NCBI RefSeq assembly: GCF_006345805.1 | Contig: NW_021832015.1 | Coordinates: forward strand, 62,001-126,000 | Source: Octopus sinensis | Lineage: Eukaryota | Reading direction: 5' to 3' | Length of the DNA: 64,000 nt | In this document: piece by piece, positions 1 through 64,000 of the stretch | Numbering within the stretch: position 1 is the stretch's first letter | Layout of the letters: each line of letters begins with the position of its first letter | Notes under the pieces: model-generated | Database searches by the model: none | Seen by the model: only the letters and a program-made list of their open reading frames with translations | What the model was told of the DNA's origin: nothing | Program-made: the position numbers and the translations under genes

Positions 1-84
1 GGTTTTTTGACTTTTTATTAAAATTTTATGTATTGATTAAGTCTTTCCTTGTTTGTTTTGCAAATAGTGGTTTTGTCTCTAATA

Positions 85-126
<42 letters not shown>

Positions 127-269
127 GAGGAAAATGCCCCCCCCCCGTCCAATGGATGGTGCTGAGTTGTCAAACATTTAAACCAAATTTTCTCAAAACA
201 ACTTGTCTGACCATCCCATAGGCCTCCCCTTTGAGAAACACTGATTTAACCTAAATTTGAGACACCAGC

Positions 270-499
270 AAAAGACGGATTTCGACTGATGTACTTGCGC
301 GTACAAATGTACGTTCCCACGGCTTTATCGATCGCATTCTCACCTGGAATCGATTTTTGTATTTTTTTCAAGACTTATACACGCCCTGATACCGTCCGTA
401 TCTACATATCAAATTTGGGCGCAATCGAATGGAGGATGCCCGAGATTCTAGAAGACACACAGACAGACTGACAGGCAGAACGGATTTTATATAATAGAA
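270..499 (-). mobile_element. Non-autonomous Helitron-like element, 5' end fragment
   Basis: Minus strand begins TCTATTATATAAAA, followed by (GTCT/CTGT)n and a CGATTGCGCCCAAATTTG motif. This layout is typical of the 5' ends of non-autonomous Helitrons. No 3' hairpin/CTAG end found. Confidence 0.45.
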
Positions 500-583
<84 letters not shown>

Positions 584-584
584 T

Positions 585-800
585 GTTCACAAATTCAGAC
601 TCGGAATTCCAGCTTCACCAACTTGATTTCACAAACTTGGATCCGTAATTCTGGATTCATAATTTTTGGTTTCACCAAAATTGGCCTCACACAAAAACTG
701 ACCTTACAAATTTGGTTTTCAGAAATATGGATTCCAAAAATGTGGATCTCATAAAATCTGGATTTCCATTTTAGTACAAATTCGGTTTTCGAACCTTGGA
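585..800. repeat. Degenerate ~15-bp tandem repeat (consensus near CACAAATTTGGATTT)
   Basis: Recurring units such as cacaaattcaga, cacaaacttgga, acaaatttggttttc, agaaatatggattcc, aaaaatgtggatctc and acaaattcggttttc. Confidence 0.5.
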
Positions 801-1117
801 CCTAAACATAAATAAATCTAATGTCAAAGCAACCATTTAAACTCAAAGTTCATGACACAAAACGGCTGCCAGACTGCATCAATAATTTTAGTTAAAAAAA
901 TTAAATCGTCGAACAAAAAGCTAGTTTCCTTTAAATTCACACAAAACTGCTTCATACAAGCAGCTGAGTAACCATTAGACAAGATTTACACTTAGTTGTC
1001 TAATACAAAACATTGACTAAATGAAAAAATTAAATTCATACACCCTTTAGCTATTTATGCAAATTTTAACATTTATCTTAACATAAAGTAAAAAAAAAAT
1101 AATAAATGCACCCTTTT

Positions 1118-1354
1118 AAAGCCTAGCCAAGCTCATGGGCCCGGTTTCCTGGTTTCAATGGTGTATGTGTTCCCCAGCTGGACGGGACGCCAGTCCATCA
1201 CAGCGTTACTCATTTTTGCCAGCTGAGTGGACTGGAGCAACGTGAAATGAAATGTTTTGCTCAAGAACACAACGCGTCGCCCGGTCCAGGAATCGAAACC
1301 ACAATCTTACGATCATGACGCTGACACCCTAACCACTAAGTCACGCGCCTCCAC
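1118..1354 (-). mobile_element. tRNA-derived SINE with V-SINE-like central/3' motif
   Basis: Minus strand has an A-box (GACTTAGTGGT), a B-box (GGTTTCGATTCC) and the motif GATGGACTGGCGTCCCGTCCAG. It shares the block TTCACGTTGCTCCA.T.CACTCAGCTGGCAAAAATGA with the copy at 53885. Confidence 0.75.
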
Positions 1355-1499
1355 TTAACAGAAAATAGCTAGCAAAATTACTACGCATCCTGCCACAAAT
1401 GCAGGGTTCAAAATTCACATAAATATTATAACATAACTTAAGAGATTTTTTTGTACTCACCCAGATGTGACACAGAAATTTGAAAAATAATGATGAAGA

Positions 1500-2140
1500 C
1501 CTGCTGTAATATGCCGCGAAATATATGGGTGTAAATGCAGATGAAATTATGGGCAATGAAGAGTTTAACCACGCTGAGAAGAAGAGAAAAGAAGACTTTC
1601 TTGAAATGAGAATACATGACCAGTTTCAAAGGAATACACAGAACGTAAAGGATAATACAGCATCGTAGGCATGGCTTGAGCGAGGTAATTTGAAGCGTAC
1701 CAACGAAAGCCTGATCATTGCTGCACAAGACCAGGCTCTTGATACCAATTCTGTGAAGTATAGCATCTATAAAACTTCTGACACCCAGAAATGCAGACTC
1801 TGTGGAAAGAGTGTAGAAAATGTGACCCACTTGGTAAGTGGATGTGAGAGCCTTGCACAAAAAAATACAAGTGCCACAACGATTAAATGTGTGTGTAGTT
1901 TCATCGGCTCTTATGCCGTAAATACCAATATGAAGTAACAGAGAACTGGTATGAGCATGTACCAAATAAAGTTATACAGGAGGATGGAAAAGTAACGATA
2001 CTCTGGGACTATGATTTTCAAACAAATACTGTCAGATCATTGATGTAGCAATACTAAATGACATGAATGTTATGAGTTAAGAGGGTGAAAGAATCACCAA
2101 GTATTCCGAATTGAACCTAGCCCTTTATTTGACTAATGAT
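1500..2140 (+). mobile_element. R4/Dong-like non-LTR retrotransposon fragment (CCHC zinc knuckle and start of RLE endonuclease)
   Basis: ESLIIAAQDQAL...CRLCGKSVENVTHLVSGC, followed by frameshifted ILWDYDFQT. Degraded. Confidence 0.8.
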
Positions 2141-2212
2141 GTACACTGTTATCATTCCTAAGATATGAGAATATGTTGCTGATGTTATTTTTCTCTTGAT
2201 GTTATTTTTCAA

Positions 2213-2288
2213 GTCCCTGCCTGGTATTGAACTTATAATCTCAAGCTTAGTGGCCCGCGCTCTTACCACTAAGCTATGTACTCGTGGG
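2213..2288 (-). mobile_element. tRNA-like Pol III head (SINE-derived, not a functional tRNA)
   Basis: Minus strand TAGCTTAGTGGTAAGAGCGCGGGCC...AGTTCAATACC carries A and B boxes. The acceptor and anticodon stems are not convincing. Confidence 0.55.
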
Positions 2289-2329
2289 TAGTGAATTTTA
2301 GGGCTTATAAACCTAGTATTTTATCTTTT

Positions 2330-3035
2330 TTTAATATTGGTTCCCATATTACATTCATATCTGCACTAGGTCTGCTTAGCAAATTATTGTGTCCTAGCCT
2401 CTTTTAATTTTCGTATTTTCCAGTGGTGTTCTTTGTCGACTATTTTAACTTCATCCCACAGCAGGTTGTGGTCTTCGTTTTTCCATACATGATCGGCTAT
2501 ACCCGATTTTTCAACATCCCCTCTACCCTTACTTTAAGGGGGCGGCATGTTTCGTCTCTGTATAACCTACCACAACAGCATGGGATAGAGTACACGCAGT
2601 TTTTGGTCATATTCTCTTCTATGGGTGGTTTTACTCGGAGAACATATTTGCGAAGTATTGTATTACTTCTGAATACTGTCCTGATGCCATATGGAACGCA
2701 TATATGTTGTATCTTTTCCGAGATGCCTTTGACATAGTGTAGGCAGACTGTGCTCAGTTTATGGGTTTCATCCTCTCTCTTCTACCTAATTGGAGTGGGT
2801 AGTATATTCTTTGGTTAGTTGTTTCATAGCAGATTGTTTCTTAGCCTGATCATTTCTTCGTGATGTGTCTCAGGATCGCTACTTATAGTCTTTGCTCGAT
2901 GCTTTAGGTACTGAGCAATCCCTCTCTTTGTACTGTATGGATGGTGGGAATTGAAGTTGAAGTATTGTCCAGTGAAGGTTGGCTTGCGGTATACGGATGT
3001 CATGAACCCATACTCAGTGCGTGTTATTAATTCGT
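2330..3035 (-). mobile_element. Penelope-like element (Poseidon-type) fragment: RT thumb plus GIY-YIG endonuclease
   Basis: Manual minus-strand translation gives TSVYRKPTFTGQYFNFNSHHP...NCVYSIPCCCGRLYRDETCRPLKVR...SGIADHVWKNEDHNLLWDEVKIVDKEHHWKIRKLKEA. Contains stops and frameshifts. Confidence 0.85.
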
Positions 3036-3552
3036 CCAGAATGCCAACTAATGTTATAAAGGAGTTAGGACCATCGGAGAGCTACAAATATCTAGGGATA
3101 TTTGAAGGTGATGGAATCAAACATTCAAATGATGAGGGGAAAAATCAGAAAAGAATGTTATCGCAGGGTAAGTGTAATACTCAAGACAGAGATTAACGCA
3201 AGAAACAGGATCGAAGTGATAAATTCTTTAGCCATACGGACCGTGGCTCAGTTTCAATATTATTAATTGGTCAATTACTGTAACAGAAAAATACGAAAAT
3301 TGAATAGAATGACAAAATTGACAATGAATAGAATGCACACCCCACTTTCCCTAAGGCAGACGTAGAACGACTTTACTTGCCAAGAAAAAGAGGGTGGCCG
3401 TGGACTTTTACAACTGGATTTAACAATGAAGATTGCCTCGATTGTCCTGAACACTTACCTGAAAAACTCTGATGACTGAATGTTACAACTTGTCTTAAAG
3501 CACGAAAACAAGAAAACGTCATACTGGGTAACAAAACGGACAAAGAAATATG
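3036..3552 (+). mobile_element. R4/Dong-like retrotransposon RT C-terminal fragment (family C, related to 35525-37668)
   Basis: VIKELGPSESYKYLGIFEGDGIKHS...; homologous to the minus-strand copy at about 36600-37080. Confidence 0.85.
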
Positions 3553-4100
3553 TTGGTGTGCACGTTTTTCCTCCTCGGTTTCAACTTGTTTAATAGTTTT
3601 GAAAGTTTCTGCGTAGACATTGATCTTACCTTTAATTATACTCCATGTTGCCAGAATTTCAGGTATACAACTTTTATTTGAATCATCCACTTTTCATACA
3701 CTATGAGCTTGTACAGAATCAACGACATATAGCTGAACCAACTGTCTTTGTTGCCCTTCAGATGGACGCATGTGTGATGTTCTGTAGTACATATGTCCAT
3801 GAACTCTGAAACAGCATATGGGCCCCTTCTAGAATGTCCAACCAAGTGTGCATCCATCGATGCACAGGACAATATAGGAGTTAAACGACCTAATATTTTC
3901 TTTGAAATTACCATTATTGAAAATATTGGGATCTCACATTAGAGATTTCAAATATTCTGGATAGTGTCTTTGATCAGAAGGATGCAGTTTTCCTTAATGC
4001 CAGCAGTTATTGAAGTAGCCGTCTGAAATTTGTTTAAAAACAATACAAAATATTTGACTATGCAAATTTGCCACAGGATAGTCATATCTCTACAATAACG
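3553..4100 (-). mobile_element. Helitron Rep (RepHel N-terminal region) remnant
   Basis: Frameshifted minus-strand translation gives GYFNNCWH*GK...PEYLKSLM...ENIRSFNS..ASMDAHL..RRGPY/CFRVHGHMYYRTSHMRPSEGQQRQLVQLYVVDS...NKSCIPEIL...INVYAETFK. This matches the Helitron motifs NIRxYNS, GPYxFRIHGQxYH and AQLYIxD. Confidence 0.8.
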
Positions 4101-4620
4101 TTGTTCAACGTTTCCCTCGTTGTATGTTGAATTAAAAGCTCTTTCTGTAATATGGTCTTGGTTTCGAGTGGCTTTCGTTCTTTCATCATTATGAAGCCTT
4201 CTGTTGTTGCGTTCATATTTTCATCTTCTCGATTTAGTTACTTGTTTTATCTATATAACAGACATAATCAGCAACATTACTCAGACAATCTTTGGTGTTA
4301 ACTCTGCCATATAGAACATTTAAATGTTCAAGAGAATTCCGTGTTCTGGCTGCTCAAGTCATCACAGAGCTACCTCCATGTTCATTTTCAGCGGCCAAAC
4401 ACTCAAGGTAGGTGGCTTCTTTGGTTCGTCTTCAGACATGAACACGCCCCTGAGGAAAAGGCTGAATGGTGATTGGTCAGAGACGACATTATTCTACTAA
4501 GCCATTGACACTGTTTTTTTCTTCCTCATCAATGTTGAAGGGGGACGGGGAAGTTTTAACAAACGCAGTATACCAGTATTATCCAGATTTATAGAATTCA
4601 CGACGAAGAGTCTCGTTGAC

Positions 4621-4676
4621 ATGAAGTTAGCAAGGCGGTGGATTAGTTCTGTTCTCATTTTTGCAACTGTAGTTCG
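4621..4676 (+). CDS. Candidate first coding exon (signal peptide) of the PAN/apple-domain gene
   Basis: ATG-initiated MKLARRWISSVLIFATVV(R) has a basic N-region and a hydrophobic core, and ends at a strong CG|GTGAGT donor (phase 2). The phase matches the micro-exons at 17068 and 17181. An inverted CCAAT (ATTGG) lies at 4472. The link across a 12-kb intron is inferred. Confidence 0.4.
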
Positions 4677-4999
4677 GTGAGTTTTAGACAATATGTTATA
4701 TTATTGTGATGTCTGTCTCTGTGAGGTTTGCCTTCCTTCCAGAATTATGCTTGCCAGAACTGGCTTCACTTTAGTTTTGGAATGCCAATGTGATTTTAGT
4801 GACTGTACCTCTCGAAATTTGAAGCTTTAACCACCTGTTTGGAAATCAGGTAGGTTACACATTTTAATGTATATATATATCTGCAAAAAATAGCAAAGCA
4901 AAAGGCCACATCATGAAGTACGAAGCATGCATACACATACAAACTAGAAAAGTTTTGAATTTATCATACTGCCGATAGAAAGAAATTACTTAATTAAAA

Positions 5000-5225
5000 G
5001 TGGTGTTTCCGTTATTTTGTGCAATCCCTGCATACAAACATACAGACAGACAGGCAGGCAGGCAATATGCATACATACAACATACATATATGCACACATA
5101 CATACATACATACATAATACATACATACATACATACATACATACATGCAAACACACCCACACGCACATTCACAGACAAACACACACATTCACACACACAC
5201 ACACACCACACACACACACACACGT
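5000..5225. repeat. (CATA)n/(CA)n microsatellite
   Basis: Direct inspection; source of the spurious ORFs at 4986-5416. Confidence 0.95.
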
Positions 5226-5594
5226 TGTTGAGTAATATTCAAGAGAGAAAATACCCAGAACAAACTTTATCCTTGTCCAGCTTCATTCAATGCTGTTACT
5301 CTGGAGTGCATCTTCTCCTGAGAAGCCAAACCGGGCGCTTTCGATGTGACTTGTCTGAGGAGATTTTGTACTGTTTCGGTCAACCTAATTTCATTCACGT
5401 GATATGTATTTACTAAGGCGAAGAGCTGGCAGAAACGTTAGTACACCGGGTGAAATACTTAGTAAATAAGAGTAAAAATTAAAAAATAACAACCCTTGTC
5501 GGTTCCTTTCATCATTTTTTTTACAGCAACTACTAACCGGATGTATTTGTTCACCTCCAACAATAGAAAGCATCGCCGTATTTTATTCCATGAT

Positions 5595-5686
5595 GGTTAT
5601 CTCTGAAGAGCGCAGGGTTACATAATCGGACTATTACTTAAGACTCCGTTGTACTCTCAGTGCGAAACCGATTGGTAAGATCGGCT
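5595..5686 (+). ncRNA. Type I hammerhead ribozyme with intact core (probably Penelope-derived)
   Basis: Core CTGAAGA at 5603-5609. Stem II is GCGC/GTGC then AGGGT/ACTCT with a long extension. GAAA at 5664-5667. Stem III is ACC-GATT-GGT. Cleavage triplet GTA at 5675-5677. Stem I is ATCT/AGAT. Confidence 0.7.
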
Positions 5687-5711
5687 GTAATTGTTATATA
5701 CTACTGTACAT

Positions 5712-5791
<80 letters not shown>

Positions 5792-5802
5792 TAGATAGAT
5801 AA

Positions 5803-5884
<82 letters not shown>

Positions 5885-6075
5885 TATGCGCGCACCCACA
5901 GACACAGACACACACATATATATATATATATACCCACTTAAACGTGGATGTTCTATTAGAACAAACTTTACTGTGATAGTTACCATGAGAGAAACTCTCA
6001 TACTGGCTTTCTGATGTAAATCTTGTTTATATCGCTAGCTGGAAGATAGATTCCCGCTATCTCCAGTGCCGAGAT

Positions 6076-6120
6076 CACCAGTTCACGCGATTTCGACCTT
6101 GTTTGGTCTTGTCAATGATG
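6076..6120 (-). ncRNA. Degenerate hammerhead-like motif
   Basis: Minus strand reads CATCA TTGACAA GACC-AAACAA-GGTC GAAA TC-GCGT-GA A C TGGTG. All three stems pair, but three core positions deviate (C3, G8, U16.1). Confidence 0.35.
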
Positions 6121-6479
6121 AACACTCGACCCCTAGATGTAGCAGCGATTCATTCCACATCCAGTGATATATAGATTGACAGAATCATTTTCCTCTCTGC
6201 CTCGTTATTTCTTGGAATGGGGATGAAATCCGCCAGCTCTAAAATGCTCCCTATACACCATATAACGACAGCGCCCTCATGAGTCTATCAATGAGTTATG
6301 GGCCCATAGCTCACACACACACACACACACATACATACATGCACGCACGCACGTAGAGATACATACGTTGTATGAAGGAATGAATAAGAAGTTCACTTTC
6401 CAAACTCACAATTTCGGTTTCGATTTCACTGTTAAGCAAATATTTTCTATTGCCCTCCAGTAAACCCATATCACTTTTC

Positions 6480-6890
6480 TACTCTAGGCACACGGCCCGA
6501 AATTTTGGGGGAGGGGGCCCAGTCGATTAGATCGAACCCAGTACGCAACTGGTACTTAAATTATCGACCAAAGTCGACCTTGGCGGAATTTGAACTCAGA
6601 AGTAAAAATAATCGAAATACTGCTAAGCATTTCGCCCGACGTTCTAACGTTTCTTATTTCTTTATTGCCCATAAGGGGCTAAACATAGAGGGGACAAACA
6701 AGGACAGACAAACGGGTTAAGTCGATTATATCGACTCCAGTGTGTAACTGGTACTTAATTTATCGACCAAGAAAAGATGAAAGGCAAAGTCGACACCGGC
6801 GGAATTTGACCTCAGAACGTAGCGGCAGACGAAATACCGCTACGCATTTTGCCCGGCGTGCTAACGACTCTGCCAGCTCGCCGCCCTTAT
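6480..6890 (-). mobile_element. Octopus-type tRNA-derived SINE (GGCGGCGAGCTGGCAGAA family), composite copy
   Basis: Reverse complement matches the + copies at 31668, 34488 and 53380 (GAGTTCAAATTCCGCCGAGGTCGACTTTGCC). Confidence 0.85.
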
Positions 6891-7664
6891 AGGGTAATTA
6901 AATTATAACAGTTATTATAGTCCACTCTGCATTGTTGCACCATTCAAGACACGTTATATTTTATTATTCTTTTATTATTTCTATTTTTCTTGTTCACCTT
7001 TACTAATTTTCCAATATTTTTAACTTTTCCCAAATCTTGTCATTTAATGTTATCTTTTATTTATATTTTTTCTGTAGCTTCAGCTCTATTTTCATTTTCA
7101 TCTTTAATAGTAAATATTATTTCATGTTTACTTATAACACTAGATTTTAACTTTCTGAATTTTCTAATTTTAAATTTTAATACAATCTTTGAACTTTTAA
7201 TTTTTTTTATTTTAAGCTTTAAATTTTAAAGTTTTTAATTCTTTCATTCTTGATTATGATTTTTTATAATTTTTAGTCTAAATTTTTTCTTCTTTTTTTG
7301 ATTTTCTTAATTTTAGAATTTTAAGTTTAAATTAAAATTTTTTTTTCAAAGCTATAATTTAAGGTTTAATTTTTAATATTCACTTTTGAAAATTTTAACA
7401 TTTGATTTATAATTTTAAATAATTAATTTTTCAGAATTTTTTAAAAATCATTTTAAATCTGTTTCATTTCCGGGATTGAAATTATATTCATTTTCAATTT
7501 TTTTAAATTTCATTTCTCAATATTTCATTTTTGACCTTTTAAAATTTTTTTATTCTAATATTTACTTTTTAATATTTTTTTCATCGTATGTTACTTTTCA
7601 AATATACTTTGCTTTGTTTTATTTTAATCTCAACCATATACTCTTTATACTCTCTTTTACTCTT

Positions 7665-8055
7665 TTTCTTGTTTCAGTCATTTGACTGCGGCCATGCTGG
7701 AGCACCGCCTTTAATCGAGCAACTCGACCCCGGGACTTATTCTTTTGTAAGCCCAGTACTTATTCTATCGGTCTCTTTTGCTGAAACCGCTAAGTAACGG
7801 GGACATAAACACACCAGCATCGGTTGTCAAGCAATGCTAGGGGGACAAACACAGACACACAAACACACACACGCATATATATACATATATACGACGGGCT
7901 TCTTTCAGTTTCCGTCTACCAAATCCACTCACAAGGCTTTGGTGGGCCCGAGGCTATAGTAGAAGACACTTGCCCAAGGTGCCATGCAGTGGGAATGAAC
8001 CCGGAACCATGTGGTTGGTAAACAAGCTACTTACCACACAGCCACTCGTGCGCCA
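7665..8055 (-). mobile_element. Octopus-type tRNA-derived SINE (GCAGGAGTGGCTGTGTGGTAAG family)
   Basis: Near-identical to the copies at 15245-15645 (-) and 61235-61700 (+). Contains a CORE-like GCACCTTGGGCAAGTG and an internal CA/TA microsatellite. Confidence 0.9.
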
Positions 8056-8145
8056 TATACGATTTTCTTTTACCAAAGTTTCATAATCAAGTGTCAAATG
8101 GTCAAAAAACTGGTGACAGCTTTCAGGTGAAACCGACGATATTAA

Positions 8146-8675
8146 CCCATTGCCTGCCATGAGCCCCATTTAGGGATCTGCTAAAAGCAGTCACTGCCAG
8201 TTGTTCATTGTATTTAAAGTGAATTGCTTATGTACACTGCCTTTGCAGAGGTGTGTTTAACAATATTTAGTAGTTAAAGTTTGTCATTATTAGCTTTGGC
8301 TAATTCTAGAGGACATTTTATGTCATAAATCGCAATTTTTGAATTACAAAAATATTGACTGTTTTGAAAACGTTTTCTTTTTTTCTTTTCTTTTTTTTTT
8401 GCATTTCCCATTTTTATCGATCATTGATGTTTCATTCACATTCGCATTTGATACTATAGTTTCAAAAAAACTAAAATGTTTATTGTTGCAATTAATTAGA
8501 AAAGGATAAATATGCTTTTTTTTCGGCGATCCCCATTTGGGGCTTTTCGAAAAATTTATCATAATTTCCAAAATAATTCCCATATGACAAAAATTTAAAT
8601 ACTATATAATATTTTAATTTCTAACACACCTGACAAAGCCACAAAATAGGAATAAAAAATTTGGCAGTTAATGGG
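8146..8675. mobile_element. piggyBac-type non-autonomous element (MITE)
   Basis: TIRs CCCATTGCCTGCCA (8146-8159) and TGGCAGTTAATGGG (8662-8675) match at 12/14. TTAA flanks both ends (8142-8145, 8676-8679). No ORF. Confidence 0.75.
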
Positions 8676-9079
8676 TTAAACACACCAGCAATAGCTATCA
8701 AACCTATACATAATATCGAATAAGACACTGTCAAGAGACTCATTGTTGTGAATATAAGTGTACGATGTCATTTAATAGATTCAATCTTCTACATCCAACG
8801 ATGTTGAGGCCTGTTTTTTAGCTGTTCTACACGTGGGTCGACGAAATGTAAGTGTGTGTGCGTGCGTGTGTGTGTATGTGTGTGTGTGCGTGCGTGTGTG
8901 TGTGTGTGTGTGCGTGTGTGTGTGTGTGTGTGTTTGTATACAAACAAGTAATATAGGACATTAATCTTTTGGATTACAGATTCTTAAGATTCTAAAGTTG
9001 TTTAATTTCGGTCAGTAACATTTTTCTTTGAATTTTTCAAAACTTCTCATGTTTTCGGTCACCCTGTATGAAATATGGA

Positions 9080-9668
<589 letters not shown>

Positions 9669-12600
9669 GTCTCTTTATTAACCACACAGGGCTGCACACA
9701 GACGGGACAAATTACAAAGTAGAGTTTGGGGGGGGAGAAAAAAAAGAAAAAGAGGGGTAGGTTTTCGATCAAAAGGGATCGTAAAAAGGAAAGGAAAAAA
9801 ATGATCAATAGGGATCGTGTATCACAGAAATGTCATGATGTAAGGTTTAAAGGAGAAAACAGATAAGGTTTATTCGTGGAAAGAAAAGCCTACAGAAAAG
9901 ACCACTGTAACCTCGGTCGATAATGTCACATGTTAACACATTTATTTGCAAGTAAGTAACTCTCTGTTTTAAATTTTTCCTGGTTCATAAGATTATGCTC
10001 AAGGTGGCTTCGTCATACGTGCTATCCTTGCTACATTCACCCATCTTTTTTGCAACATTCGCTAGACAAAACTTCCCTCTCTACCCTTACTTTCCTTTTC
10101 AAGTGATACTTGAAGAAGTTGATGAGAGATTGACCAGAGAGGAAAGTGTTTGTCTCTAGGCCTTTCAGACGCGTCCACCAGATACATTCTTTCGCCATAA
10201 CCACAAGGATGATGAAAATATCTCTTCCTTCCCGTTTGAAGGAAGAAGGCGTGAAGATATTGACGATAGACTCGGCTGATAAACCGACTCGTTCCACACG
10301 CGACAGCATTCGTTCGACATAAGCCCACAGGTCGGAAATGGTTGGACACTGCACGAGTTCGTGCAGAACGCTTTCGTCGTTCTGACCGCATCTCGGACAG
10401 GTCGGCCCCATGTTTCTCGAGCCGTGTCTGTAGAGCTTATCCCGAACGGGTAGCGCTTCTCGGTAACACTGCCACGCCAGGGATCTCTGGAATTTGTCCA
10501 TAGGTCCTGGCCCGAAAGTCGTCCTGAACAGGCGGGTCAGGTATTTCTCGTCGATTTCCAGGTTCGCCCCGAGCTCGTCGTCGTACTTCCCCTCCACTAA
10601 TCCCCTATAGAATGCTTTGGTTGTGTTAAAGTCGCTCAAGGTGCGACCCGGGACGGCATAGTTGCTTGAGAGCAACGCGACACACGCGGTGCCATTCGCC
10701 CTTCCTCAACCTCTTTTTGATCCACGACAGTAGTTCGGCCATGGAGACGAGTTGCGGGAAAGCGTGCTTCACAAACAGCGACCACACCTGTTCGCCGTCG
10801 TCTACGTAGAGCCGGAAATGTCGCAGTCTCAGCGTGTGTCTGCGCATCATCAACCACGGCATGCCCAGTCCTCCTTTTAACGGGTGTTGACAGCAAATGG
10901 CTCGCCTGACGCATCCTTTCCACAAGAAGCGGAAGAGAATACGTTCTAGTTTGGTGATGGTAGGGTCGGGACAAGGCACGATGGTCAGGCACTAGTAGAT
11001 GACGGACGCAATATACGCGTTCGCCAACTCCGCCCGACCTTTTAGGGATAGCTTCCTCTCGGCCCATTGCCGGGCGAGAGTTGCCACCCTACTCGTTATC
11101 TCGTCCCAGTTCTTTTCCGTTTGGGAGTTCGGACCAAACCAGAGCCTGAGTTATTGACCGGACCGTCAGTCCAGTGTCCCACGACGGAGGCGCTGCTGAA
11201 CAGCATGGGCTTGCTTCTCCAGGTGCCGAACCGCAAGTCCACTGACTTTTCCTGGTTGATTTTCGCTCCCGTTACCGCTTCGTAGTCTTTCAGTGTCTCG
11301 ATGTGGTCGTGGCTAGACACTATTACTGTGATGTAGTCCGCGTATACAGACACGCTCGTCCTGCATCCCAGTTCTCGCGGGATGCTCCTCAGCGTCGCCA
11401 GCTTCCGCAGTAGTGGATCGAGAGTCAATACGTACAGAAGCTACGAGAGGGGGCATCCCTGACGGACCGAACGTGCAATGTCGAATGGTCTGGACAGATG
11501 CTCATTCATGCGAATTACCGAACGGATACCTCTGTATAAGGCAGCGATCCAACCGCTGAAGATGGGACCGAAACCAGCCGCTAAGAGGACAGCCTCCAAG
11601 TATCAATTGTCTACTCTATCGAAAGCTTTGAATTGATCCAAATTGATCAGGGACCCAACCATGCTAGGTTCCTTAACTATTCCATCTATGATGTAGCGCA
11701 TCAGATGGGGGTTGTCATGGTTGCTCCAGCCCGGCACGGTCCACGTTTGCACCTTGTCGACCAGTTTCTCGATGACAAGCGCCAGCCTCATGGCTAACAC
11801 CTTGGCCAAAATTTTCAAATCTGCATTGAGCGGCGGGTTAGGCCTAAAGTTATCTATTACGTCCCCATTGTTTGGATCTTTCTTCAACAGCATTACGGCT
11901 CCTCGGCTCACAAAACTGGAGATGTTCTCGTTTTGCTGCCAGTTGTAGTATACTGCTGCCAAGACGCCTCCAAACAAGTCTGGCATACAACTGTAAAGCT
12001 CGTAGGGCAGATCATCCAAACCCGGTGATTTGTCCCTCGAGCATTCTGCCATCGCGTCCCGCACGTCCGCCGCTGTGATAGTACCTTTGCAACACTCTGC
12101 CTCTCTTGCCGAGAGTCGGGGCAGGCTATACAGGTAAGCACTGAAGTCCACCCTGCGTTCTGATTCGCCACTTGTCCCGTACAGTTGGGCAAAGTGCTGC
12201 TGAAAGGCCTCACACATTTTACTAGGCTCGAGTAATTCGCGCCCCTGTACATCCATCAGAGACCGAATGGTAGCTTTGTTGCCCTGTTGCGCCTCTGCCA
12301 CCCGGGCCTCTCGCGCGGCTCCAACACCTTCGTTTCTTAGAACACGCATCCTAGCCCAGACAACGCCCTTCGTGTTTGGCGTTGAAGTGTTGGTCGAGGA
12401 CCAATCTCACCGCCGATATGTCAGATGCGATGCTACTTCTAATCGCCTCTTCTAGTTTCTTAACTAGGTCTCCCTCTATTTTGTTTCTATCTATTGCTAG
12501 CGCTTTGCTATATCTAATCGATTCAGCTTTTATTGATTTCTTGAGGACAGACCACCATTTGTTGTTGATAGCTCTCGTAAAAGCCCTCTTCACCAGTGTA

Positions 12601-13490
12601 CTAATCCGGTCTCTGTATTCCTGTTTTGACTGGAAAGACGCGTTCAGTTTCCAGTAACCGGGACCCTGCGTATGTGCCTTATCTAAGTCTAGCGTACACG
12701 TCACAAGTTCGTGATCCGTGTAGCTGACTGTGGAATTGTGGACACCCTACGCTATCTCTACTGTCCTACACAGTATTCTATCTAGATACGATTTCGATGA
12801 CCCAGTGCAGTTGCTCCATGTTCACGTTGGCGCATTCAGGTGGTTCAGTCGATATCTGTCAGACAGTGAAAGCGTCTGAGCAGATCCTTGAGGCTTTTGC
12901 ATTCCTGTCTATTCCTGTTGGTTCCCACATAGTCTAGATGCGTGTCCAAGGTAGCATTCCAATCCTCCAGTAAAAGTAAAGGACGAGACGTTCCTAGAAA
13001 TATTTCTAGACGTCGGAAGAAATCCGGCCGACCTGTTAAAGGCGGTGCATAGACTGATATGAGTCGAAATGCACACCCATTGCTGCCATCGACATCCAGG
13101 ACAACCAGTCTACCCACCGGGTCTACGAATATTGTCTTTACTTCGAGATCCAGACTCTTGCGAAAAAGTACCGCCGTGCCACTACCGCCTATTCTCGCAG
13201 ACAGGAAGAAAAATAAATGTTAAACTGTCCACTGAACATGGACTTTAGGGTCTGTGGATTATGGAATCTGGTCTCACTTATGGCTATGATTCCCAAATCA
13301 TGCGACTTTATGTCATTTAAGAGGTACCCTTGTTTCCAAGGGGAAATTTCGCCCACAGAGAGCGAATTTCCTATGAAAATATTCAACAAGCTTGAATGTG
13401 TAAGTTGTTAGACAACTTTTGCACAAAAAATATTTAACAATAAAAACTTTTTAAACCACAAAATAACCAACTTACGTGCAGCCGGTTTAA
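9669..13490 (-). mobile_element. L1-clade (Tx1-type) LINE with near-complete but disrupted ORF2; ORF1 absent
   Basis: APE endonuclease motifs (IAISET, FRLISVYAP, LEDWNATLD, DHELV). RT motifs (KSPGLDDLPYELY, RQGCP, YADYIT). C-terminal CPRCGQNDESVLHELVQC. The 3' UTR has AATAAA and runs directly into (ATCT)n. Confidence 0.92.
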
Positions 13491-13494
13491 CTAC

Positions 13495-13765
13495 AGACCG
13501 TCCATCAGACGGACGGACGGACGGACGGACGGACGGACGGACGGACGGACAGACGGACAGACGGACGGATGGACGGACGGACGGACAGACAGACAGACAG
13601 ACAAATAGACAGACAGATAGATAGATAGATAGATAGACGGAGAGAGACGTGTGTGCACGAATATAATGTGTGTGTGTGTGTTTCTGTGTGTGTACGTATA
13701 TGATATATATATGCGCATATATATTATATATATGTACGTATGTATGTATGTATGTATGTATGTAT
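13495..13765. repeat. (GACG)n/(GACA)n/(GATA)n and (TATG)n microsatellites
   Basis: Direct inspection. Confidence 0.95.
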
Positions 13766-14164
13766 TATGTGGGTACCTATACAGTTATTTATTATTTAGT
13801 GTTCTGATATCAGAATACTACACTTAGTTGTAAGTCAATACCGTTTTATCCTGAAACATTAAAAAAAACCACAAAAGAAACAAAGAAAAAATATACTTCG
13901 CTTTAGGATTACAATGCCAGCTAATATTAATAAATCGATATGATGTTCATATGGTGATTGCATTTAATCAAGGGGAAAATTTTAAACACCTAGTTATATT
14001 CTGTCTTTGACGGCCATTTCCAGTTAGAAGGCAGAGAGGATGCTGCGGATTAATCTTCTTCAAATTATTTGTATGTAAACATCTTATGATATATTTATAT
14101 GCTTTTTTGTTAATTAATGTTACACCATTAGAATAGAAACTACGCAAAGACACACATAATTCAT

Positions 14165-14915
<751 letters not shown>

Positions 14916-15244
14916 ATATATATTATAATGGAATAATTACTATGAAGTATTGTGTCGAGTATATTGATAAAGGAAAAATATTTTTGAAAATGGGGTCATA
15001 ACCCCAAAATTTTGAATACAAGATAAGTCTACATTGTGATTTACCTTGTGTTTACTTTGCATTGTTTTGGTCTTACTCACGATCCTTTATACAATATATA
15101 TATATACACACGCTTATATGTGCATTTATATACAAATATACAAATGTGTGTTTGTGTCTGTGTGTGTGCGCGTGTGTAATCGTTTACATTTACAAATAAA
15201 TAAATATATCGTTGAATGCACTTGATATACTCTTTATGCTTTTA

Positions 15245-15645
15245 CTCTTTTACTTGTTTCAGTCATGTGAATGTGGCCATGCTGGAGCACCGCCTTTAGT
15301 CGAGCAAATCGACCCCAGAACTTATTCTTTGTAAGCCTAGTACTTATTCTATCGGTTTCTTTTGCCGAACCGCTAAGTTATGGGGGCGTAAACACACCAG
15401 CATCTGTTGTCAAACGATGTTGGGGGACAAACACAGACACACAAACATACACACACACACATATATATATACATATATGCGACGGGCTTTTTTCAGTTTC
15501 CGTCTACCAAATCCACTCACAAGGCTTTGGTCGGCCCGAAGCTATAGTAGAAGACACTTGCCCAAGATGCCACGCAGTAGGACTGAACCCGGAAACATGT
15601 GGTTGGCAAGCAAGTTACTTACCACACAGCCACTCCTACGCCTAT
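15245..15645 (-). mobile_element. Octopus-type tRNA-derived SINE (GCAGGAGTGGCTGTGTGG family)
   Basis: Same sequence family as 7665-8055. Confidence 0.9.
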
Positions 15646-15719
15646 ATATGGATATATTTTATCTAATTTGTTGGATAGTTGAAGTTTAAAGCACCTGTTG
15701 TGTCACATTGATTCTTTGT

Positions 15720-16440
15720 ATTATGCGTTGTGTAAGTTGTAAATATGTTATTGGCCGGTGATTATACAGGGAATGTTTTACATGCAGACAATGGAATTGT
15801 TTGAGATGTACGATTAAATTGAAAGCGTCCTGCGTGGGCCGAGTTTACCTGGATTATCATTGGGCCTGAGAACAACGTTGATATGGCTTTTACGATTTTG
15901 CTTATCTATTTTATCATATCTTGTGTTTCAGTTATTAATGATATCGTTTACAAATGCATTCCTTCGTGGACCTTCAATATTGACAGTCTCTAGCCCTCTT
16001 ACCGGGAAATGTTTTGGCAAAAAGAATTTGAAATATCAATCAGTGTACAAGTATTGTTGTTTCGTTCTTTGGCAAATTATATTCGTACAGTTTTCCTTGA
16101 AGTCTTTGTCTATCCTTTTCCTGCTGATTGTAGTCAGGTCGTTATTATGTTTCGTGTTTTATGTTTTATCACTTCCTATCCGTTGCTGTCTCCAAATGCG
16201 ATATATGATTCAATGGACATATACTTCTGTCTGGGAACATTATTTCCCTTGGCAAGGAATGGACCACCGGAAAAGATGTGGTCAACTCTCTCGTTATATT
16301 TTTGGTTGTACAGTTTGGGTTCCGCATACAGAAGGAAAGCCTACAAGACTTTCCATCGTCTTCTTTGAAATCAATGCCTAATCAGCCAAAATTTTCACGC
16401 CAAAATTATATTCTATGATTTTCTAAGTACGGATTCGGCT
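15720..16440 (-). mobile_element. Highly degraded Penelope-like element remnant
   Basis: Minus-strand peptides MRNPNCTTKNITRELTTSFPVVHSLPREIM and FQILFAKTFPGKRARDCQY loosely resemble the PLE thumb/linker region. Many stops. Confidence 0.4.
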
Positions 16441-17067
16441 ATATTTCTCTACCGTGTGTTTGATAAGACTAAAACATCTCTGGAATTAGCCCCAAATCTA
16501 CGAAAAATTAGATTCGTTCCCCACCTCAATATCATTTTCAATCAATTTCAATTTCCGAATTCTCTCCCTTGAACCTCTTCACAACGTTCATCATTTAATC
16601 AGATAATTTTCCCTCTCTACATTACATGCGTAATTTCAAATAATTAAAAATTCTTTTTGCTTCACTACATTCACGTTTAATCCCGCTCTTAATATACGTA
16701 GAAGTGTCTAGAATTTTCTCTTCCAAGAAATACTGATGCTTCTTATCTCGTTTGAAACAAATAACATTTCTTTTTCTTCATCTTCTCCTCTTTCTTTTTC
16801 TGTTCCTCTCTCTTTATCTCACCCTCACTCCTCCTCTCCCTCTCTCTTCTCGTCTCTATCTTTCTATCCCTCTCATATTTATCGCTCTCCCTCATTATTT
16901 CAATGGATAATTTTATGGTGATGTAGTGGTGGTCATGGTCGTATTTGTTATCGAATTATGCTTGTAGCACTTCTCTTTCCTATTCATGTCATCTTAATTC
17001 TTTGTAAATGAATGTTAAACGTGAATATGAAATATGAAATATTTTACAAAATAAATTTTCGTTGCAG

Positions 17068-17103
17068 TTCTCTTCTATATCTCATTGAAATTTGGAAATG
17101 GAC
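17068..17103 (+). CDS. Candidate 36-nt micro-exon (phase 2-2) of the PAN gene
   Basis: Acceptor TTTTCGTTGCAG| and donor |GTGAGT. Open in phase 2 (SLLYLIEIWKW). Confidence 0.45.
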
Positions 17104-17180
17104 GTGAGTAGATTTATATCAATATATAGACCTATATGTACGAAAATTATGAAAATCACTACACTAACTTATCAATTCAG

Positions 17181-17206
17181 TGCAGGAAAATATTTTCTTT
17201 CTCAAA
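17181..17206 (+). CDS. Candidate 26-nt micro-exon (phase 2-1) of the PAN gene
   Basis: Acceptor TTCAG| and donor |GTAAAT. Encodes AGKYFLSQ and converts phase 2 to the phase 1 required by exon 17662. Confidence 0.5.
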
Positions 17207-17661
17207 GTAAATTAGTTGGAAAGGAAATTTTAAATTCTGAGTTCAATACAAAACAGCCCCATGATGGCGAATTCACTTCTTAACATAATTTTCATTCGTT
17301 ATAATTCAGTCTTTCGTCAGTTTGTAAGCATTTTGTTAAATATAACAAAGTGCTGACATTGGGGGCAAACTTTACAACACACAACAGTTAAACATTATAG
17401 AACATAGCATATGAGTCATTTAAATATGAGAATTAATTAATTAAAAACTCATTTGCAGTCATTTTGATTAAACAATAATATATTCCAAAATGCTTTGTAC
17501 CTACACTATGGTAGTAACAACTTTATCACTTCTTCCTGGTAAAAATATCAATATTGATCCTCAAACATTTAATATTCTATTTCTTTATTATTATCTATTT
17601 TCATAATATTTTACTTTCGTCTTCCTAATTTGGTTGTTTAATTTGTCTGGCTTTGTTACAG

Positions 17662-17919
17662 TTGAATATCTAAAGTATTTTTTCAAAATAGAAAACTGTA
17701 GTTTGAAGGGATGTAAAGCATTCATGACACTTGACGTGGATGCCTTCAACTGTTCGAAGAAGTGTTTTGAAACTTCTGCATGTAAATCCTTCGTGACCAG
17801 CAAGAAAAGTCCAAGTTGTGCTTTATACCGACGAGACTCAAAAGACAAGACACTAATGAAAGTCAGTGAGACTAATTTATATCAGTTGAGAAGATCTGTG
17901 CCGACCAAGTATAGAGACG
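17662..17919 (+). CDS. PAN/apple domain exon 1 (phase 1-1)
   Basis: Acceptor GTTACAG| and donor G|GTAAAC; 258 nt. ...NCSKKCFETSACKSFVTSKKSPSCALY... fits the PAN C-x3-C-x5-C-x-S/A-F-x7-C-x-L pattern. Confidence 0.85.
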
Positions 17920-19339
17920 GTAAACAAATTTGAATCTTTTTGTGTTTATTTCATTCCTTGACTTGTATTCTGTGTTTTAGTCCAAAGAGAGACAATACTG
18001 TCGGCATTTGAAAAGTCTCTACGATTTCCGTGATCAATGTAAAATGGTGTCTGTAGAAAAAATGTTTATAGAATTTTCATTCCAGAGATCTAATAAAAGT
18101 TTGACTGATGTTTTTGGCACAGAATTGAGACACGGATTGAGACACAAGATCATCGAAGACAGAAGAGATACGCAGCGTTTTGTATTTCTATGAAAAATGT
18201 TGTAGGTGTGTTAAGATTTAGTGAAAGAAAACGTTTTGTCATGTGACTGTCAGAGATAATTTTGCTGCAAAATAATCATATTTTTTAGTGTATATATTGA
18301 AATTTAATGGAATCTCTTTCTGAAATAATCCTGCACAACGCCTTGCTTATTGAATCACATGACATTGGCGGGAGATTAGTAAAAGAACGACCGAAGTGTG
18401 TACGATATTCGAAAGACATATACATATAAGTTGTTTTTCTTTTGTATGGTAATTGCATGTATAAAGTTATTGAAAATCAACTGAAACAGATAATTACCTC
18501 AGCTTGGTTATTCTGTTGGGTGCGTGTGTAATGTTAGCTTGAATAATATAGAATGATGATGATAAGCAGAGAAAGAGTGCCGGGCAATTAAAATTCTCAA
18601 CCCTTAATTTTGGCAGTAAAGATATCTATATTGGTGTACACATGTTATAAGAATGTATGATAAGTGCCGAAGGAGAATATGACAAGATGTGGCCGTGAGA
18701 AGTATTTTTATTAGGGACAGCTGAGGAAAACAGAAAGAATTCGCTCAGTGCTCAGAATTCTAGTGGACGATTTTACAAAGAATAGCTATTCTCCAAAAAG
18801 AATTCCCTACCAAAAAAAAAAAAAAAAAAAAACAGAATAATAAAATTCAGGCGCACCGTTAAATTCTTTCCAAATAAATAACAAAATTTCATTTGGGTTT
18901 AATTGAACAATTCAGTTATCAGAGGAGGAAAAAACGTAGAAAAGAAACAATATTTAATGAAAACAGTTTCGAAAATGTTGTCTTCTTGGTTGAATCAACA
19001 CGTTCCTTCCTTCTACCTGGTCATAATAAATATAGGAGAAAATTAAACAAAACTCTGAGAAGGTTGCCGATAAATAAGAAAAATAAAATTGGTGGTAGTA
19101 ATATAATGATGGAGTGGGAATCTTGCACAACGCAAAATGTTAGATTAGTCACTTGCGACACTGCATGGGCCACTGACCTGGGGTTAAACAACAACAGCCA
19201 ACAGCATTCATTAGGTTATATATGTAACACGATAAACGTATATTAAGCTAGTATATGTTTGATTTCAATTGAACAATCGTTAATCCTGTGTCTGAGGCTC
19301 ACTTCGAAACAAAACAAAAAATGTAGTTCTTACATAGGT

Positions 19340-19480
19340 GAAGTGTCACTTAATTATAGAGGATAGCAAACGAGTGTGTATGCTTACATATATACAATGA
19401 AGTGTCACCTAATTATAGGGGAGGCTAAAAGTGTTTAAGTGGGGTGAAGTGATGAAGTGTCTTCTAATTACAGAGGACGG
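19340..19480. repeat. Three degenerate direct repeats GAAGTGTCACYTAATTATAG(A/G)GG
   Basis: Copies near 19340, 19399 and 19454. Confidence 0.5.
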
Positions 19481-19989
19481 TAAACGAAGTCATGAGATGG
19501 TTATCTCTCTTTCCACTAATATTGGTGAATTAAATGAAGTGAAATATTTACCAACAAAACAAGACACGGTTAGAAAGAACAGTTAACCGCACTAACGATG
19601 CAGTCAACAAAAACAAAACAATTCATTTACTCTGACTTCGTCCTCCAAGTAACAGCAGCACTACTGATGATGATGAGGATGGTGGTGGATGTGGTGGTGG
19701 TGGGGTGGTGGGGGGGGGGCGGCGGCGGCGGTGGTGGTGATGGTGATGATTTCCAATTTTGACATAAGGGGGTCAGCAGTTTTAGTGGGGCGGAGCCTGG
19801 GCTAGTCGATTGCATTGATTCCAAAAGGATGGAAAGGATGAAAGGTCACCTCGGTTGGATTTTAACTCAGTACACAAAGACTCGGAACATGTGCTGCAAA
19901 GAACTTTTTTCCGATGCTCTAACGATTCTGCTAGCTCTCCCCTTTGATGATGATGACGACAACGACGACGATGATGATCTTTCTACAAT

Positions 19990-20590
19990 AGGCACAAGGT
20001 CAACAATCACGAGAGAAGAGATAAGTCGATTATATCGACCCCAGTATTCAACTGCTACTTATTTTATCGCAAATTCGATCCCGGTGGCATTTGAATACAG
20101 AACTTAGAGACGGATGAGCTGCTGTTACTACTATAGGTATAAGGCCTGAAATTTCAGAAAAGTGGGTAATTCGATTACATCGAACCCAGTACGCAACTGG
20201 TACTTATTTCCTGAAACCCGAAAGAATGGACGGCATAGTTGACCTCAGCGGAATTTGAACTCAGAACGTAAAGACGGACGAAATGCTGCTAAGCATTTTG
20301 CCTGTCGTGTTAATGACTCTGCCAGTGATGATCATGATGATGATAATAATGATGACGACGACGACAATAATAAAAATAATAATGATTTCAAACTCTGCCA
20401 CAAGGGCAGCAGTTTTGGGGGAGAGGATAATTTGATTACATCGACCCCAGTACTCAACTGATACTTATTTTGACGACCCACAAAGGACGAAAGGCAAAGT
20501 CGACCTCGGCGGAATTTGAACTCACAACGTAAAGACGGGTGAAATTCCGCTAAGCATTTCACCCGGTGTGCTAACGATTCTGCCGCCTTA
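19990..20590 (-). mobile_element. Cluster of tRNA-derived SINE copies (GGCGGCGAGCTGGCAGAA family)
   Basis: Several repeats of GTCGACCTCGGCGGAATTTGAACTC interleaved with (GAT)n/(AAT)n. Confidence 0.85.
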
Positions 20591-20655
20591 ATAATAATAA
20601 TAATAATTATTATTATTATTATTATTATATTATTATTATTATTATTATTATTATT

Positions 20656-20694
<39 letters not shown>

Positions 20695-20773
20695 TCATCA
20701 TCATCATCATCATTATCATCATCATCATCGTCATCATTATTATTATTATATTATTATTATTATTATTATTATT

Positions 20774-20805
<32 letters not shown>

Positions 20806-20824
20806 TATCATCATCATCATCATT

Positions 20825-20857
<33 letters not shown>

Positions 20858-20861
20858 GTCA

Positions 20862-20925
<64 letters not shown>
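20590..20925. repeat. (ATT)n/(ATC)n trinucleotide microsatellite
   Basis: Direct inspection. Confidence 0.95.
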
Positions 20926-20929
<4 letters not shown>

Positions 20930-21135
20930 CCTTTTGAGCGGGATGGGTTACTCAACCAGAAGAAAATTCTAACTGGGTCCCACCTGCAAGGTCATGCGCT
21001 GTTTACCTTGATATGAGATCACCACGTCACACACGTATGGTTGTGATGCATGTGCCTAGTGTACCCATATCAGACGGGTAGTGATGATGGGTATATTTTA
21101 CCACAGTGTCACTTTGATGGCATGCTCTTTCACTC

Positions 21136-21140
<5 letters not shown>
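20925..21140 (-). mobile_element. Dispersed repeat of unassigned class (inverted partner of 24393-24800)
   Basis: Reverse complement aligns to 24393-24630. Another start of the same family appears at 63978-64000. Confidence 0.7.
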
Positions 21141-21191
<51 letters not shown>

Positions 21192-21344
21192 TGATCATCA
21201 TCATGATGATGATCATGACGGTGATAAAGTAAAGTAAATTAAAGTGACCCCTTTTCAACAAAAATAATGGAGGCATTCGGCAAACAATTTTGGGGGAGAG
21301 GTATGTCGATTACATTGACCCCTGTACTCAACTGGTACTTATTC

Positions 21345-22905
21345 AAAAGCTACCAACAAAAAGTCAACCACTTGTTACTCATGGATGACCTCAAACTTTA
21401 TGGTAAAGATGAAGCCCAAGTCAGTTCCCTCGTTGATACGGTGTATACTTTCAGTGCTGATATGAGAATGGAGTTCGGACTGAAAAAGTGTGGTGTGTTA
21501 GTCTTGAAGAAAAGCAAAATCAAATGTATGGACGGGTTAACGATACCGTCGGGGGAGGTTATGAAGCAGATAGAAGAGACTGGCTATAAGTACTTGAGAA
21601 TTTTGGAAATGGATAAATTGGTAGTGAAAGAAATGACAGAAAAATTTAAGGTGGAGTACTTACGCAGACTGAGACTGATCCTTAAGTAGTAATTAAACGT
21701 ACAGAATAAGATCGAAGCTATCAACACCTGGGCAGTTTCACTCCTTAGATATGGAGCAGGGGTAATCCCATGGACAGTAGACGACCTAAACAGCTTAGAC
21801 AGAAAGGCAAGGAAATTGCTAACTAGATATGGGCCACTCCACCCAGAACGTGTCACAGATAGACTGTATGTACCAAGAAAAACAGGGGGAAGCGGACTTA
21901 TTGGATGTGAACACAGCATTAGAGAAGAATAAAACAACTTAGCATGGTATGTAAAAAATGCCACAGAACCGCTATTATTAGAAGTAGGAAGGTCAGGCTT
22001 TCGTAGAATGAAAGATTGCAAAGATAAAGCACTATACAAGAAATTGAAAACGAATGAAACTGAAAATAGGTGGGTAAAGAAAAGAATGCATGGTCAATTT
22101 CATAGGGATGTTGAAGATCAGACAGAGAAAAAAGATGGCTGTGGGTGACTAAAAGTGATTTAAAACCGGAAACGGAGATTCTAATCTGTGCTGTCCAAGA
22201 GCAAGCACTAAGAAGAAACTACATAAAATACAGCTTAGACAACACAGCAGAAAGTGATAAGTGCAGAATCTGTGGACAAAACGGTGAAACCGTATGACAT
22301 ATTACCAGCCAATGTACGCCGCTAGCCAAGAAGGAATATAAGAGACGCCACGACAATATAGCCAAGCTTGTCCATTGGACACTTAACAACAAGTATGGAC
22401 TTGACAGAGCAAAAAATTGGTACGACCACAAACCTGAAGGCATTGTCGAAATGCAAAGATCCTATGGGATTTTATGATTCAATGCGACAAGGAGATAGAG
22501 AATAGGAAACTAGACATAGTGATAATTGAGAAAGAAAACAAACTGTGCTGGATCATAGATATAGCATGCCCAGCTGACAACAAGGTATGCGATAAGGAAG
22601 AAAGAAAAGTTGAGTGATATGACAGGTTAGCTTGAGAAGTTAAGCAGTTGTGGTCGATGAAAAAGGTAGCAGTAGTACGAATAATTGTCGGAGCCCTGGG
22701 AACTGAGCAATAATGTCGAGAAGTATGTGGAAAAAATAGGGGCTGCAATAAGGGTGGAGTACTTGCAGAAAACAGCACTGCTTGGAACCGCTCGGATACT
22801 CCAGATGGTGCTCGAAAAATAAGAGGTGTTACCTTAGTTCACTGGTAGTGAACAGCTGACACTGTAGTACATCTCCAGCGTTAGAAGCTGTGCAAAGGCA
22901 ATGAT
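21345..22905 (+). mobile_element. R4/Dong-like RLE retrotransposon, 5'-truncated (family B)
   Basis: HLLLMDDLKLY, FGLKKC, CRICGQNGETV.HITSQC and a WDF..Q.D...RxDIV..ID RLE region. Ends in a (TAA)n tail at about 22910-22990. Confidence 0.9.
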
Positions 22906-22906
22906 G

Positions 22907-22987
<81 letters not shown>

Positions 22988-22999
22988 TAATAATTGGAA

Positions 23000-23690
23000 A
23001 ACAAAGGAAGAAATACAACAAGGGCATGAAGCGTTATGAAACAAGGGCCTGCACAATCAATTCCATGTAACCACAACTGAAGTTGCTGGAAAATATTGGT
23101 GGGATTGGCTGAAAAAAGGAACACTGAAAAAAAGAGACCAAGAGCAATTATACTGGCAGCGCAAGTATAATTTTGGTCACGAATTGGAGGGTTAATCTTA
23201 GGAAAGAGCAAGTGTCTCCGCTGTGTCGAATCTGTAATAGAGTGGACGAAACCATTGCTCATATCACGAACGAATGCCTTAGACTTGCCCAAAACCACTA
23301 CGAGTTGTGGTGACACAATGAGGTAGCGATGGTGCTACATTGGAAACTGTGTGAAAAGTTGGGGCCAGAGAAAGGCAAAACGTGCTGTAAGTACAAACCA
23401 GAGAGAGTGGTGGAGTCGATGATTAGCAAAATTCTCTGGGATTTCCCAATCCAAACAGATCAGGTGCTAGAGAATAACAGACCGGACCTCGTGGTGGCCG
23501 ACAGGGTGCAGCATATGTGCTATATAGTTGATGTTGTATGCTCCCTTGACCTACGAATAGTCAATAAGGCAGGCGAAAACCCTCTTAATTACGAAATAGT
23601 TCGGCTATGGAAAATGAAGAAGGTGAAGATAGTTCCAATTATTTTTGGGTCCTTATTCTGTCATAGATTGCCTTTTGTTCATCAGTCATG
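23000..23690 (+). mobile_element. R4/Dong-like retrotransposon 3' fragment (family D: zinc knuckle plus RLE)
   Basis: ILWDFPIQTDQVLENNRPDLVVAD...IVDV, a PD-(D/E)xK-type RLE motif. Confidence 0.8.
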
Positions 23691-24337
23691 TCGCCATTAG
23701 TTTTAGTTTTAGTTTTATTGTCATCTTTTAGATCATCCATGTGTCTCATCAAATAAACTACCACTGCTCCTTTCCTGTGCTGTGGGATTAGTCTTATTAG
23801 CAAGAACTGTATTTTCATTGTTATCTCTGCTGCTATTTTCCATGACCCGTCTTTTGATAGCATCGAGCTCTACTTCTGTGAACCAACAATTTTTCCTTAT
23901 TGCCCTGTTCCGTGAGTTGAAACGATCCCTTTTCCCTCCAATGATCATACATACGTTGTCGGTAACCCCTAATTTGAGCACCATTTTCATCTACCGGGTT
24001 GCTCAGGTAGTAACACGCCATGACCACAGCACTAATTTGCTTGCTCCATCTACGCCGTGCGTGGTGGTCCCTTTCCAGATATCGACAGGTTGGAGCCGGA
24101 GCAGAATCTCCGAGCCTACCGGGTGTAACACAATCACCATCATTGGCTTCAGTTTCATTACCACCGTTATTCACAATATTTTGTTTTTTCATTGTCACTC
24201 ATATGAGGTAGCGATTAGCAGGTTGCGCAGTTACCAGTGTTTTTATTGTGACACCATCACTAGATGTATCATTAATCAGCTCATGAGAAGGAGAAGGAGG
24301 AGGAGGAGGAGGAGGAGGAGGCGCCACACGTTTCCTT

Positions 24338-24340
<3 letters not shown>
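23690..24340 (-). mobile_element. Family B R4-like element, 5' end fragment
   Basis: RRRWSKQISAVVMACYYLSNPVDENG..RGYRQRMYDHW, homologous to 41261-41680. Confidence 0.85.
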
Positions 24341-24392
<52 letters not shown>

Positions 24393-24393
<1 letters not shown>

Positions 24394-24800
24394 GAGTGAG
24401 AGAGCAGTGCATGCCATCAAAGTGACACTGGGGTAAAATATACGAAGCCCAGTATACCCATCATCACTACCCGTCTGATAAGGGTACACTAGGCACATGC
24501 ATCACAACCATATGTGCACGACATGGTGATCTTATATCAAGATAAACAGCACAGGATCTTGTAGGTGGGGCCCAGGTAGAATTTTCTTCTGGTCGAGTAA
24601 CCCATCCCACTCAAAAGGTCCCTGAATAAGGGTTGTTTAAGGATGTTGAAGAAACACCCATGTTTCCAGAAGTGAATTATTCAAACCCCAAAGAATCCCT
24701 CTCAACACATGGCTATGATGCTCCCCCACTACTTCTGCTCGTGATCAGAGATGCACATATCGTCAGCCACTAAGGAACATGCTCAACTGGTTAACGTCAA
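24393..24800 (+). mobile_element. Dispersed repeat of unassigned class following (ATT)n
   Basis: TGAGTGAGAGAGCAGTGCATGCCATCAAAGTGACAC...; also present at 20925-21140 (inverted) and 63978. Confidence 0.7.
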
Positions 24801-24982
24801 ACAACTGACAAGCAAAACTGTGGTATTGAGCAGAATATTTGCTGTAGCCCATCTTTTATACCAAGACAATATACATGATAACACTTCCAATCAGTTAAGA
24901 TCAGAAGCCACGAGAGCCACTGCCTGTTACTGCATATTATTATTATTATTATCATTATCCTTAATATTATTATTATTATTAT

Positions 24983-27900
24983 CAGTAGTTTTATTTTTAT
25001 AGCGTGCTTTCACTTCACTACTACCGAGCGCAGCTCTGTGTGCCTTGGGTATGTACTGTGATTTGTTGTGATGCTCTGATGGTTATTGTATGAAAGTGTT
25101 CTGCGTAGGATGTGTGCAGTGCCTAGTAGTGCAATTTTCTGTATGTTATATGTGTTTGTAAGTCCTGGTGTTTTTGTTATGTATTTGTCTGAATATTTTT
25201 TTATCATGCCTAATGCACCTACTATGATAGGAATTGTTTCTGTTTTCAGATTCCACATTCTAGTTACCTCTATTTCCAGGTCTTTGTATTTTGAGAGTTT
25301 CTCCATTTCTTTTAGAGACACGTTGTCATCAGCCGGTATTGATACATCAATTAGAAAGTATTTTTTTTCTTCATGATCTCTGACAACTATATCTAGTCTG
25401 TTGGCCTTAATTTCTCTATCTGTGTGTATCGGCATATCCCAGAGTATGGTTGCTTTCTCGTTTTCTGTGACCTTTTCTGGTGTGTGCCTATACCATCTTT
25501 TTTCTGTTGTTATTCCATAATGTTGGCATAGCTTCCAATGTATGTAGGTTCCAACTCTGTCATGTTGTGAATATATTCCTTCTTAGCCAGGACTGGGCAG
25601 CTAGAGATAATATGATTTATTGTTTCTTGTTCATCTCCACATATTCTGCAGTTACTTGTAATTTTCTTTTCATTACATGTTTTTGGTAATTTCTGGTGGG
25701 GAGGCTTTGGTCTTGTGCTGCAATTAAAAATCCCTCTGTTTCTGCTGCTTTGAGTCCTGAGCTTCTCAACCATTGCTGGGATTTTTCTTTGTCTATTTCT
25801 TTTGCGTTTAGTTTAGTCCAGTATTTACCATGAAGGGGCTTTTCTTGCCATCGTTTTATCATGGTTCGTTGCTGTTCTATTTTTAGTTTGGATTTCATTT
25901 GTTTTATAGCTTTTGTTGTTTTTCTTCATCTTCTTCTTCTTCTTCATGTTTATTAGGTGGTATGATTTCTTGTTTGTATTTGTCAGCTTCCTAAAATACT
26001 GAGAACAGTTTTTTGTTTTGCTCGTGTTTTGCCGCTATCTGGATCAGTTTTCCTTCCTTCTGAAGTAGATATTTTTGCAGTCCTATGGTGGTTATTTTAT
26101 AGTAGTTTTCCAGGTGTATAAGGCCTCTACCACCTTCTATACGTTGTATATATAGTCTTTCTATGTCAGATTTTGGGTGATGCATCGTAGATCCTGTCAT
26201 TATTTTTCTTGTTTTCCTATCTATTTTGGTCAGTTCATTTCGTGTCCAGTTAAGGATATTGTAGCTGTAACTTATAACTGGGACAGCTAAAGTGTTGATA
26301 CCTATTATCTTGTTTTTAGCATTGAGCTCTGTTTTTAGTATTGATCTAACTCGTCTATAATATTCTTTTTTTATTTTCTCTTTCATTTGTGTGTGTTGTG
26401 TCTTATCTAGTTCATGGATTCCTAAGTATTGTAAGTTTGGCTTTGGTCTAATTCTTTTATTTCATTGGTTTTATCTAGTGTGATGTTGTTACTGTTAACT
26501 AGTTTTCCTCTTTTCATGGTTACTTTGGCGCATTTTTCTAATCCAAATTTCATATCTATTTCTTTGGTAAATCCATGAACTGTCTTTAATAGTGTTTCCA
26601 GCTGTTTGTCATTTGCAGCGTATAGTTTTAGGTCATCCATATATAAAAGGTGGCTGATCGTTTTGCCGTAACATTTATATCCGCATCCAGTTCTATTTAG
26701 CATATCAGATAGAGGTGACAGTGCCAAGCAGAAAAGGAGTGGAGAGAGCGTGTCTCCCTGGAATATTCCTCTTCTAATGGGGATGTCTTTGGTTTTCATG
26801 AGTCCCTCTTTTGTTTGGAGGTGTAGGACTGTTTGCCATTTATTCATAGAGTGCTCTATGAATTTTATGATTGCTGGTGCTACTTTGTTAATGGCTAGTG
26901 TTTCGAGGATCCATGTGTGGGGGATGCTATCAAACGCCTTTTTGTAGTCAATCCAGGCCATACTGAGGCCTTTCTCTTTCTGTGGCTGTCTTCAGTTATG
27001 GCTTTATTAATCATTAGTTGATCTTTACAGCCATATGAGCCTTTGCGGCATCCTTTCTGCTCTTCTGGGAACAGTTTGTTTTCGTCCAGGTGCTTGTTCA
27101 GCTTTTGTGATATCACTGCAGTAAATGCCTTGAACATAGTAGGGAGGCAGGTTATTGGTCTGTAGTTTTCTGGTTTTTCTGTTTCATTTGATTTGGGAAT
27201 TAAGATGGTTTTCCCCTTCGTGAGCCATTCATGCATTGTCTCTGGCTCTGCCAGTATGTTGTTAAAGTTTTCAGCCAGCTTTTTGTGCATTCCTGTTAGA
27301 TATTTCAACCAGAAGTTGGGGATCTTGTCATGCCCAGGTGCCTTCCAGTTGCTTAGTCTTTGCAGTGCCTGGGTGACCTATTCAGTTGTTATGGGGGTCC
27401 AAAGTTGTTCAGATGCCGAGTTTGTTATTTTGATACTCCTTTTTTTTGGTGGTTCGTTCGCCGACCATATTCTCTCTCCAGAATTCTTCCAATTCTTCTG
27501 CCGTTGGTGCTGCAGTGACTTCTATTTTATTTTTGCCCAGTTCTTGGTAGAACTTTTGGGGGTTGGAGTTGAACTTTTTGTTTTCTTCAAAGAAGCGTTG
27601 GCGTTTCTCGTACCGGCGGATCCTTTGTGCTTTGGCAAGGATATCTTGCTTCAGCTTTTCTTTTATTTCAGGCAAATCTTTCTGTGTGATGTTATATTTG
27701 CGGAGTATTTTTGTTCTCTTTTTGTTGCTCAGTAGCGTTGATTGTTTGCTGATTTCATTAAGAATCGACAGGTTTTTCTAATTTTTTTAATTTTGTTTTG
27801 GATGTTATTTATCCACAGGGTTTGTTTGGGTGGTGGTACTCCTGTTTGAGCGGGTTTGGGTGAGTATCCAGCTTCTTTTGTGGCTGCAGTGGCTGCTGCG

Positions 27901-29198
27901 TATATTAAGTCATTTAGCTCAGTGATATCACTTTTTTTTTATTCAGTGGCTATCAGTTCAGTGACGGCTAGGTTTATGCTGTTTATAATAGGTGTTGTTA
28001 TTTCGTTTATTTTGATTCTTGGGAGGTATGGTCGGTGGTCCATTTTGAGCTCTGTGGTTGTCAGTTCTTTGATTATTTTATTTTTTGTATTATCATAATC
28101 ATTAGGCTCCCCTGCGTTGTTTACATCGTGTTTGTTGGGAATGTTGCATTTGTCTTCGTGTTTTACAGTTTCAGTGTTTATATTATTGGGCATTGTTGTG
28201 TGGCTTCTATCTACATTTTCCTGGTGTATGTTTTCTTTTAGGTGTTCTATTTCTATTTCTGATATTTTTTGTGTGTTGAGAGTGTATTTTCGTACGTTAG
28301 CTAATTTATTAGGGTTCATTGCTGTATCCAAGTCTATATCTCTATTATTTTCCTTCCATATTTTATATGTGTTGTTGTATTTTTATTTTTTGGGTAGAGT
28401 ACTGCTGTGAAGTATGCGTGTAAGATAGAAATGTATTCCTCACGTGTCCATTTACGTCTTTTGGGTTTTATTTGCGGGACATGAGGTACAACGTCCGGCC
28501 CATTATTTTGACGGTCGTCATTTTCGTAGGGTTCCGGTCCGTTTATTTCTGTTGTCACATTATTTCGCACGTGTAGTTTTTCGTACATTTTTTGTTGTAA
28601 GTTTAATGTACGTACCGCTCGATTGTTATTATTGGGTTGAATAGTATCGGTGGCATTTAATTTCTTCGTAGTTCCTTTGTACATGGTGTTTGGGGTCGGG
28701 GATGATCGTGATGTTCCACCCATGTTTACATGTGTTGCGTTAGAGGCGGAGATGATATCGAGTCAAAATACATCATTTCGTTTCGAAAATAGTAATAAAT
28801 TTCAATTAGTATTACTTACTCGGATACAGTCCAATTCTTTGTTAGTAAAACTTTGGCTCCATAGGATGTCCTTGTTTTCGATGTTTGTGGATAGATTTCG
28901 GAGCTCTGTATTTTCCTACTTACATCTTAAACGTCCCCGGTGTTCTCTCTTCCGTTCCGGTGTTCTTTTCCGTTCCCGGTGTTCTCTTCCGTCCCCGGTG
29001 TTATTATTATTATTAATTATTATTATTATATTATTATTATATTATTATTATTATTATTCTATGTTTGACTTTTGCTTTATGTCTGTACAAGTTGGCTCAA
29101 GTCTCACCAGAGACCTCAAGAGACAACAGGTTGAAGTTCTGTGCCATATATTTGGGTTTTTTTTGGTGTTGTACTAGTGAATGTCCCCCGGTGTTCTC

Positions 29199-29200
<2 letters not shown>
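24983..29200 (-). mobile_element. Near full-length R4/Dong-like RLE retrotransposon (family A), frameshifted
   Basis: N-terminal KRRKWTREE. RT motifs NYRPITCL, WIDYKKAFDS, GIFQGDTLSP and YMDDLKLY. CRICGDEQETINHIISSC. RLE ANRLDIVVRD..LIDVSIP. (TAA)n at both ends on the element strand. Confidence 0.93.
29003..29185 (-). mobile_element. Short 3' end of a family C R4-like element with (TAA)n tail, inserted in the 5' repeats of family A
   Basis: Matches 35525-35670. Flanked by the 10-bp direct repeat CCCCGGTGTT at 28993-29002 and 29186-29195. Confidence 0.8.
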
Positions 29201-29243
<43 letters not shown>

Positions 29244-29416
29244 TATTATTATTATTATTATCATCATCATTAGCTTCACTTTACCCAATATATCTATTGA
29301 TTATTTCTCACTAATCTAAAATGAAACTATTCACCGTAAAATAGTCCCCCCCACCACCACCACCACCACGGAAAACTACAAAAGACAACATTGATTTATC
29401 TATTTTCTTCTTACAG

Positions 29417-29647
29417 GAAGATGCCCTTTAGATTTGATTTACAATACTGCTCTATATTATAACAATGATCTGAATATCATTGATGGTATTAATTACACGC
29501 AATGTCTGCTTGATTGCGAAGCAATACCAAATTGCCGGTCGTTTGACTATAACTCTAATTCCAAAAGATGCCAGTTGTCAACTAAAGATCATACAACTGT
29601 TAAATTGAGTTTTAACACGGAGTGGACTTACACCGAAATAAACAGAG
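29417..29647 (+). CDS. PAN/apple domain exon 2 (phase 1-1)
   Basis: Acceptor TTTTCTTCTTACAG| and donor G|GTAAGG; 231 nt. RCPLDL...YTQCLLDCEAIPNCRSFDYNSNSKRCQLSTKD...WTYTE is a textbook PAN_1 pattern. Confidence 0.9.
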
Positions 29648-29999
29648 GTAAGGGCGTAATTTTTTGTTCTTTTATTTATTTATTTTGTTGGAATTATACG
29701 CTGCCAGTTGGACAAGACTTAGGCACCACCTTCAAAAATGTGTTAGTCTGTATATATATATATAAAGAGACCGATAGAATAAGTACTAGTCTTACAAAGA
29801 ATAATTCCTAGGATCGACTCGTTCGACTAAAGGTGGTGTTCCAGCATGGCCGCAGTCAAATGGCTGAAACAAGTAAAAGAAATAAAAGAATACATACATA
29901 CATACATACATACATAAATATATACATACATACATACATGCATACATACATACATACATACATACATACATACATACATACATACATACATACATACAT

Positions 30000-30400
30000 A
30001 CAAAGATATAAGAACCCACAGTATCGTAGAAGCCTCAGTCACTCATAAGAAGAAAGAATACAAGTAGAATGTCCCAGTGAAAACCTCAGTAAAATGTAAG
30101 CACAACAGAAACTGTGAACAGTAGAGGAAAGCAGCTGCCCGACGGATGTTAACATAAAGCTGAAGAGCAGTAAAAAAGAAAATACTTACGCTGAACTGAG
30201 AAATTTGCAGTTACTCTATCCGGATTACAAGTTCAAGGTTATACATGTAATTATTGGGGCACTGGGATATGTAACAAACTGCCTAAGCATCAACCTTGAG
30301 AAATTAGGCTTCTCAAAACCAGAAAGGAGAAAGCTGATTCGGAGACTACAGATCCAAGCCAACTTTTCAGAAGTTTACCATTTAAGCATAAAGCGAATGT
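30000..30400 (+). mobile_element. RLE-type non-LTR retrotransposon C-terminal fragment
   Basis: QLLYPDYKFKVIHVIIGALGYV..LEKLGF resembles the C-terminal IIGALG motif of RLE elements. Confidence 0.6.
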
Positions 30401-30699
30401 CTAGTTATGCAAGTATATGCATGAGAATACACACATAAAACAAAACATACAAATCTGCACATGCGCTGACTCCAAATACTGCACATATGCATGCATACAT
30501 GCAAAAATACTCTGTTGATGTTGATTAAATTCCAATGAAAGAACCTTGAATAGGTTAGAAAGTGGCTCGAAATGAAAGTGAATGACGACGCACATAAAAC
30601 TGGTATTCCGTCTTCCATTTGATCCGTTCAATGGAATATCCTGCTCATGAAATTAAAGTGCAAGTAGTTGAATACGCTTTGAAGGAAGGAGGCGCGACA

Positions 30700-31335
30700 A
30701 TATTCACGACGGACTCGGTTGATAAACTAACTCGTCCCACACGCGATAGCAGTCGTTCGACATAAACCGGAAATGGCTGGACATTGTACGAGAGCGTGCA
30801 GAATGGTTTCGTCGCTCTGATCGTATTTCGAGCAGGTCGGTCCAGTGTCCCACGACGGAGGCGCTGCTGGACAGCATGGGCTTGCTTCTCCAGATGCCGG
30901 GCCGCAAGCCCACTGACTTTTCCTGGTTGATTTTTACTCCCGTTACTGCTTCGTAGTCTTTCAGTGTCTCGCCGACCAGCCCGATGTGGTCGTGGCTAGA
31001 CACTATTACGGTGACGTAGTCCGCGTATGCAGACACACTCCTCCCGCATCCCAATTCTCGCGAGATGCCCTTCAGAGTCGCCAGCTTCCGCAGTAGTGGA
31101 TCGAGAGTCAATACGTATAGAAGCGACGAGAGGGGGCATCCCTGACGGACCGAACGTACAATGTCGAAAGGTCTCGATAGATGTCCATTCACGCGAATTA
31201 CCGAACGGATACCTCTGTACAACACAGCTATCCAGCCGCGGAATACGGGACCGAAACCAGCCGCTATGAGATCAGCCTCCAATATCGATTGTCTACCCTA
31301 TCGAAAGCTTTACATTGATCCAAATTGATCAGAGC
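30700..31335 (-). mobile_element. Tx1-type L1 RT fragment (same family as 9669-13490), internally deleted
   Basis: VRQGCPLSSLLYVLTLDPLLRKL...SAYADYVT; near-identical to 11170-11650. Confidence 0.9.
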
Positions 31336-31350
31336 AATATAGATATATAT

Positions 31351-31396
<46 letters not shown>

Positions 31397-31546
31397 AGGG
31401 AGAGAGAGACTATGTAAAAGAAACAGAAAGAGAGAGAGCATGGCAGAAATTAAAGAGAATGAGAAATGGGAGATGTAAAATATAAAAAGTCTGAAATGAG
31501 GCGGAAGTGGCGAAACAAATGAGTGTATATATGTGTGTGTGTGTGT

Positions 31547-31611
<65 letters not shown>

Positions 31612-31667
31612 GGGGGGAGAGGGGAATATATATCTAACCCTAACCTATCAATATATTCGTAAACTTG

Positions 31668-31880
31668 ACAGCGGCGAGTTGGCAGAATCGTTAGCACGCC
31701 GCCCGAAATAATTGGCTGTATTTCGTCTGTCTTTACGTTCTGAGTTCAAATTCAGCCGAGGTCGACTTAGACTTTTATCTTTCGAGGTCGATAAATTAAG
31801 TACCAACTGCATACTGGGGTCGATCTAATTGACTGACCCCTCTCCAAAAATTTCGCACCTTGTGCCTAGAGTAGAAAAGA
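31668..31880 (+). mobile_element. tRNA-derived SINE (GGCGGCGAGCTGGCAGAA family)
   Basis: Family consensus seen in multiple copies in this window. Confidence 0.85.
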
Positions 31881-32284
31881 ATATATTCACTCTCACTATC
31901 TTCACCTCTGCCTCACTTCTTTTATTTATCTCTTATTTTTGTCCTACAGTTAATCTTTGCTTGCTATATGCTTGCCTATCTCTCATCTATCATTATTCCT
32001 ATTTATAAATTTAATTAGCGTGTCGCTAGTCACCTACTAAATTGCATACTATTTACGACAGAAACGGTCAAGTACGAAACAAACGAGAGATAGGGAGAAA
32101 GGGTCGTGGGAAGGTGGTGGGAAAACACAGTTACAGTGAGTGATAAGCTGAGCAGACGACACATTACATCTTGCGAATAAATGGGAAGTGCAGACGACCG
32201 ATCTCGTAGTGATCAAAAAGAAAATAGAATATCAATTTGTTACGTCGTAGCTGGGATTTCTTTTTCACCTTTTATCTTTTCACT

Positions 32285-32540
32285 CTTATCGTTTACTTAT
32301 TTCAGTCAATAGACTGCGGCCATTCTGGGGCACCGCCTTGAAGAATTTTTAGTCGAAAGAATCGATTCCACTCCTTTTTGTTTTAAGCCTGGTACTTATT
32401 CTATCGTTCTATTTTGCCGAACCGCTAGATCACAGGGATGTAAATACACCAACACCAGTTGTCAAGCGTAAGTGAAGGACAAATACAGACACAAACACAC
32501 ACACACATGCTCTCACACATACTTACATGCACACAAAGAC
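32285..32540 (-). mobile_element. Partial SINE (GCAGGAGTGGCTGTGTGG family, 3' half)
   Basis: GACTGCGGCCAT.CTGG.GCACCGCC...GCCGAACCGCTA. Confidence 0.75.
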
Positions 32541-32569
32541 ACATACACACATACATATATGATAAAGAG

Positions 32570-34410
32570 AAGTGATGATTTGGAATTCCTTCTCTTCCCT
32601 TTACTCTTTCCTTTCCAAATCTCTTTCTTATTCTTACTAAAAAGCTTCAGATCATCCATGTAGAGCAAATGGTTAATTCTTCCCTTACTATCTCTAAACT
32701 AATAACCTGTATTTATCTTCCTTAATACTAAACTGAGGTGGGATTAAGCATAACACAAACATTAAGGGTGATAACAAGTCTCCTAGGAAAATTCCTCTCT
32801 TGATATTAACTTTCCCTAAGGCCGTATCACATGAGTAAAGATCTACTTTCCAATTCTTTATGCTATAGCTCTTATGTTGTCTGCCATACTAAACATTCTT
32901 AATCATTCACTTATCCATGAGTGTAGAATCATGTCGTAGGCTCTCTTATAATTTATCCATGTTATTCTTTCTAGATTTCACTTCTTTTAGGACTACTTTC
33001 TCTATGCATAATAGATTATATGTTCCTATAGTCTTCTTCCTGTGGCCTTTCAGTTCTGATAATGAATTTTGGCTTGTCATAAACGCTTTCTGAGAGCATT
33101 TCTGTTAAAAGCTTCCACACTAATGGTAAGCAAGTGATAGGTCTATAATTGCTAACTGTATTACTCTTGCTTTTGTCTTTCATAAGGTGTGCTGTTCTCC
33201 CTCTAGTCTTCCAATCTGGTACTATTCCTCCATTCATGCAATCCTGAAGTTGTTCCCTCTGCCTCCCATGTAAGCTACTAATTTTCTTTAACCAGTACTC
33301 TTGAACTAAGTCTGGCCTCGAGCCCTTCCAATTCGACATTTTTCCGAACACTTTACTCATTAATGCTCTAGTTAGTTTTACTGCTTCTCACTAACTACAT
33401 CTTCTCTCTCTTTAAGTATACTGCATCTCCATTACGATTAACTGGCTTATCCTAAATATCATTCTAGCTTCCTCTACATTAGGCTTCTCATCTGCTACAC
33501 AATTATTCAGCGATAAAAAATTTTGGTCTGTCTCATACAATTTGTTCTGTTGATACTGATCTATTCTTTTCTGATATCTGGAAAACTTACCTGCTATTGT
33601 TATGATACGCTGTTTCAGCCTTCTATGACAATCCCAAATCTTTTTTCTTTGACTAAGTATTTTTCTCAAGAAAATATTTAATTCTTGTGTTTCCTAACCT
33701 GTACAGTTTCCAGACTTCTATTCTTAGATGATATCTTAAAGTCTTCACTTTATTCTCTAATCCCCTTTTCCACATTTGCTCCTTCCTATTCTTTTCTTGA
33801 AGAATATCTATTCTGCTACTAGCAGAATTACTATCCCTCTTGCATAGATCAATAAGTTAGTGTCACCTATATTTTTAGTATTTGTCCTAATCTACTATCC
33901 TAATAATATCTGGCAACTTCTTTCTATTAATATCTTTTAATGCTCGTAATCTTTTTTCTTTCTTCTTTACTCATAGCTTCCTTCAAGTCATCCAAAATCT
34001 TCTGATCTTCCTCACTTAATTCTCTGGTGTCAGTCTTTTTCTTCCTGGTCGGTGGTGATATCATTTTTTTTTCTTGTAGGCTCTTCTTTGTATTGTATCA
34101 CTTGTTGTTTGGCGGTTCTATTTCATTTCTCTTCTTTATTTCTCTTGTGATCTCTTCTACCTCCAACAGTGTCATCCACGTTTCCTCCTAATGGCATTAG
34201 CTTGGTCCACTAGTCTCTGTTCTATTACATCGAACATCTTTTTTTTCTCAAAGTGTTAACATGCATTTTCTGTAACCCCTTACTTCGGCTTCATTTTCAA
34301 AGTAGCATTGTATCACTACACTCTTCTCTTTGCTTAACACTGTTCGTGCGGTTTTTTTTTTTATCTTGGCAGCTTCATTATGCACCTGGTGTTATTTTAC
34401 CTTTATCATT
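32570..34410 (-). mobile_element. Old, degraded R4/Dong-like retrotransposon (family F)
   Basis: KMSNWKGSRPDLVQEYWLKK...NYRPITCLPLVWKLLT; (TAA)n at the 5' flank (34425-34485). Confidence 0.75.
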
Positions 34411-34411
34411 A

Positions 34412-34486
<75 letters not shown>

Positions 34487-34487
34487 C

Positions 34488-34700
34488 AAGGCGGCAAGCT
34501 GGCAGAATCATTAGCGCGCTGGACGAAATGCTTAGCAGTATTTCGCCCGTCGCTACGTTCCAAGTTCAAATTCTGTCGAGGTCAACTTTATGTCTCATTC
34601 TTTCGGGGTCGATACAATGAGTACTAGTTAAACACTGGGGTCGGTATAATCGACTCACCCTCCCCCAAAATACTGCCCTTGCGGAAAAATTTGAAAGCAT
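34488..34700 (+). mobile_element. tRNA-derived SINE after (ATT)n
   Basis: GGCGGCAAGCTGGCAGAATC... family consensus. Confidence 0.85.
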
Positions 34701-34924
34701 TATTTTTTTAAACTTTTAATATACATGTTTGTTGCAATCACTTGCCGAGATACGCCCAGCGTCCTAGAGCGAGTGAAGGATAAGACATGACTGGAAGCTT
34801 GGGGAGGGGTAGTGGCAGGGGCATTAGCGAAGTATCTTCATGTAATACAACACAGACATTTAAATTGATAAGCTTTTTCTAAGGTTGGAGGCAGTATCTG
34901 TTAGCACAATCTTTTCGATTTCTC

Positions 34925-35195
34925 TGAGACATGGTTCTCTTGGGATCTTATCAAGATGCTTCTGACCTCCCTTTTTATATCATACCTAGGGTACCTACAA
35001 TAACAGGAACAGTTCTCGCTTTAAGATGCCACATCTTTTGTATTTCAATTTCCAGGTCCTTATATTTACTTAGTTTGTCAAATTCCTTGACAGATATATT
35101 TTTATCGGTGGGAACACTTACATATATTAGTCTACAAGTATTTTCTTCCCTGTTTTCAATAATTATGTCTGATCTATTAACCTGGATGCCGAAAA
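34925..35195 (-). mobile_element. R4-like RLE 3' fragment
   Basis: Minus strand encodes ...DIWHLKARTVPVIVGTLGMI. Confidence 0.7.
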
Positions 35196-35435
35196 GGACC
35201 CAATGGCACCAAGGACCACGTTATCTGTTCGCAAGTCAACGTCGTAGAGGTTGCTCTCGTTCATATTTTAAATTTAAATTTCTATAATATTGAATTTTTA
35301 TCACTTCTTATTTTGAACTTAACAGACAGGCTTACTGCCTAAATATCATTCAACCACCAAAATAGCTATTACAATCGAATCGTGCTTTCGTCTTGACTGT
35401 TTACCTTTGTGAAGAGTTATGTCAATCCTTTTTAA

Positions 35436-35524
<89 letters not shown>

Positions 35525-35526
<2 letters not shown>

Positions 35527-37668
35527 GTTTGACTTTTGCTTTACATTTGTACAAGTTGGCTCCACGTCTCACCCAGAGACCTCAAGAGACAAGTTGGAAG
35601 TTCATGTTGGTGTTATGCCTAGGGTGCCATATATTTGGTTTTGTACTTAGCGTTGTACTAGTGAATGTCTAAAAAAACCATACGAAAATTATGTTTGTTT
35701 TAAAACTTGAGATTACATACAAAGTATTTTGCGTAGGATATGAGCAGTTCCTATGAGCACTATCTTTTGAATTTCTGCCATTTGGGGGTTTCCTAGTATC
35801 TGAGTTAGGTAGCTATCAGCCCCTTTTGCTATCATTCCCAGGGCACCAATGACAACAGGTATTGTTTTAGTCTTTAGGTTCCACATTTTGCTGATTTATA
35901 TTTCAGGATCTTTATATTTGCTCAGTTTTTGGTAGGTCTTGACAAATATGTTTATATCGATTGGGACAGTCATATCAATGAGGAGGCATGTTCTTTGTCT
36001 GAAGTCTTTCAATATGATGTCTGGCCTATTTGCATCTATCTTCCTGTCAGTTTGAATGGTGAAGTTCCAGAGGAGTGAGATGTGATCATTTTCAAGCACT
36101 GAAGGTGGTTTGTGTCCCCACCAGTTTTTATCATGGGGCAAGTCAGGCTTTTGCAAATTACCCAGTGAATATATTGTGCAGCTCTATCATGCCTGTTGAG
36201 ATACTCTGTAGGTGCAAGAAGACTGCACTTGGAGACAACATGATCAATCGTTTCATTTTGTTGTTGACATACACAACATGTTGAGATACTGCCGTTCTTT
36301 AATATGTTGGTCTGGTAGTTCCTTGTAGGTAGGCATTGATCTTGAGCTGCTATGATAAACCCTTGTTTCAGATTTTAAGCCAGAGGCCATTAGCCATTGA
36401 TGGGTCAGGGCTTTGTCAACATCGGCATTATTCGCTCTCTTTGGGTATTTGCCATTGAGAGGTTTTTCTTGCCATTTATCAATCAGAATATCTAAGGCAG
36501 CAGTTTTAGCACGGGTTTTCGTGCGCTTAACTTTTTCTGTGCTTGTTTCTTGTATGTCTAATTCCAAAGTTTGTTGTATTCGGAATTCACTTAGATATTG
36601 CTTTGCCTGTTTTGTTACTGAGTATGATGCTTTCTTGTTTTCATGTTTTGAGACAAGTTTTAACATCCAACCCTCAGAGTTTTTCAGGTAGGTGTCTAGG
36701 CCAATTGTAGCAATCTTCATTGTTATTGCCAGTTGTAAAAGTCAACGGCCTCCCTCTTTTCTTGGCAGATAAGGTCGTTCTATATCTGCCTTAGGGTGGT
36801 GCATTCTATGCATTGTCAACAGTTTTCGTATTTTTCTGTAAAGATTACACATTTCAGTAACTGACCAGTTAACGATATTGAAACTTTAAGACACGACTGG
36901 TATGGCTAAAGCATTGATCGCTTCGATCCTGTTTCTCGCATTCAGCTCTGTCTTGAGTATTGCTCTTACTCTGCGATAACATTCTCTCCTGATCCTTTCC
37001 TTCATCACTGAATGCCTTATTCCGTCCTCTTCAATTACCTCTTGGTACTTGTAGCTCTCCGCTGGGTCTAACTCTTTTATGACATTCTGCTGGTCAAGGT
37101 TAACGTTAGATGTTTCTGTCATTTTTCCTTTGATAAAGGTAGCTTTTGCATATTTATCTAGGCCAAATTGCATTCTAATGTCATCACTGAATTGTTTAAC
37201 AATCGCTAGTAAGCCCTTGAGTTGTTGGTCATTTTTTGTAAAGAGCTTTAAATCATCCATGTAAATGAGATGATTTATATTTTTATCAAACATTTTATGT
37301 CCGTACTGTGCGTCATTGAGCAATTTTGAGAGAGGTATTAAGGCTAAACAAAAGAGGAGTGGTGATAGTAAGTCACCCTGGAAAATGTCACATGAAATTT
37401 TTACATCACCAGCATTTAGAGATTCATTGTCACTGTTCAAAGTTAGTGTGGTTCTCCATGATCTCATACTTACAGACAAAAAGTTTCGCAGATTAGGCGC
37501 TATTTTATACAATTCCAGACATTTCTTAATCCAGGTATGTGGTAGGCTACCAAAAGCTTTTTTATAGTCTATTCAGGCTATTGATAAGTTTTTATGTCGT
37601 TTGTGACAATCTTCTAAGATCATCTTATTGATGAGTAGCTGATCTTTACAACCATAGGATCCACGTTT
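35525..37668 (-). mobile_element. R4/Dong-like retrotransposon, 5'-truncated (family C)
   Basis: DIFQGDLLSP, YMDDLKLF, FGLDKY, zinc-knuckle region, LLWNFTIQTDRKIDANRPDIILKD..LIDMTVP; (TAA)n tail at 35437-35524. Confidence 0.9.
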
Positions 37669-37692
37669 ATAATTATTATTATTATTATTATT

Positions 37693-38128
37693 CAGTAGTT
37701 TTATTTTTATAGCGTGCTTTCACTTCACTACCGAGCGCAGCTCTGTGTGCCTTGGGTATGTGCTGTGATTTGTTGTGATGCTCTGATGGTTATTGTATGG
37801 AAAGTGTTCTGCGTAGGATGTGTGCAGTGCCTAGTAGTGCAATTTTCTGTATGTTATATGTGTTTGTAAGTCCTGGTGTTTTTGTTATGTATTTGTCTGA
37901 ATATTTTTTATCATGCCTAATGCACCTACTATGATAGGAATTGTTTCTGTTTTCAGATTCCACATTCTAGTTACCTCTATTTCCAGGTCTTTGTATTTTG
38001 AGAGTTTCTCCATTTCTTTTAGAGACACGTTGTCATCAGCCGGTATTGATACATCAATTAGAAAGCATTTTTTTTTCTTCATGGTCTCTGACAACTATAT
38101 CTGGTCTGTTGGCCTTAATTTCTCTATC

Positions 38129-38129
<1 letters not shown>
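37693..38129 (-). mobile_element. Family A 3' fragment (RLE end plus 3' UTR)
   Basis: Aligns to 24983-25420 with only about half a dozen differences. Confidence 0.92.
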
Positions 38130-38174
<45 letters not shown>

Positions 38175-38181
38175 TATATTG

Positions 38182-38235
<54 letters not shown>

Positions 38236-41200
38236 TATCCTCAACAGCTTCTAACGCTGGAGATGTACTACGATGCCAGCTATCCACTACGAGTGAACTA
38301 TGGTAACAAGCTTATTTTTCGAGCACCATCCGGAGTATTTGAGTGGTTCCAAGCAGTGTTGTTTTCTGCAAGTACTCCACCCTTATTGCAGCCCCTATTT
38401 GTTCTGTGTCCTTTTCAAGATTTTTACTCACTGTCCCCAGGGCTCCAACAATTATTGGTACTGCTACCACCTTTTTCAGCGACCACAGCTGCTTAACCTC
38501 CCAAGCTAACCTTTAATATCTTTCGAATTTTCTTTTTTCTTTATCGTATACTTTGTTGTCAGCTGGGCATGCTATGTCTATGATCCAGCATAGTTTGCTT
38601 TCTTTCACAATTAACACTATGTCTGGTTTCCTATTCTCTATCTCCTGGTCGCACTGAATCACAAAATTCCATAGGATCTTTACGTTATCATTTTCGATGA
38701 TGCCTTCGGATTTATGCTCGTACCGCTTTTTTACTCTATCAAGTCCGTACTTGTTGCTAAGTGTCCAATGGACAATCCTTGCTATATTGACATGACGTCT
38801 CATATTCTTTCTGGGCTAGTGGCGTACATTGACTAGTAATGTGCTATACGATTTCGCTATTTTGTCCACAAATTCTGCACTTATCACTTTCTGATGTGTT
38901 GTCGATTCTGAATTTGATGTAATTGGTTCTTAATACTTGCTCTTGAGCAGCACAGATTAGAGCCCCTGTTTCTGGTTTTAAATCACTTTTAGTCATCCAT
39001 ACCCATCTTTTTTTCTGTCTGTCTTATCTGCAACATCCCTATACATTATTGTCTATACCTTATTTTCTTTATCCACCTATTTTCAGTTTCATTCTTCTCA
39101 AGTCCATGTACAGTGCTTTATCTTTGCAATCTTCCATTCTACACAAGCCTGACCTTCTTACTTCCAACAATAGCTCCTGTGGCAATTATTACATACTACT
39201 TTATGTTGTTTTCTTCTGCTCTAATGTTGTGTTCGCATCCAATCAGTCCTCTTCCCCCTCTTTTTTTTGGTACATACAGCCCGTCTGTGTAACGTTTTGA
39301 GTGGAGTATCCCATATCTAATCAGCAAGTTCTTTGTGTGCCAAGTACTCCACCTTAAATTTTTCTGTCGTTTCGTTCACCATCAATGTATCCATTTCCAA
39401 AATCCCCAAGTACTTAGAGCCCGTCTCTTCTATCTGCTTCATAATCTCCCCCACGGTATCGCTAGCCCGTCCATACATTTGATTTTGCCTCTCTTCAAGA
39501 CTGACATACCACACTTTTTCAGTCCGAACTCCATTCTGATATCAGCACTGAAAGTATACACCGTATCAACGAGGGAACTGACTTGGGATTCATCTTTATC
39601 ATAAAGTTTGAGGTCATCCGTGAATAACAAGTGGTTGAATTTTTGTTAGCAGCTCTTGAAAACATACCCAGCCTTTGCTTTCCCCAGAATCAGTGTTAGT
39701 GTTATCATGCACAGTACAAAGATCAGTAGAGACAGACAGTCCCCTTGGAAGATGCCTCTCATGATTTCTATTGTCCCTAAATTTCTTCCATGTGCTATCA
39801 GTTCCGTCCTCCACTTCGCCATACTTTTTCCAAGCAATCGCTCAACATTCGATGCCAAATAGGTTAATACATTCCATAATCCAATATTGTAGCATCATAT
39901 CGTACACCTTACGAAAATCGATCCATGACTTGGCTAAGTATGTTTTCCGCCTCTTGCAATCTCTAAGTACAGTTTTGTCTATCAGGAGTTGATCCTTGGT
40001 ACCTCTGCATTTACGCTTGCAACCCTTTTTCTAATATGGCAGGACTCCATTTTTACCAGATGTCCGTACATTGACTGTGCAACTATTCCAGTCAATAACT
40101 TCCACATAAGTGGCAAGCAGGATATCGGCCTGTAATTGTCTACCGTATTGCCTTTTTCGATGTTTTTCAGGCACAGCACTGGCCTACCCATTGCAAAACA
40201 CTCACGTGTTACTTGGCCGGCATTTAACAAGGTGTTGAACAGTGCAGCTATCCGTGCGTGACATTCACCAAATATTTTGATCCAGTAGCCTTGAACTCCT
40301 TCTGGTCCAGGGGCCTTCCAGTTGCTCATTTTTTGCTGATTTTCTTCACTTCCCTAACTGAAATGAGTAGTTCTGCCTGTTTTGGACAGACTACTTTTTG
40401 TGCTCTTTGTCTTTGCTCCAGATGTCACTCCAGAACCGTTGACTTTCATTGTTATTTGATATCAACTTTTCATCTGTACACCCTCCATTTATTTCTTTAT
40501 AGAATCTCTTCTGATCTACTCTGAATAACCTCTTCTGCTGGTATCCCTTCATTCTTTGGTCGTATCTTACCATCTTTGCAACTAGGCGCTGTTTCAGTAA
40601 CCCCATTACCACTTTCAGGCCTTTTCTTTCAATATCATACTTCCTGTTCAGTGCACTATATTTTTGGTCACTTTAAAGCTCCCCTTCTCTTTTCTGTCTA
40701 ACACAGAAATGTCCTTTGAGAGCATATCTAACTCCCCTTGTATTCTTCTTTTCCACCATGGGTCTTTTCTTTTGTCACTCCCATTATTTTTATTTTTATT
40801 GACATCAACACCCACATTTTCTTCTGCTACAACATTTGCTGCTTTGATCAAATTATTTATTTCTGTGATGTTTTTTGTTCTGATGTATTTCAGAATTTCA
40901 TTCACATTTTTCGTTTCTTGATTCAATTTCAATCGATCAACCTTTTTAAGGTTACAAATAACGTCACTATAGTTCACGCGTAGCCTTGCATTTATTCTGT
41001 CGTAGATTGCCTTTTGCCCATCTGCCATGTCACCATTAATTTTCTTGTCTTCTTTCAAAACATCTACATGTCTCTCATCGAGCAAGCTGTCACTGTTCCT
41101 TTACTGTGGTGTTTTAAAGATTTCACATCTGTTTTCTGCTATGAGATTTCTTTTATCAGTAGGAACTGTATTTTCATCGTTTCCTCTGCTGCTGTTTTCC

Positions 41201-41680
41201 AGTATCTGTCTTTTGATAGCTTCGAGCTCTACTTCTATGAACCAACGATTTTTTTATAGCTCAAGCTTGATCACATAATCTCTGTTCCGTGAGTTGAAAC
41301 AATCTTCCTTCTCTCCATTGATCATACATACGTTGTCGGTATCCCCTAAGATGAACACCATTTTTGTCTACAGGTTTGCTCAGGTAGTAACACTCCATGA
41401 CCAGAGAATTGACTTGTTTGTTCCATCTACGCCGTGTGCGCGGATCCCTTGCTGGATAATGATAGGCTGGATTCGGGCCAGTATATCTTGAGCCTGTCGG
41501 GTGCAACACTGTCTCCATCAAGGGCTTCAGTTTCATTACCACCGTTATTCACAATATTTTGATTTTTCATCATCACTCATATGAGGTAGCAATTATCAGT
41601 TACCAGTGTTTTCATTGTGACACCATCACTAGATGTATCATAAATCAGAGAATAGGATGATTCCAACCGCTTCCTTTCAT
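38236..41680 (-). mobile_element. Near full-length R4/Dong-like retrotransposon (family B), disrupted
   Basis: N-terminal RRRWNKQVNSLVMECYY, NWKAPGPEGVQGYW, GIFQGDCLS, FTDDLKLY and RLE LWNFVIQCDQEIENRKPDIV..IDIACP. (TAA)n on both flanks. Confidence 0.92.
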
Positions 41681-42159
41681 TATTATTATTATCATCACTG
41701 ATATTATTATTTTCATTTTTTTACTGTTTGTTATTGTTAATATTTCCTCTGATCCGACATGAGTTTTGGCTAAATTATTATTATTATCATTATCATTATT
41801 ATCACTATTATTACCGTCATTATTATTATTTCCATTTATTATTAAAAGGTATTATTAAATGTTGTTTAGTTTCAACTTGTACTTGGGATAATCACAAATA
41901 TGTGAGGATTTAAGGGAATAGTGGGAGCAAGGAAAACAGCTTGATAAACAGATTAAATTACACTGTCTGTAAATAGATTCGGCAGATGGTCAAGAGATCA
42001 GCAATGGGCATTCTTATGCGATAAGGAGACAAAACAGGCCTCATACCCTTGGGGTCAGCATAGTTTAAATGTGTTTACTACTACTAGCGATCAATGAGAG
42101 CGCTGACCTTGTTCTATTCACCTTGTTCTGTTTTTAATTATTGATAGAAAAAATAATTA

Positions 42160-42343
<184 letters not shown>

Positions 42344-42499
42344 TGATGTTCAAATCGTTGAATTTTTGATTTCCTGAATTTTTTTCCTTTGAAATTTTTC
42401 TTTTTTTTTTATAAGGTTTGCTGTGGTTTACAGTTTTTGTAATTGTTCAGTTTGTATATATTGGCAGTGCTTTCCCCCTTAATTTCTTTTTATCGTGCA

Positions 42500-43075
42500 T
42501 TTAATTGTGTTGTTGCAATAAAAGGCATGTTTACATATTCGGGTAGTCAGGGAAAAAAGAAAGATAAAATTTTGACACCAAATTGTAAATCTTAAAGTTT
42601 TTAGATTTTTTAGAGATGTTCGTTTGTATGTCCAATCAGAAAAGACTAGTGTTTTGCAATAAAAAAGAAGTTTACATTTTCGAATACTCGGAGAGAAAGG
42701 AAAGGAAAGAAAAGGAGGGTAAAATTTTCACAGAAAATTGTAGATATTAAAGTTTTAAAATTTACTATAGATGATCTTTTGTTTGTCCTAACAGAGAAAA
42801 CTGTAGTGTTCTTAGAATAAAAAGGATGTTTACTTTTTCGAATGCTCAGGGAGAAAGGAAAGGGTGGATATTCACAGGTGTTGTAGATATAAAGTTTTAA
42901 AATTTACTATAGATGATCTTTTGTTTGTCCTAACAGAGAAAACTGTAGTGTTCTTAGAATAAAAAGGATGTTTACTTTTTCGAATGCTCAGGGAGAAAGG
43001 AAAGGGTGGATATTCACAGGTGTTGTAGATATTAAAGTTTTTAAAGCTGATCGTTTGTTTGTTCGAAAACTGTAG
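42500..43075. repeat. Tandem array of ~142-bp units (about 4 copies)
   Basis: AATTTACTATAGATGATC at 42759 and 42901 (period 142). The two upstream units are more diverged. Confidence 0.85.
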
Positions 43076-43132
43076 ATATGCAAGCTTCTTAACTTATTTT
43101 AAGGGAAATCTTTAAATTATCATTATTATTAC

Positions 43133-43183
<51 letters not shown>

Positions 43184-43184
43184 C

Positions 43185-43505
43185 CAGTTAACACAGGTTT
43201 TGTTGGAGCTTCTAGAGTCTTGCATGCGTAGCGGGCTTACTATTGCAGCCTACAGTGCCATGCTATACGTTCTTTTCAGGTATCTAATACTTTCCTGATT
43301 ATTCTGGCCGTGTCAAGGAATCAAACCTTTTGTAACAGTTCTACTGGGCACTCTATTCCGATTTCCTTGATATTCCTCTTGATGCCTTCTAATACTGTTC
43401 CCAAGGACCCAAAAATAATTGACACTCTCTTCACCTTCTTCATTTTCCATAGCCGGGCTACTTCGTATATAAGAGGGCTGTATCTATCTTTTCGCCTTCC
43501 TTCTT
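43185..43505 (-). mobile_element. R4-like RLE 3' fragment with (TAA)n tail
   Basis: Minus strand encodes ...EVARLWKMKKVKRVSIIFGSLG...; (ATT)n at 43120-43182. Confidence 0.7.
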
Positions 43506-43917
43506 GACTATTTGTGGGTCAAAGGGGCATCCAACGTCAACTATATAGCATATGTGGTGCACCTTGTCCACCACCACAAGATCCAGTCTGTTACGCTCTA
43601 GCACTTATTATTGTTGTTGTTATTGTTTTTATCATCATTGTGGTGAGAAAAGTGAATATGCACACACCACACGTACACGAACGGAAACAAAAGGAAAGAT
43701 TGAATTTGATAATGGAAATGCTATGTTGTTCGATAAAAACTTACGTGTAACTACATGTTTGTATGTCTATTCAAAGTGCACAGCTACAACAGCTTGAACA
43801 AATTTATTCTATTGTTGCTAAATAAAAACAATCAATATCCCTTATTTGATATTAGATTCAGGTACAGACTAGATTCTGATGTTCTTGAGTATTTATAATG
43901 CGGTGTGTGTGTGTATG

Positions 43918-43956
<39 letters not shown>

Positions 43957-44363
43957 TGTGTGTGTGTGTAGCGGAGGGGAGATTGCAGTGTTTGATACTG
44001 TTCATGTTCTTGTTATAAAGCTTCAGACTTAATTGAGCAGACCTATGATGAAATGATGAAAAGGCTAAATAGCCACGGTATATTCCAGTCGTGACCATCC
44101 TGTCATTTTCCTCTTTGTACAAGGATTCCAGGAGCACATTATCCAACGTGAACATTTTGAGTTCTATAAAGTTGTGGATTTGAGGGTGATTTGGTTGCTA
44201 TTTCTAGGATAATAGAGATCTCTTGAATTAACTTATTCTCGAAGAATAAGTTGATACGCTGCTTCTTACTGCAAATTCCCTTCCAAAATTTCGTTGTTTC
44301 TTAGGTGATGCCAACAGAAGGGATTCACCATAGAAGACTTAATCCATACACACACACATACCG

Positions 44364-44414
<51 letters not shown>

Positions 44415-44769
44415 CTCTCACATATACACATACATAGTTTGCGGCTGATGCACCAGCAAGCACAAGAACTCGAGTAGTCATCTGAAGCCACAAACTTCCA
44501 GTCCAACAGGAAGTTAGAAGGGAAATCTCATGTGCCATTAACGGTAACCAGTGTGACATATTTTCTTCCTTTTATCGAAAGTCCTGCGATCTTTCATGAT
44601 TATTAATCCTTCTCATTTAATTAAGTTTTAAAAAAGAAATTAACATAGACATAACTAATAACACAATCTACACTCTCTCTCTCCCCCTCCCCACCCTCTG
44701 TTAATAAAAATCATTAAAATGAATCCTCTGGCGGTTTTTTCTATGATATACATTACATGCAACGCATTG

Positions 44770-44980
44770 GTTTCAAACTTTGGCACAAGGCCAGCAATTT
44801 CAGGGGTGGGGTTAACACATTACATCGGCCTCAGTGTTCAACTGTTACCTGGTTTATCGACCCCGAAAGAATGAAAGACAAAGTCGACCTCGACGGAATT
44901 TGAACTCGGAACGTAAAGACGGTCAAAATTCTGCTAAGCATTTTGTCCGGCGTGCTAACGATTCGGCCACTTCGCCGCTT
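44770..44980 (-). mobile_element. tRNA-derived SINE
   Basis: GTCGACCTCGACGGAATTTGAACTC family motif. Confidence 0.85.
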
Positions 44981-46983
44981 TAACATTACAGACAACATAT
45001 TAAAATTAATTCCGATCTATTCTACACGCTTCTCCGAGCTATTCCAGAAGAAAAATCATTTTTCCTACTCCAATGCGGACTAATTATATTTGTAAGACAT
45101 ATTCATCAGACCCCTTACCAAGAATCGAAACCTCGGTCTTCCCGCTTGTTTTTATTGTTCTCGCAATTTGTGTTTAGAATTCATTCGTTTTACCTATTTT
45201 ATTCGCCACCATTTTAGATAAGACAGAGTTTAATCTTGTTAATCCATTCCAATCTATTGTCAATGGTCTAACTTGACTTTAGCTCTGCAATAAATTCGAG
45301 ATGCCAAGAGAAAAATGTTCTCTTTCCTCTGCAACTTCCAAACAGTTAACTATGGCACCTTCTCGCGAGCTTTGCGCCATTTGTCCTCCTCCTTGCACGC
45401 AGTTAGGGTTCACTATTAACAACTACCATGGTAATAGATTATCCATCAAAACTAACTAAATTTTGTGTTTACTTCCAACTCGTTGCGGTTCCATAACCGC
45501 GTAAGTAAAATCTACAGTCAGTGTGAATTACCTTTCAGCAGTTCTTTGCGGTGCATCCAGAAATATCATCTAAGCAATGCACAGTCTATCGCCAACTTGT
45601 CACATCTCTATGTGTTACAAACAACTTGCTACATCGTGTCTGTTACGCCTTTCCCGTTACAATTATACCGTTATACATATAAAGTCATGTTTGAAGTACA
45701 TTTCGAAAGTAGCAAGAATATTTCTAAACGTCAGTCCCCTCCCTTCATATCTGAGGCCTTGTGTTAATACTAGAAATAAATGATAGTAAATAAAACTCAA
45801 CATATATTAAAGAAGTAATGATTTCTTATATAAAATCATCTTATATAAATAGGGAAGTCGATTGTATTAAAGGGATTAAGATTTCTTGATTGATATTAAA
45901 GAAATCACGAAAGATATTAAATCCACCAGAGAAATAGGAAACCACGAAGGGTGTTCGTTAAAGATTTCCCCTGACCCACTTCCCAAAGACTGAAATAAAC
46001 GAAACTTGGCATAATTATTTACTCCTTCTCTACATGGCCATCACCAATTGTGTCATAATTCTCCAATCGCTTTACGCAGCTGTAAAAGACAAACGGATAC
46101 TCGTGGAAAGCTGAAATTTACAAAGTGACATGATTCTATGTGACTGCCATAACTGGAAGCGGGTGAGAGGAAATCTTTAATGAACGCCCCTTGTATTTTA
46201 TTTTAATTCCATTTCAGAACTTTGGAATGATTTCAGACAGTCACATACACTGGAGGAGCTCAACTCTGTCGGTTGTGGTGTAAGAGTTTTCGACTCTTAT
46301 TATTTCGTTAACAGTAAGACCGTTTTTTATTGTTTATTTATTGTGTTCTTTATTTCTGTTTTTTTTTTGTTCTTCATCTTTAATTCATTGATCTCAAGTT
46401 CTTGTCGAAAAAATAAGAAATTAATAAATATCTCTTTCTTCCTCATCGCATGATTCCTGCTACTTGGAGTTTTAATTCTTAGTTAAATAGATTGGTGGTG
46501 AATTAATAATTAATAGCCACAAATACATTCAAAATCTGGCAGATGGGTTAATATTAATCTCCGTTGTCATTAAAAATCTCAACACCTTCATTACTAACTT
46601 GCTCAGAAATACCTCAATACATCTCGCTGGTAATACGAGAACCACTCTACCTCCGAGATAACCAACTACATACCACTTCTCATTCTCCCGTCATACATGC
46701 TATTTCACCAGCCAGATCCCACATCAATTATTATCCCCAATCCTTCCTTTCTAGATTATGCAACACTCAGGAACTCACTCCCTGCTCACACTAACTTAAA
46801 GATGTCCAAACAGAACATTAATAACATCAATCTTATCAGCCTGATAAAAGGAGATAGTGATGTCGATAATTAGCAGGTCGACTATATTCATTCACCTTTT
46901 ACCTTATCAGTCTAGAGCAATAATTTACTTTATTTTCTTATAATTCTTCTTTTCACTTTGCTTCTTCTTTTTGTCTGTTACAG

Positions 46984-47174
46984 AAAAAGAAATTAATGAT
47001 TTGACAGCTTTTTCAACTTTTACTTTTAAGCGAAATACATTTAACAACCTTGTAACCAAGACCGACACGAAAGCTCACTCAGTTTTTGATTGTTCACGTA
47101 AATGCTTGATATCTTCTCCATGTATCGCCTTTTCATATAGTAGTAATTGGTGCCAACTAAAGAAACAAAATTAA
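46984..47174 (+). CDS. PAN/apple domain exon 3, terminal coding exon (phase 1 to stop)
   Basis: Long polypyrimidine tract plus GTTACAG|. Encodes ...FDCSRKCLISSPCIAFSYSSNWCQLKKQN*. AATAAA at 47295. Confidence 0.8.
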
Positions 47175-47294
47175 CTTTAATGGAATTCACCCCAAAATGA
47201 TCTACTTATCAATGAAATATGAGCAAGAATTCAACGGATCATATTTACTAATACATCGCAATTATATAAGATAAAATGTGTATGTTTCTTTATG

Positions 47295-47300
47295 AATAAA
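47295..47300 (+). promoter_or_regulatory. Candidate polyadenylation signal of the PAN gene
   Basis: AATAAA about 120 nt after the stop at 47174, followed by T-rich sequence. Confidence 0.45.
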
Positions 47301-48269
47301 ATCAATTTAATTCAGATAATTCTTTTGTTAATTTATTTTTGTTGCTGACGTTTTTCATTTTAAATTAATTTCCTGTTATAAACCCATTCACACGTAGGAA
47401 AATTAATTAGAATATTTAATTTACTCCAATACCAATCAAACAATTTTTTGTTTGGTTCATAGATGAAAGAAAAGTCCAAATACGAAATATTATCATTTAT
47501 AAAAAAGAAAAAGTGAAGTTGTCATTGTGACGATCGAAGACAGAAGATATTTACACCAAGTGAAGCAGACCATACTAGGCCATACTAGATGTGTCAGTAA
47601 CAGCCTTCGTTGAATGGATTGAAGTGGTCACATTCTACAGTTGAAGTTGAATGGCGTAAATTCCAACCGAAGGCTGGCTTAAGGACTTTCACAACCACTG
47701 AGACTAGCTAGGTACAACATCCATATATAGCTAATGTCTATAAAGAAAAGGTGCCAAAGACGAAATCGTTAATGAGATTTCAATATACTCCTGCTGCAGA
47801 TGAAACAGAAAGTTGACCTGGACAACATTTGGTCTCATAACATAACGGGTCTGATCTAAATACTGTAAGCAATTAAATCGAATCTTTAACGCTCCCGCAT
47901 CTAAATAATATTTCAAATAAAACTGCGTTTGACTGATTTCTTTTGAGAAGTGAAAGAATTTGGAATTCAAACTAAACAAATAATCTAGGTAACATCGAAA
48001 ACTTTTCTGAAGAATATGACAAACAGTTTACGAGAATTATTGTACGTCCATTCCAACGTAAGAAAGCACCAAAACCCTGAGGTACCACGAGTTTTAATTT
48101 GGGTTTCAGCTCTGAAAAAATAATTTTTGCAAAAATGTAATGGGGTCGTGCACCAGTTCTACTACAGAGTTAGAAAATTTTTTAAAAAATAAGTGAAACG
48201 GTTGTTCTCTGATGTTTTCCATGCAATAAATTTCACCAGATTTCAGGTGAAAGAAAATACATAACCAGA

Positions 48270-48715
48270 TTTCAAACCTAAACCTAATGTACCGTTTGCA
48301 ACACTGGAATAGGTAAATAAGGAATAAAACAGAGTGGGAAAAAATGGGAGTGATTAAAAAGCTCGATTACTCAAACTGGGCGAGTTCAACTGTATATGTT
48401 AAAAAGAAGAACAATAAAATACGTATTTGTGCAGATTTCTCGACGAAACCAAACGACTATTTAAAACAGTATAACTACCATTTACTTAGCCCAGAGGAAA
48501 TCTTGAAACTAAATGGTGGTAAATTGTTCTCAAAATTAGATCTGTCTGAGGCCTACTTACAGATACAAGTGGAAGATGAATGTGGAAGACAATCAATACA
48601 CTTAAAGGTCTATACAAGTTTAACCGACCTCCGTTTGGCATAAAAGTTGCTCCGGCTATATTCCAACAAGTGATGAGTACGATGCTTGCAGAGTGTGACT
48701 TCACGATCGAATACC
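48270..48715 (+). mobile_element. Gypsy/Ty3 LTR-retrotransposon RT remnant
   Basis: GVIKKLDYSNWASSTVYVKKKNNKIRICADF...FSKLDLSEAYLQI, then frameshifted PFGIKVAPAIFQQ. Confidence 0.85.
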
Positions 48716-48717
48716 TG

Positions 48718-49420
48718 TTGTGCATGCGCACTAAGTTTTAACATTCTAGCTCACTTTCGCTGTTTACAGCAATACTTGGAAGGAATGTGTGTAGCGTGTG
48801 GTTGTCGCGTTGACCATTACAGAGAAAGTCGAGCATAGAATCTGCATCAAATTTTGCCAAAACCTTGGCGATACCTGCTCAGAGGCCTACGCAAAGTTTT
48901 CAAAAAATTTTCATCGTTCTCCACACAATCAAAGAGAACTCGTGCAACTGAAACCCGAGTGTCTTTTTGGTCATCTGAAAGCAATTTCGTCGCAAATTTG
49001 GCGGACACGCGTCTCATACCCAAATCTTCAGTGATAATTGAATGAACTGGACCGAAACTAATCTGCACACCCTCTGATAACTCACGGATGGTGATTCGAC
49101 GATTTCCCCTCACAGCTGCACGCACATCTGTGGTGTTTTACTCAGATTTCTTCGTTGCAGGTCTCCCAGAACTTTCGTCAATAGCGACCTTTTTCGGCCA
49201 TCTTGGAAATGTCTGAACAAGTAGTACACTTGTGTGCGGCTCATACACTCTTCTCCATATACTTTCTGCAACTTTGCATTGGCCTCTGAATAGGTATCGT
49301 CATGACTACTTCCTCTGTCGTGATCAGTGCGATGATCATACGCTACACACGTTCCTTCCAAACACTGCTGTAAACAGCGAAAGTGAACTAGGACGTTTAA
49401 ACTTAGTGCGCATGCGCAGT
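48718..49420. mobile_element. Mariner-family transposon remnant with two 5' ends in opposite orientation
   Basis: + strand 48718-48897 encodes EKVEHRICIKFCQNLG. - strand 48898-49420 encodes KVYGEECMSRTQVY...RRITIRELSE..ISFGPVHSIITEDLGMRRVSAKF. 48722-48800 is an inverted copy of about 49335-49415. Confidence 0.85.
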
Positions 49421-49429
49421 AGAGTCCAA

Positions 49430-50050
49430 GGTCAATCTTTGCTTAGCAGCTACATTCTGCGTGCTTTAGCTTCGTTACTATGGCAACAGTCCAGATACTT
49501 ATTGATCAGACTTTGTATATTGAAGAATTGGTGAAAGTATGCAGAGGTTGTGCTTTAGCTTCAAAAGCTACTACCACTAAATGGCAACCATGGCCAAAAG
49601 CAGATATTCCATGGTCCTAGTTTCTAAGAGTATACCGAGTAACACCTAGTCCCAATCCCCCGTCTGGAATGTCACTTGTGGAATTAATGTTTGCTAGAAA
49701 AATCAGATCCGTCTCTGATAAGTTGATACCGAGTTAAAAAAGAAGAATGGTGAACAACAAGTATACTCTAAGAACTATAGATATGGTAAAGAAATCTGGG
49801 AGAACGGAATAATTATTAAAGAAATTGGAAAAATATTATTCCTGGTAAAAGAAAAAAAATTTCGAACATAAAAGACATATAAACTAACTTTTAAAAAGAT
49901 GTACAGAACAGTCACGAGAGATGAAATTCCCAAGGAAGTATTGTACGACACGTTTGAGGTACTAACACCCAAACAAATGGAAACTAGATATTTAAATAAC
50001 AGAAAAAGGAAAAGAACGGAAATATTGGAATTAAACCCTAAGCGTAAGAG
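49430..50050 (+). mobile_element. Gypsy integrase-region remnant (continuation of 48270-48715)
   Basis: IEELVKVCRGCALASKATTTKWQPWPKADIPWS; later frameshifted TPSPN...MSLVELMFARKIRSVSD. Confidence 0.75.
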
Positions 50051-50102
50051 ATATTACACTCTGGAGTGATATATATATCTATATATATATATATATATTG
50101 AT

Positions 50103-50175
<73 letters not shown>

Positions 50176-50195
50176 TATATATGATATATGAATTT

Positions 50196-50567
50196 AAAAA
50201 ATGATGGATTTGTATAGCGATAGACAGAACGCTATTAATATTGTTTAAAAAAACGTTATATGATATAACGTCATAAGTAGCTAACAGAAAGAGTAGGGAT
50301 ATTAATAGTGAATGTTAAATATAAAGGAAATTAAAGCTTAAATTATATATAATGATAGAGACTACTTATATGCACTAAATGTATGTTTTTGCCAATGCTT
50401 ACATCTGTATGCTCGCTCTATAACCGTGTTTACTAGAGTATTTTTAGAAAAAATAATGAAAAATAGCTCAGAATTGCAGAGAAGACAGAATTTCTTGCCT
50501 TTGTCATATGGTATCGAAATTGAGAGAATCAACCATTCTAAATGAAATTGTTCATTGTGGTCTTTTA
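50196..50567 (-). mobile_element. Inverted partial copy (pseudo-LTR arm) of the Penelope-like element at 50805-52060
   Basis: Reverse complement of 51391-51759 with few differences. Confidence 0.9.
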
Positions 50568-50577
50568 CATGAAATTT

Positions 50578-50731
50578 ACATGAATCACAAGTCTGCTTAA
50601 AAGCAACTCATCACCAAAGAATTGGCTGACCTGACCTGATATGGCCTGAGAAGATCAGAGTAAGAAAGCAGACTAAACGAAACTGGCACTCCGTCGGTTA
50701 CGACGGCGAGTGATCCATTTCCTCCGTTCAA
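50578..50731 (-). repeat. Exact 154-bp inverted copy of 54154-54307
   Basis: Base-by-base comparison shows identity over 154 nt. Confidence 0.92.
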
Positions 50732-50804
50732 TAATGTAGATCAGATTTCTAGTCGTAAAAGAATTATTGATAACAAACATAACTTACGCACCGATACAAA
50801 ACGA

Positions 50805-51566
50805 ATGAAGGCAGATAACCCTTATTTAATCCCCTATTATCGATCTAAAAGTAAATATAAAACCTTCAAAAGTAATTACGCTATGAATACTAGTAAAAAT
50901 ATTTGGTTAATAATTCCTTACGGGAGACAAATTAAATCTAATCTCCCACTGCTGTTTCGTCAAGCTATTGCTAGGAATTTTCCAAACAATTCTAGATATT
51001 ACTCTATAATCAATTCACATAAGGTTAGGATAGGTTTTACAAACACAAAACATCTCTTGCAAATTATCTCTTCTCATAATAACAAACTGTTAAATATTAA
51101 TACATTTACTAATACTAACATTAATTTAGCTAATACCATCCAACCCTCTAGAAATATTAATAACAAGGTTATTGTATCTGAAGTCAATTCCAATAGAATT
51201 AAGTTTATGTCAAGTAACTCTAAGATTAAAAATTCTATATACCAGTGTATATTTAGTACTCGTAATAAAGTACGATTTTACATTGGAAGCACATCGTTAG
51301 AGTTATCTAAAAGAATTTCTATCCATTACTCAACATTTAGGGATAGAAATAAACGGAATAGTACCGGTCTCAGCAAACTGATTTGGGATTTAAAAGACCA
51401 CAATGAACAATTTCATTTAGAATGGTTGATCCTCTCAATTTCGATACCATATGACAAAGGCAAGAAATTCTGTCTTCTCTGCAATTCTGAGCTATTTTTC
51501 ATTATTTTTTCTAAAAATACTCTAGTAAACACGGTTATAGAGCGAGCATACAGATGTAAGCATTGA
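50805..51566 (+). CDS. Penelope-like element GIY-YIG endonuclease ORF (253 aa, no RT)
   Basis: IWLIIPY..IKSNL..FP..NSHKVRIGF..IISSHN, SIYQC...FYIGST..LSKRISIHYSTF...TGLSKLIWDLKD...CLLCNSE..RCKH. This is the Penelope/Neptune-group GIY-YIG signature. Confidence 0.88.
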   Translation: MKADNPYLIPYYRSKSKYKTFKSNYAMNTSKNIWLIIPYGRQIKSNLPLLFRQAIARNFPNNSRYYSIINSHKVRIGFTNTKHLLQIISSHNNKLLNINTFTNTNINLANTIQPSRNINNKVIVSEVNSNRIKFMSSNSKIKNSIYQCIFSTRNKVRFYIGSTSLELSKRISIHYSTFRDRNKRNSTGLSKLIWDLKDHNEQFHLEWLILSISIPYDKGKKFCLLCNSELFFIIFSKNTLVNTVIERAYRCKH

Positions 51567-51790
51567 CAAAAACATACATTTAGTGCATATAAGTAGTCTC
51601 TATCATATATATAATTTAAACTTTAATTTCCTTATATTTAACATTCACTATTAATATCCCTACTCTTTCTGTTAGCTACTTATGACGTTATATCATATAA
51701 CGTTTTTTAAACAATATTAATAGCGTTCTGTCTATCGCTATACAAATCCATCATTTTTTGCTAAAATGTCTTATTGACGAGTTTCGTTTT

Positions 51791-51884
51791 TTTCACTTTC
51801 CTGAGGAGAGGATTGCATTGTTTATACCATTTATTCTTTTGAATAGTATCAGTGGAATTTTCGAAACATGTGTCGAGAGTAAAA
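51791..51884 (+). ncRNA. Type I hammerhead ribozyme in the Penelope 3' region, intact core
   Basis: CTGAGGA at 51801-51807. Stem II GAGGATT/AATTTTC extends to a TATTC-TTTT-GAATA hairpin. GAAA at 51863-51866. Stem III AC-ATGT-GT contains the palindrome ACATGT. Cleavage triplet GTC at 51872-51874. Stem I is TTTCACTTTC/GAGAGTAAAA (9 of 10 positions pair). Confidence 0.85.
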
Positions 51885-52085
51885 ATATTTGATAACACCT
51901 GCGTTAATTTTTTTATTCATATTATTCAAAATATTCAACGTAAACACAAAGTTTCTACCTTTATAAACAAGTAGTTACAACACCTTTACTCGTGAGATTT
52001 TTGCTGCCCTGGTACCTATTTATTTATTTTTCCGTGTTAATTGTTAACAAGGTAAAAATACACTCATCTATTTATATATTGATAT

Positions 52086-52138
<53 letters not shown>

Positions 52139-52449
52139 TGATATAAATACATACATACACAGACATACATACATACATACATACATACATACATACATAC
52201 ATACATACATACATACATACATACATACATACATACATGTATATTCATATTGCAGTATTGCAAATAAATTGAGACCAATTTTAAGCAGTTGACTTAGTGG
52301 GTTTAATGTTTCATTATTTAACAAAAACTTGCTTACTTGAAAAGGTAAATAGCGAACTGATTCAATAAAAGAAAGTCATGGAACAACAGAATCATTCCTC
52401 CATTATTGTTTTGGCATGCGCCGGGCACACTGTCAATAGAATTGTTAAG

Positions 52450-53350
52450 TTGACGAAACTTCCAAAGGCAACAGTTTATTGTGTGTATAGAGAATTTTAA
52501 GAAGTGGTAAAGATTAATAGAAATGAACACAAAACTCGAAGTGATTCCAAGCGCAAACGAAAGTTCCTCGCTGGCCTCAAACGCTCGATTGAAGCTAACC
52601 TATCCACATCCATGACAACTCTTTCAAAGAATCGCAATGTGTCCCTTTCCACGGTGTCCAGGGTTGTGAGCAGGAACCTTGACATAACTATCTTCCACCT
52701 AACAGCCAAGGCCAAAGCAATCAGAGCCGAGAGATGCCCAAAGCTGTCGTATGTATGTATGTTTTTATGTGCAGGAAAAAACTCTTGTGTTTGTGGACGA
52801 AATGAAGTTCACTGTGGACGCTGAGTGATTGCATACAACCTTTCTGGCGTCCTCCCTGTGTTTGAGACTAAGAACCCTGGCTCTATGGTGGTATTTGGGA
52901 CCGTGGTGAGTGATGAAAGTGTCATGGACCCACACTTCATTGAGTCTGGTTTGAAGATCGGCACAAAGGAGTATCTGGACATCCTGAAGAACTCTCTGTT
53001 ACCTTGGATGGAGCAGAAGTTTGGGCTTGATAACGTGGTGCTTATCCAGAATTCTACACCATGCCATGGATGAAAAGACAGGCCTTCCGTGGTGAGAAGG
53101 TGCCTTTTTTGTGAGAGCCAACATCTGGTCCAGTAATAGCCCTGAGCTCAAACTTCTAGATTACTTTCTATTGGACGTACTTCAAACAAGGACCAATGCT
53201 TTACCACTCTCGAATGTCAGCAGTTTGAAAACCTGCATCGTGCGTGAGACACGTAAAATCAAAAGGGCAGAGGTTGCAGCAGCTGCGAAAACATTTCGTT
53301 CTCATGTGAAAGCAGTAATAGGCCAAAAGGGTGGCCATGTTAGGTGATTA
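52450..53350 (+). mobile_element. IS630/Tc1/mariner transposase remnant (DD37D/maT-like)
   Basis: HTH region SIEANLSTSMTTLSKNRNVSLSTVSRVV. Catalytic region LKIGTKEYLDILKNSLLPW...QNSTPCH and IWSSNSPELKLLDYF...VKAVIGQKGGH*. Frameshifted. Confidence 0.8.
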
Positions 53351-53379
53351 ATGTTTTGTTGTAACAAATGTAACATTAA

Positions 53380-53780
53380 AGGCGGCGAGCTGGCAGAAAC
53401 GTTAGCAGGCCGGGCGAAATGCGTAGCCGTATTTCGTCTGCCGTTACGTTATGAGTTCAAATTCCGCTGAGGTCGACTTTGCCCTTCATTCTTCCGGGGT
53501 CGATAAATTAAGTACCAGTTACGCACTGAGGTCGATGTAATCGGCTTAATACCTATGTTTGTCCTTGTTTGTCCCCTCTATGTTTAGCCCTTTGTGGGTA
53601 ATAAAGAAATAGGTATTTCGTCTGTCTTACGCTCTGAGTTCAAATTCCGCCGAGATCGACTTTGCCTGTCATCCTTTTGGGGTCGATAAATTGAATACCA
53701 GTTGCGTACTGGGCTCGATCTAATCGACTGACCCCTTCCCCAAATATTTTGGGCCTTGTGCCTAGAGTAGAAAGGAATAA
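53380..53780 (+). mobile_element. Full composite tRNA-derived SINE (GGCGGCGAGCTGGCAGAA family)
   Basis: Head plus duplicated GAGTTCAAATTCCGC module. Confidence 0.9.
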
Positions 53781-53884
53781 ATGTTACATTAAAATTATGT
53801 CTGTCTGCTACGATTGTTCTGGTATTTCTCACCACCATCTCCCTGCGATTATACTCTACTTTGTTCTGGTTACTCTCTGTAGGG

Positions 53885-54205
53885 AAGGCGTGTGGCAAGA
53901 GTATTCGGCTCTAGATTGTAAAGTCGTGAGCTCGGTATCCGGCGGCGCTTTGTGTCCACGAGCAAGTAAATTCATTTTCACGTTGCTCCAATTCACTCAG
54001 CTGGCAAAAATGAAAGTTGTACCTGTAATTCAAAAGGGCCAGCCTTGTTACATTCTGTGTCACTCTAAATCTCCCAGAGCACTGCGGTAAGGGTAGACAT
54101 GCCTGTGGAGTACTCAGCCACTTGAACGTTAATTTCACGAGCAGGCCGCCCCGTTGAACGGAGGAAATGGATCACTCGCCGTCGTAACCGACGGAGTGCC
54201 AGTTT
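53885..54205 (+). mobile_element. tRNA-derived SINE related to the 1118-1354 family
   Basis: Shared TTCACGTTGCTCCA.T.CACTCAGCTGGCAAAAATGA block. The 3' boundary near GTCGTAACCGACGGAGTGCCAG is approximate. Confidence 0.65.
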
Positions 54206-54523
54206 CGTTTAGTCTGCTTTCTTACTCTGATCTTCTCAGGCCATATCAGGTCAGGTCAGCCAATTCTTTGGTGATGAGTTGCTTTTAAGCAGACTTGTGA
54301 TTCATGTCCGTTGGCATCAAGCATCACCCTATATGTGCTAGCTAATTAACTGTGCTGTACGTCATTAAACTTTGATGACCCGGCTAGGTTCAGTGTAAAA
54401 TAGATGTTTGGTGTCTGGGACAGCGACGCTAGGTAGAAATTAAAGGTAGCGGCGGGCTGCAGGATTCCGAAACCAAGTTCAATTTACTCAACACAACGGC
54501 GCTTCAATTATGTGTGTGTGTGT

Positions 54524-54565
<42 letters not shown>

Positions 54566-54873
54566 CGTGTGTGTGTGTGTATGCGTGCACGCTTATGTAA
54601 ATGCGATTGCACACATCTGTGTATGAGAATTTGTGCGCATATGTAGATGTAGATGTAAGGTAGATGTTTCACGTCTAAAACAAAAGCAGGAGGTTGGAGT
54701 GTGTTTATGAGAGAAAGGCAAAGGAAGAGATAGAAAGGGATAGAGAAAGAAAGAGAGAGAGAGAAAGAAAGAAAGGAGCTTATGCATGTGTACATGTATG
54801 TGGCTGCCAGTGAATGTATATGTGTGTATGTGTAAACGCACACACGTACACACACACACATATATATATATAT

Positions 54874-54919
<46 letters not shown>

Positions 54920-55262
54920 TACTCTAATTCATAGATACATATGTATAAATAAATTACAATATGTAAATATATATGTCTTTATATATGCATCTATGTGTGT
55001 ATGCGTATATATACATATATATATATATGTGTGTGTGTGTGTGTATTATATATATATATATATAATACGTATGTATGTATGTTTTTATGTATCTATGTAT
55101 GTATCTAAGTATGTATGTGTGTGTGTATATATATATATATACATTAACATATATACATATATATGTGCATATACACACGCACACACACACATATATATGC
55201 ATATGTATGTTCGTCCGTGTGTGTGTGAATTCGGGTGCAATCACACACTTGTAGATACGCAC

Positions 55263-55291
55263 TGACGCATTTTTGTCCATTCCTGTATAAA
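55263..55291 (+). promoter_or_regulatory. Candidate promoter of sHSP exon A: TGACGCAT (CRE/ATF-like) plus TATA box
   Basis: TGACGCAT at 55263-55270, TATAAA at 55286-55291, CCAAT near 55321; about 270 nt upstream of the ATG. Confidence 0.55.
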
Positions 55292-55559
55292 TAGGAAACA
55301 GCCTGGGAGCCGAGCAACACTTCATGCACAACTTTCTCCATCCAATCAGTAATCGTTTACTCAATAATTAGCTTAAGATTCTCAAGATAATATTTTAATT
55401 TAAGGATTAGGATTAATTAATCTGATTCAAAAGTAAGAGCTTGGCGAAATCAAGGAATGTAAAGAGAGGTAGAAGAGGAACGCACGCGAGAAAGAACTAA
55501 AGAAAGGGAAAATAAACAAAAGAAAGCTATAAAGCCAGAAAGATAAGATAGAAAGAAAC

Positions 55560-55781
55560 ATGTCTACCCAAAGAAATATACCGATATTCAAGCCCTTCTA
55601 CAGCAACAGCTATCCTTTTTACAACATGTGGAATAATCCTTGGTCAGACTTTCCACCGTTCAATAGGTTGTTCAACCAACACTTTGGCGTGGTTCCTATT
55701 GATGACCTTTTTGGATTCGGCAGAAACTCTTGGAGTTTGCGCAGATCAAATAATCAATCAGAACAGAATGGATTTTCAGAG
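55560..55781 (+). CDS. Small heat-shock protein (HSPB/alpha-crystallin family) first coding exon A, N-terminal domain
   Basis: MSTQRNIPIF...WNNPWSDFPPFNRLFNQHFGVVP...GFSE then a GAG|GTAAGT phase-0 donor. Matches the HSPB1-type WDPF, SRLFDQxFG and SGVSEI motifs. Confidence 0.85.
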
Positions 55782-56344
55782 GTAAGTCTTCGACTATTCA
55801 TTGGCTTTATATGCCTTCGATTCTAAAGTAATTTTAAAGATTGGTTTGGTTGATTTGTGTGACTTTTTGACATCTATCGTATGCTGTTCTGCCATTTTAA
55901 GATTTCAGCAATGGTATTCCCACGATGACTCTTTTTATATCGCTTAATCAAAAAAATGTGGGGGATGGTGATGGTTGTAACCATTTATAGGACCTCTGAA
56001 ACCAATGGTATGGAGAGAGGAAGATATCTTCAAACCGGAGACCCAATTTGAATACTTTCACAGTGGACTCCACTAAAGATATTCCAGAACTAGGTGTTGG
56101 TGGTCACATGAGCGAGGGATTGAGTCTACCAATCATGTACGCCACGGTGGGATTTGAGCTTAGAAAGTAAAGAGAGGACTAAATACCGCAAGGTATCCTG
56201 TCCAATGCTTAAACGAAACCACTTGTCCACTGTTCTTGGCTGGTACCTACCATAGAAGGAGGATATTAAAGTTGATCTCAGGCGTGTTCGAACTCAGAGC
56301 ATCGAAATCCAGAACAAGTACTGAATGTCTTTAACCTCCTTTAT

Positions 56345-56720
56345 CGTTTATCTTTTACTTGCTGAGACATCGCATTGAAAGGTTTTGTTGGATAAATCGG
56401 ACCCTGGTACTTATGCTATCGTTTGATTACGTCCCCGCTAAGTTACAGGGACGTAATCAAACCAACATCGGTTGTCAAGTGGCGTGAGTGAAATGAATAC
56501 ATCACAAAGACGCACACAACAACATACACATACACGACGGGCTAACCCACATAGTTCCCGTCAACCAAATCCATTCACTTCACAAGGCATTGATCGACCC
56601 CGGGACTATAGTAGAGGATATTTGCCCAAGGTACCGGGCAGTGGGACTGAACCTGAAGCCACGTGGTTGCGAAGCGAGCGTCTTAACCACACAGCCACGC
56701 CTGCGGCTATGAACACAGAA
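56345..56720 (-). mobile_element. Diverged SINE (GCAGGAGTGGCTGTGTGG family)
   Basis: CTATAGTAGAGGATATTTGCCCAAGG...ACCACACAGCCAC.CCTGC. Confidence 0.8.
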
Positions 56721-57074
56721 CTCTGCAATGTCGTCCGGTGCTCTTACAATTCTGTCACTTCGCATCGTATACTCTATCCGTGGCAGATTTCTTTAATAGT
56801 CAACGACTGAAAGCATATAAAAGCGAAAATGGTCTTGTAAGATTAATCTGAGAACATCTGAAGTTATCGGCCGCGGGCTTACAACTCCCTCCACACAATA
56901 TAGACATTACAAGATTGCGTGGTATAATTGATTTCTGATATTGTTACGAAAAATCAAATCTGAGGAAGGAAACGTTTGATTGTATTGAACCAAGTACTTA
57001 ACGGGTACTTCATTCTTTCTCGCTCTTCACTCTCACACACTCTCCTTCTTTCTCTGTTTCTATCTGTCTTTCTC

Positions 57075-57131
<57 letters not shown>

Positions 57132-57199
57132 TATGCACCTGCGTTAGATAAAACCTTGAAACCTGGAGGTGAATGAATGTTGAGTGGATAAACAGATAT

Positions 57200-57201
57200 T
57201 G

Positions 57202-57236
<35 letters not shown>

Positions 57237-57779
57237 AGGAAAAAGAGGGAAACAAAGAAGACAAGAAGGAAAAAGAAAGAAAGAAAGAATAAAAGAAGAA
57301 AAAAGGAAAGGAAAAATAAAGAAAGAGAAAGAAAGAATGAAAAAAGAAAGAAGAAGGAAAGGAAAGAAAGGAGAGGAAGAAGAAGAAAGAGGAAGAAAAG
57401 AAGGGAAGGAAAAAGAAAAGAAGGAGGGAACGAAGAAAGAAGGAAAAGAAAGAAAGAAAAAGAAAGAAAGAAAGAAAGAAAGAAAAGAAGAAGAAAGAAA
57501 GAAGAAAGGAACAAGAGGAAAGAAGGAAGGAGGAGGAAGAGAAGAAGGAAGGAAGGAAGGAAAGGATAGGAGGGAGGGAGGGAGGAAGGAAGGGGGGGAA
57601 GGAAAGAGGGAGAAGGAGGGAGGAGGAGAGAAAGAGAAAGAAAGAAGAAAGAAAAGAACGAAAGAAGAAGGAAAAGAAAACAGAAGAAAACAAACAAAGA
57701 AACAAGAAACAAAGAAAGGAAAGAAAGAAAAGAAGAAAGAAGAAAGAACAAAAGTTAACAAAGAAGAAAGAAGAAGAAA

Positions 57780-57836
<57 letters not shown>

Positions 57837-57910
57837 AGGAAACAAAGAAAGAAAGAAAGTAACAAACAAACAAACAAACAAACAAACAAACAAACAAACA
57901 AACAAAGAAA
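57200..57910. repeat. ~700-bp purine-strand tract, (GAAA)n/(GGAA)n/(CAAA)n
   Basis: Direct inspection; source of the F/L/S-rich and K/E/R-rich pseudo-ORFs. Confidence 0.95.
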
Positions 57911-58381
57911 GAAACTGGGTTTGGGTGAATTACTTGAATATAGATTTGTTGCCGAACCGAGTCCGGCAGCAAATTTAAGGAGAAAGAATTCAAAGAATAA
58001 AAGGCCAATCTAAGAGCTTTGGTTAAGTTTCGTGTGACAGAGAATTATGTTCAGGTTTCAAGTGAAATATAGAGGAAGGGTTGTGTTTTTTTCTTAAATA
58101 CCATAGAACAAGACTATTCGAAGAATTAAATATTATGGTATAAACAGAAAAGAGGCAGTAATGAGGACATCAAGGGCCGCCTTAGAAGCACAGAGGCCCG
58201 CGAACAAATCAGCGAACTGAACTTCATAGTATTTAATTATTGAGAGCAAAAGCCACAACAACATACATAGATCAGAACTGGGTTCCTAAGGCTGTGAGGA
58301 TCCCGGGCAACTACATAGAAAGCCTATCCCTTAAGATGGTACTACACAGCTCAAATATTTACCAAAAATTGGCTTCTGAAT

Positions 58382-58529
58382 CATTAGCGTAGCTAGGGTT
58401 GGGGCGGTAGGTGCGGTCCGCCCCGGGCGGCACTTTTGGGTCTGCTGTAGGTAATATGTGTTTTTTTTGGGGGGGGGGCGACAAACGGAAGGGCCGCCCC
58501 TGGTGGTACACACTCTAGCTACGCTAGTG
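58382..58529. mobile_element. hAT-type MITE (148 bp)
   Basis: TIRs CATTAGCGTAGCTAG / CTAGCTACGCTAGTG match at 14/15. Flanking 8-mers TTCTGAAT and TTCTTCAT match at 6/8, consistent with a decayed 8-bp TSD. Confidence 0.7.
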
Positions 58530-58547
58530 TTCTTCATCTGTTCAGTT

Positions 58548-58577
58548 ATTGCGTCTTATTAGCAAATAAGACGCAAT
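58548..58577. other. Perfect 13-bp hairpin
   Basis: ATTGCGTCTTATT-AGCA-AATAAGACGCAAT. Confidence 0.85.
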
Positions 58578-59072
58578 TTTTTTTTAATCTCTAAACATTA
58601 CCCCGGCTCCTAACCGAGCAATTGAGCCTCTCATGTGCTTTAATGCACTAAACATTTTTTTTTTTCCTTTCCTGACATTGGATTGCGTCTAATAGGCCCA
58701 TAAGTCTTTTATGCTATCTTGTAGTAGATCAGTGGATCTACCAGATAAAATAGTCTGTAGTCACTTGGTAGGTACCATTTTTATTTTTGCGAGTCTTTAT
58801 TCTTTCGAATAAATTGCCTGATATTTTGTAAATATTCTCCAACGACTCAGATATTTTTCACTTAGTTTACTCTCACTCATTTCCGCTATTTCCGCCGTGC
58901 TGAGATTCTATCAAAATCTCAACATTAGTTTATCATTCACAAGGAAATATTTAAGACAGGATGTCTTTGGCATCAAGCCAAGTCTTGATTACGTGGGCAA
59001 AACTTCTTCGTATACCTTTCTAGGTAGGCTGAGAGGTGATTCTAGAACATGCATGATTCATACAGGCTCTCA

Positions 59073-60355
59073 CACGCGTAAGTTCTCTCTCTCTCACACA
59101 CTCACACACTCTCTCTCACTCCCCTCTCTCTCACACACACACACACTCTCTCTCACTCCCCTCTCTCTCTCTCTTTCTCTCTCTCTCACACACACACTCT
59201 CTCTCACTCCCCTCTCTCTCTTTCTCTCTCTCACACACACACTCTCTCTCACTCCCCTCTCTCTCTCTCTTTCTCTCTCTCTCACACACACACACACTCT
59301 CTCTCTCTTTCTCTCTCTCTCTCACACACACACTCTCTCTCACTCCCCTCTTTCTCTCTTTCTCTCTCTCACACACACACTCTCTCTCACTCCCCTCTCT
59401 CTCTCTTTCTCTCTCTCTCACACACACACACTCTCTCTCTCTCTTTCTCTCTCTCTCTCACACACACACCCTCTCTCACTCCCCTCTCTCTCTCTCTCTC
59501 TTTCTCTCTCTCACTCCCCTCTTTCTCTCTTTCTCTCTCTCATGCACATACACACTCTCTCTCACTCCCCTCTCTCTCTCTTTCTCTCTCTCACACACAC
59601 ACTCACTCTCTCACTCCCCTCTCTCTCTCTTTCTCTCTCTCACACACACACTCACTCTCTCACTCCCCTCTCTCTCTCTCTTTCTCTCTCTCACACACAC
59701 ACTCACTCTCTCACTCCTCTCTCTCTCTCTTTCTCTCTCACACACACACACTCACTCTCTCACTCCCCTCTCTCTCTCTTTCTCTCTCTCCACACACACT
59801 CACCTCTCACTCCTCTCTCTCTCTCTTTCTCTCTCTCACACACACACTCACTCTCTCACTCCCCTCTCTCTCTCTCTTTCTCTCTCTCACACACACACTC
59901 ACTCTCTCACTCCCCTCTCTCTCTCTCTTTCTCTCTCTCACACACACACTCACTCTCTCACTCCTCTCTCTCTCTCTTTCTCTCTCTCACACACACACTC
60001 ACTCTCTCACTCCCCTCTCTCTCTCTCTTTCTCTCTCTCACACACACACTCACTCTCTCACTCCCCTCTCTCTCTCTCTCTTTCTCCTCTCACACACACA
60101 CTCACTCTCTCACTCCCCTCTCTCTCTCTCTTCTCTCTCTCTCACACACACACTCACTCTCTCACTCCCCTCTCTCTCTCTTTCTCTCTCTCATGCACAC
60201 ACACTCTCTCTCTCACTCCCCTCTCTCTCTCTTTCTCTCTCTCATGCACACACACTCTCTCTCTCACTCCCCTCTCTCTCTCTTTCTCTCTCTCATGCAC
60301 ACACACTCACTCTCTCACTCCCCTCTCTCTCTCTTTCTCTCTCTCATGCACACAC
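59073..60355. repeat. Higher-order CT/CA minisatellite (~40-45-bp unit, roughly 30 copies)
   Basis: Unit approximates CACACACACTC(A/T)CTCTCTCACTCCCCTCTCTCTCTCTTTCTCTCT. It explains the 513-aa S/L/H/T pseudo-ORF. Confidence 0.92.
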
Positions 60356-60445
60356 ATTGTACACGCAATCTACCCAGTTATACGTACATTCACACCAAGT
60401 CACAAATAGTTCAGACAAATACAACATACTTTACGTAAATGCATG

Positions 60446-60478
<33 letters not shown>

Positions 60479-61122
60479 TGCGTGTGGGTGGGTGTACGTA
60501 AGCATATGTGCATGTGTATACACACACACATATACACATGATCAAACGCATACACACGCTCACACATACATCCACACACATTCACACATACCATACACAC
60601 TCACACACACATACGCTCACAAATACACCTACACACATACACACACACATAGACACGCTCACACATACGCTCACACATACACACACACGCTCACGCATAC
60701 ATCCACATACACATACACACACATACACACGCTCACACACTCATACACACACATACATACACATACACACATACGCTCGCAAATACACCTACGCATATAC
60801 ACCTACACATAGACACACTCACATACACACTTGCACATACACACACACACACTAATACCCGCACAATACTCCTAGATTAAGTTTCTTTCACACATTGATT
60901 TAAAGTAACATTATATCAATGACACGTGACGTATCAGAGGCGGCGGGAAAGAAAGGACTTTCCGGTTGAGTTAGTCACGACTGGAAGGAGCGATAATCGA
61001 TGGAGGATGCAAATCAAAATAAGAGCAATCCGGACATTAAACAAAACAGTTCAAATAGCCCCAATAAAATGTTTTAAAATATATGGACATGTAAAAAATT
61101 ATCTCTCCCTCTCTCACTCTCG

Positions 61123-61158
<36 letters not shown>

Positions 61159-61234
61159 ATATCTATATATATATATATATATATTACTTGGAAATGAATG
61201 CGTCGGGTTCAATTAATTAATAAATAGTAAATAG

Positions 61235-61420
61235 CAGGAGTGGCTGTGTGGTAAGTAGCTTGCTTACGAATCACATGGTTCCGAGTTCAGTCCAACTGCG
61301 TGGTACCTTGGGCAAGTGTCTTCTACTATAGCCTCGAGCCGACCAAAGCCTTGTGAGTGGATTTGGTAGTCGGAAACTGAAAGAAGCCTGTCATATATAT
61401 ATATATACACACATATATAA

Positions 61421-61455
<35 letters not shown>

Positions 61456-61700
61456 TGTATGTATGTATGTATGTATGTATGTATGAATGTATGTATGTAT
61501 GTTTGCGTGTCTGTGTTTGTCCCCCCAACATTGCTTGACAACCGATGCTGGTGTTTACGTCCCCGCAACTTAGCGGTTCGGCAAAAGAGTCCGATAGAAT
61601 AAGTGCTAGGCTTATAAAGAATAAGTTCTGGGTCGATTTGCTCGACTAAAGGCGGCGGTCCAGCATGGCCGCAGTCAAATGACTGAAACAAGTAAAAGGG
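61235..61700 (+). mobile_element. Full-length SINE (GCAGGAGTGGCTGTGTGG family)
   Basis: tRNA-like head, CORE-like block, internal (TATG)n and 3' body. Confidence 0.9.
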
Positions 61701-61744
61701 TAAAAGAGAAAAAGAGTAACATATAATATATATGTGTGTATATA

Positions 61745-61917
61745 TATATATACGACGGGCTTCTTTCAGTTTCCGTCTCCCAAATCCACTCACAAAGCTT
61801 CATTCTGCCCGAGACTATAGTAGAAGACACATGTCCCAGGTGCCACGCAGTGGGACTGAACTCGGAACCATGTGGTTGGTAAGCAAGCTTCTTACCACAC
61901 AGCCACTCCTGCGCCTA
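61745..61917 (-). mobile_element. SINE 5' half in inverted orientation next to 61235-61700
   Basis: Reverse complement of the head region 61235-61390. Confidence 0.88.
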
Positions 61918-61946
61918 TATGTATATATATAAACATACACGCAAGT

Positions 61947-61986
<40 letters not shown>

Positions 61987-62028
61987 ATATATATATGTAA
62001 TATATATGTATATAATATATTATATATA

Positions 62029-62091
<63 letters not shown>

Positions 62092-62208
62092 CAATCGAGA
62101 TAGGGGTTGTAAATGCAGTCTCTTATGTGGTGGTTTAATAAAGTATGTGATTGAGTATTATCTGGTAATTGATATTTGATTTAGATGTATTTCTCCATTT
62201 TCTTATCT

Positions 62209-62239
<31 letters not shown>

Positions 62240-62242
62240 TGT

Positions 62243-62289
<47 letters not shown>

Positions 62290-62490
62290 AGTATGTATGT
62301 ATGTATGTATGTATGTATGTATGTATAATAATATAAACTTGCATGTATGTTTATATATATATTATACACACACACACACACACACACACATGCACAGTAA
62401 CATACGACCACGCATGCGCATTTCTATCAAGTGAATCTATATGCATAGTTATAGCACTAGTTAGTGTTGACTAGCTAGTTAAGCAGAGAA

Positions 62491-62540
<50 letters not shown>

Positions 62541-62794
62541 TGACAGACAGACAGACTGACAAACAACCAGGTAGGCAGACAGGCATGTTGATTGACTCGT
62601 AGATAGGTAGATAGATAAATAGACAGGTAAATAGATAGAAACATTTGCTGACCCCGTTTTTTAAAAATAAATATACAAAGGTTAACTCGAAGATGATGGA
62701 ATGGGAATGATGCAAGTGAAGGAAGAAGTTTTTAAGAGTGGAATAGGTATAGGTTAGGAATGGAGAGGGGAAGGAGCGGGGAGGAGGCACTGAG

Positions 62795-63059
62795 TGACGC
62801 ATGCCCTATACTCACACACATTCAGTCTGCCTCTTTCTCTCCCTACTTCTCTCTCTCTCCCCTTCTCTCTCTCTCTCTCTCTCTCCCTTGTTTCTGTTAA
62901 CTGCTGCTATTATAAATTGGAATATTGCTTCTAACCGAAACTTCTACAAAGAGAGCCACCTGTAGTTCTGTTTGAGTCACAGAACACACTTTATATTAAG
63001 ACAACAACTAAAGCAGCCGCCACAGAATTGGCATCGCTGAGAGAAGAATTTTCTACAAG
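62795..63059 (+). promoter_or_regulatory. Candidate promoter of sHSP exon B with HSE-like dyads
   Basis: TGACGCAT at 62795-62802 and TATAAA at 62911-62916. nGAAnnTTCn at 62936-62945 and 63045-63054, each followed by an imperfect third unit (aCAA). Confidence 0.5.
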
Positions 63060-63109
63060 TTATTGGCAGTATATTTGTTTGGTTACAGTGAAAATCCGAA
63101 ATCACAAGA

Positions 63110-63370
63110 ATGGCAAGTCCTCATTATCCCTACTCACGATCCCTGACACCGCTGTATAACAGAATGCCTTCGTGGAGCATTTGGGAGGACCCATGGACTG
63201 ATATGCCGCCATTTTCTCGACTCTCTGACCAAAATTTCGGAATATCTCCAATGATGGATGATTTCTTCAGTCATTGGCAAAACTGGCGTCGATCGAATAT
63301 GCACAGTGGATTCCACCATTCTATGCCTGTGGCCCAACAACATTCAGCTGTGTCTACAGGATTTTCAGAA
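63110..63370 (+). CDS. Small heat-shock protein first coding exon B, N-terminal domain
   Basis: MASPHY...IWEDPWTDMPPFSRLSDQNFGISP...STGFSE then a GAA|GTAAGA phase-0 donor. Clearly paralogous to exon A. Confidence 0.85.
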
Positions 63371-63483
63371 GTAAGACAAGATTTTAACGCCCAAATTTTC
63401 TTACTCTAACATTTCTCTTTTCCATGTTCCGTGTTTATAAGTTCTAATGTCATATAACTTAATCACATGTTTCTCTATTTTAG

Positions 63484-63554
<71 letters not shown>

Positions 63555-63601
63555 TCGAAAAATACCTTAAAAATGAGAACCCAGGTTCGATATTTCCCCA
63601 A

Positions 63602-63647
63602 GACACCTGATGAAGGCAGGAGAGTATATCAGCTGAAACGTTCTGTT
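63602..63647 (+). ncRNA. Minimal (dimer-type) hammerhead-like motif within a (TAA)n-associated repeat (63553-63740)
   Basis: GACAC CTGATGA A GGCAGG..TCAGCT GAAA CGT T CTGTT. The core is intact and stem III is palindromic (AACGTT) with no loop. There is a mismatch in stem II and a C-C mismatch at the base of stem I. Confidence 0.5.
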
Positions 63648-63819
63648 AACAGCAAACAAGATGAGGAAAAATATCCGTCAAATGTAAATAATGTAAATAA
63701 CGTAAATAATTTAAATTCTGAGTTTAAATTCCACCAAATTTGATCGACAAAATGGTCCAAGGATTGATATACCTGATTATAGCTAATCCTTGAAACCTTG
63801 TGCTATACTATTATTATTA

Positions 63820-63855
<36 letters not shown>

Positions 63856-63872
63856 CATCATCATCATCGTCA

Positions 63873-63912
<40 letters not shown>

Positions 63913-64000
63913 TTATTATCATCATCTCATCATCATCATCATCATCATATTATTATTATTATTATTATTATATTATTGAGTGAGAGAGCAGTTCATGCCA

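Follow-up and report, generated by a model that had tools for sequence, protein, structure and literature searches.

The stretch of DNA analyzed here, 64,000 nucleotides of the Octopus sinensis contig NW_021832015.1 (below referred to as the window, in whose coordinates positions are given), contains three exons of a PAN gene, a type I hammerhead motif upstream of these exons at 5599-5681 on the forward strand, and a second hammerhead, termed HH2, at 51795-51880 in what appears to be a Penelope-like element (PLE). The motif at 5599-5681 was recognized by sequence reading and by a descriptor scan. Its core is complete and its three helices are present, with helix I open.

The PAN exons lie on the forward strand at 17662-17919, 29417-29647 and 46984-47174 and match Pfam PAN_1 with E-values of 2.3e-5, 8e-11 and 1.2e-3, respectively. 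All three are in phase 1 (the first at both of its ends), and together they join in frame into a reading frame of 226 aa, which begins with an incomplete codon and ends in a stop codon. A candidate exon 1 at 4621-4676 (+), MKLARRWISSVLIFATVV, taken from a first-pass annotation and subjected to splice analysis, encodes a plausible signal peptide, ends in phase 2 and is followed by a GTGAGT donor at 4677. The first-pass annotation had placed the hammerhead in the first intron of the PAN gene, about 920 nt past this donor and on the same strand. The distance and strand are right, as the motif begins 919 nt past the GT, but the gene model lacks support: when the phase 2 exon at 4621-4676 is spliced to 17662, the product reads ...VVR and then runs into a stop codon. 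Since the candidate exon is out of frame with the PAN exons, the gene needs a further exon, or else a different first exon or start; a scan for a better PAN first exon found none. Queries with a PAN exon and a small-heat-shock-like exon retrieved no protein from a database that includes O. sinensis proteins.

Anatomy and surroundings of the motif

Helix I of the motif consists of AUCU (5599-5602) paired with AGAU (5678-5681); these 4 bp are followed by a U-C mismatch. The core segments can be read directly from the sequence, with C3 to A9 as CUGAAGA at 5603-5609 (N7 is A) and G12 to A15.1 as GAAA at 5664-5667. Between them lies helix II (5610-5663), an irregular long hairpin of 54 nt closed by the G10.1-C11.1 pair. 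Its closing pairs are, in order, G5610-C5663, C-G, G-U and C-G, followed by a 2-nt bulge and more pairs. Folded in isolation, helix II has a minimum free energy (MFE) structure that is one end-to-end hairpin of -11.3 kcal/mol, which is not significantly more stable than shuffled sequences (z = -1.09). Helix III (5667-5676) comprises A5667-U5676, which is the A15.1-U16.1 pair, and the two C-G pairs C5668-G5675 and C5669-G5674, C15.2-G16.2 among them, with a GAUU tetraloop. The helix III sequence ACCGAUUGGU is self-complementary if G-U pairs are admitted, and GAUU can pair with itself through two G-U pairs. From its position relative to the core, the predicted cleavage site has A5677 as H17 and the bond 5677/5678 as the scissile bond. 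The first-pass annotation had listed all conserved core nucleotides, the G10.1-C11.1 pair, a 4-bp stem I, a long stem II and a 3-bp stem III with a 4-nt loop; every letter and every stem it named was found on the forward strand. The motif is thus confirmed as a complete type I hammerhead core with three helices.

On its 3' side, the motif is followed by a short tail (5682-5709, +) and then by a microsatellite, (TA)n followed by (GATA)n, at 5710-5885, which we presume to be an insertion target. The first (TA) run of at least 4 units begins 33 nt after H17. A (TA) run of at least 6 units within 30-60 nt downstream is found for 1.9-3.1% of window positions (1.9% at 30 nt). On the 5' side, the hammerhead unit is bounded by the 5' head of an abundant SINE followed by an A-rich stretch (5415-5470, +). 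SINE copies that match 5415-5462 are found at 53377-53611, 6655-6889 and 20402-20584, among others. That the motif itself belongs to this SINE was considered and rejected, since no SINE match extends beyond 5462.

The unit from 5496 to 5709 has no second copy within the window, and the search for an inverted partner around the motif found only the self-complementarity of the microsatellite. A tblastn search with four PLE open reading frames (ORFs) detected no PLE coding remnant near 4.7-5.6 kb, which is compatible with extreme 5' truncation. An ORF that adjoins the motif has no database record. A 19-mer from the motif matched metagenomes three times, in each case in unrelated bacterial DNA.

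Chance expectation

How often such a motif would arise by chance was estimated with descriptors of graded stringency, a strict one with exactly the stringencies of the motif itself and looser ones termed medium and relaxed. In the real window, 5599-5681 is the only strict match. In 4000 first-order Markov shuffles of the window, equivalent to 256 Mb and scanned on both strands, the strict descriptor found no match at all; the same shuffles give expectations of 0.0037 matches per window for the medium descriptor and 0.044 for the relaxed one. As a second control, 3779 permutations of the core letters were scanned as decoys on the real window, after removal of decoys that hit the same sites again. 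These yielded 0 strict, 8 medium and 74 relaxed matches, or 0, 0.002 and 0.02 per decoy. An analytic estimate for the strict motif is about 6e-5 per window. A more tolerant descriptor that allows one core mismatch was dropped, as it matched 0.51 times per shuffled window.

With the true core, the medium descriptor has two matches in the window, the motif and HH2 at 51795-51880 (+). A second match like HH2 is expected by chance 0.002-0.004 times per window, judging by the shuffles and the decoys. The quality of the motif is therefore beyond chance. An initial verdict of a chance match, reached on the grounds of empty Rfam scans, an MFE structure that is not a hammerhead and the lack of repeats, was abandoned after the shuffle and decoy controls and the discovery of HH2 and its homologues.

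A hammerhead in a probable Penelope-like element

HH2, the reference copy in the window, was found as a descriptor match and is also of type I. It has a helix I of 6 bp, the core segments CUGAGGA and GAAA, a helix II of 55 nt (51808-51862) and a helix III of C-G and A-U pairs with an AUGU loop; cleavage is predicted after C51874. HH2 lies 230 nt downstream of an ORF at 50805-51566 that has no Pfam hit and two O. sinensis homologues (P0001 and P0002). Hammerheads homologous to HH2 lie in the same register downstream of the homologous ORF at two O. sinensis loci (L001, 5530-5614, and L003, 6165-6250). A fourth, divergent copy with a U4-to-C change was found with a model built from the others, on the reverse strand of L001 (520-406), where it sits downstream of an inverted copy of the element.

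In HH2, L001 and L003, the core is invariant except at the variable positions (G, U or A at N7; C, C or A at H17), and helix I covaries. The helix III sequence of these three is CAUGUG or CAUAUG; the divergent copy has CAAUUG. Helix II measures 55, 54 and 55 nt in HH2, L001 and L003, and 76 nt in the divergent copy; its stability relative to shuffles is z = -1.9 to -5.3, and its sequence has drifted so far that some members are beyond recognition of each other. The distances from H17 to (TA)n are 51, 73 and 208 nt, the last in HH2. RNAalifold, run on three of these hammerheads, recovered the long helix II as well as helix I, with 10 compensatory pairs. In an alignment of all four, 86.8% of cells are paired and both sides have changed in 14 of 29 pairs; none of 500 shuffles was as good, and slid controls reached 34-51%, although this alignment leans towards structure because it was fitted to the model. 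In small windows, the Rfam model RF00163 scores HH2, L001 and L003 at 24.7, 21.2 and 17.9 bits, below its gathering score of 34, with an E-value of 2.4e-4 for HH2. Judging by these comparisons, HH2 is a real, element-borne hammerhead.

The carrier of HH2 is a 5'-truncated copy at 50733-52080 (+), delimited by tblastn with O. sinensis PLE ORFs and by the homologues P0001 and P0002. It comprises a C-terminal part of the predicted reverse transcriptase (RT) and the GIY..YIG-like ORF at 50805-51566, a 3' UTR with HH2, and a (TA)n end. Its start at 50733 corresponds to RT residue 443, an inverted partial copy lies at 50196-50570, and the flanks are (TA)n. Transposable element proteins of the window are 42-73% identical to their O. 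sinensis counterparts, and the SINEs, microsatellites and PLEs of the window are in line with an octopod genome. The homologous O. sinensis ORFs sit in tandem arrays, with hammerheads downstream of or between the tandem copies. In L003, an ORF of 667 aa shows RT-like motifs by eye (SDKT, FDIASFYPS, MGSS..ADL and YRDD), and the next ORF shows IYQC..YIG, R..H, CxxC with an adjoining E, and a terminal CxH. Another ORF, which shares its N-terminus with the first, lies 3.6 kb downstream, and a hammerhead is found between the two, in a pseudo-LTR or partial tandem arrangement. A CxCx5C linker precedes GIY..YIG in the inverted copy at L001.

Database evidence for the reference-element proteins is sparse: Pfam gave a weak GIY-YIG match at E = 0.08 and no RT hit, PDB searches were empty, and a single-sequence AlphaFold model of the carrier protein (pLDDT 47) was too poor for a fold search. 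In PLEs, hammerheads are found in pseudo-LTRs near the 3' end, copies are usually 5'-truncated and have inverted partners, and (TA)n is the preferred target (PMC8557442); PLEs of the Hydra clade, which occur in molluscs, have the DKT motif, no CCHH, CxCx5C, CxxC and CxH, and hammerheads (PMC8557442). The carrier has partial tandem copies (pseudo-LTRs) with a hammerhead inside, an inverted partner, a 5' truncation and a (TA)n target. Because its traits match those listed for PLEs, and in detail those of the Hydra clade (PMC8557442), we assign the carrier of HH2 to the Penelope-like elements, an identification that rests on architecture and motifs.

Predicted fold and activity

The first-pass annotation had called the motif an intact ribozyme, to be checked with Infernal hammerhead models and by RNA folding. 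Neither check came out in its favor. At the gathering score, cmscan found no Rfam 15 match anywhere in the window, and in searches of 501-nt and 111-nt segments, none of the hammerhead families RF00163, RF00008 and RF02275-RF02277 matched the motif even at E<=10. The MFE structure of 5590-5690 is not a hammerhead, and the region is no more stable than its shuffles (z = +0.68). When the hammerhead pairs are enforced, the structure costs 4-7 kcal/mol more than the MFE and accounts for 1e-3 to 1e-6 of the ensemble. Pairing probabilities in the ensemble are at most 0.003 for helices I and III and at most 0.002 for the 3' strand of helix I. These low values are due to a competing, perfect 6-bp hairpin (CCGAUU/GAUCGG with loop GGUAA, 5668-5684, +). 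It is present in both the MFE and the centroid structures, pairs 5668-5673 with 5679-5684, and in the predicted fold buries the cleavage site together with helix III and the 3' half of helix I.

The contact between loop 1 and loop 2 that supports activity at physiological Mg was not found either. With only 4 bp, helix I is open and leaves no closed loop 1, and loop 2 is replaced by an extension of 46 nt; without a closed loop 1 and a short loop 2, the usual loop-loop contact is unavailable to the motif. Nor does the window hold a partner copy with which the motif could act as a dimer. Of the phrase "intact ribozyme", the intact part stands, as the core is complete, and the ribozyme part is not supported in the sense of activity, given the small share of the hammerhead fold, the competing hairpin and the missing partner copy. 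We infer a low activity, and the motif alone probably cuts poorly or not at all.

A poor predicted fold, however, does not separate the motif from element-borne hammerheads, because HH2 folds just as poorly, with the hammerhead fold again at 1e-3 to 1e-6 of the ensemble. Single hammerheads of the PLE type were reported to show no detectable self-cleavage and to act as dimers (PMC4209133), and a PLE hammerhead of Anolis was found to require protein and to leave no RNA ends in vivo (PMC11167929). The poor fold of HH2 is in keeping with such monomer inactivity and dimer action (PMC4209133), or with help from a protein (PMC11167929).

Comparison of the motif with the octopod PLE hammerheads

Three traits of the motif recur in the octopod hammerheads described above. 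Its helix II of 54 nt compares with 54, 55 and 55 nt in the class, a length range (53-56 nt) into which about 13% of decoy matches fall. Its helix III is short and bears a self-complementary tetraloop, as in the class and in about 5% of decoy matches. Finally, (TA)n follows H17 after 33 nt, compared with 51, 73 and 208 nt in the class; this trait was found in none of 76 independent decoy matches, 2 decoys that hit the motif site again having been set aside. Multiplying the base rate by the three class traits gives a joint chance expectation, a rough estimate, of about 1e-7 to 4e-7 per window.

At the level of sequence, the motif could not be joined to the class. Two covariance models, R1 and R2, built from 3 or 4 class hammerheads, did not retrieve it from the window at E<=10 with filters off. 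RF00163 detects HH2, L001 and L003 in small windows, but not the motif. Aligned to the PLE hammerhead model, the motif falls into register, with only 4.8 bits. Its flanks resemble those of HH2 at shuffle level only, and its helix II has no significant similarity to class helices II (best p = 0.06); two class members likewise lack similarity to each other. By its traits, the motif would act like a PLE hammerhead and probably derives from one. The pointer of the first-pass annotation to Penelope-like elements or retrozymes turned out to be its best lead, as the window holds a PLE-borne hammerhead, HH2, with the same unusual architecture.

Discussion

Our data make it likely that the motif is a stub left by a PLE-type element and, as a solitary monomer, weak, and we infer its descent from such an element. 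In the model that we propose, a heavily 5'-truncated PLE, or a PLE-derived non-autonomous unit, would have inserted into the (TA)n microsatellite, and the motif would be the 3'-terminal stub of the inserted element, with the core having survived intact. The type I hammerhead of a PLE resides in the pseudo-LTR and is separated from the 3' end of the element by a few dozen nucleotides. It presumably processes tandem or read-through transcripts of the element, is poor as a monomer, and needs a second copy or the protein of the element. The lone motif, with a helix I of 4 bp, a helix III of 3 bp and a stronger competing hairpin, would then be expected to show little or no self-cleavage if transcribed in the sense direction, and to have no role for a host gene.

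One alternative is pure chance: unique, AT-rich, non-coding DNA that happens to spell out the minimal hammerhead consensus with the shortest acceptable stems. The stems indeed have no pairs to spare (4, 4 and 3 bp), helix II does not exceed its shuffles in stability, the region as a whole (z = +0.68) folds into a hammerhead in at most 1e-3 of the ensemble, neither Rfam nor the local PLE hammerhead models match, there is no repeat copy and no PLE coding remnant, and at about 6e-5 to 5e-4 per window, a few such matches are expected in a genome of 2-3 Gb. Yet neither the 4000 shuffles nor the 3779 decoys produced a single one, and three traits (the length of helix II, the self-complementary loop 3 and (TA)n at 33 nt) match a class that was defined on other sequences. 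Judging by HH2, real PLE hammerheads are far denser than the joint chance expectation of about 1e-7 to 4e-7 per window, and the poor fold is no discriminator, HH2 being equally poor. We therefore regard a chance origin as unlikely. Retrozymes are repeats of about 150-400 nt with a hammerhead in each. A non-LTR retrozyme, that is, a small element of tandem repeats that carries a type I hammerhead and spreads via circular RNA, would through one of its monomers account for a type I hammerhead with a short helix III, which is of the invertebrate type (PMC7229834), and animal retrozymes reportedly derive from PLE sequences (bioRxiv 10.64898/2026.07.22.740005). However, neither a tandem repeat nor a copy of the unit is present, and no second hammerhead lies within 46 kb, making a retrozyme very unlikely.

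A function for the host was part of the original proposal, in which an active ribozyme within the intron would cleave the PAN pre-mRNA during transcription; such a ribozyme might be an exapted element hammerhead, like those in amniote introns. The fully intact core amid weak surroundings, the location on the same strand as the PAN exons, and the existence of conserved intronic hammerheads in amniotes (cited in PMC7229834) speak for this idea. The proposed exon 1, however, does not keep the reading frame of the PAN exons, the ensemble contains essentially no helix I or helix III, with a 6-bp hairpin in competition, the loop-loop tertiary contacts of the usual form are impossible, and the precedents from PLEs are a lack of detectable self-cleavage in single hammerheads (PMC4209133) and, in Anolis, dependence on protein with no RNA ends in vivo (PMC11167929). 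A working intronic ribozyme is thus highly improbable, and it is scarcely to be expected that an element hammerhead, transcribed in the sense direction in the 5' part of the PAN gene, has been co-opted by the host to self-cleave the nascent PAN RNA and tune its output, perhaps aided by a protein or by low body temperature. Nothing points to a use of the motif by the host, and effects on splicing or yield of the PAN pre-mRNA could be brought in by pure inference only. If co-option were true, the motif would be an invertebrate counterpart of the conserved intronic hammerheads of amniotes.

The descent from a PLE-type element that we favor is also consistent with what is known of the pseudo-LTR hammerheads of PLEs (Cervera & de la Pena 2014, PMC4209133; Craig et al. 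2021, PMC8557442). In these, helix I is short, helix II is long, and monomers show low activity (PMC4209133). The motif shares with them the type I topology, the short helix I (4-5 bp), an enlarged helix II, a very short helix III and a small self-complementary loop; it likewise lies beside (TA)n and near a presumed element 3' end, and would likewise be expected to be a weak monomer. It differs in its helix II of 54 nt, which is far longer than the 7-8 bp of the published examples (PMC4209133, PMC8557442), and in having no recognizable adjoining PLE ORF or pseudo-LTR. With the octopod hammerheads (HH2, L001, its divergent reverse-strand copy and L003), the motif shares the complete core, the type I topology, a helix II that forms one hairpin of 54-55 nt, and a helix III of A-U and one or two further pairs that is capped by a self-complementary tetraloop; in each case a microsatellite follows after 33-208 nt. 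On the other hand, helix I of the motif has 4 bp where the class has 5-6, helix III has one pair more, the stability of helix II is not significant, and neither the models of the class nor RF00163 detect the motif.

With Rfam Hammerhead_1 (RF00163), the canonical metazoan type I, the motif shares the core nucleotides and the order of the helices, but it has no match to this model at E<=10, no closed loop 1 and no short loop 2. Amniote intronic hammerheads (HH9 and HH10; RF02275 and RF02277) are, like the motif, single and of type I, and the motif is possibly also in the sense strand of an intron; the amniote hammerheads, however, are defined by deep conservation in orthologous introns and by efficient monomer cleavage, and the motif has no Rfam match. 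Minimal laboratory hammerheads consist of three short helices and make no tertiary contacts. Like them, the motif is little more than a core with short helices, so that any cleavage would need high Mg; unlike them, it has helices shorter than those of the usual constructs, and a stronger alternative hairpin competes.

Overall, the observation of a hammerhead motif is confirmed and the motif is not random, whereas an intact intronic ribozyme of relevance to the host is only partly supported, and an ordinary relic of a retroelement is the most likely explanation. For the locus itself, a lone and probably inert retroelement hammerhead in non-coding DNA carries little weight, being an ordinary by-product of transposition. 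The analysis does caution that a hammerhead-like motif should not be dismissed on the grounds that covariance models miss it and that its predicted fold is poor. Such evidence is insufficient, because verified members of the family look just as poor on both criteria. For cephalopods more widely, octopod PLEs appear to carry type I hammerheads with a helix II of about 54 nt. As these hammerheads score below the Rfam gathering threshold, counts of cephalopod hammerheads that are based on Rfam, such as the 235 given for the giant squid (PMC6962438), are probably too low.

A second hammerhead, carried by a Penelope-like element

A 5'-truncated copy of a Penelope-like element (PLE) occupies positions 50733-52080 (+) of the window, where the C-terminus of a putative reverse transcriptase (RT), an ORF with GIY..YIG-like character (50805-51566, +) and a 3' UTR are followed by a terminus at (TA)n. 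The 3' UTR contains a type-I hammerhead, HH2 (51795-51880, +), with a helix II of 55 nt. Homologous elements are present at two O. sinensis genomic loci, L001 and L003, and their hammerheads covary. The Rfam model RF00163 gives the PLE hammerheads just 18-25 bits, which is below its gathering score.

L001 also holds a divergent PLE hammerhead (406-520, -; GCA_006345805.1, VCDQ01004320.1), in which helix II measures 76 nt and helix III is a perfect palindrome, CAAUUG. Its U4 is replaced by C, and it is presumably inactive. An inverted PLE copy lies upstream of it, and the endonuclease linker of that copy has a CxCx5C motif, as in the Hydra clade.

Inverted repeats around the element

Two sets of inverted repeats involve the PLE of the window or its surroundings. 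The segment at 50196-50570 (-), which adjoins (TA)n at about 50045-50195, forms a 375-nt inverted repeat of 98% identity with 51388-51759 (+); it is a partial inverted copy of the element, made up of the putative endonuclease end and the 3' UTR, and stops 36 nt before the expected start of the hammerhead. The other set is perfect: 154 nt at 50578-50731 and 54154-54307 are 100% identical and enclose 3.7 kb. This interval carries the PLE copy, pieces of a Tc1/mariner-like transposase at roughly 52.3-53.3 kb and, at 53377-53782, a SINE. Either a DNA transposon, with the 154-nt repeats as its long terminal inverted repeats, or a recent inverted duplication could account for this arrangement.

Other repeats and coding sequences

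A single type of SINE, with the head GGCGGCGAGCTGGCAGAAACGTTAGCA..., recurs at 53377-53611 (+), 6655-6889 (-), 20141-20323, 20402-20584 and 44786-44968, and as a fragment at 5415-5470; the many copies are 75-87% alike. Decayed retroelement ORFs, LINE-like reverse transcriptases among them, are found at 10037-12349, 25010-28723, 30704-31282 and 36253-37512 (all -) and at 47-50 kb (+), the last comprising RT and integrase pieces of an LTR-retrotransposon. Segments 25197-25368 and 37904-38075 are near-identical.

Two paralogous ORF pieces (+), near 55.4 kb (MSTQRNIPIFKPFYSNSYPFYNMWNNPWSDFPPFNRL...) and 63 kb (MASPHYPYSRSLTPLYNRMPSWSIWEDPWTDMPPFSRL...), resemble the N-terminus of small heat-shock/alpha-crystallin-type proteins; as a database query, the latter retrieved no homologue with common words.

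The three PAN-domain exons (17662-17919, 29417-29647 and 46984-47174), all of phase 1, join in frame into a 226-aa reading frame whose first codon is incomplete. The candidate first exon of the first-pass annotation, 4621-4676, is signal-peptide-like and ends in phase 2; spliced straight to the PAN exons, it yields a stop codon. Either the PAN gene model is missing at least one exon, or its start is elsewhere.

Follow-up and report, generated by a model that had tools for sequence, protein, structure and literature searches.

Two tandem first coding exons and, very probably, one shared alpha-crystallin core in a small heat shock protein gene of Octopus sinensis

To which alpha-crystallin domain (ACD) are two tandem N-terminal-domain exons joined when no such domain is encoded between them? 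The question is raised by a small heat shock protein (sHSP) locus of Octopus sinensis, analysed here in a window of 64,000 nucleotides that corresponds to bases 62001–126000 of contig VCDQ01003107.1 (identity 100% over 18.4 kb). The N-terminal domain of sHSPs sets oligomer size, dynamics and client choice. The original prediction described two exons of 74 and 87 codons, designated 1A and 1B below, as homologous N-terminal-domain exons, and proposed that the upstream one splices over the promoter and body of the other to a shared core lying past position 64000. On the evidence set out below, the window very probably contains the 5' part of one sHSP gene with two tandem, paralogous and mutually exclusive first coding exons. 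The exons and their immediate surroundings, in window coordinates, are as follows:

55560–55781, + strand: exon 1A, 74 codons (MSTQRN...NGFSE), a complete sHSP N-terminal domain equal to residues 1–74 of XP_036354796.1 (P0003)
55782–55787, + strand: donor of exon 1A, GTAAGT, phase 0; its join to core exon 2 gives P0003 exactly
55782–63109, + strand: window part of the exon 1A intron, 7,328 nt; for 1A transcripts the intron would include promoter 1B and exon 1B
63110–63370, + strand: exon 1B, 87 codons (MASPHY...TGFSE), a paralogous sHSP N-terminal domain equal to residues 1–87 of XP_029654771.1 (P0124)
63371–64000, + strand: donor of exon 1B, GTAAGA, phase 0, and start of a 19.0-kb intron

The homology of the two exons is borne out by BLASTP, which aligns their peptides with 44% identity over 59 residues (E = 6e-14). 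Relative to 1A, exon 1B carries a 14-residue insertion rich in His and Met. The motif NRLFNQHFG of 1A and its counterpart SRLSDQNFG of 1B align with SRLFDQ(A/F)FG of HSPB1 and CRYAB, and a cuttlefish sHSP (P0001) aligns to 1A at E = 3e-16 and to 1B at E = 3e-10. A Pfam search of both exon peptides matched no family, PF00525 (Crystallin) not appearing even at E = 10. As predicted, both exons end in GFSE, and the two phase-0 donors follow immediately after its final E.

The interval separating 1A from 1B consists for 41% of tandem repeats (micro- and minisatellites) and contains three SINE-like copies. The absence of an alpha-crystallin exon from this interval, asserted previously for its non-repetitive parts, holds: tblastn and HMM searches recovered there neither an ACD exon nor an additional N-terminal-domain exon. 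Profile searches extended this result to the whole 64 kb. In tblastn, neither the cephalopod core nor the human proteins CRYAA, CRYAB and HSPB1 matched the window above chance level, and a core-domain HMM run with --max over all six-frame stop-to-stop segments of the window reached a best E-value of 5.8, inside a retroelement. Neither Rfam families nor tRNAs were detected in the window. The sole core begins beyond the window, 19.0 kb (exon 2) and 21.5 kb (exon 3) past exon 1B. Its exons are given in window-equivalent coordinates and in a second frame on the same contig (L003, window position minus 45559):

82368–82544 (L003 36809–36985): core exon 2, 59 residues, preceded by the acceptor cttttccag and beginning with GTG, phase 0
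84886–85020 (L003 39327–39461): core exon 3, 44 residues

Together these exons encode the ACD followed by a C-terminal tail with an IPI motif, in which ERVIPITQE of exon 3, the C-terminal anchoring motif, aligns to ERTIPITRE of CRYAB. All splice junctions of the locus are canonical and in phase 0. The 49-kb locus thus defined holds two N-terminal-domain exons and one ACD exon pair, and the counts are equal in Octopus vulgaris and Octopus bimaculoides. A third first exon was sought in the window, in the 19-kb intron between 1B and the core and in the downstream flank, covering 55 kb upstream, 19 kb to the core and 10 kb beyond. The usable exons remained two in number, and the search yielded only an 81-nt remnant (B') that copies the end of 1B and is truncated and devoid of a start codon.

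Both joins correspond to proteins on record. The translation of 1A plus exons 2 and 3 equals XP_036354796.1, 'alpha-crystallin A chain isoform X2 [Octopus sinensis]' (177 aa), residue for residue, and that of 1B plus the same exons equals XP_029654771.1, the O. sinensis isoform X1 (190 aa), with the same precision. The 103-residue core, encoded once, is identical in the two proteins. RefSeq uses the same X1/X2 naming for two O. bimaculoides proteins, XP_014783064.1 and XP_014783063.1, and UniProt holds both forms of that species. Alongside the RefSeq models of the two species stand the GenBank entries UQZ95906.1 and UQK61748.1, the former a non-RefSeq, 1A-type protein of 177 aa from Callistoctopus minor named 'alpha-crystallin A'. 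Pfam HSP20 (PF00011) matches residues 75–168 of X2 and 88–181 of X1, with 88.6 and 88.4 bits against a cut-off of 20.8; in both isoforms the match begins right at the splice junction, and the coding sequence of the domain lies beyond the window, which itself has no match. Among solved structures, human alphaB-crystallin is the best match (E = 1.4e-30), and its alignment pairs the octopus junction TGFSE–V with TGLSE–M. The annotated proteins thus fit the proposed splicing of 1A over promoter 1B and exon 1B exactly, and the support for the predicted splicing of 1A and 1B to a shared core consists of these records and of their exact agreement with the genomic sequence.

A simple mechanism would account for this arrangement. 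Each first exon supplies a whole N-terminal domain up to the same phase-0 boundary, GFSE followed by GT, and neither is preceded by a usable in-frame acceptor. The donor of a transcript begun upstream of 1A could therefore join only the next productive acceptor, predicted to be that of the shared exon 2, 26.6 kb downstream. As this acceptor belongs to exon 2, promoter 1B and exon 1B would be removed from 1A transcripts as intron, and a transcript begun at 1B would join the same exon 2. The scheme predicts isoforms of 177 and 190 aa that have an identical core but differ in their N-terminal domain.

Exons 1A and 1B may each have a promoter of their own, and the candidate elements upstream of them are as follows:

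55210–55559, + strand: candidate promoter and 5' UTR of 1A, a conserved region
62911–62917 and 62992–62999, + strand: TATA-like motifs upstream of 1B, conserved
62936–62950, + strand: HSE-like site 1, CGAAACTTCTACAAA (GAA-TTC-cAA), 174 nt upstream of the 1B start codon
63045–63059, + strand: HSE-like site 2, AGAATTTTCTACAAG, 65 nt upstream of the 1B start codon
63070–63076, + strand: TATA-like motif TATATTT, 34 nt upstream of the 1B start codon, conserved in O. bimaculoides

Across O. sinensis, O. vulgaris and O. bimaculoides the region upstream of 1A shows about 95% column identity, against about 87% across the surrounding 2.7 kb, and includes the conserved TATAAATA at 55286–55293. The claim that each exon has its own TATA promoter stands in part. 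The motifs at 62911, 62992 and 63070 upstream of 1B are conserved; the TATAAAG at 55528–55534, 26 nt before the 1A ATG, is replaced by TACAAAG in O. bimaculoides and, as a TATA box, would leave almost no 5' UTR. The two three-unit HSE-like sites of 1B contain one mismatch each and are kept in the three Octopus species; with 18 such sites in the 64 kb of the window, a 175-nt stretch would hold about 0.05 on average. No HSE-like site lies within 1 kb of 1A, and none was detected in Argonauta under the identical criterion. These sites suggest that 1B may be heat-inducible and that 1A may be under different regulation.

The order 1A, 1B, one core is the same in three independent assemblies, those of O. 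sinensis, O. vulgaris and O. bimaculoides, so that the comparison with other octopus genomes called for earlier finds the layout conserved across Octopus. In Argonauta hians only a 1B-type exon is present within 10 kb upstream of the core, and no 1A-type exon was found within 10 kb upstream of that 1B-type exon. Cuttlefish transcripts in the collection searched display a single, 1A-like form, and for this reason the two-exon arrangement may be limited to Octopodidae.

The same data bear on other readings of the locus. The original prediction offered as its alternative that 1A is an orphan partial duplicate. On this reading 1A would be a relic, untranscribed or unproductively spliced, and the X2 models would be artefacts transferred between species by protein alignment. 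We regard this as unlikely. The coding range of the O. sinensis X2 does start exactly at the ATG, which could denote a model lacking 5' UTR support, and the non-conserved TATA box of 1A points the same way, as does the lack of any recorded Logan transcript contig with the exact X2 product, in an index that lists only the longest product per gene. However, the exact product of the 1B type also lacks a transcript contig, being recorded on the two genome assemblies only, so the absence of a 1A-type contig is uninformative. A relic would also be hard to reconcile with an intact 74-codon frame, its length, ATG and GTAAGT donor all kept in the three Octopus genomes, or with the A-type protein entries from C. 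minor and, in UniProt, from O. bimaculoides. Conservation of exon 1A and of the 350 nt preceding it is, moreover, far higher than that of their flanks: between O. sinensis and O. bimaculoides 8 of the 222 exon nucleotides differ (3.6%), against about 13% in the flanks. The dN/dS for the same species pair is 0.36 for 1A, a value based on 8 substitutions only, and 0.19 for 1B.

Very improbable is a single transcript containing both exons, or splicing of 1A transcripts to an acceptor-like site located 21 nt upstream of the 1B start codon, which would make 1A mainly a regulatory, NMD-triggering upstream exon. A polypyrimidine-AG stretch, tatttgtttggttacag followed by TG, does occur at 63073–63089 and is conserved in O. 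bimaculoides, but splicing there places TGA straight after GFSE and yields a 74-residue product, leaving unexplained both the conserved full N-terminal-domain frame and the recorded 177-aa proteins that unite 1A with the core. It is extremely improbable that 1A and 1B belong to two separate tandem genes, the ACD exons of the former having been lost to an assembly gap or collapse. The repeat content of the interval makes it prone to misassembly, and the O. bimaculoides assembly has a gap of 1,066 N between the two exons; yet the O. sinensis window and the chromosome-level locus of O. vulgaris are free of N, the three assemblies agree on the order of the exons and the single core, and the annotated proteins share an identical core that is encoded once. 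One gene with alternative first exons is therefore the reading retained in what follows.

The gene with two first exons is real but not new, because both isoforms are already present in public gene annotation. The RefSeq and UniProt records describe the same proteins, but they are automated or plain entries ('alpha-crystallin A chain isoform X1/X2'), and the original remark on not knowing of such an architecture for sHSP genes overlooks these listings. A literature search returned no paper interpreting the paralogous first exons of the octopus gene and no account of alternative first exons of sHSPs in cephalopods or elsewhere. Practical value is limited, given that the isoforms are in both databases, that alternative first exons are common and that there are only two variable exons. 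Nonetheless, a locus that swaps only the N-terminal domain on an identical alpha-crystallin core would provide a clean comparison of two such domains, and a compact case of protein diversification through exon-1 duplication and promoter choice rather than whole-gene duplication. Because the N-terminal domain controls oligomerisation and client binding in other sHSPs, the octopus isoforms may differ in one or the other property. A rather doubtful extension is that the octopus reproduces within one gene the vertebrate alphaA/alphaB division of labour, a developmental or tissue promoter, possibly eye-related, driving 1A and an HSE-bearing stress promoter driving 1B. If so, oligomer sizes or client ranges would depend on which of the two N-terminal domains the identical core carries, and hetero-oligomers could form whose composition follows promoter choice. 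An eye-related role of 1A is hinted at indirectly by the name of the C. minor A-type entry and by a 2023 paper that reportedly concerns crystallin genes in O. minor eye development.

Among known systems, UGT1A and the clustered protocadherins likewise have tandem paralogous first exons with their own donors, no productive acceptor and shared downstream exons, and splicing from an upstream variable exon passes over those further downstream, as is proposed for the octopus. In layout the octopus gene agrees with this type: its tandem paralogous first exons have no constant exon between them, and its one shared downstream set is frame-compatible with both. The description 'protocadherin-like' is nevertheless too strong. 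The large array specific to protocadherins is replaced by two usable variable exons and the 81-nt remnant, and neither stochastic promoter choice nor any conserved promoter selection element is in evidence. Its variable part is also of another kind, a disordered-type domain of 74–87 residues as opposed to a substrate-binding or ectodomain module. The one insect gene compared, Dendroctonus ponderosae l(2)efl, which is annotated with isoforms, does not share the architecture, as it has a single N-terminal exon set that is split differently.

The vertebrate CRYAA, CRYAB and HSPB1 belong to the same protein family and have in common with the octopus gene the N-terminal SRLxDQxFG motif, the ACD and the C-terminal IPI motif. 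Vertebrate alpha-crystallin/HSPB genes are built of three exons, the first of which ends in CRYAA after ...ISE (residue 63), the same intron position as that of octopus exon 1, whereas the second intron, after LLPR in the octopus, is placed differently. Vertebrates have diversified the N-terminal domain by whole-gene duplication, giving lens-enriched alphaA and stress-inducible alphaB; in the octopus exon 1 alone appears to have been duplicated, within one gene. Rodent alphaA-ins crystallin arises from an alternative cassette exon of 23 residues between CRYAA exons 1 and 2 and generates sHSP isoform diversity at the same exon 1/exon 2 boundary; there a cassette is inserted, whereas in the octopus the whole N-terminal domain would be swapped through alternative first exons.

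Two sHSP first exons, 1A and 1B, each encode an N-terminal domain and stand in tandem, and their alpha-crystallin core is encoded by two exons past the window end. The locus extract of Octopus sinensis (L003) is identical at bases 1-18441 to window 45560-64000 (100%; window coordinate = L003 + 45559), which places the window at bases 62001-126000 of the contig.

Exons of the O. sinensis gene
Window 55560-55781 (L003 10001-10222): exon 1A, ATG start, 74 codons, ending ...NGFSE, then GTAAGT
Window 63110-63370 (L003 17551-17811): exon 1B, 87 codons, ending ...TGFSE, then GTAAGA
L003 36809-36985: exon 2, acceptor cttttccag/GTGAGC, donor AGG/gtaaat, 59 codons
L003 39327-39461: exon 3, acceptor ctttcag/GAATGC, 44 codons and stop

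Both first exons have phase-0 donors immediately 3' of an identical GFSE, and BLASTP shows the encoded peptides to be homologous (E = 6e-14, 44% identity), which confirms the original observation of paralogous sHSP first exons ending in this manner at a GT donor. The alignment holds 31 invariant columns, including W..PW.D.PPF.RL..Q.FG and RRSN, and a 14-residue His/Met-rich insertion precedes GFSE in exon 1B. Speculatively, basophilic kinases may phosphorylate RRSN (window 55734-55748 in 1A, 63287-63298 in 1B; RRHQ in the cuttlefish protein), as happens in HSPB1 and HSPB6.

No alpha-crystallin exon had been seen between 1A and 1B, and this holds for the whole window. With human CRYAA, CRYAB and HSPB1, tblastn returned only chance-level matches in the window, except for weak N-terminal ones to exons 1A and 1B themselves; the cephalopod core gave no tblastn match there better than E = 1. 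A profile of seven sHSP cores, run with --max against all six-frame stop-to-stop segments of at least 12 residues, scored no better in the window than E = 5.8, for a match within a retroelement. The interval between the two exons measures 7,328 nt, 41% of it micro- and minisatellites, and an assembly gap there is unlikely, as the window has no N runs.

The core was reached through proteins. Among 1.84 billion representative proteins, a two-sequence profile of 1A and 1B picked out a single real relative, the cuttlefish protein P0001 (N-terminus aligned at E = 3.7e-10), from Sepia esculenta larval transcriptome runs. P0001 is a 175-aa sHSP whose alpha-crystallin domain follows directly after ...SGISE. 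A search with P0001 retrieved the octopod proteins.

Octopod proteins with 1A-type or 1B-type N-termini
XP_036354796.1, isoform X2, Octopus sinensis, 177 aa: residues 1-74 identical to exon 1A
XP_029654771.1, isoform X1, Octopus sinensis, 190 aa: residues 1-87 identical to exon 1B
XP_014783063.1, X1, O. bimaculoides, 190 aa: 1B type
XP_014783064.1, X2, O. bimaculoides, 181 aa: 1A type
UQZ95906.1, 'alpha-crystallin A', Callistoctopus minor, 177 aa: 1A type
'Isoform X1', Argonauta hians, 186 aa: 1B type

XP_029654771.1 is identical to CAI9735461.1 (O. vulgaris) and UQK61748.1, and X1 maps to VCDQ01003107.1 in O. sinensis (L003) and, in O. vulgaris, to chromosome OX597830.1 (L004). The C-terminal 103 residues of X1 and X2 (VSNDEKEFKVRLDV...SSANL) are identical, and in-silico joins of exons 1A, 2 and 3 and of 1B, 2 and 3 translate exactly to the annotated X2 and X1, respectively. 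The prediction that 1A is spliced over 1B to a common core beyond position 64000 is thus supported at the level of gene models. Pfam HSP20 covers X2 residues 75-168 and X1 residues 88-181; the alpha-crystallin domain therefore starts at the splice junction. Among solved structures, human alphaB-crystallin is the best match (E = 1.4e-30); TGFSE/V corresponds to TGLSE/M and VIPIT to TIPIT. Both octopus isoforms are unexceptional representatives of the HSPB/alpha-crystallin family of metazoans.

The layout recurs in the assemblies of two other Octopus species.

Exons in other octopods (coordinates of each locus extract)
O. vulgaris (L004), no N: 1A 3483-3704; 1B 10001-10261; exon 2 31441-31617; exon 3 33959-34093
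O. bimaculoides (L001), N gaps at 13630-14695 and 17807-18127: 1A 10013-10234; 1B 16094-16354; exon 2 22133-22309; exon 3 24647-24781
Argonauta hians (L002), no N: 1B 10001-10249; exon 2 12303-12479; exon 3 12917-13051

Every Octopus locus has exactly two exons that match a profile of the N-terminal domain (E 1e-33 to 1e-39), and Argonauta has one; the core profile matches a single exon 2 and a single exon 3 at each locus. The layout, which is the same in O. vulgaris and O. bimaculoides, is thus not an effect of assembly collapse. In Argonauta, the 10 kb 5' of the 1B-type exon (L002 1-10000) hold no 1A-type exon, and 1-3523 of them are occupied by an actin gene; introns are far shorter in this species, the one from 1B to exon 2 measuring 2 kb versus 19 kb in O. 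sinensis. Cuttlefish transcripts in the searched collection show a single, 1A-like form.

Exon 1A differs between O. sinensis and O. bimaculoides at 8/222 nt (3 synonymous, 5 non-synonymous; dN/dS 0.36 on small counts) and exon 1B at 9/261 nt (dN/dS 0.19, likewise on small counts); the 2.7 kb surrounding exon 1A are only ~87% identical. Its start codon, 74-codon frame and donor are retained in three Octopus genomes, the 350 nt 5' of it show ~95% identity among the three species, and the A-type protein of C. minor has an N-terminal part of the same length, 74 residues. An in-frame ATG lies four codons (12 nt) 5' of the 1A start in O. bimaculoides (MERNMSTQ..., 181-aa X2; L001 10001-10015 versus window 55548-55562) and is ATA in O. 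sinensis, so that the O. bimaculoides X2 model begins 12 nt further 5'.

Each exon had been credited with its own TATA promoter. The motifs bear this out in part: 1B is preceded by TATA-like motifs at window 62911, 62992 and 63070, but the TATAAAG 26 nt 5' of the 1A ATG is not conserved, reading TACAAAG in O. bimaculoides. Conserved 5' of 1A is TATAAATA (window 55286-55293, 274 nt 5' of the ATG).

HSE-like sites 5' of exon 1B (three-unit, one mismatch, kept in three Octopus species)
Window 62936: -174 of 1B
Window 63045: -65 of 1B

The background is 18 such sites in the 64 kb of the window, or ~0.05 expected per 175 nt. None occurs within 1 kb 5' of 1A in any species examined or, by the same criterion, 5' of the Argonauta exon. 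From these motifs we infer that 1B would be a heat-inducible start and 1A under different regulation.

Besides 1A and 1B, the only first-exon copy at the locus is a remnant, B', of 81 nt (L003 23916-23996, equivalent to window 69475-69555 and outside the window; also L004 16079-16150). The search for further GFSE first exons yielded an intact donor (GTAAGA) on a fragment lacking a start codon: B' copies, at 98.8% identity, the final 71 nt of exon 1B and the 10 intron nt that follow. It lies in ~6 kb of extra intron sequence of O. sinensis and O. vulgaris, and O. bimaculoides lacks it at the orthologous position. If ever used, a polypyrimidine-AG located 21 nt 5' of B' would define a 92-nt frame-shifting exon. 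Another acceptor-like site, tatttgtttggttacag followed directly by TGA (window 63073-63092, 21 nt 5' of the 1B ATG), is conserved in O. bimaculoides; joined to the 1A donor, it would place TGA right after GFSE. Alternatively, it could serve an unannotated 5' UTR exon of 1B.

Repeats and neighbouring features of the window
7639-8059, 15228-15657: SINE-like repeat copies (~190-300 bp, 74-90% identity between copies)
56524-56710, 61234-61419 (minus), 61641-61940: three SINE-like copies between 1A and 1B
59109-60355: CT/CA-rich minisatellite, 51-bp period, ~26 copies, 85% match
10037-12704, 21267-21689, 25010-28723, 30704-31282, 33016-33360, 36253-37512, 39982-41085, 48300-48740 (mostly minus): decayed retrotransposon fragments
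29434-29811 (plus): PAN/apple domain exon-like ORF (PF00024, E = 2.4e-10)
50805-51566 (plus): 253-aa ATG-initiated ORF, Asn/Ser/Ile-rich, no Pfam match

The minisatellite is the largest single block of the 1A-1B interval, which is ~1 kb shorter in O. vulgaris; the SINE-like repeat has no tRNA or Rfam match. The retrotransposon fragments carry reverse-transcriptase ORFs (RVT_1, zf-RVT) and are typical of the repeat-rich intergenic DNA of octopus. The 253-aa ORF lies just 3' of a reverse-transcriptase-like stretch and so may be part of a retroelement. The neighbouring annotated gene, whose end is near window 47174, also has PAN_1 matches (stretch 45560-47174); the gene next upstream of the sHSP gene therefore encodes a PAN-domain protein.

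In alternative-first-exon genes the exon at the transcription start has a donor and no acceptor; a 1A-initiated pre-mRNA would therefore remove promoter 1B and exon 1B within a 26.6-kb intron. Because oligomer size and client binding of sHSPs depend on the N-terminal domain, X1 and X2 should, by analogy, differ in one or the other, and they may co-assemble via the common alpha-crystallin domain. CRYAA exon 1 ends after residue 63 (...ISE), at the same intron position as the octopus boundary, which would account for the GFSE end of exons 1A and 1B.

A paper cited in PMC12961712 and PMC13218726 deals with crystallin genes during development of the O. minor eye. A literature search found no description of this two-first-exon arrangement for any sHSP gene, and a Dendroctonus ponderosae sHSP gene annotated with isoforms, the one insect gene examined, has a single N-terminal exon set. 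Both isoforms are nevertheless already in RefSeq, GenBank and UniProt, and the finding is a rediscovery of an annotated two-isoform gene. Its interest is modest, as a further instance of the familiar architecture of genes with variable first exons and constant exons. The likeness to protocadherins extends to variable first exons and a shared core, but the octopus locus has only two variable exons, so that 'protocadherin-like' overstates its scale.
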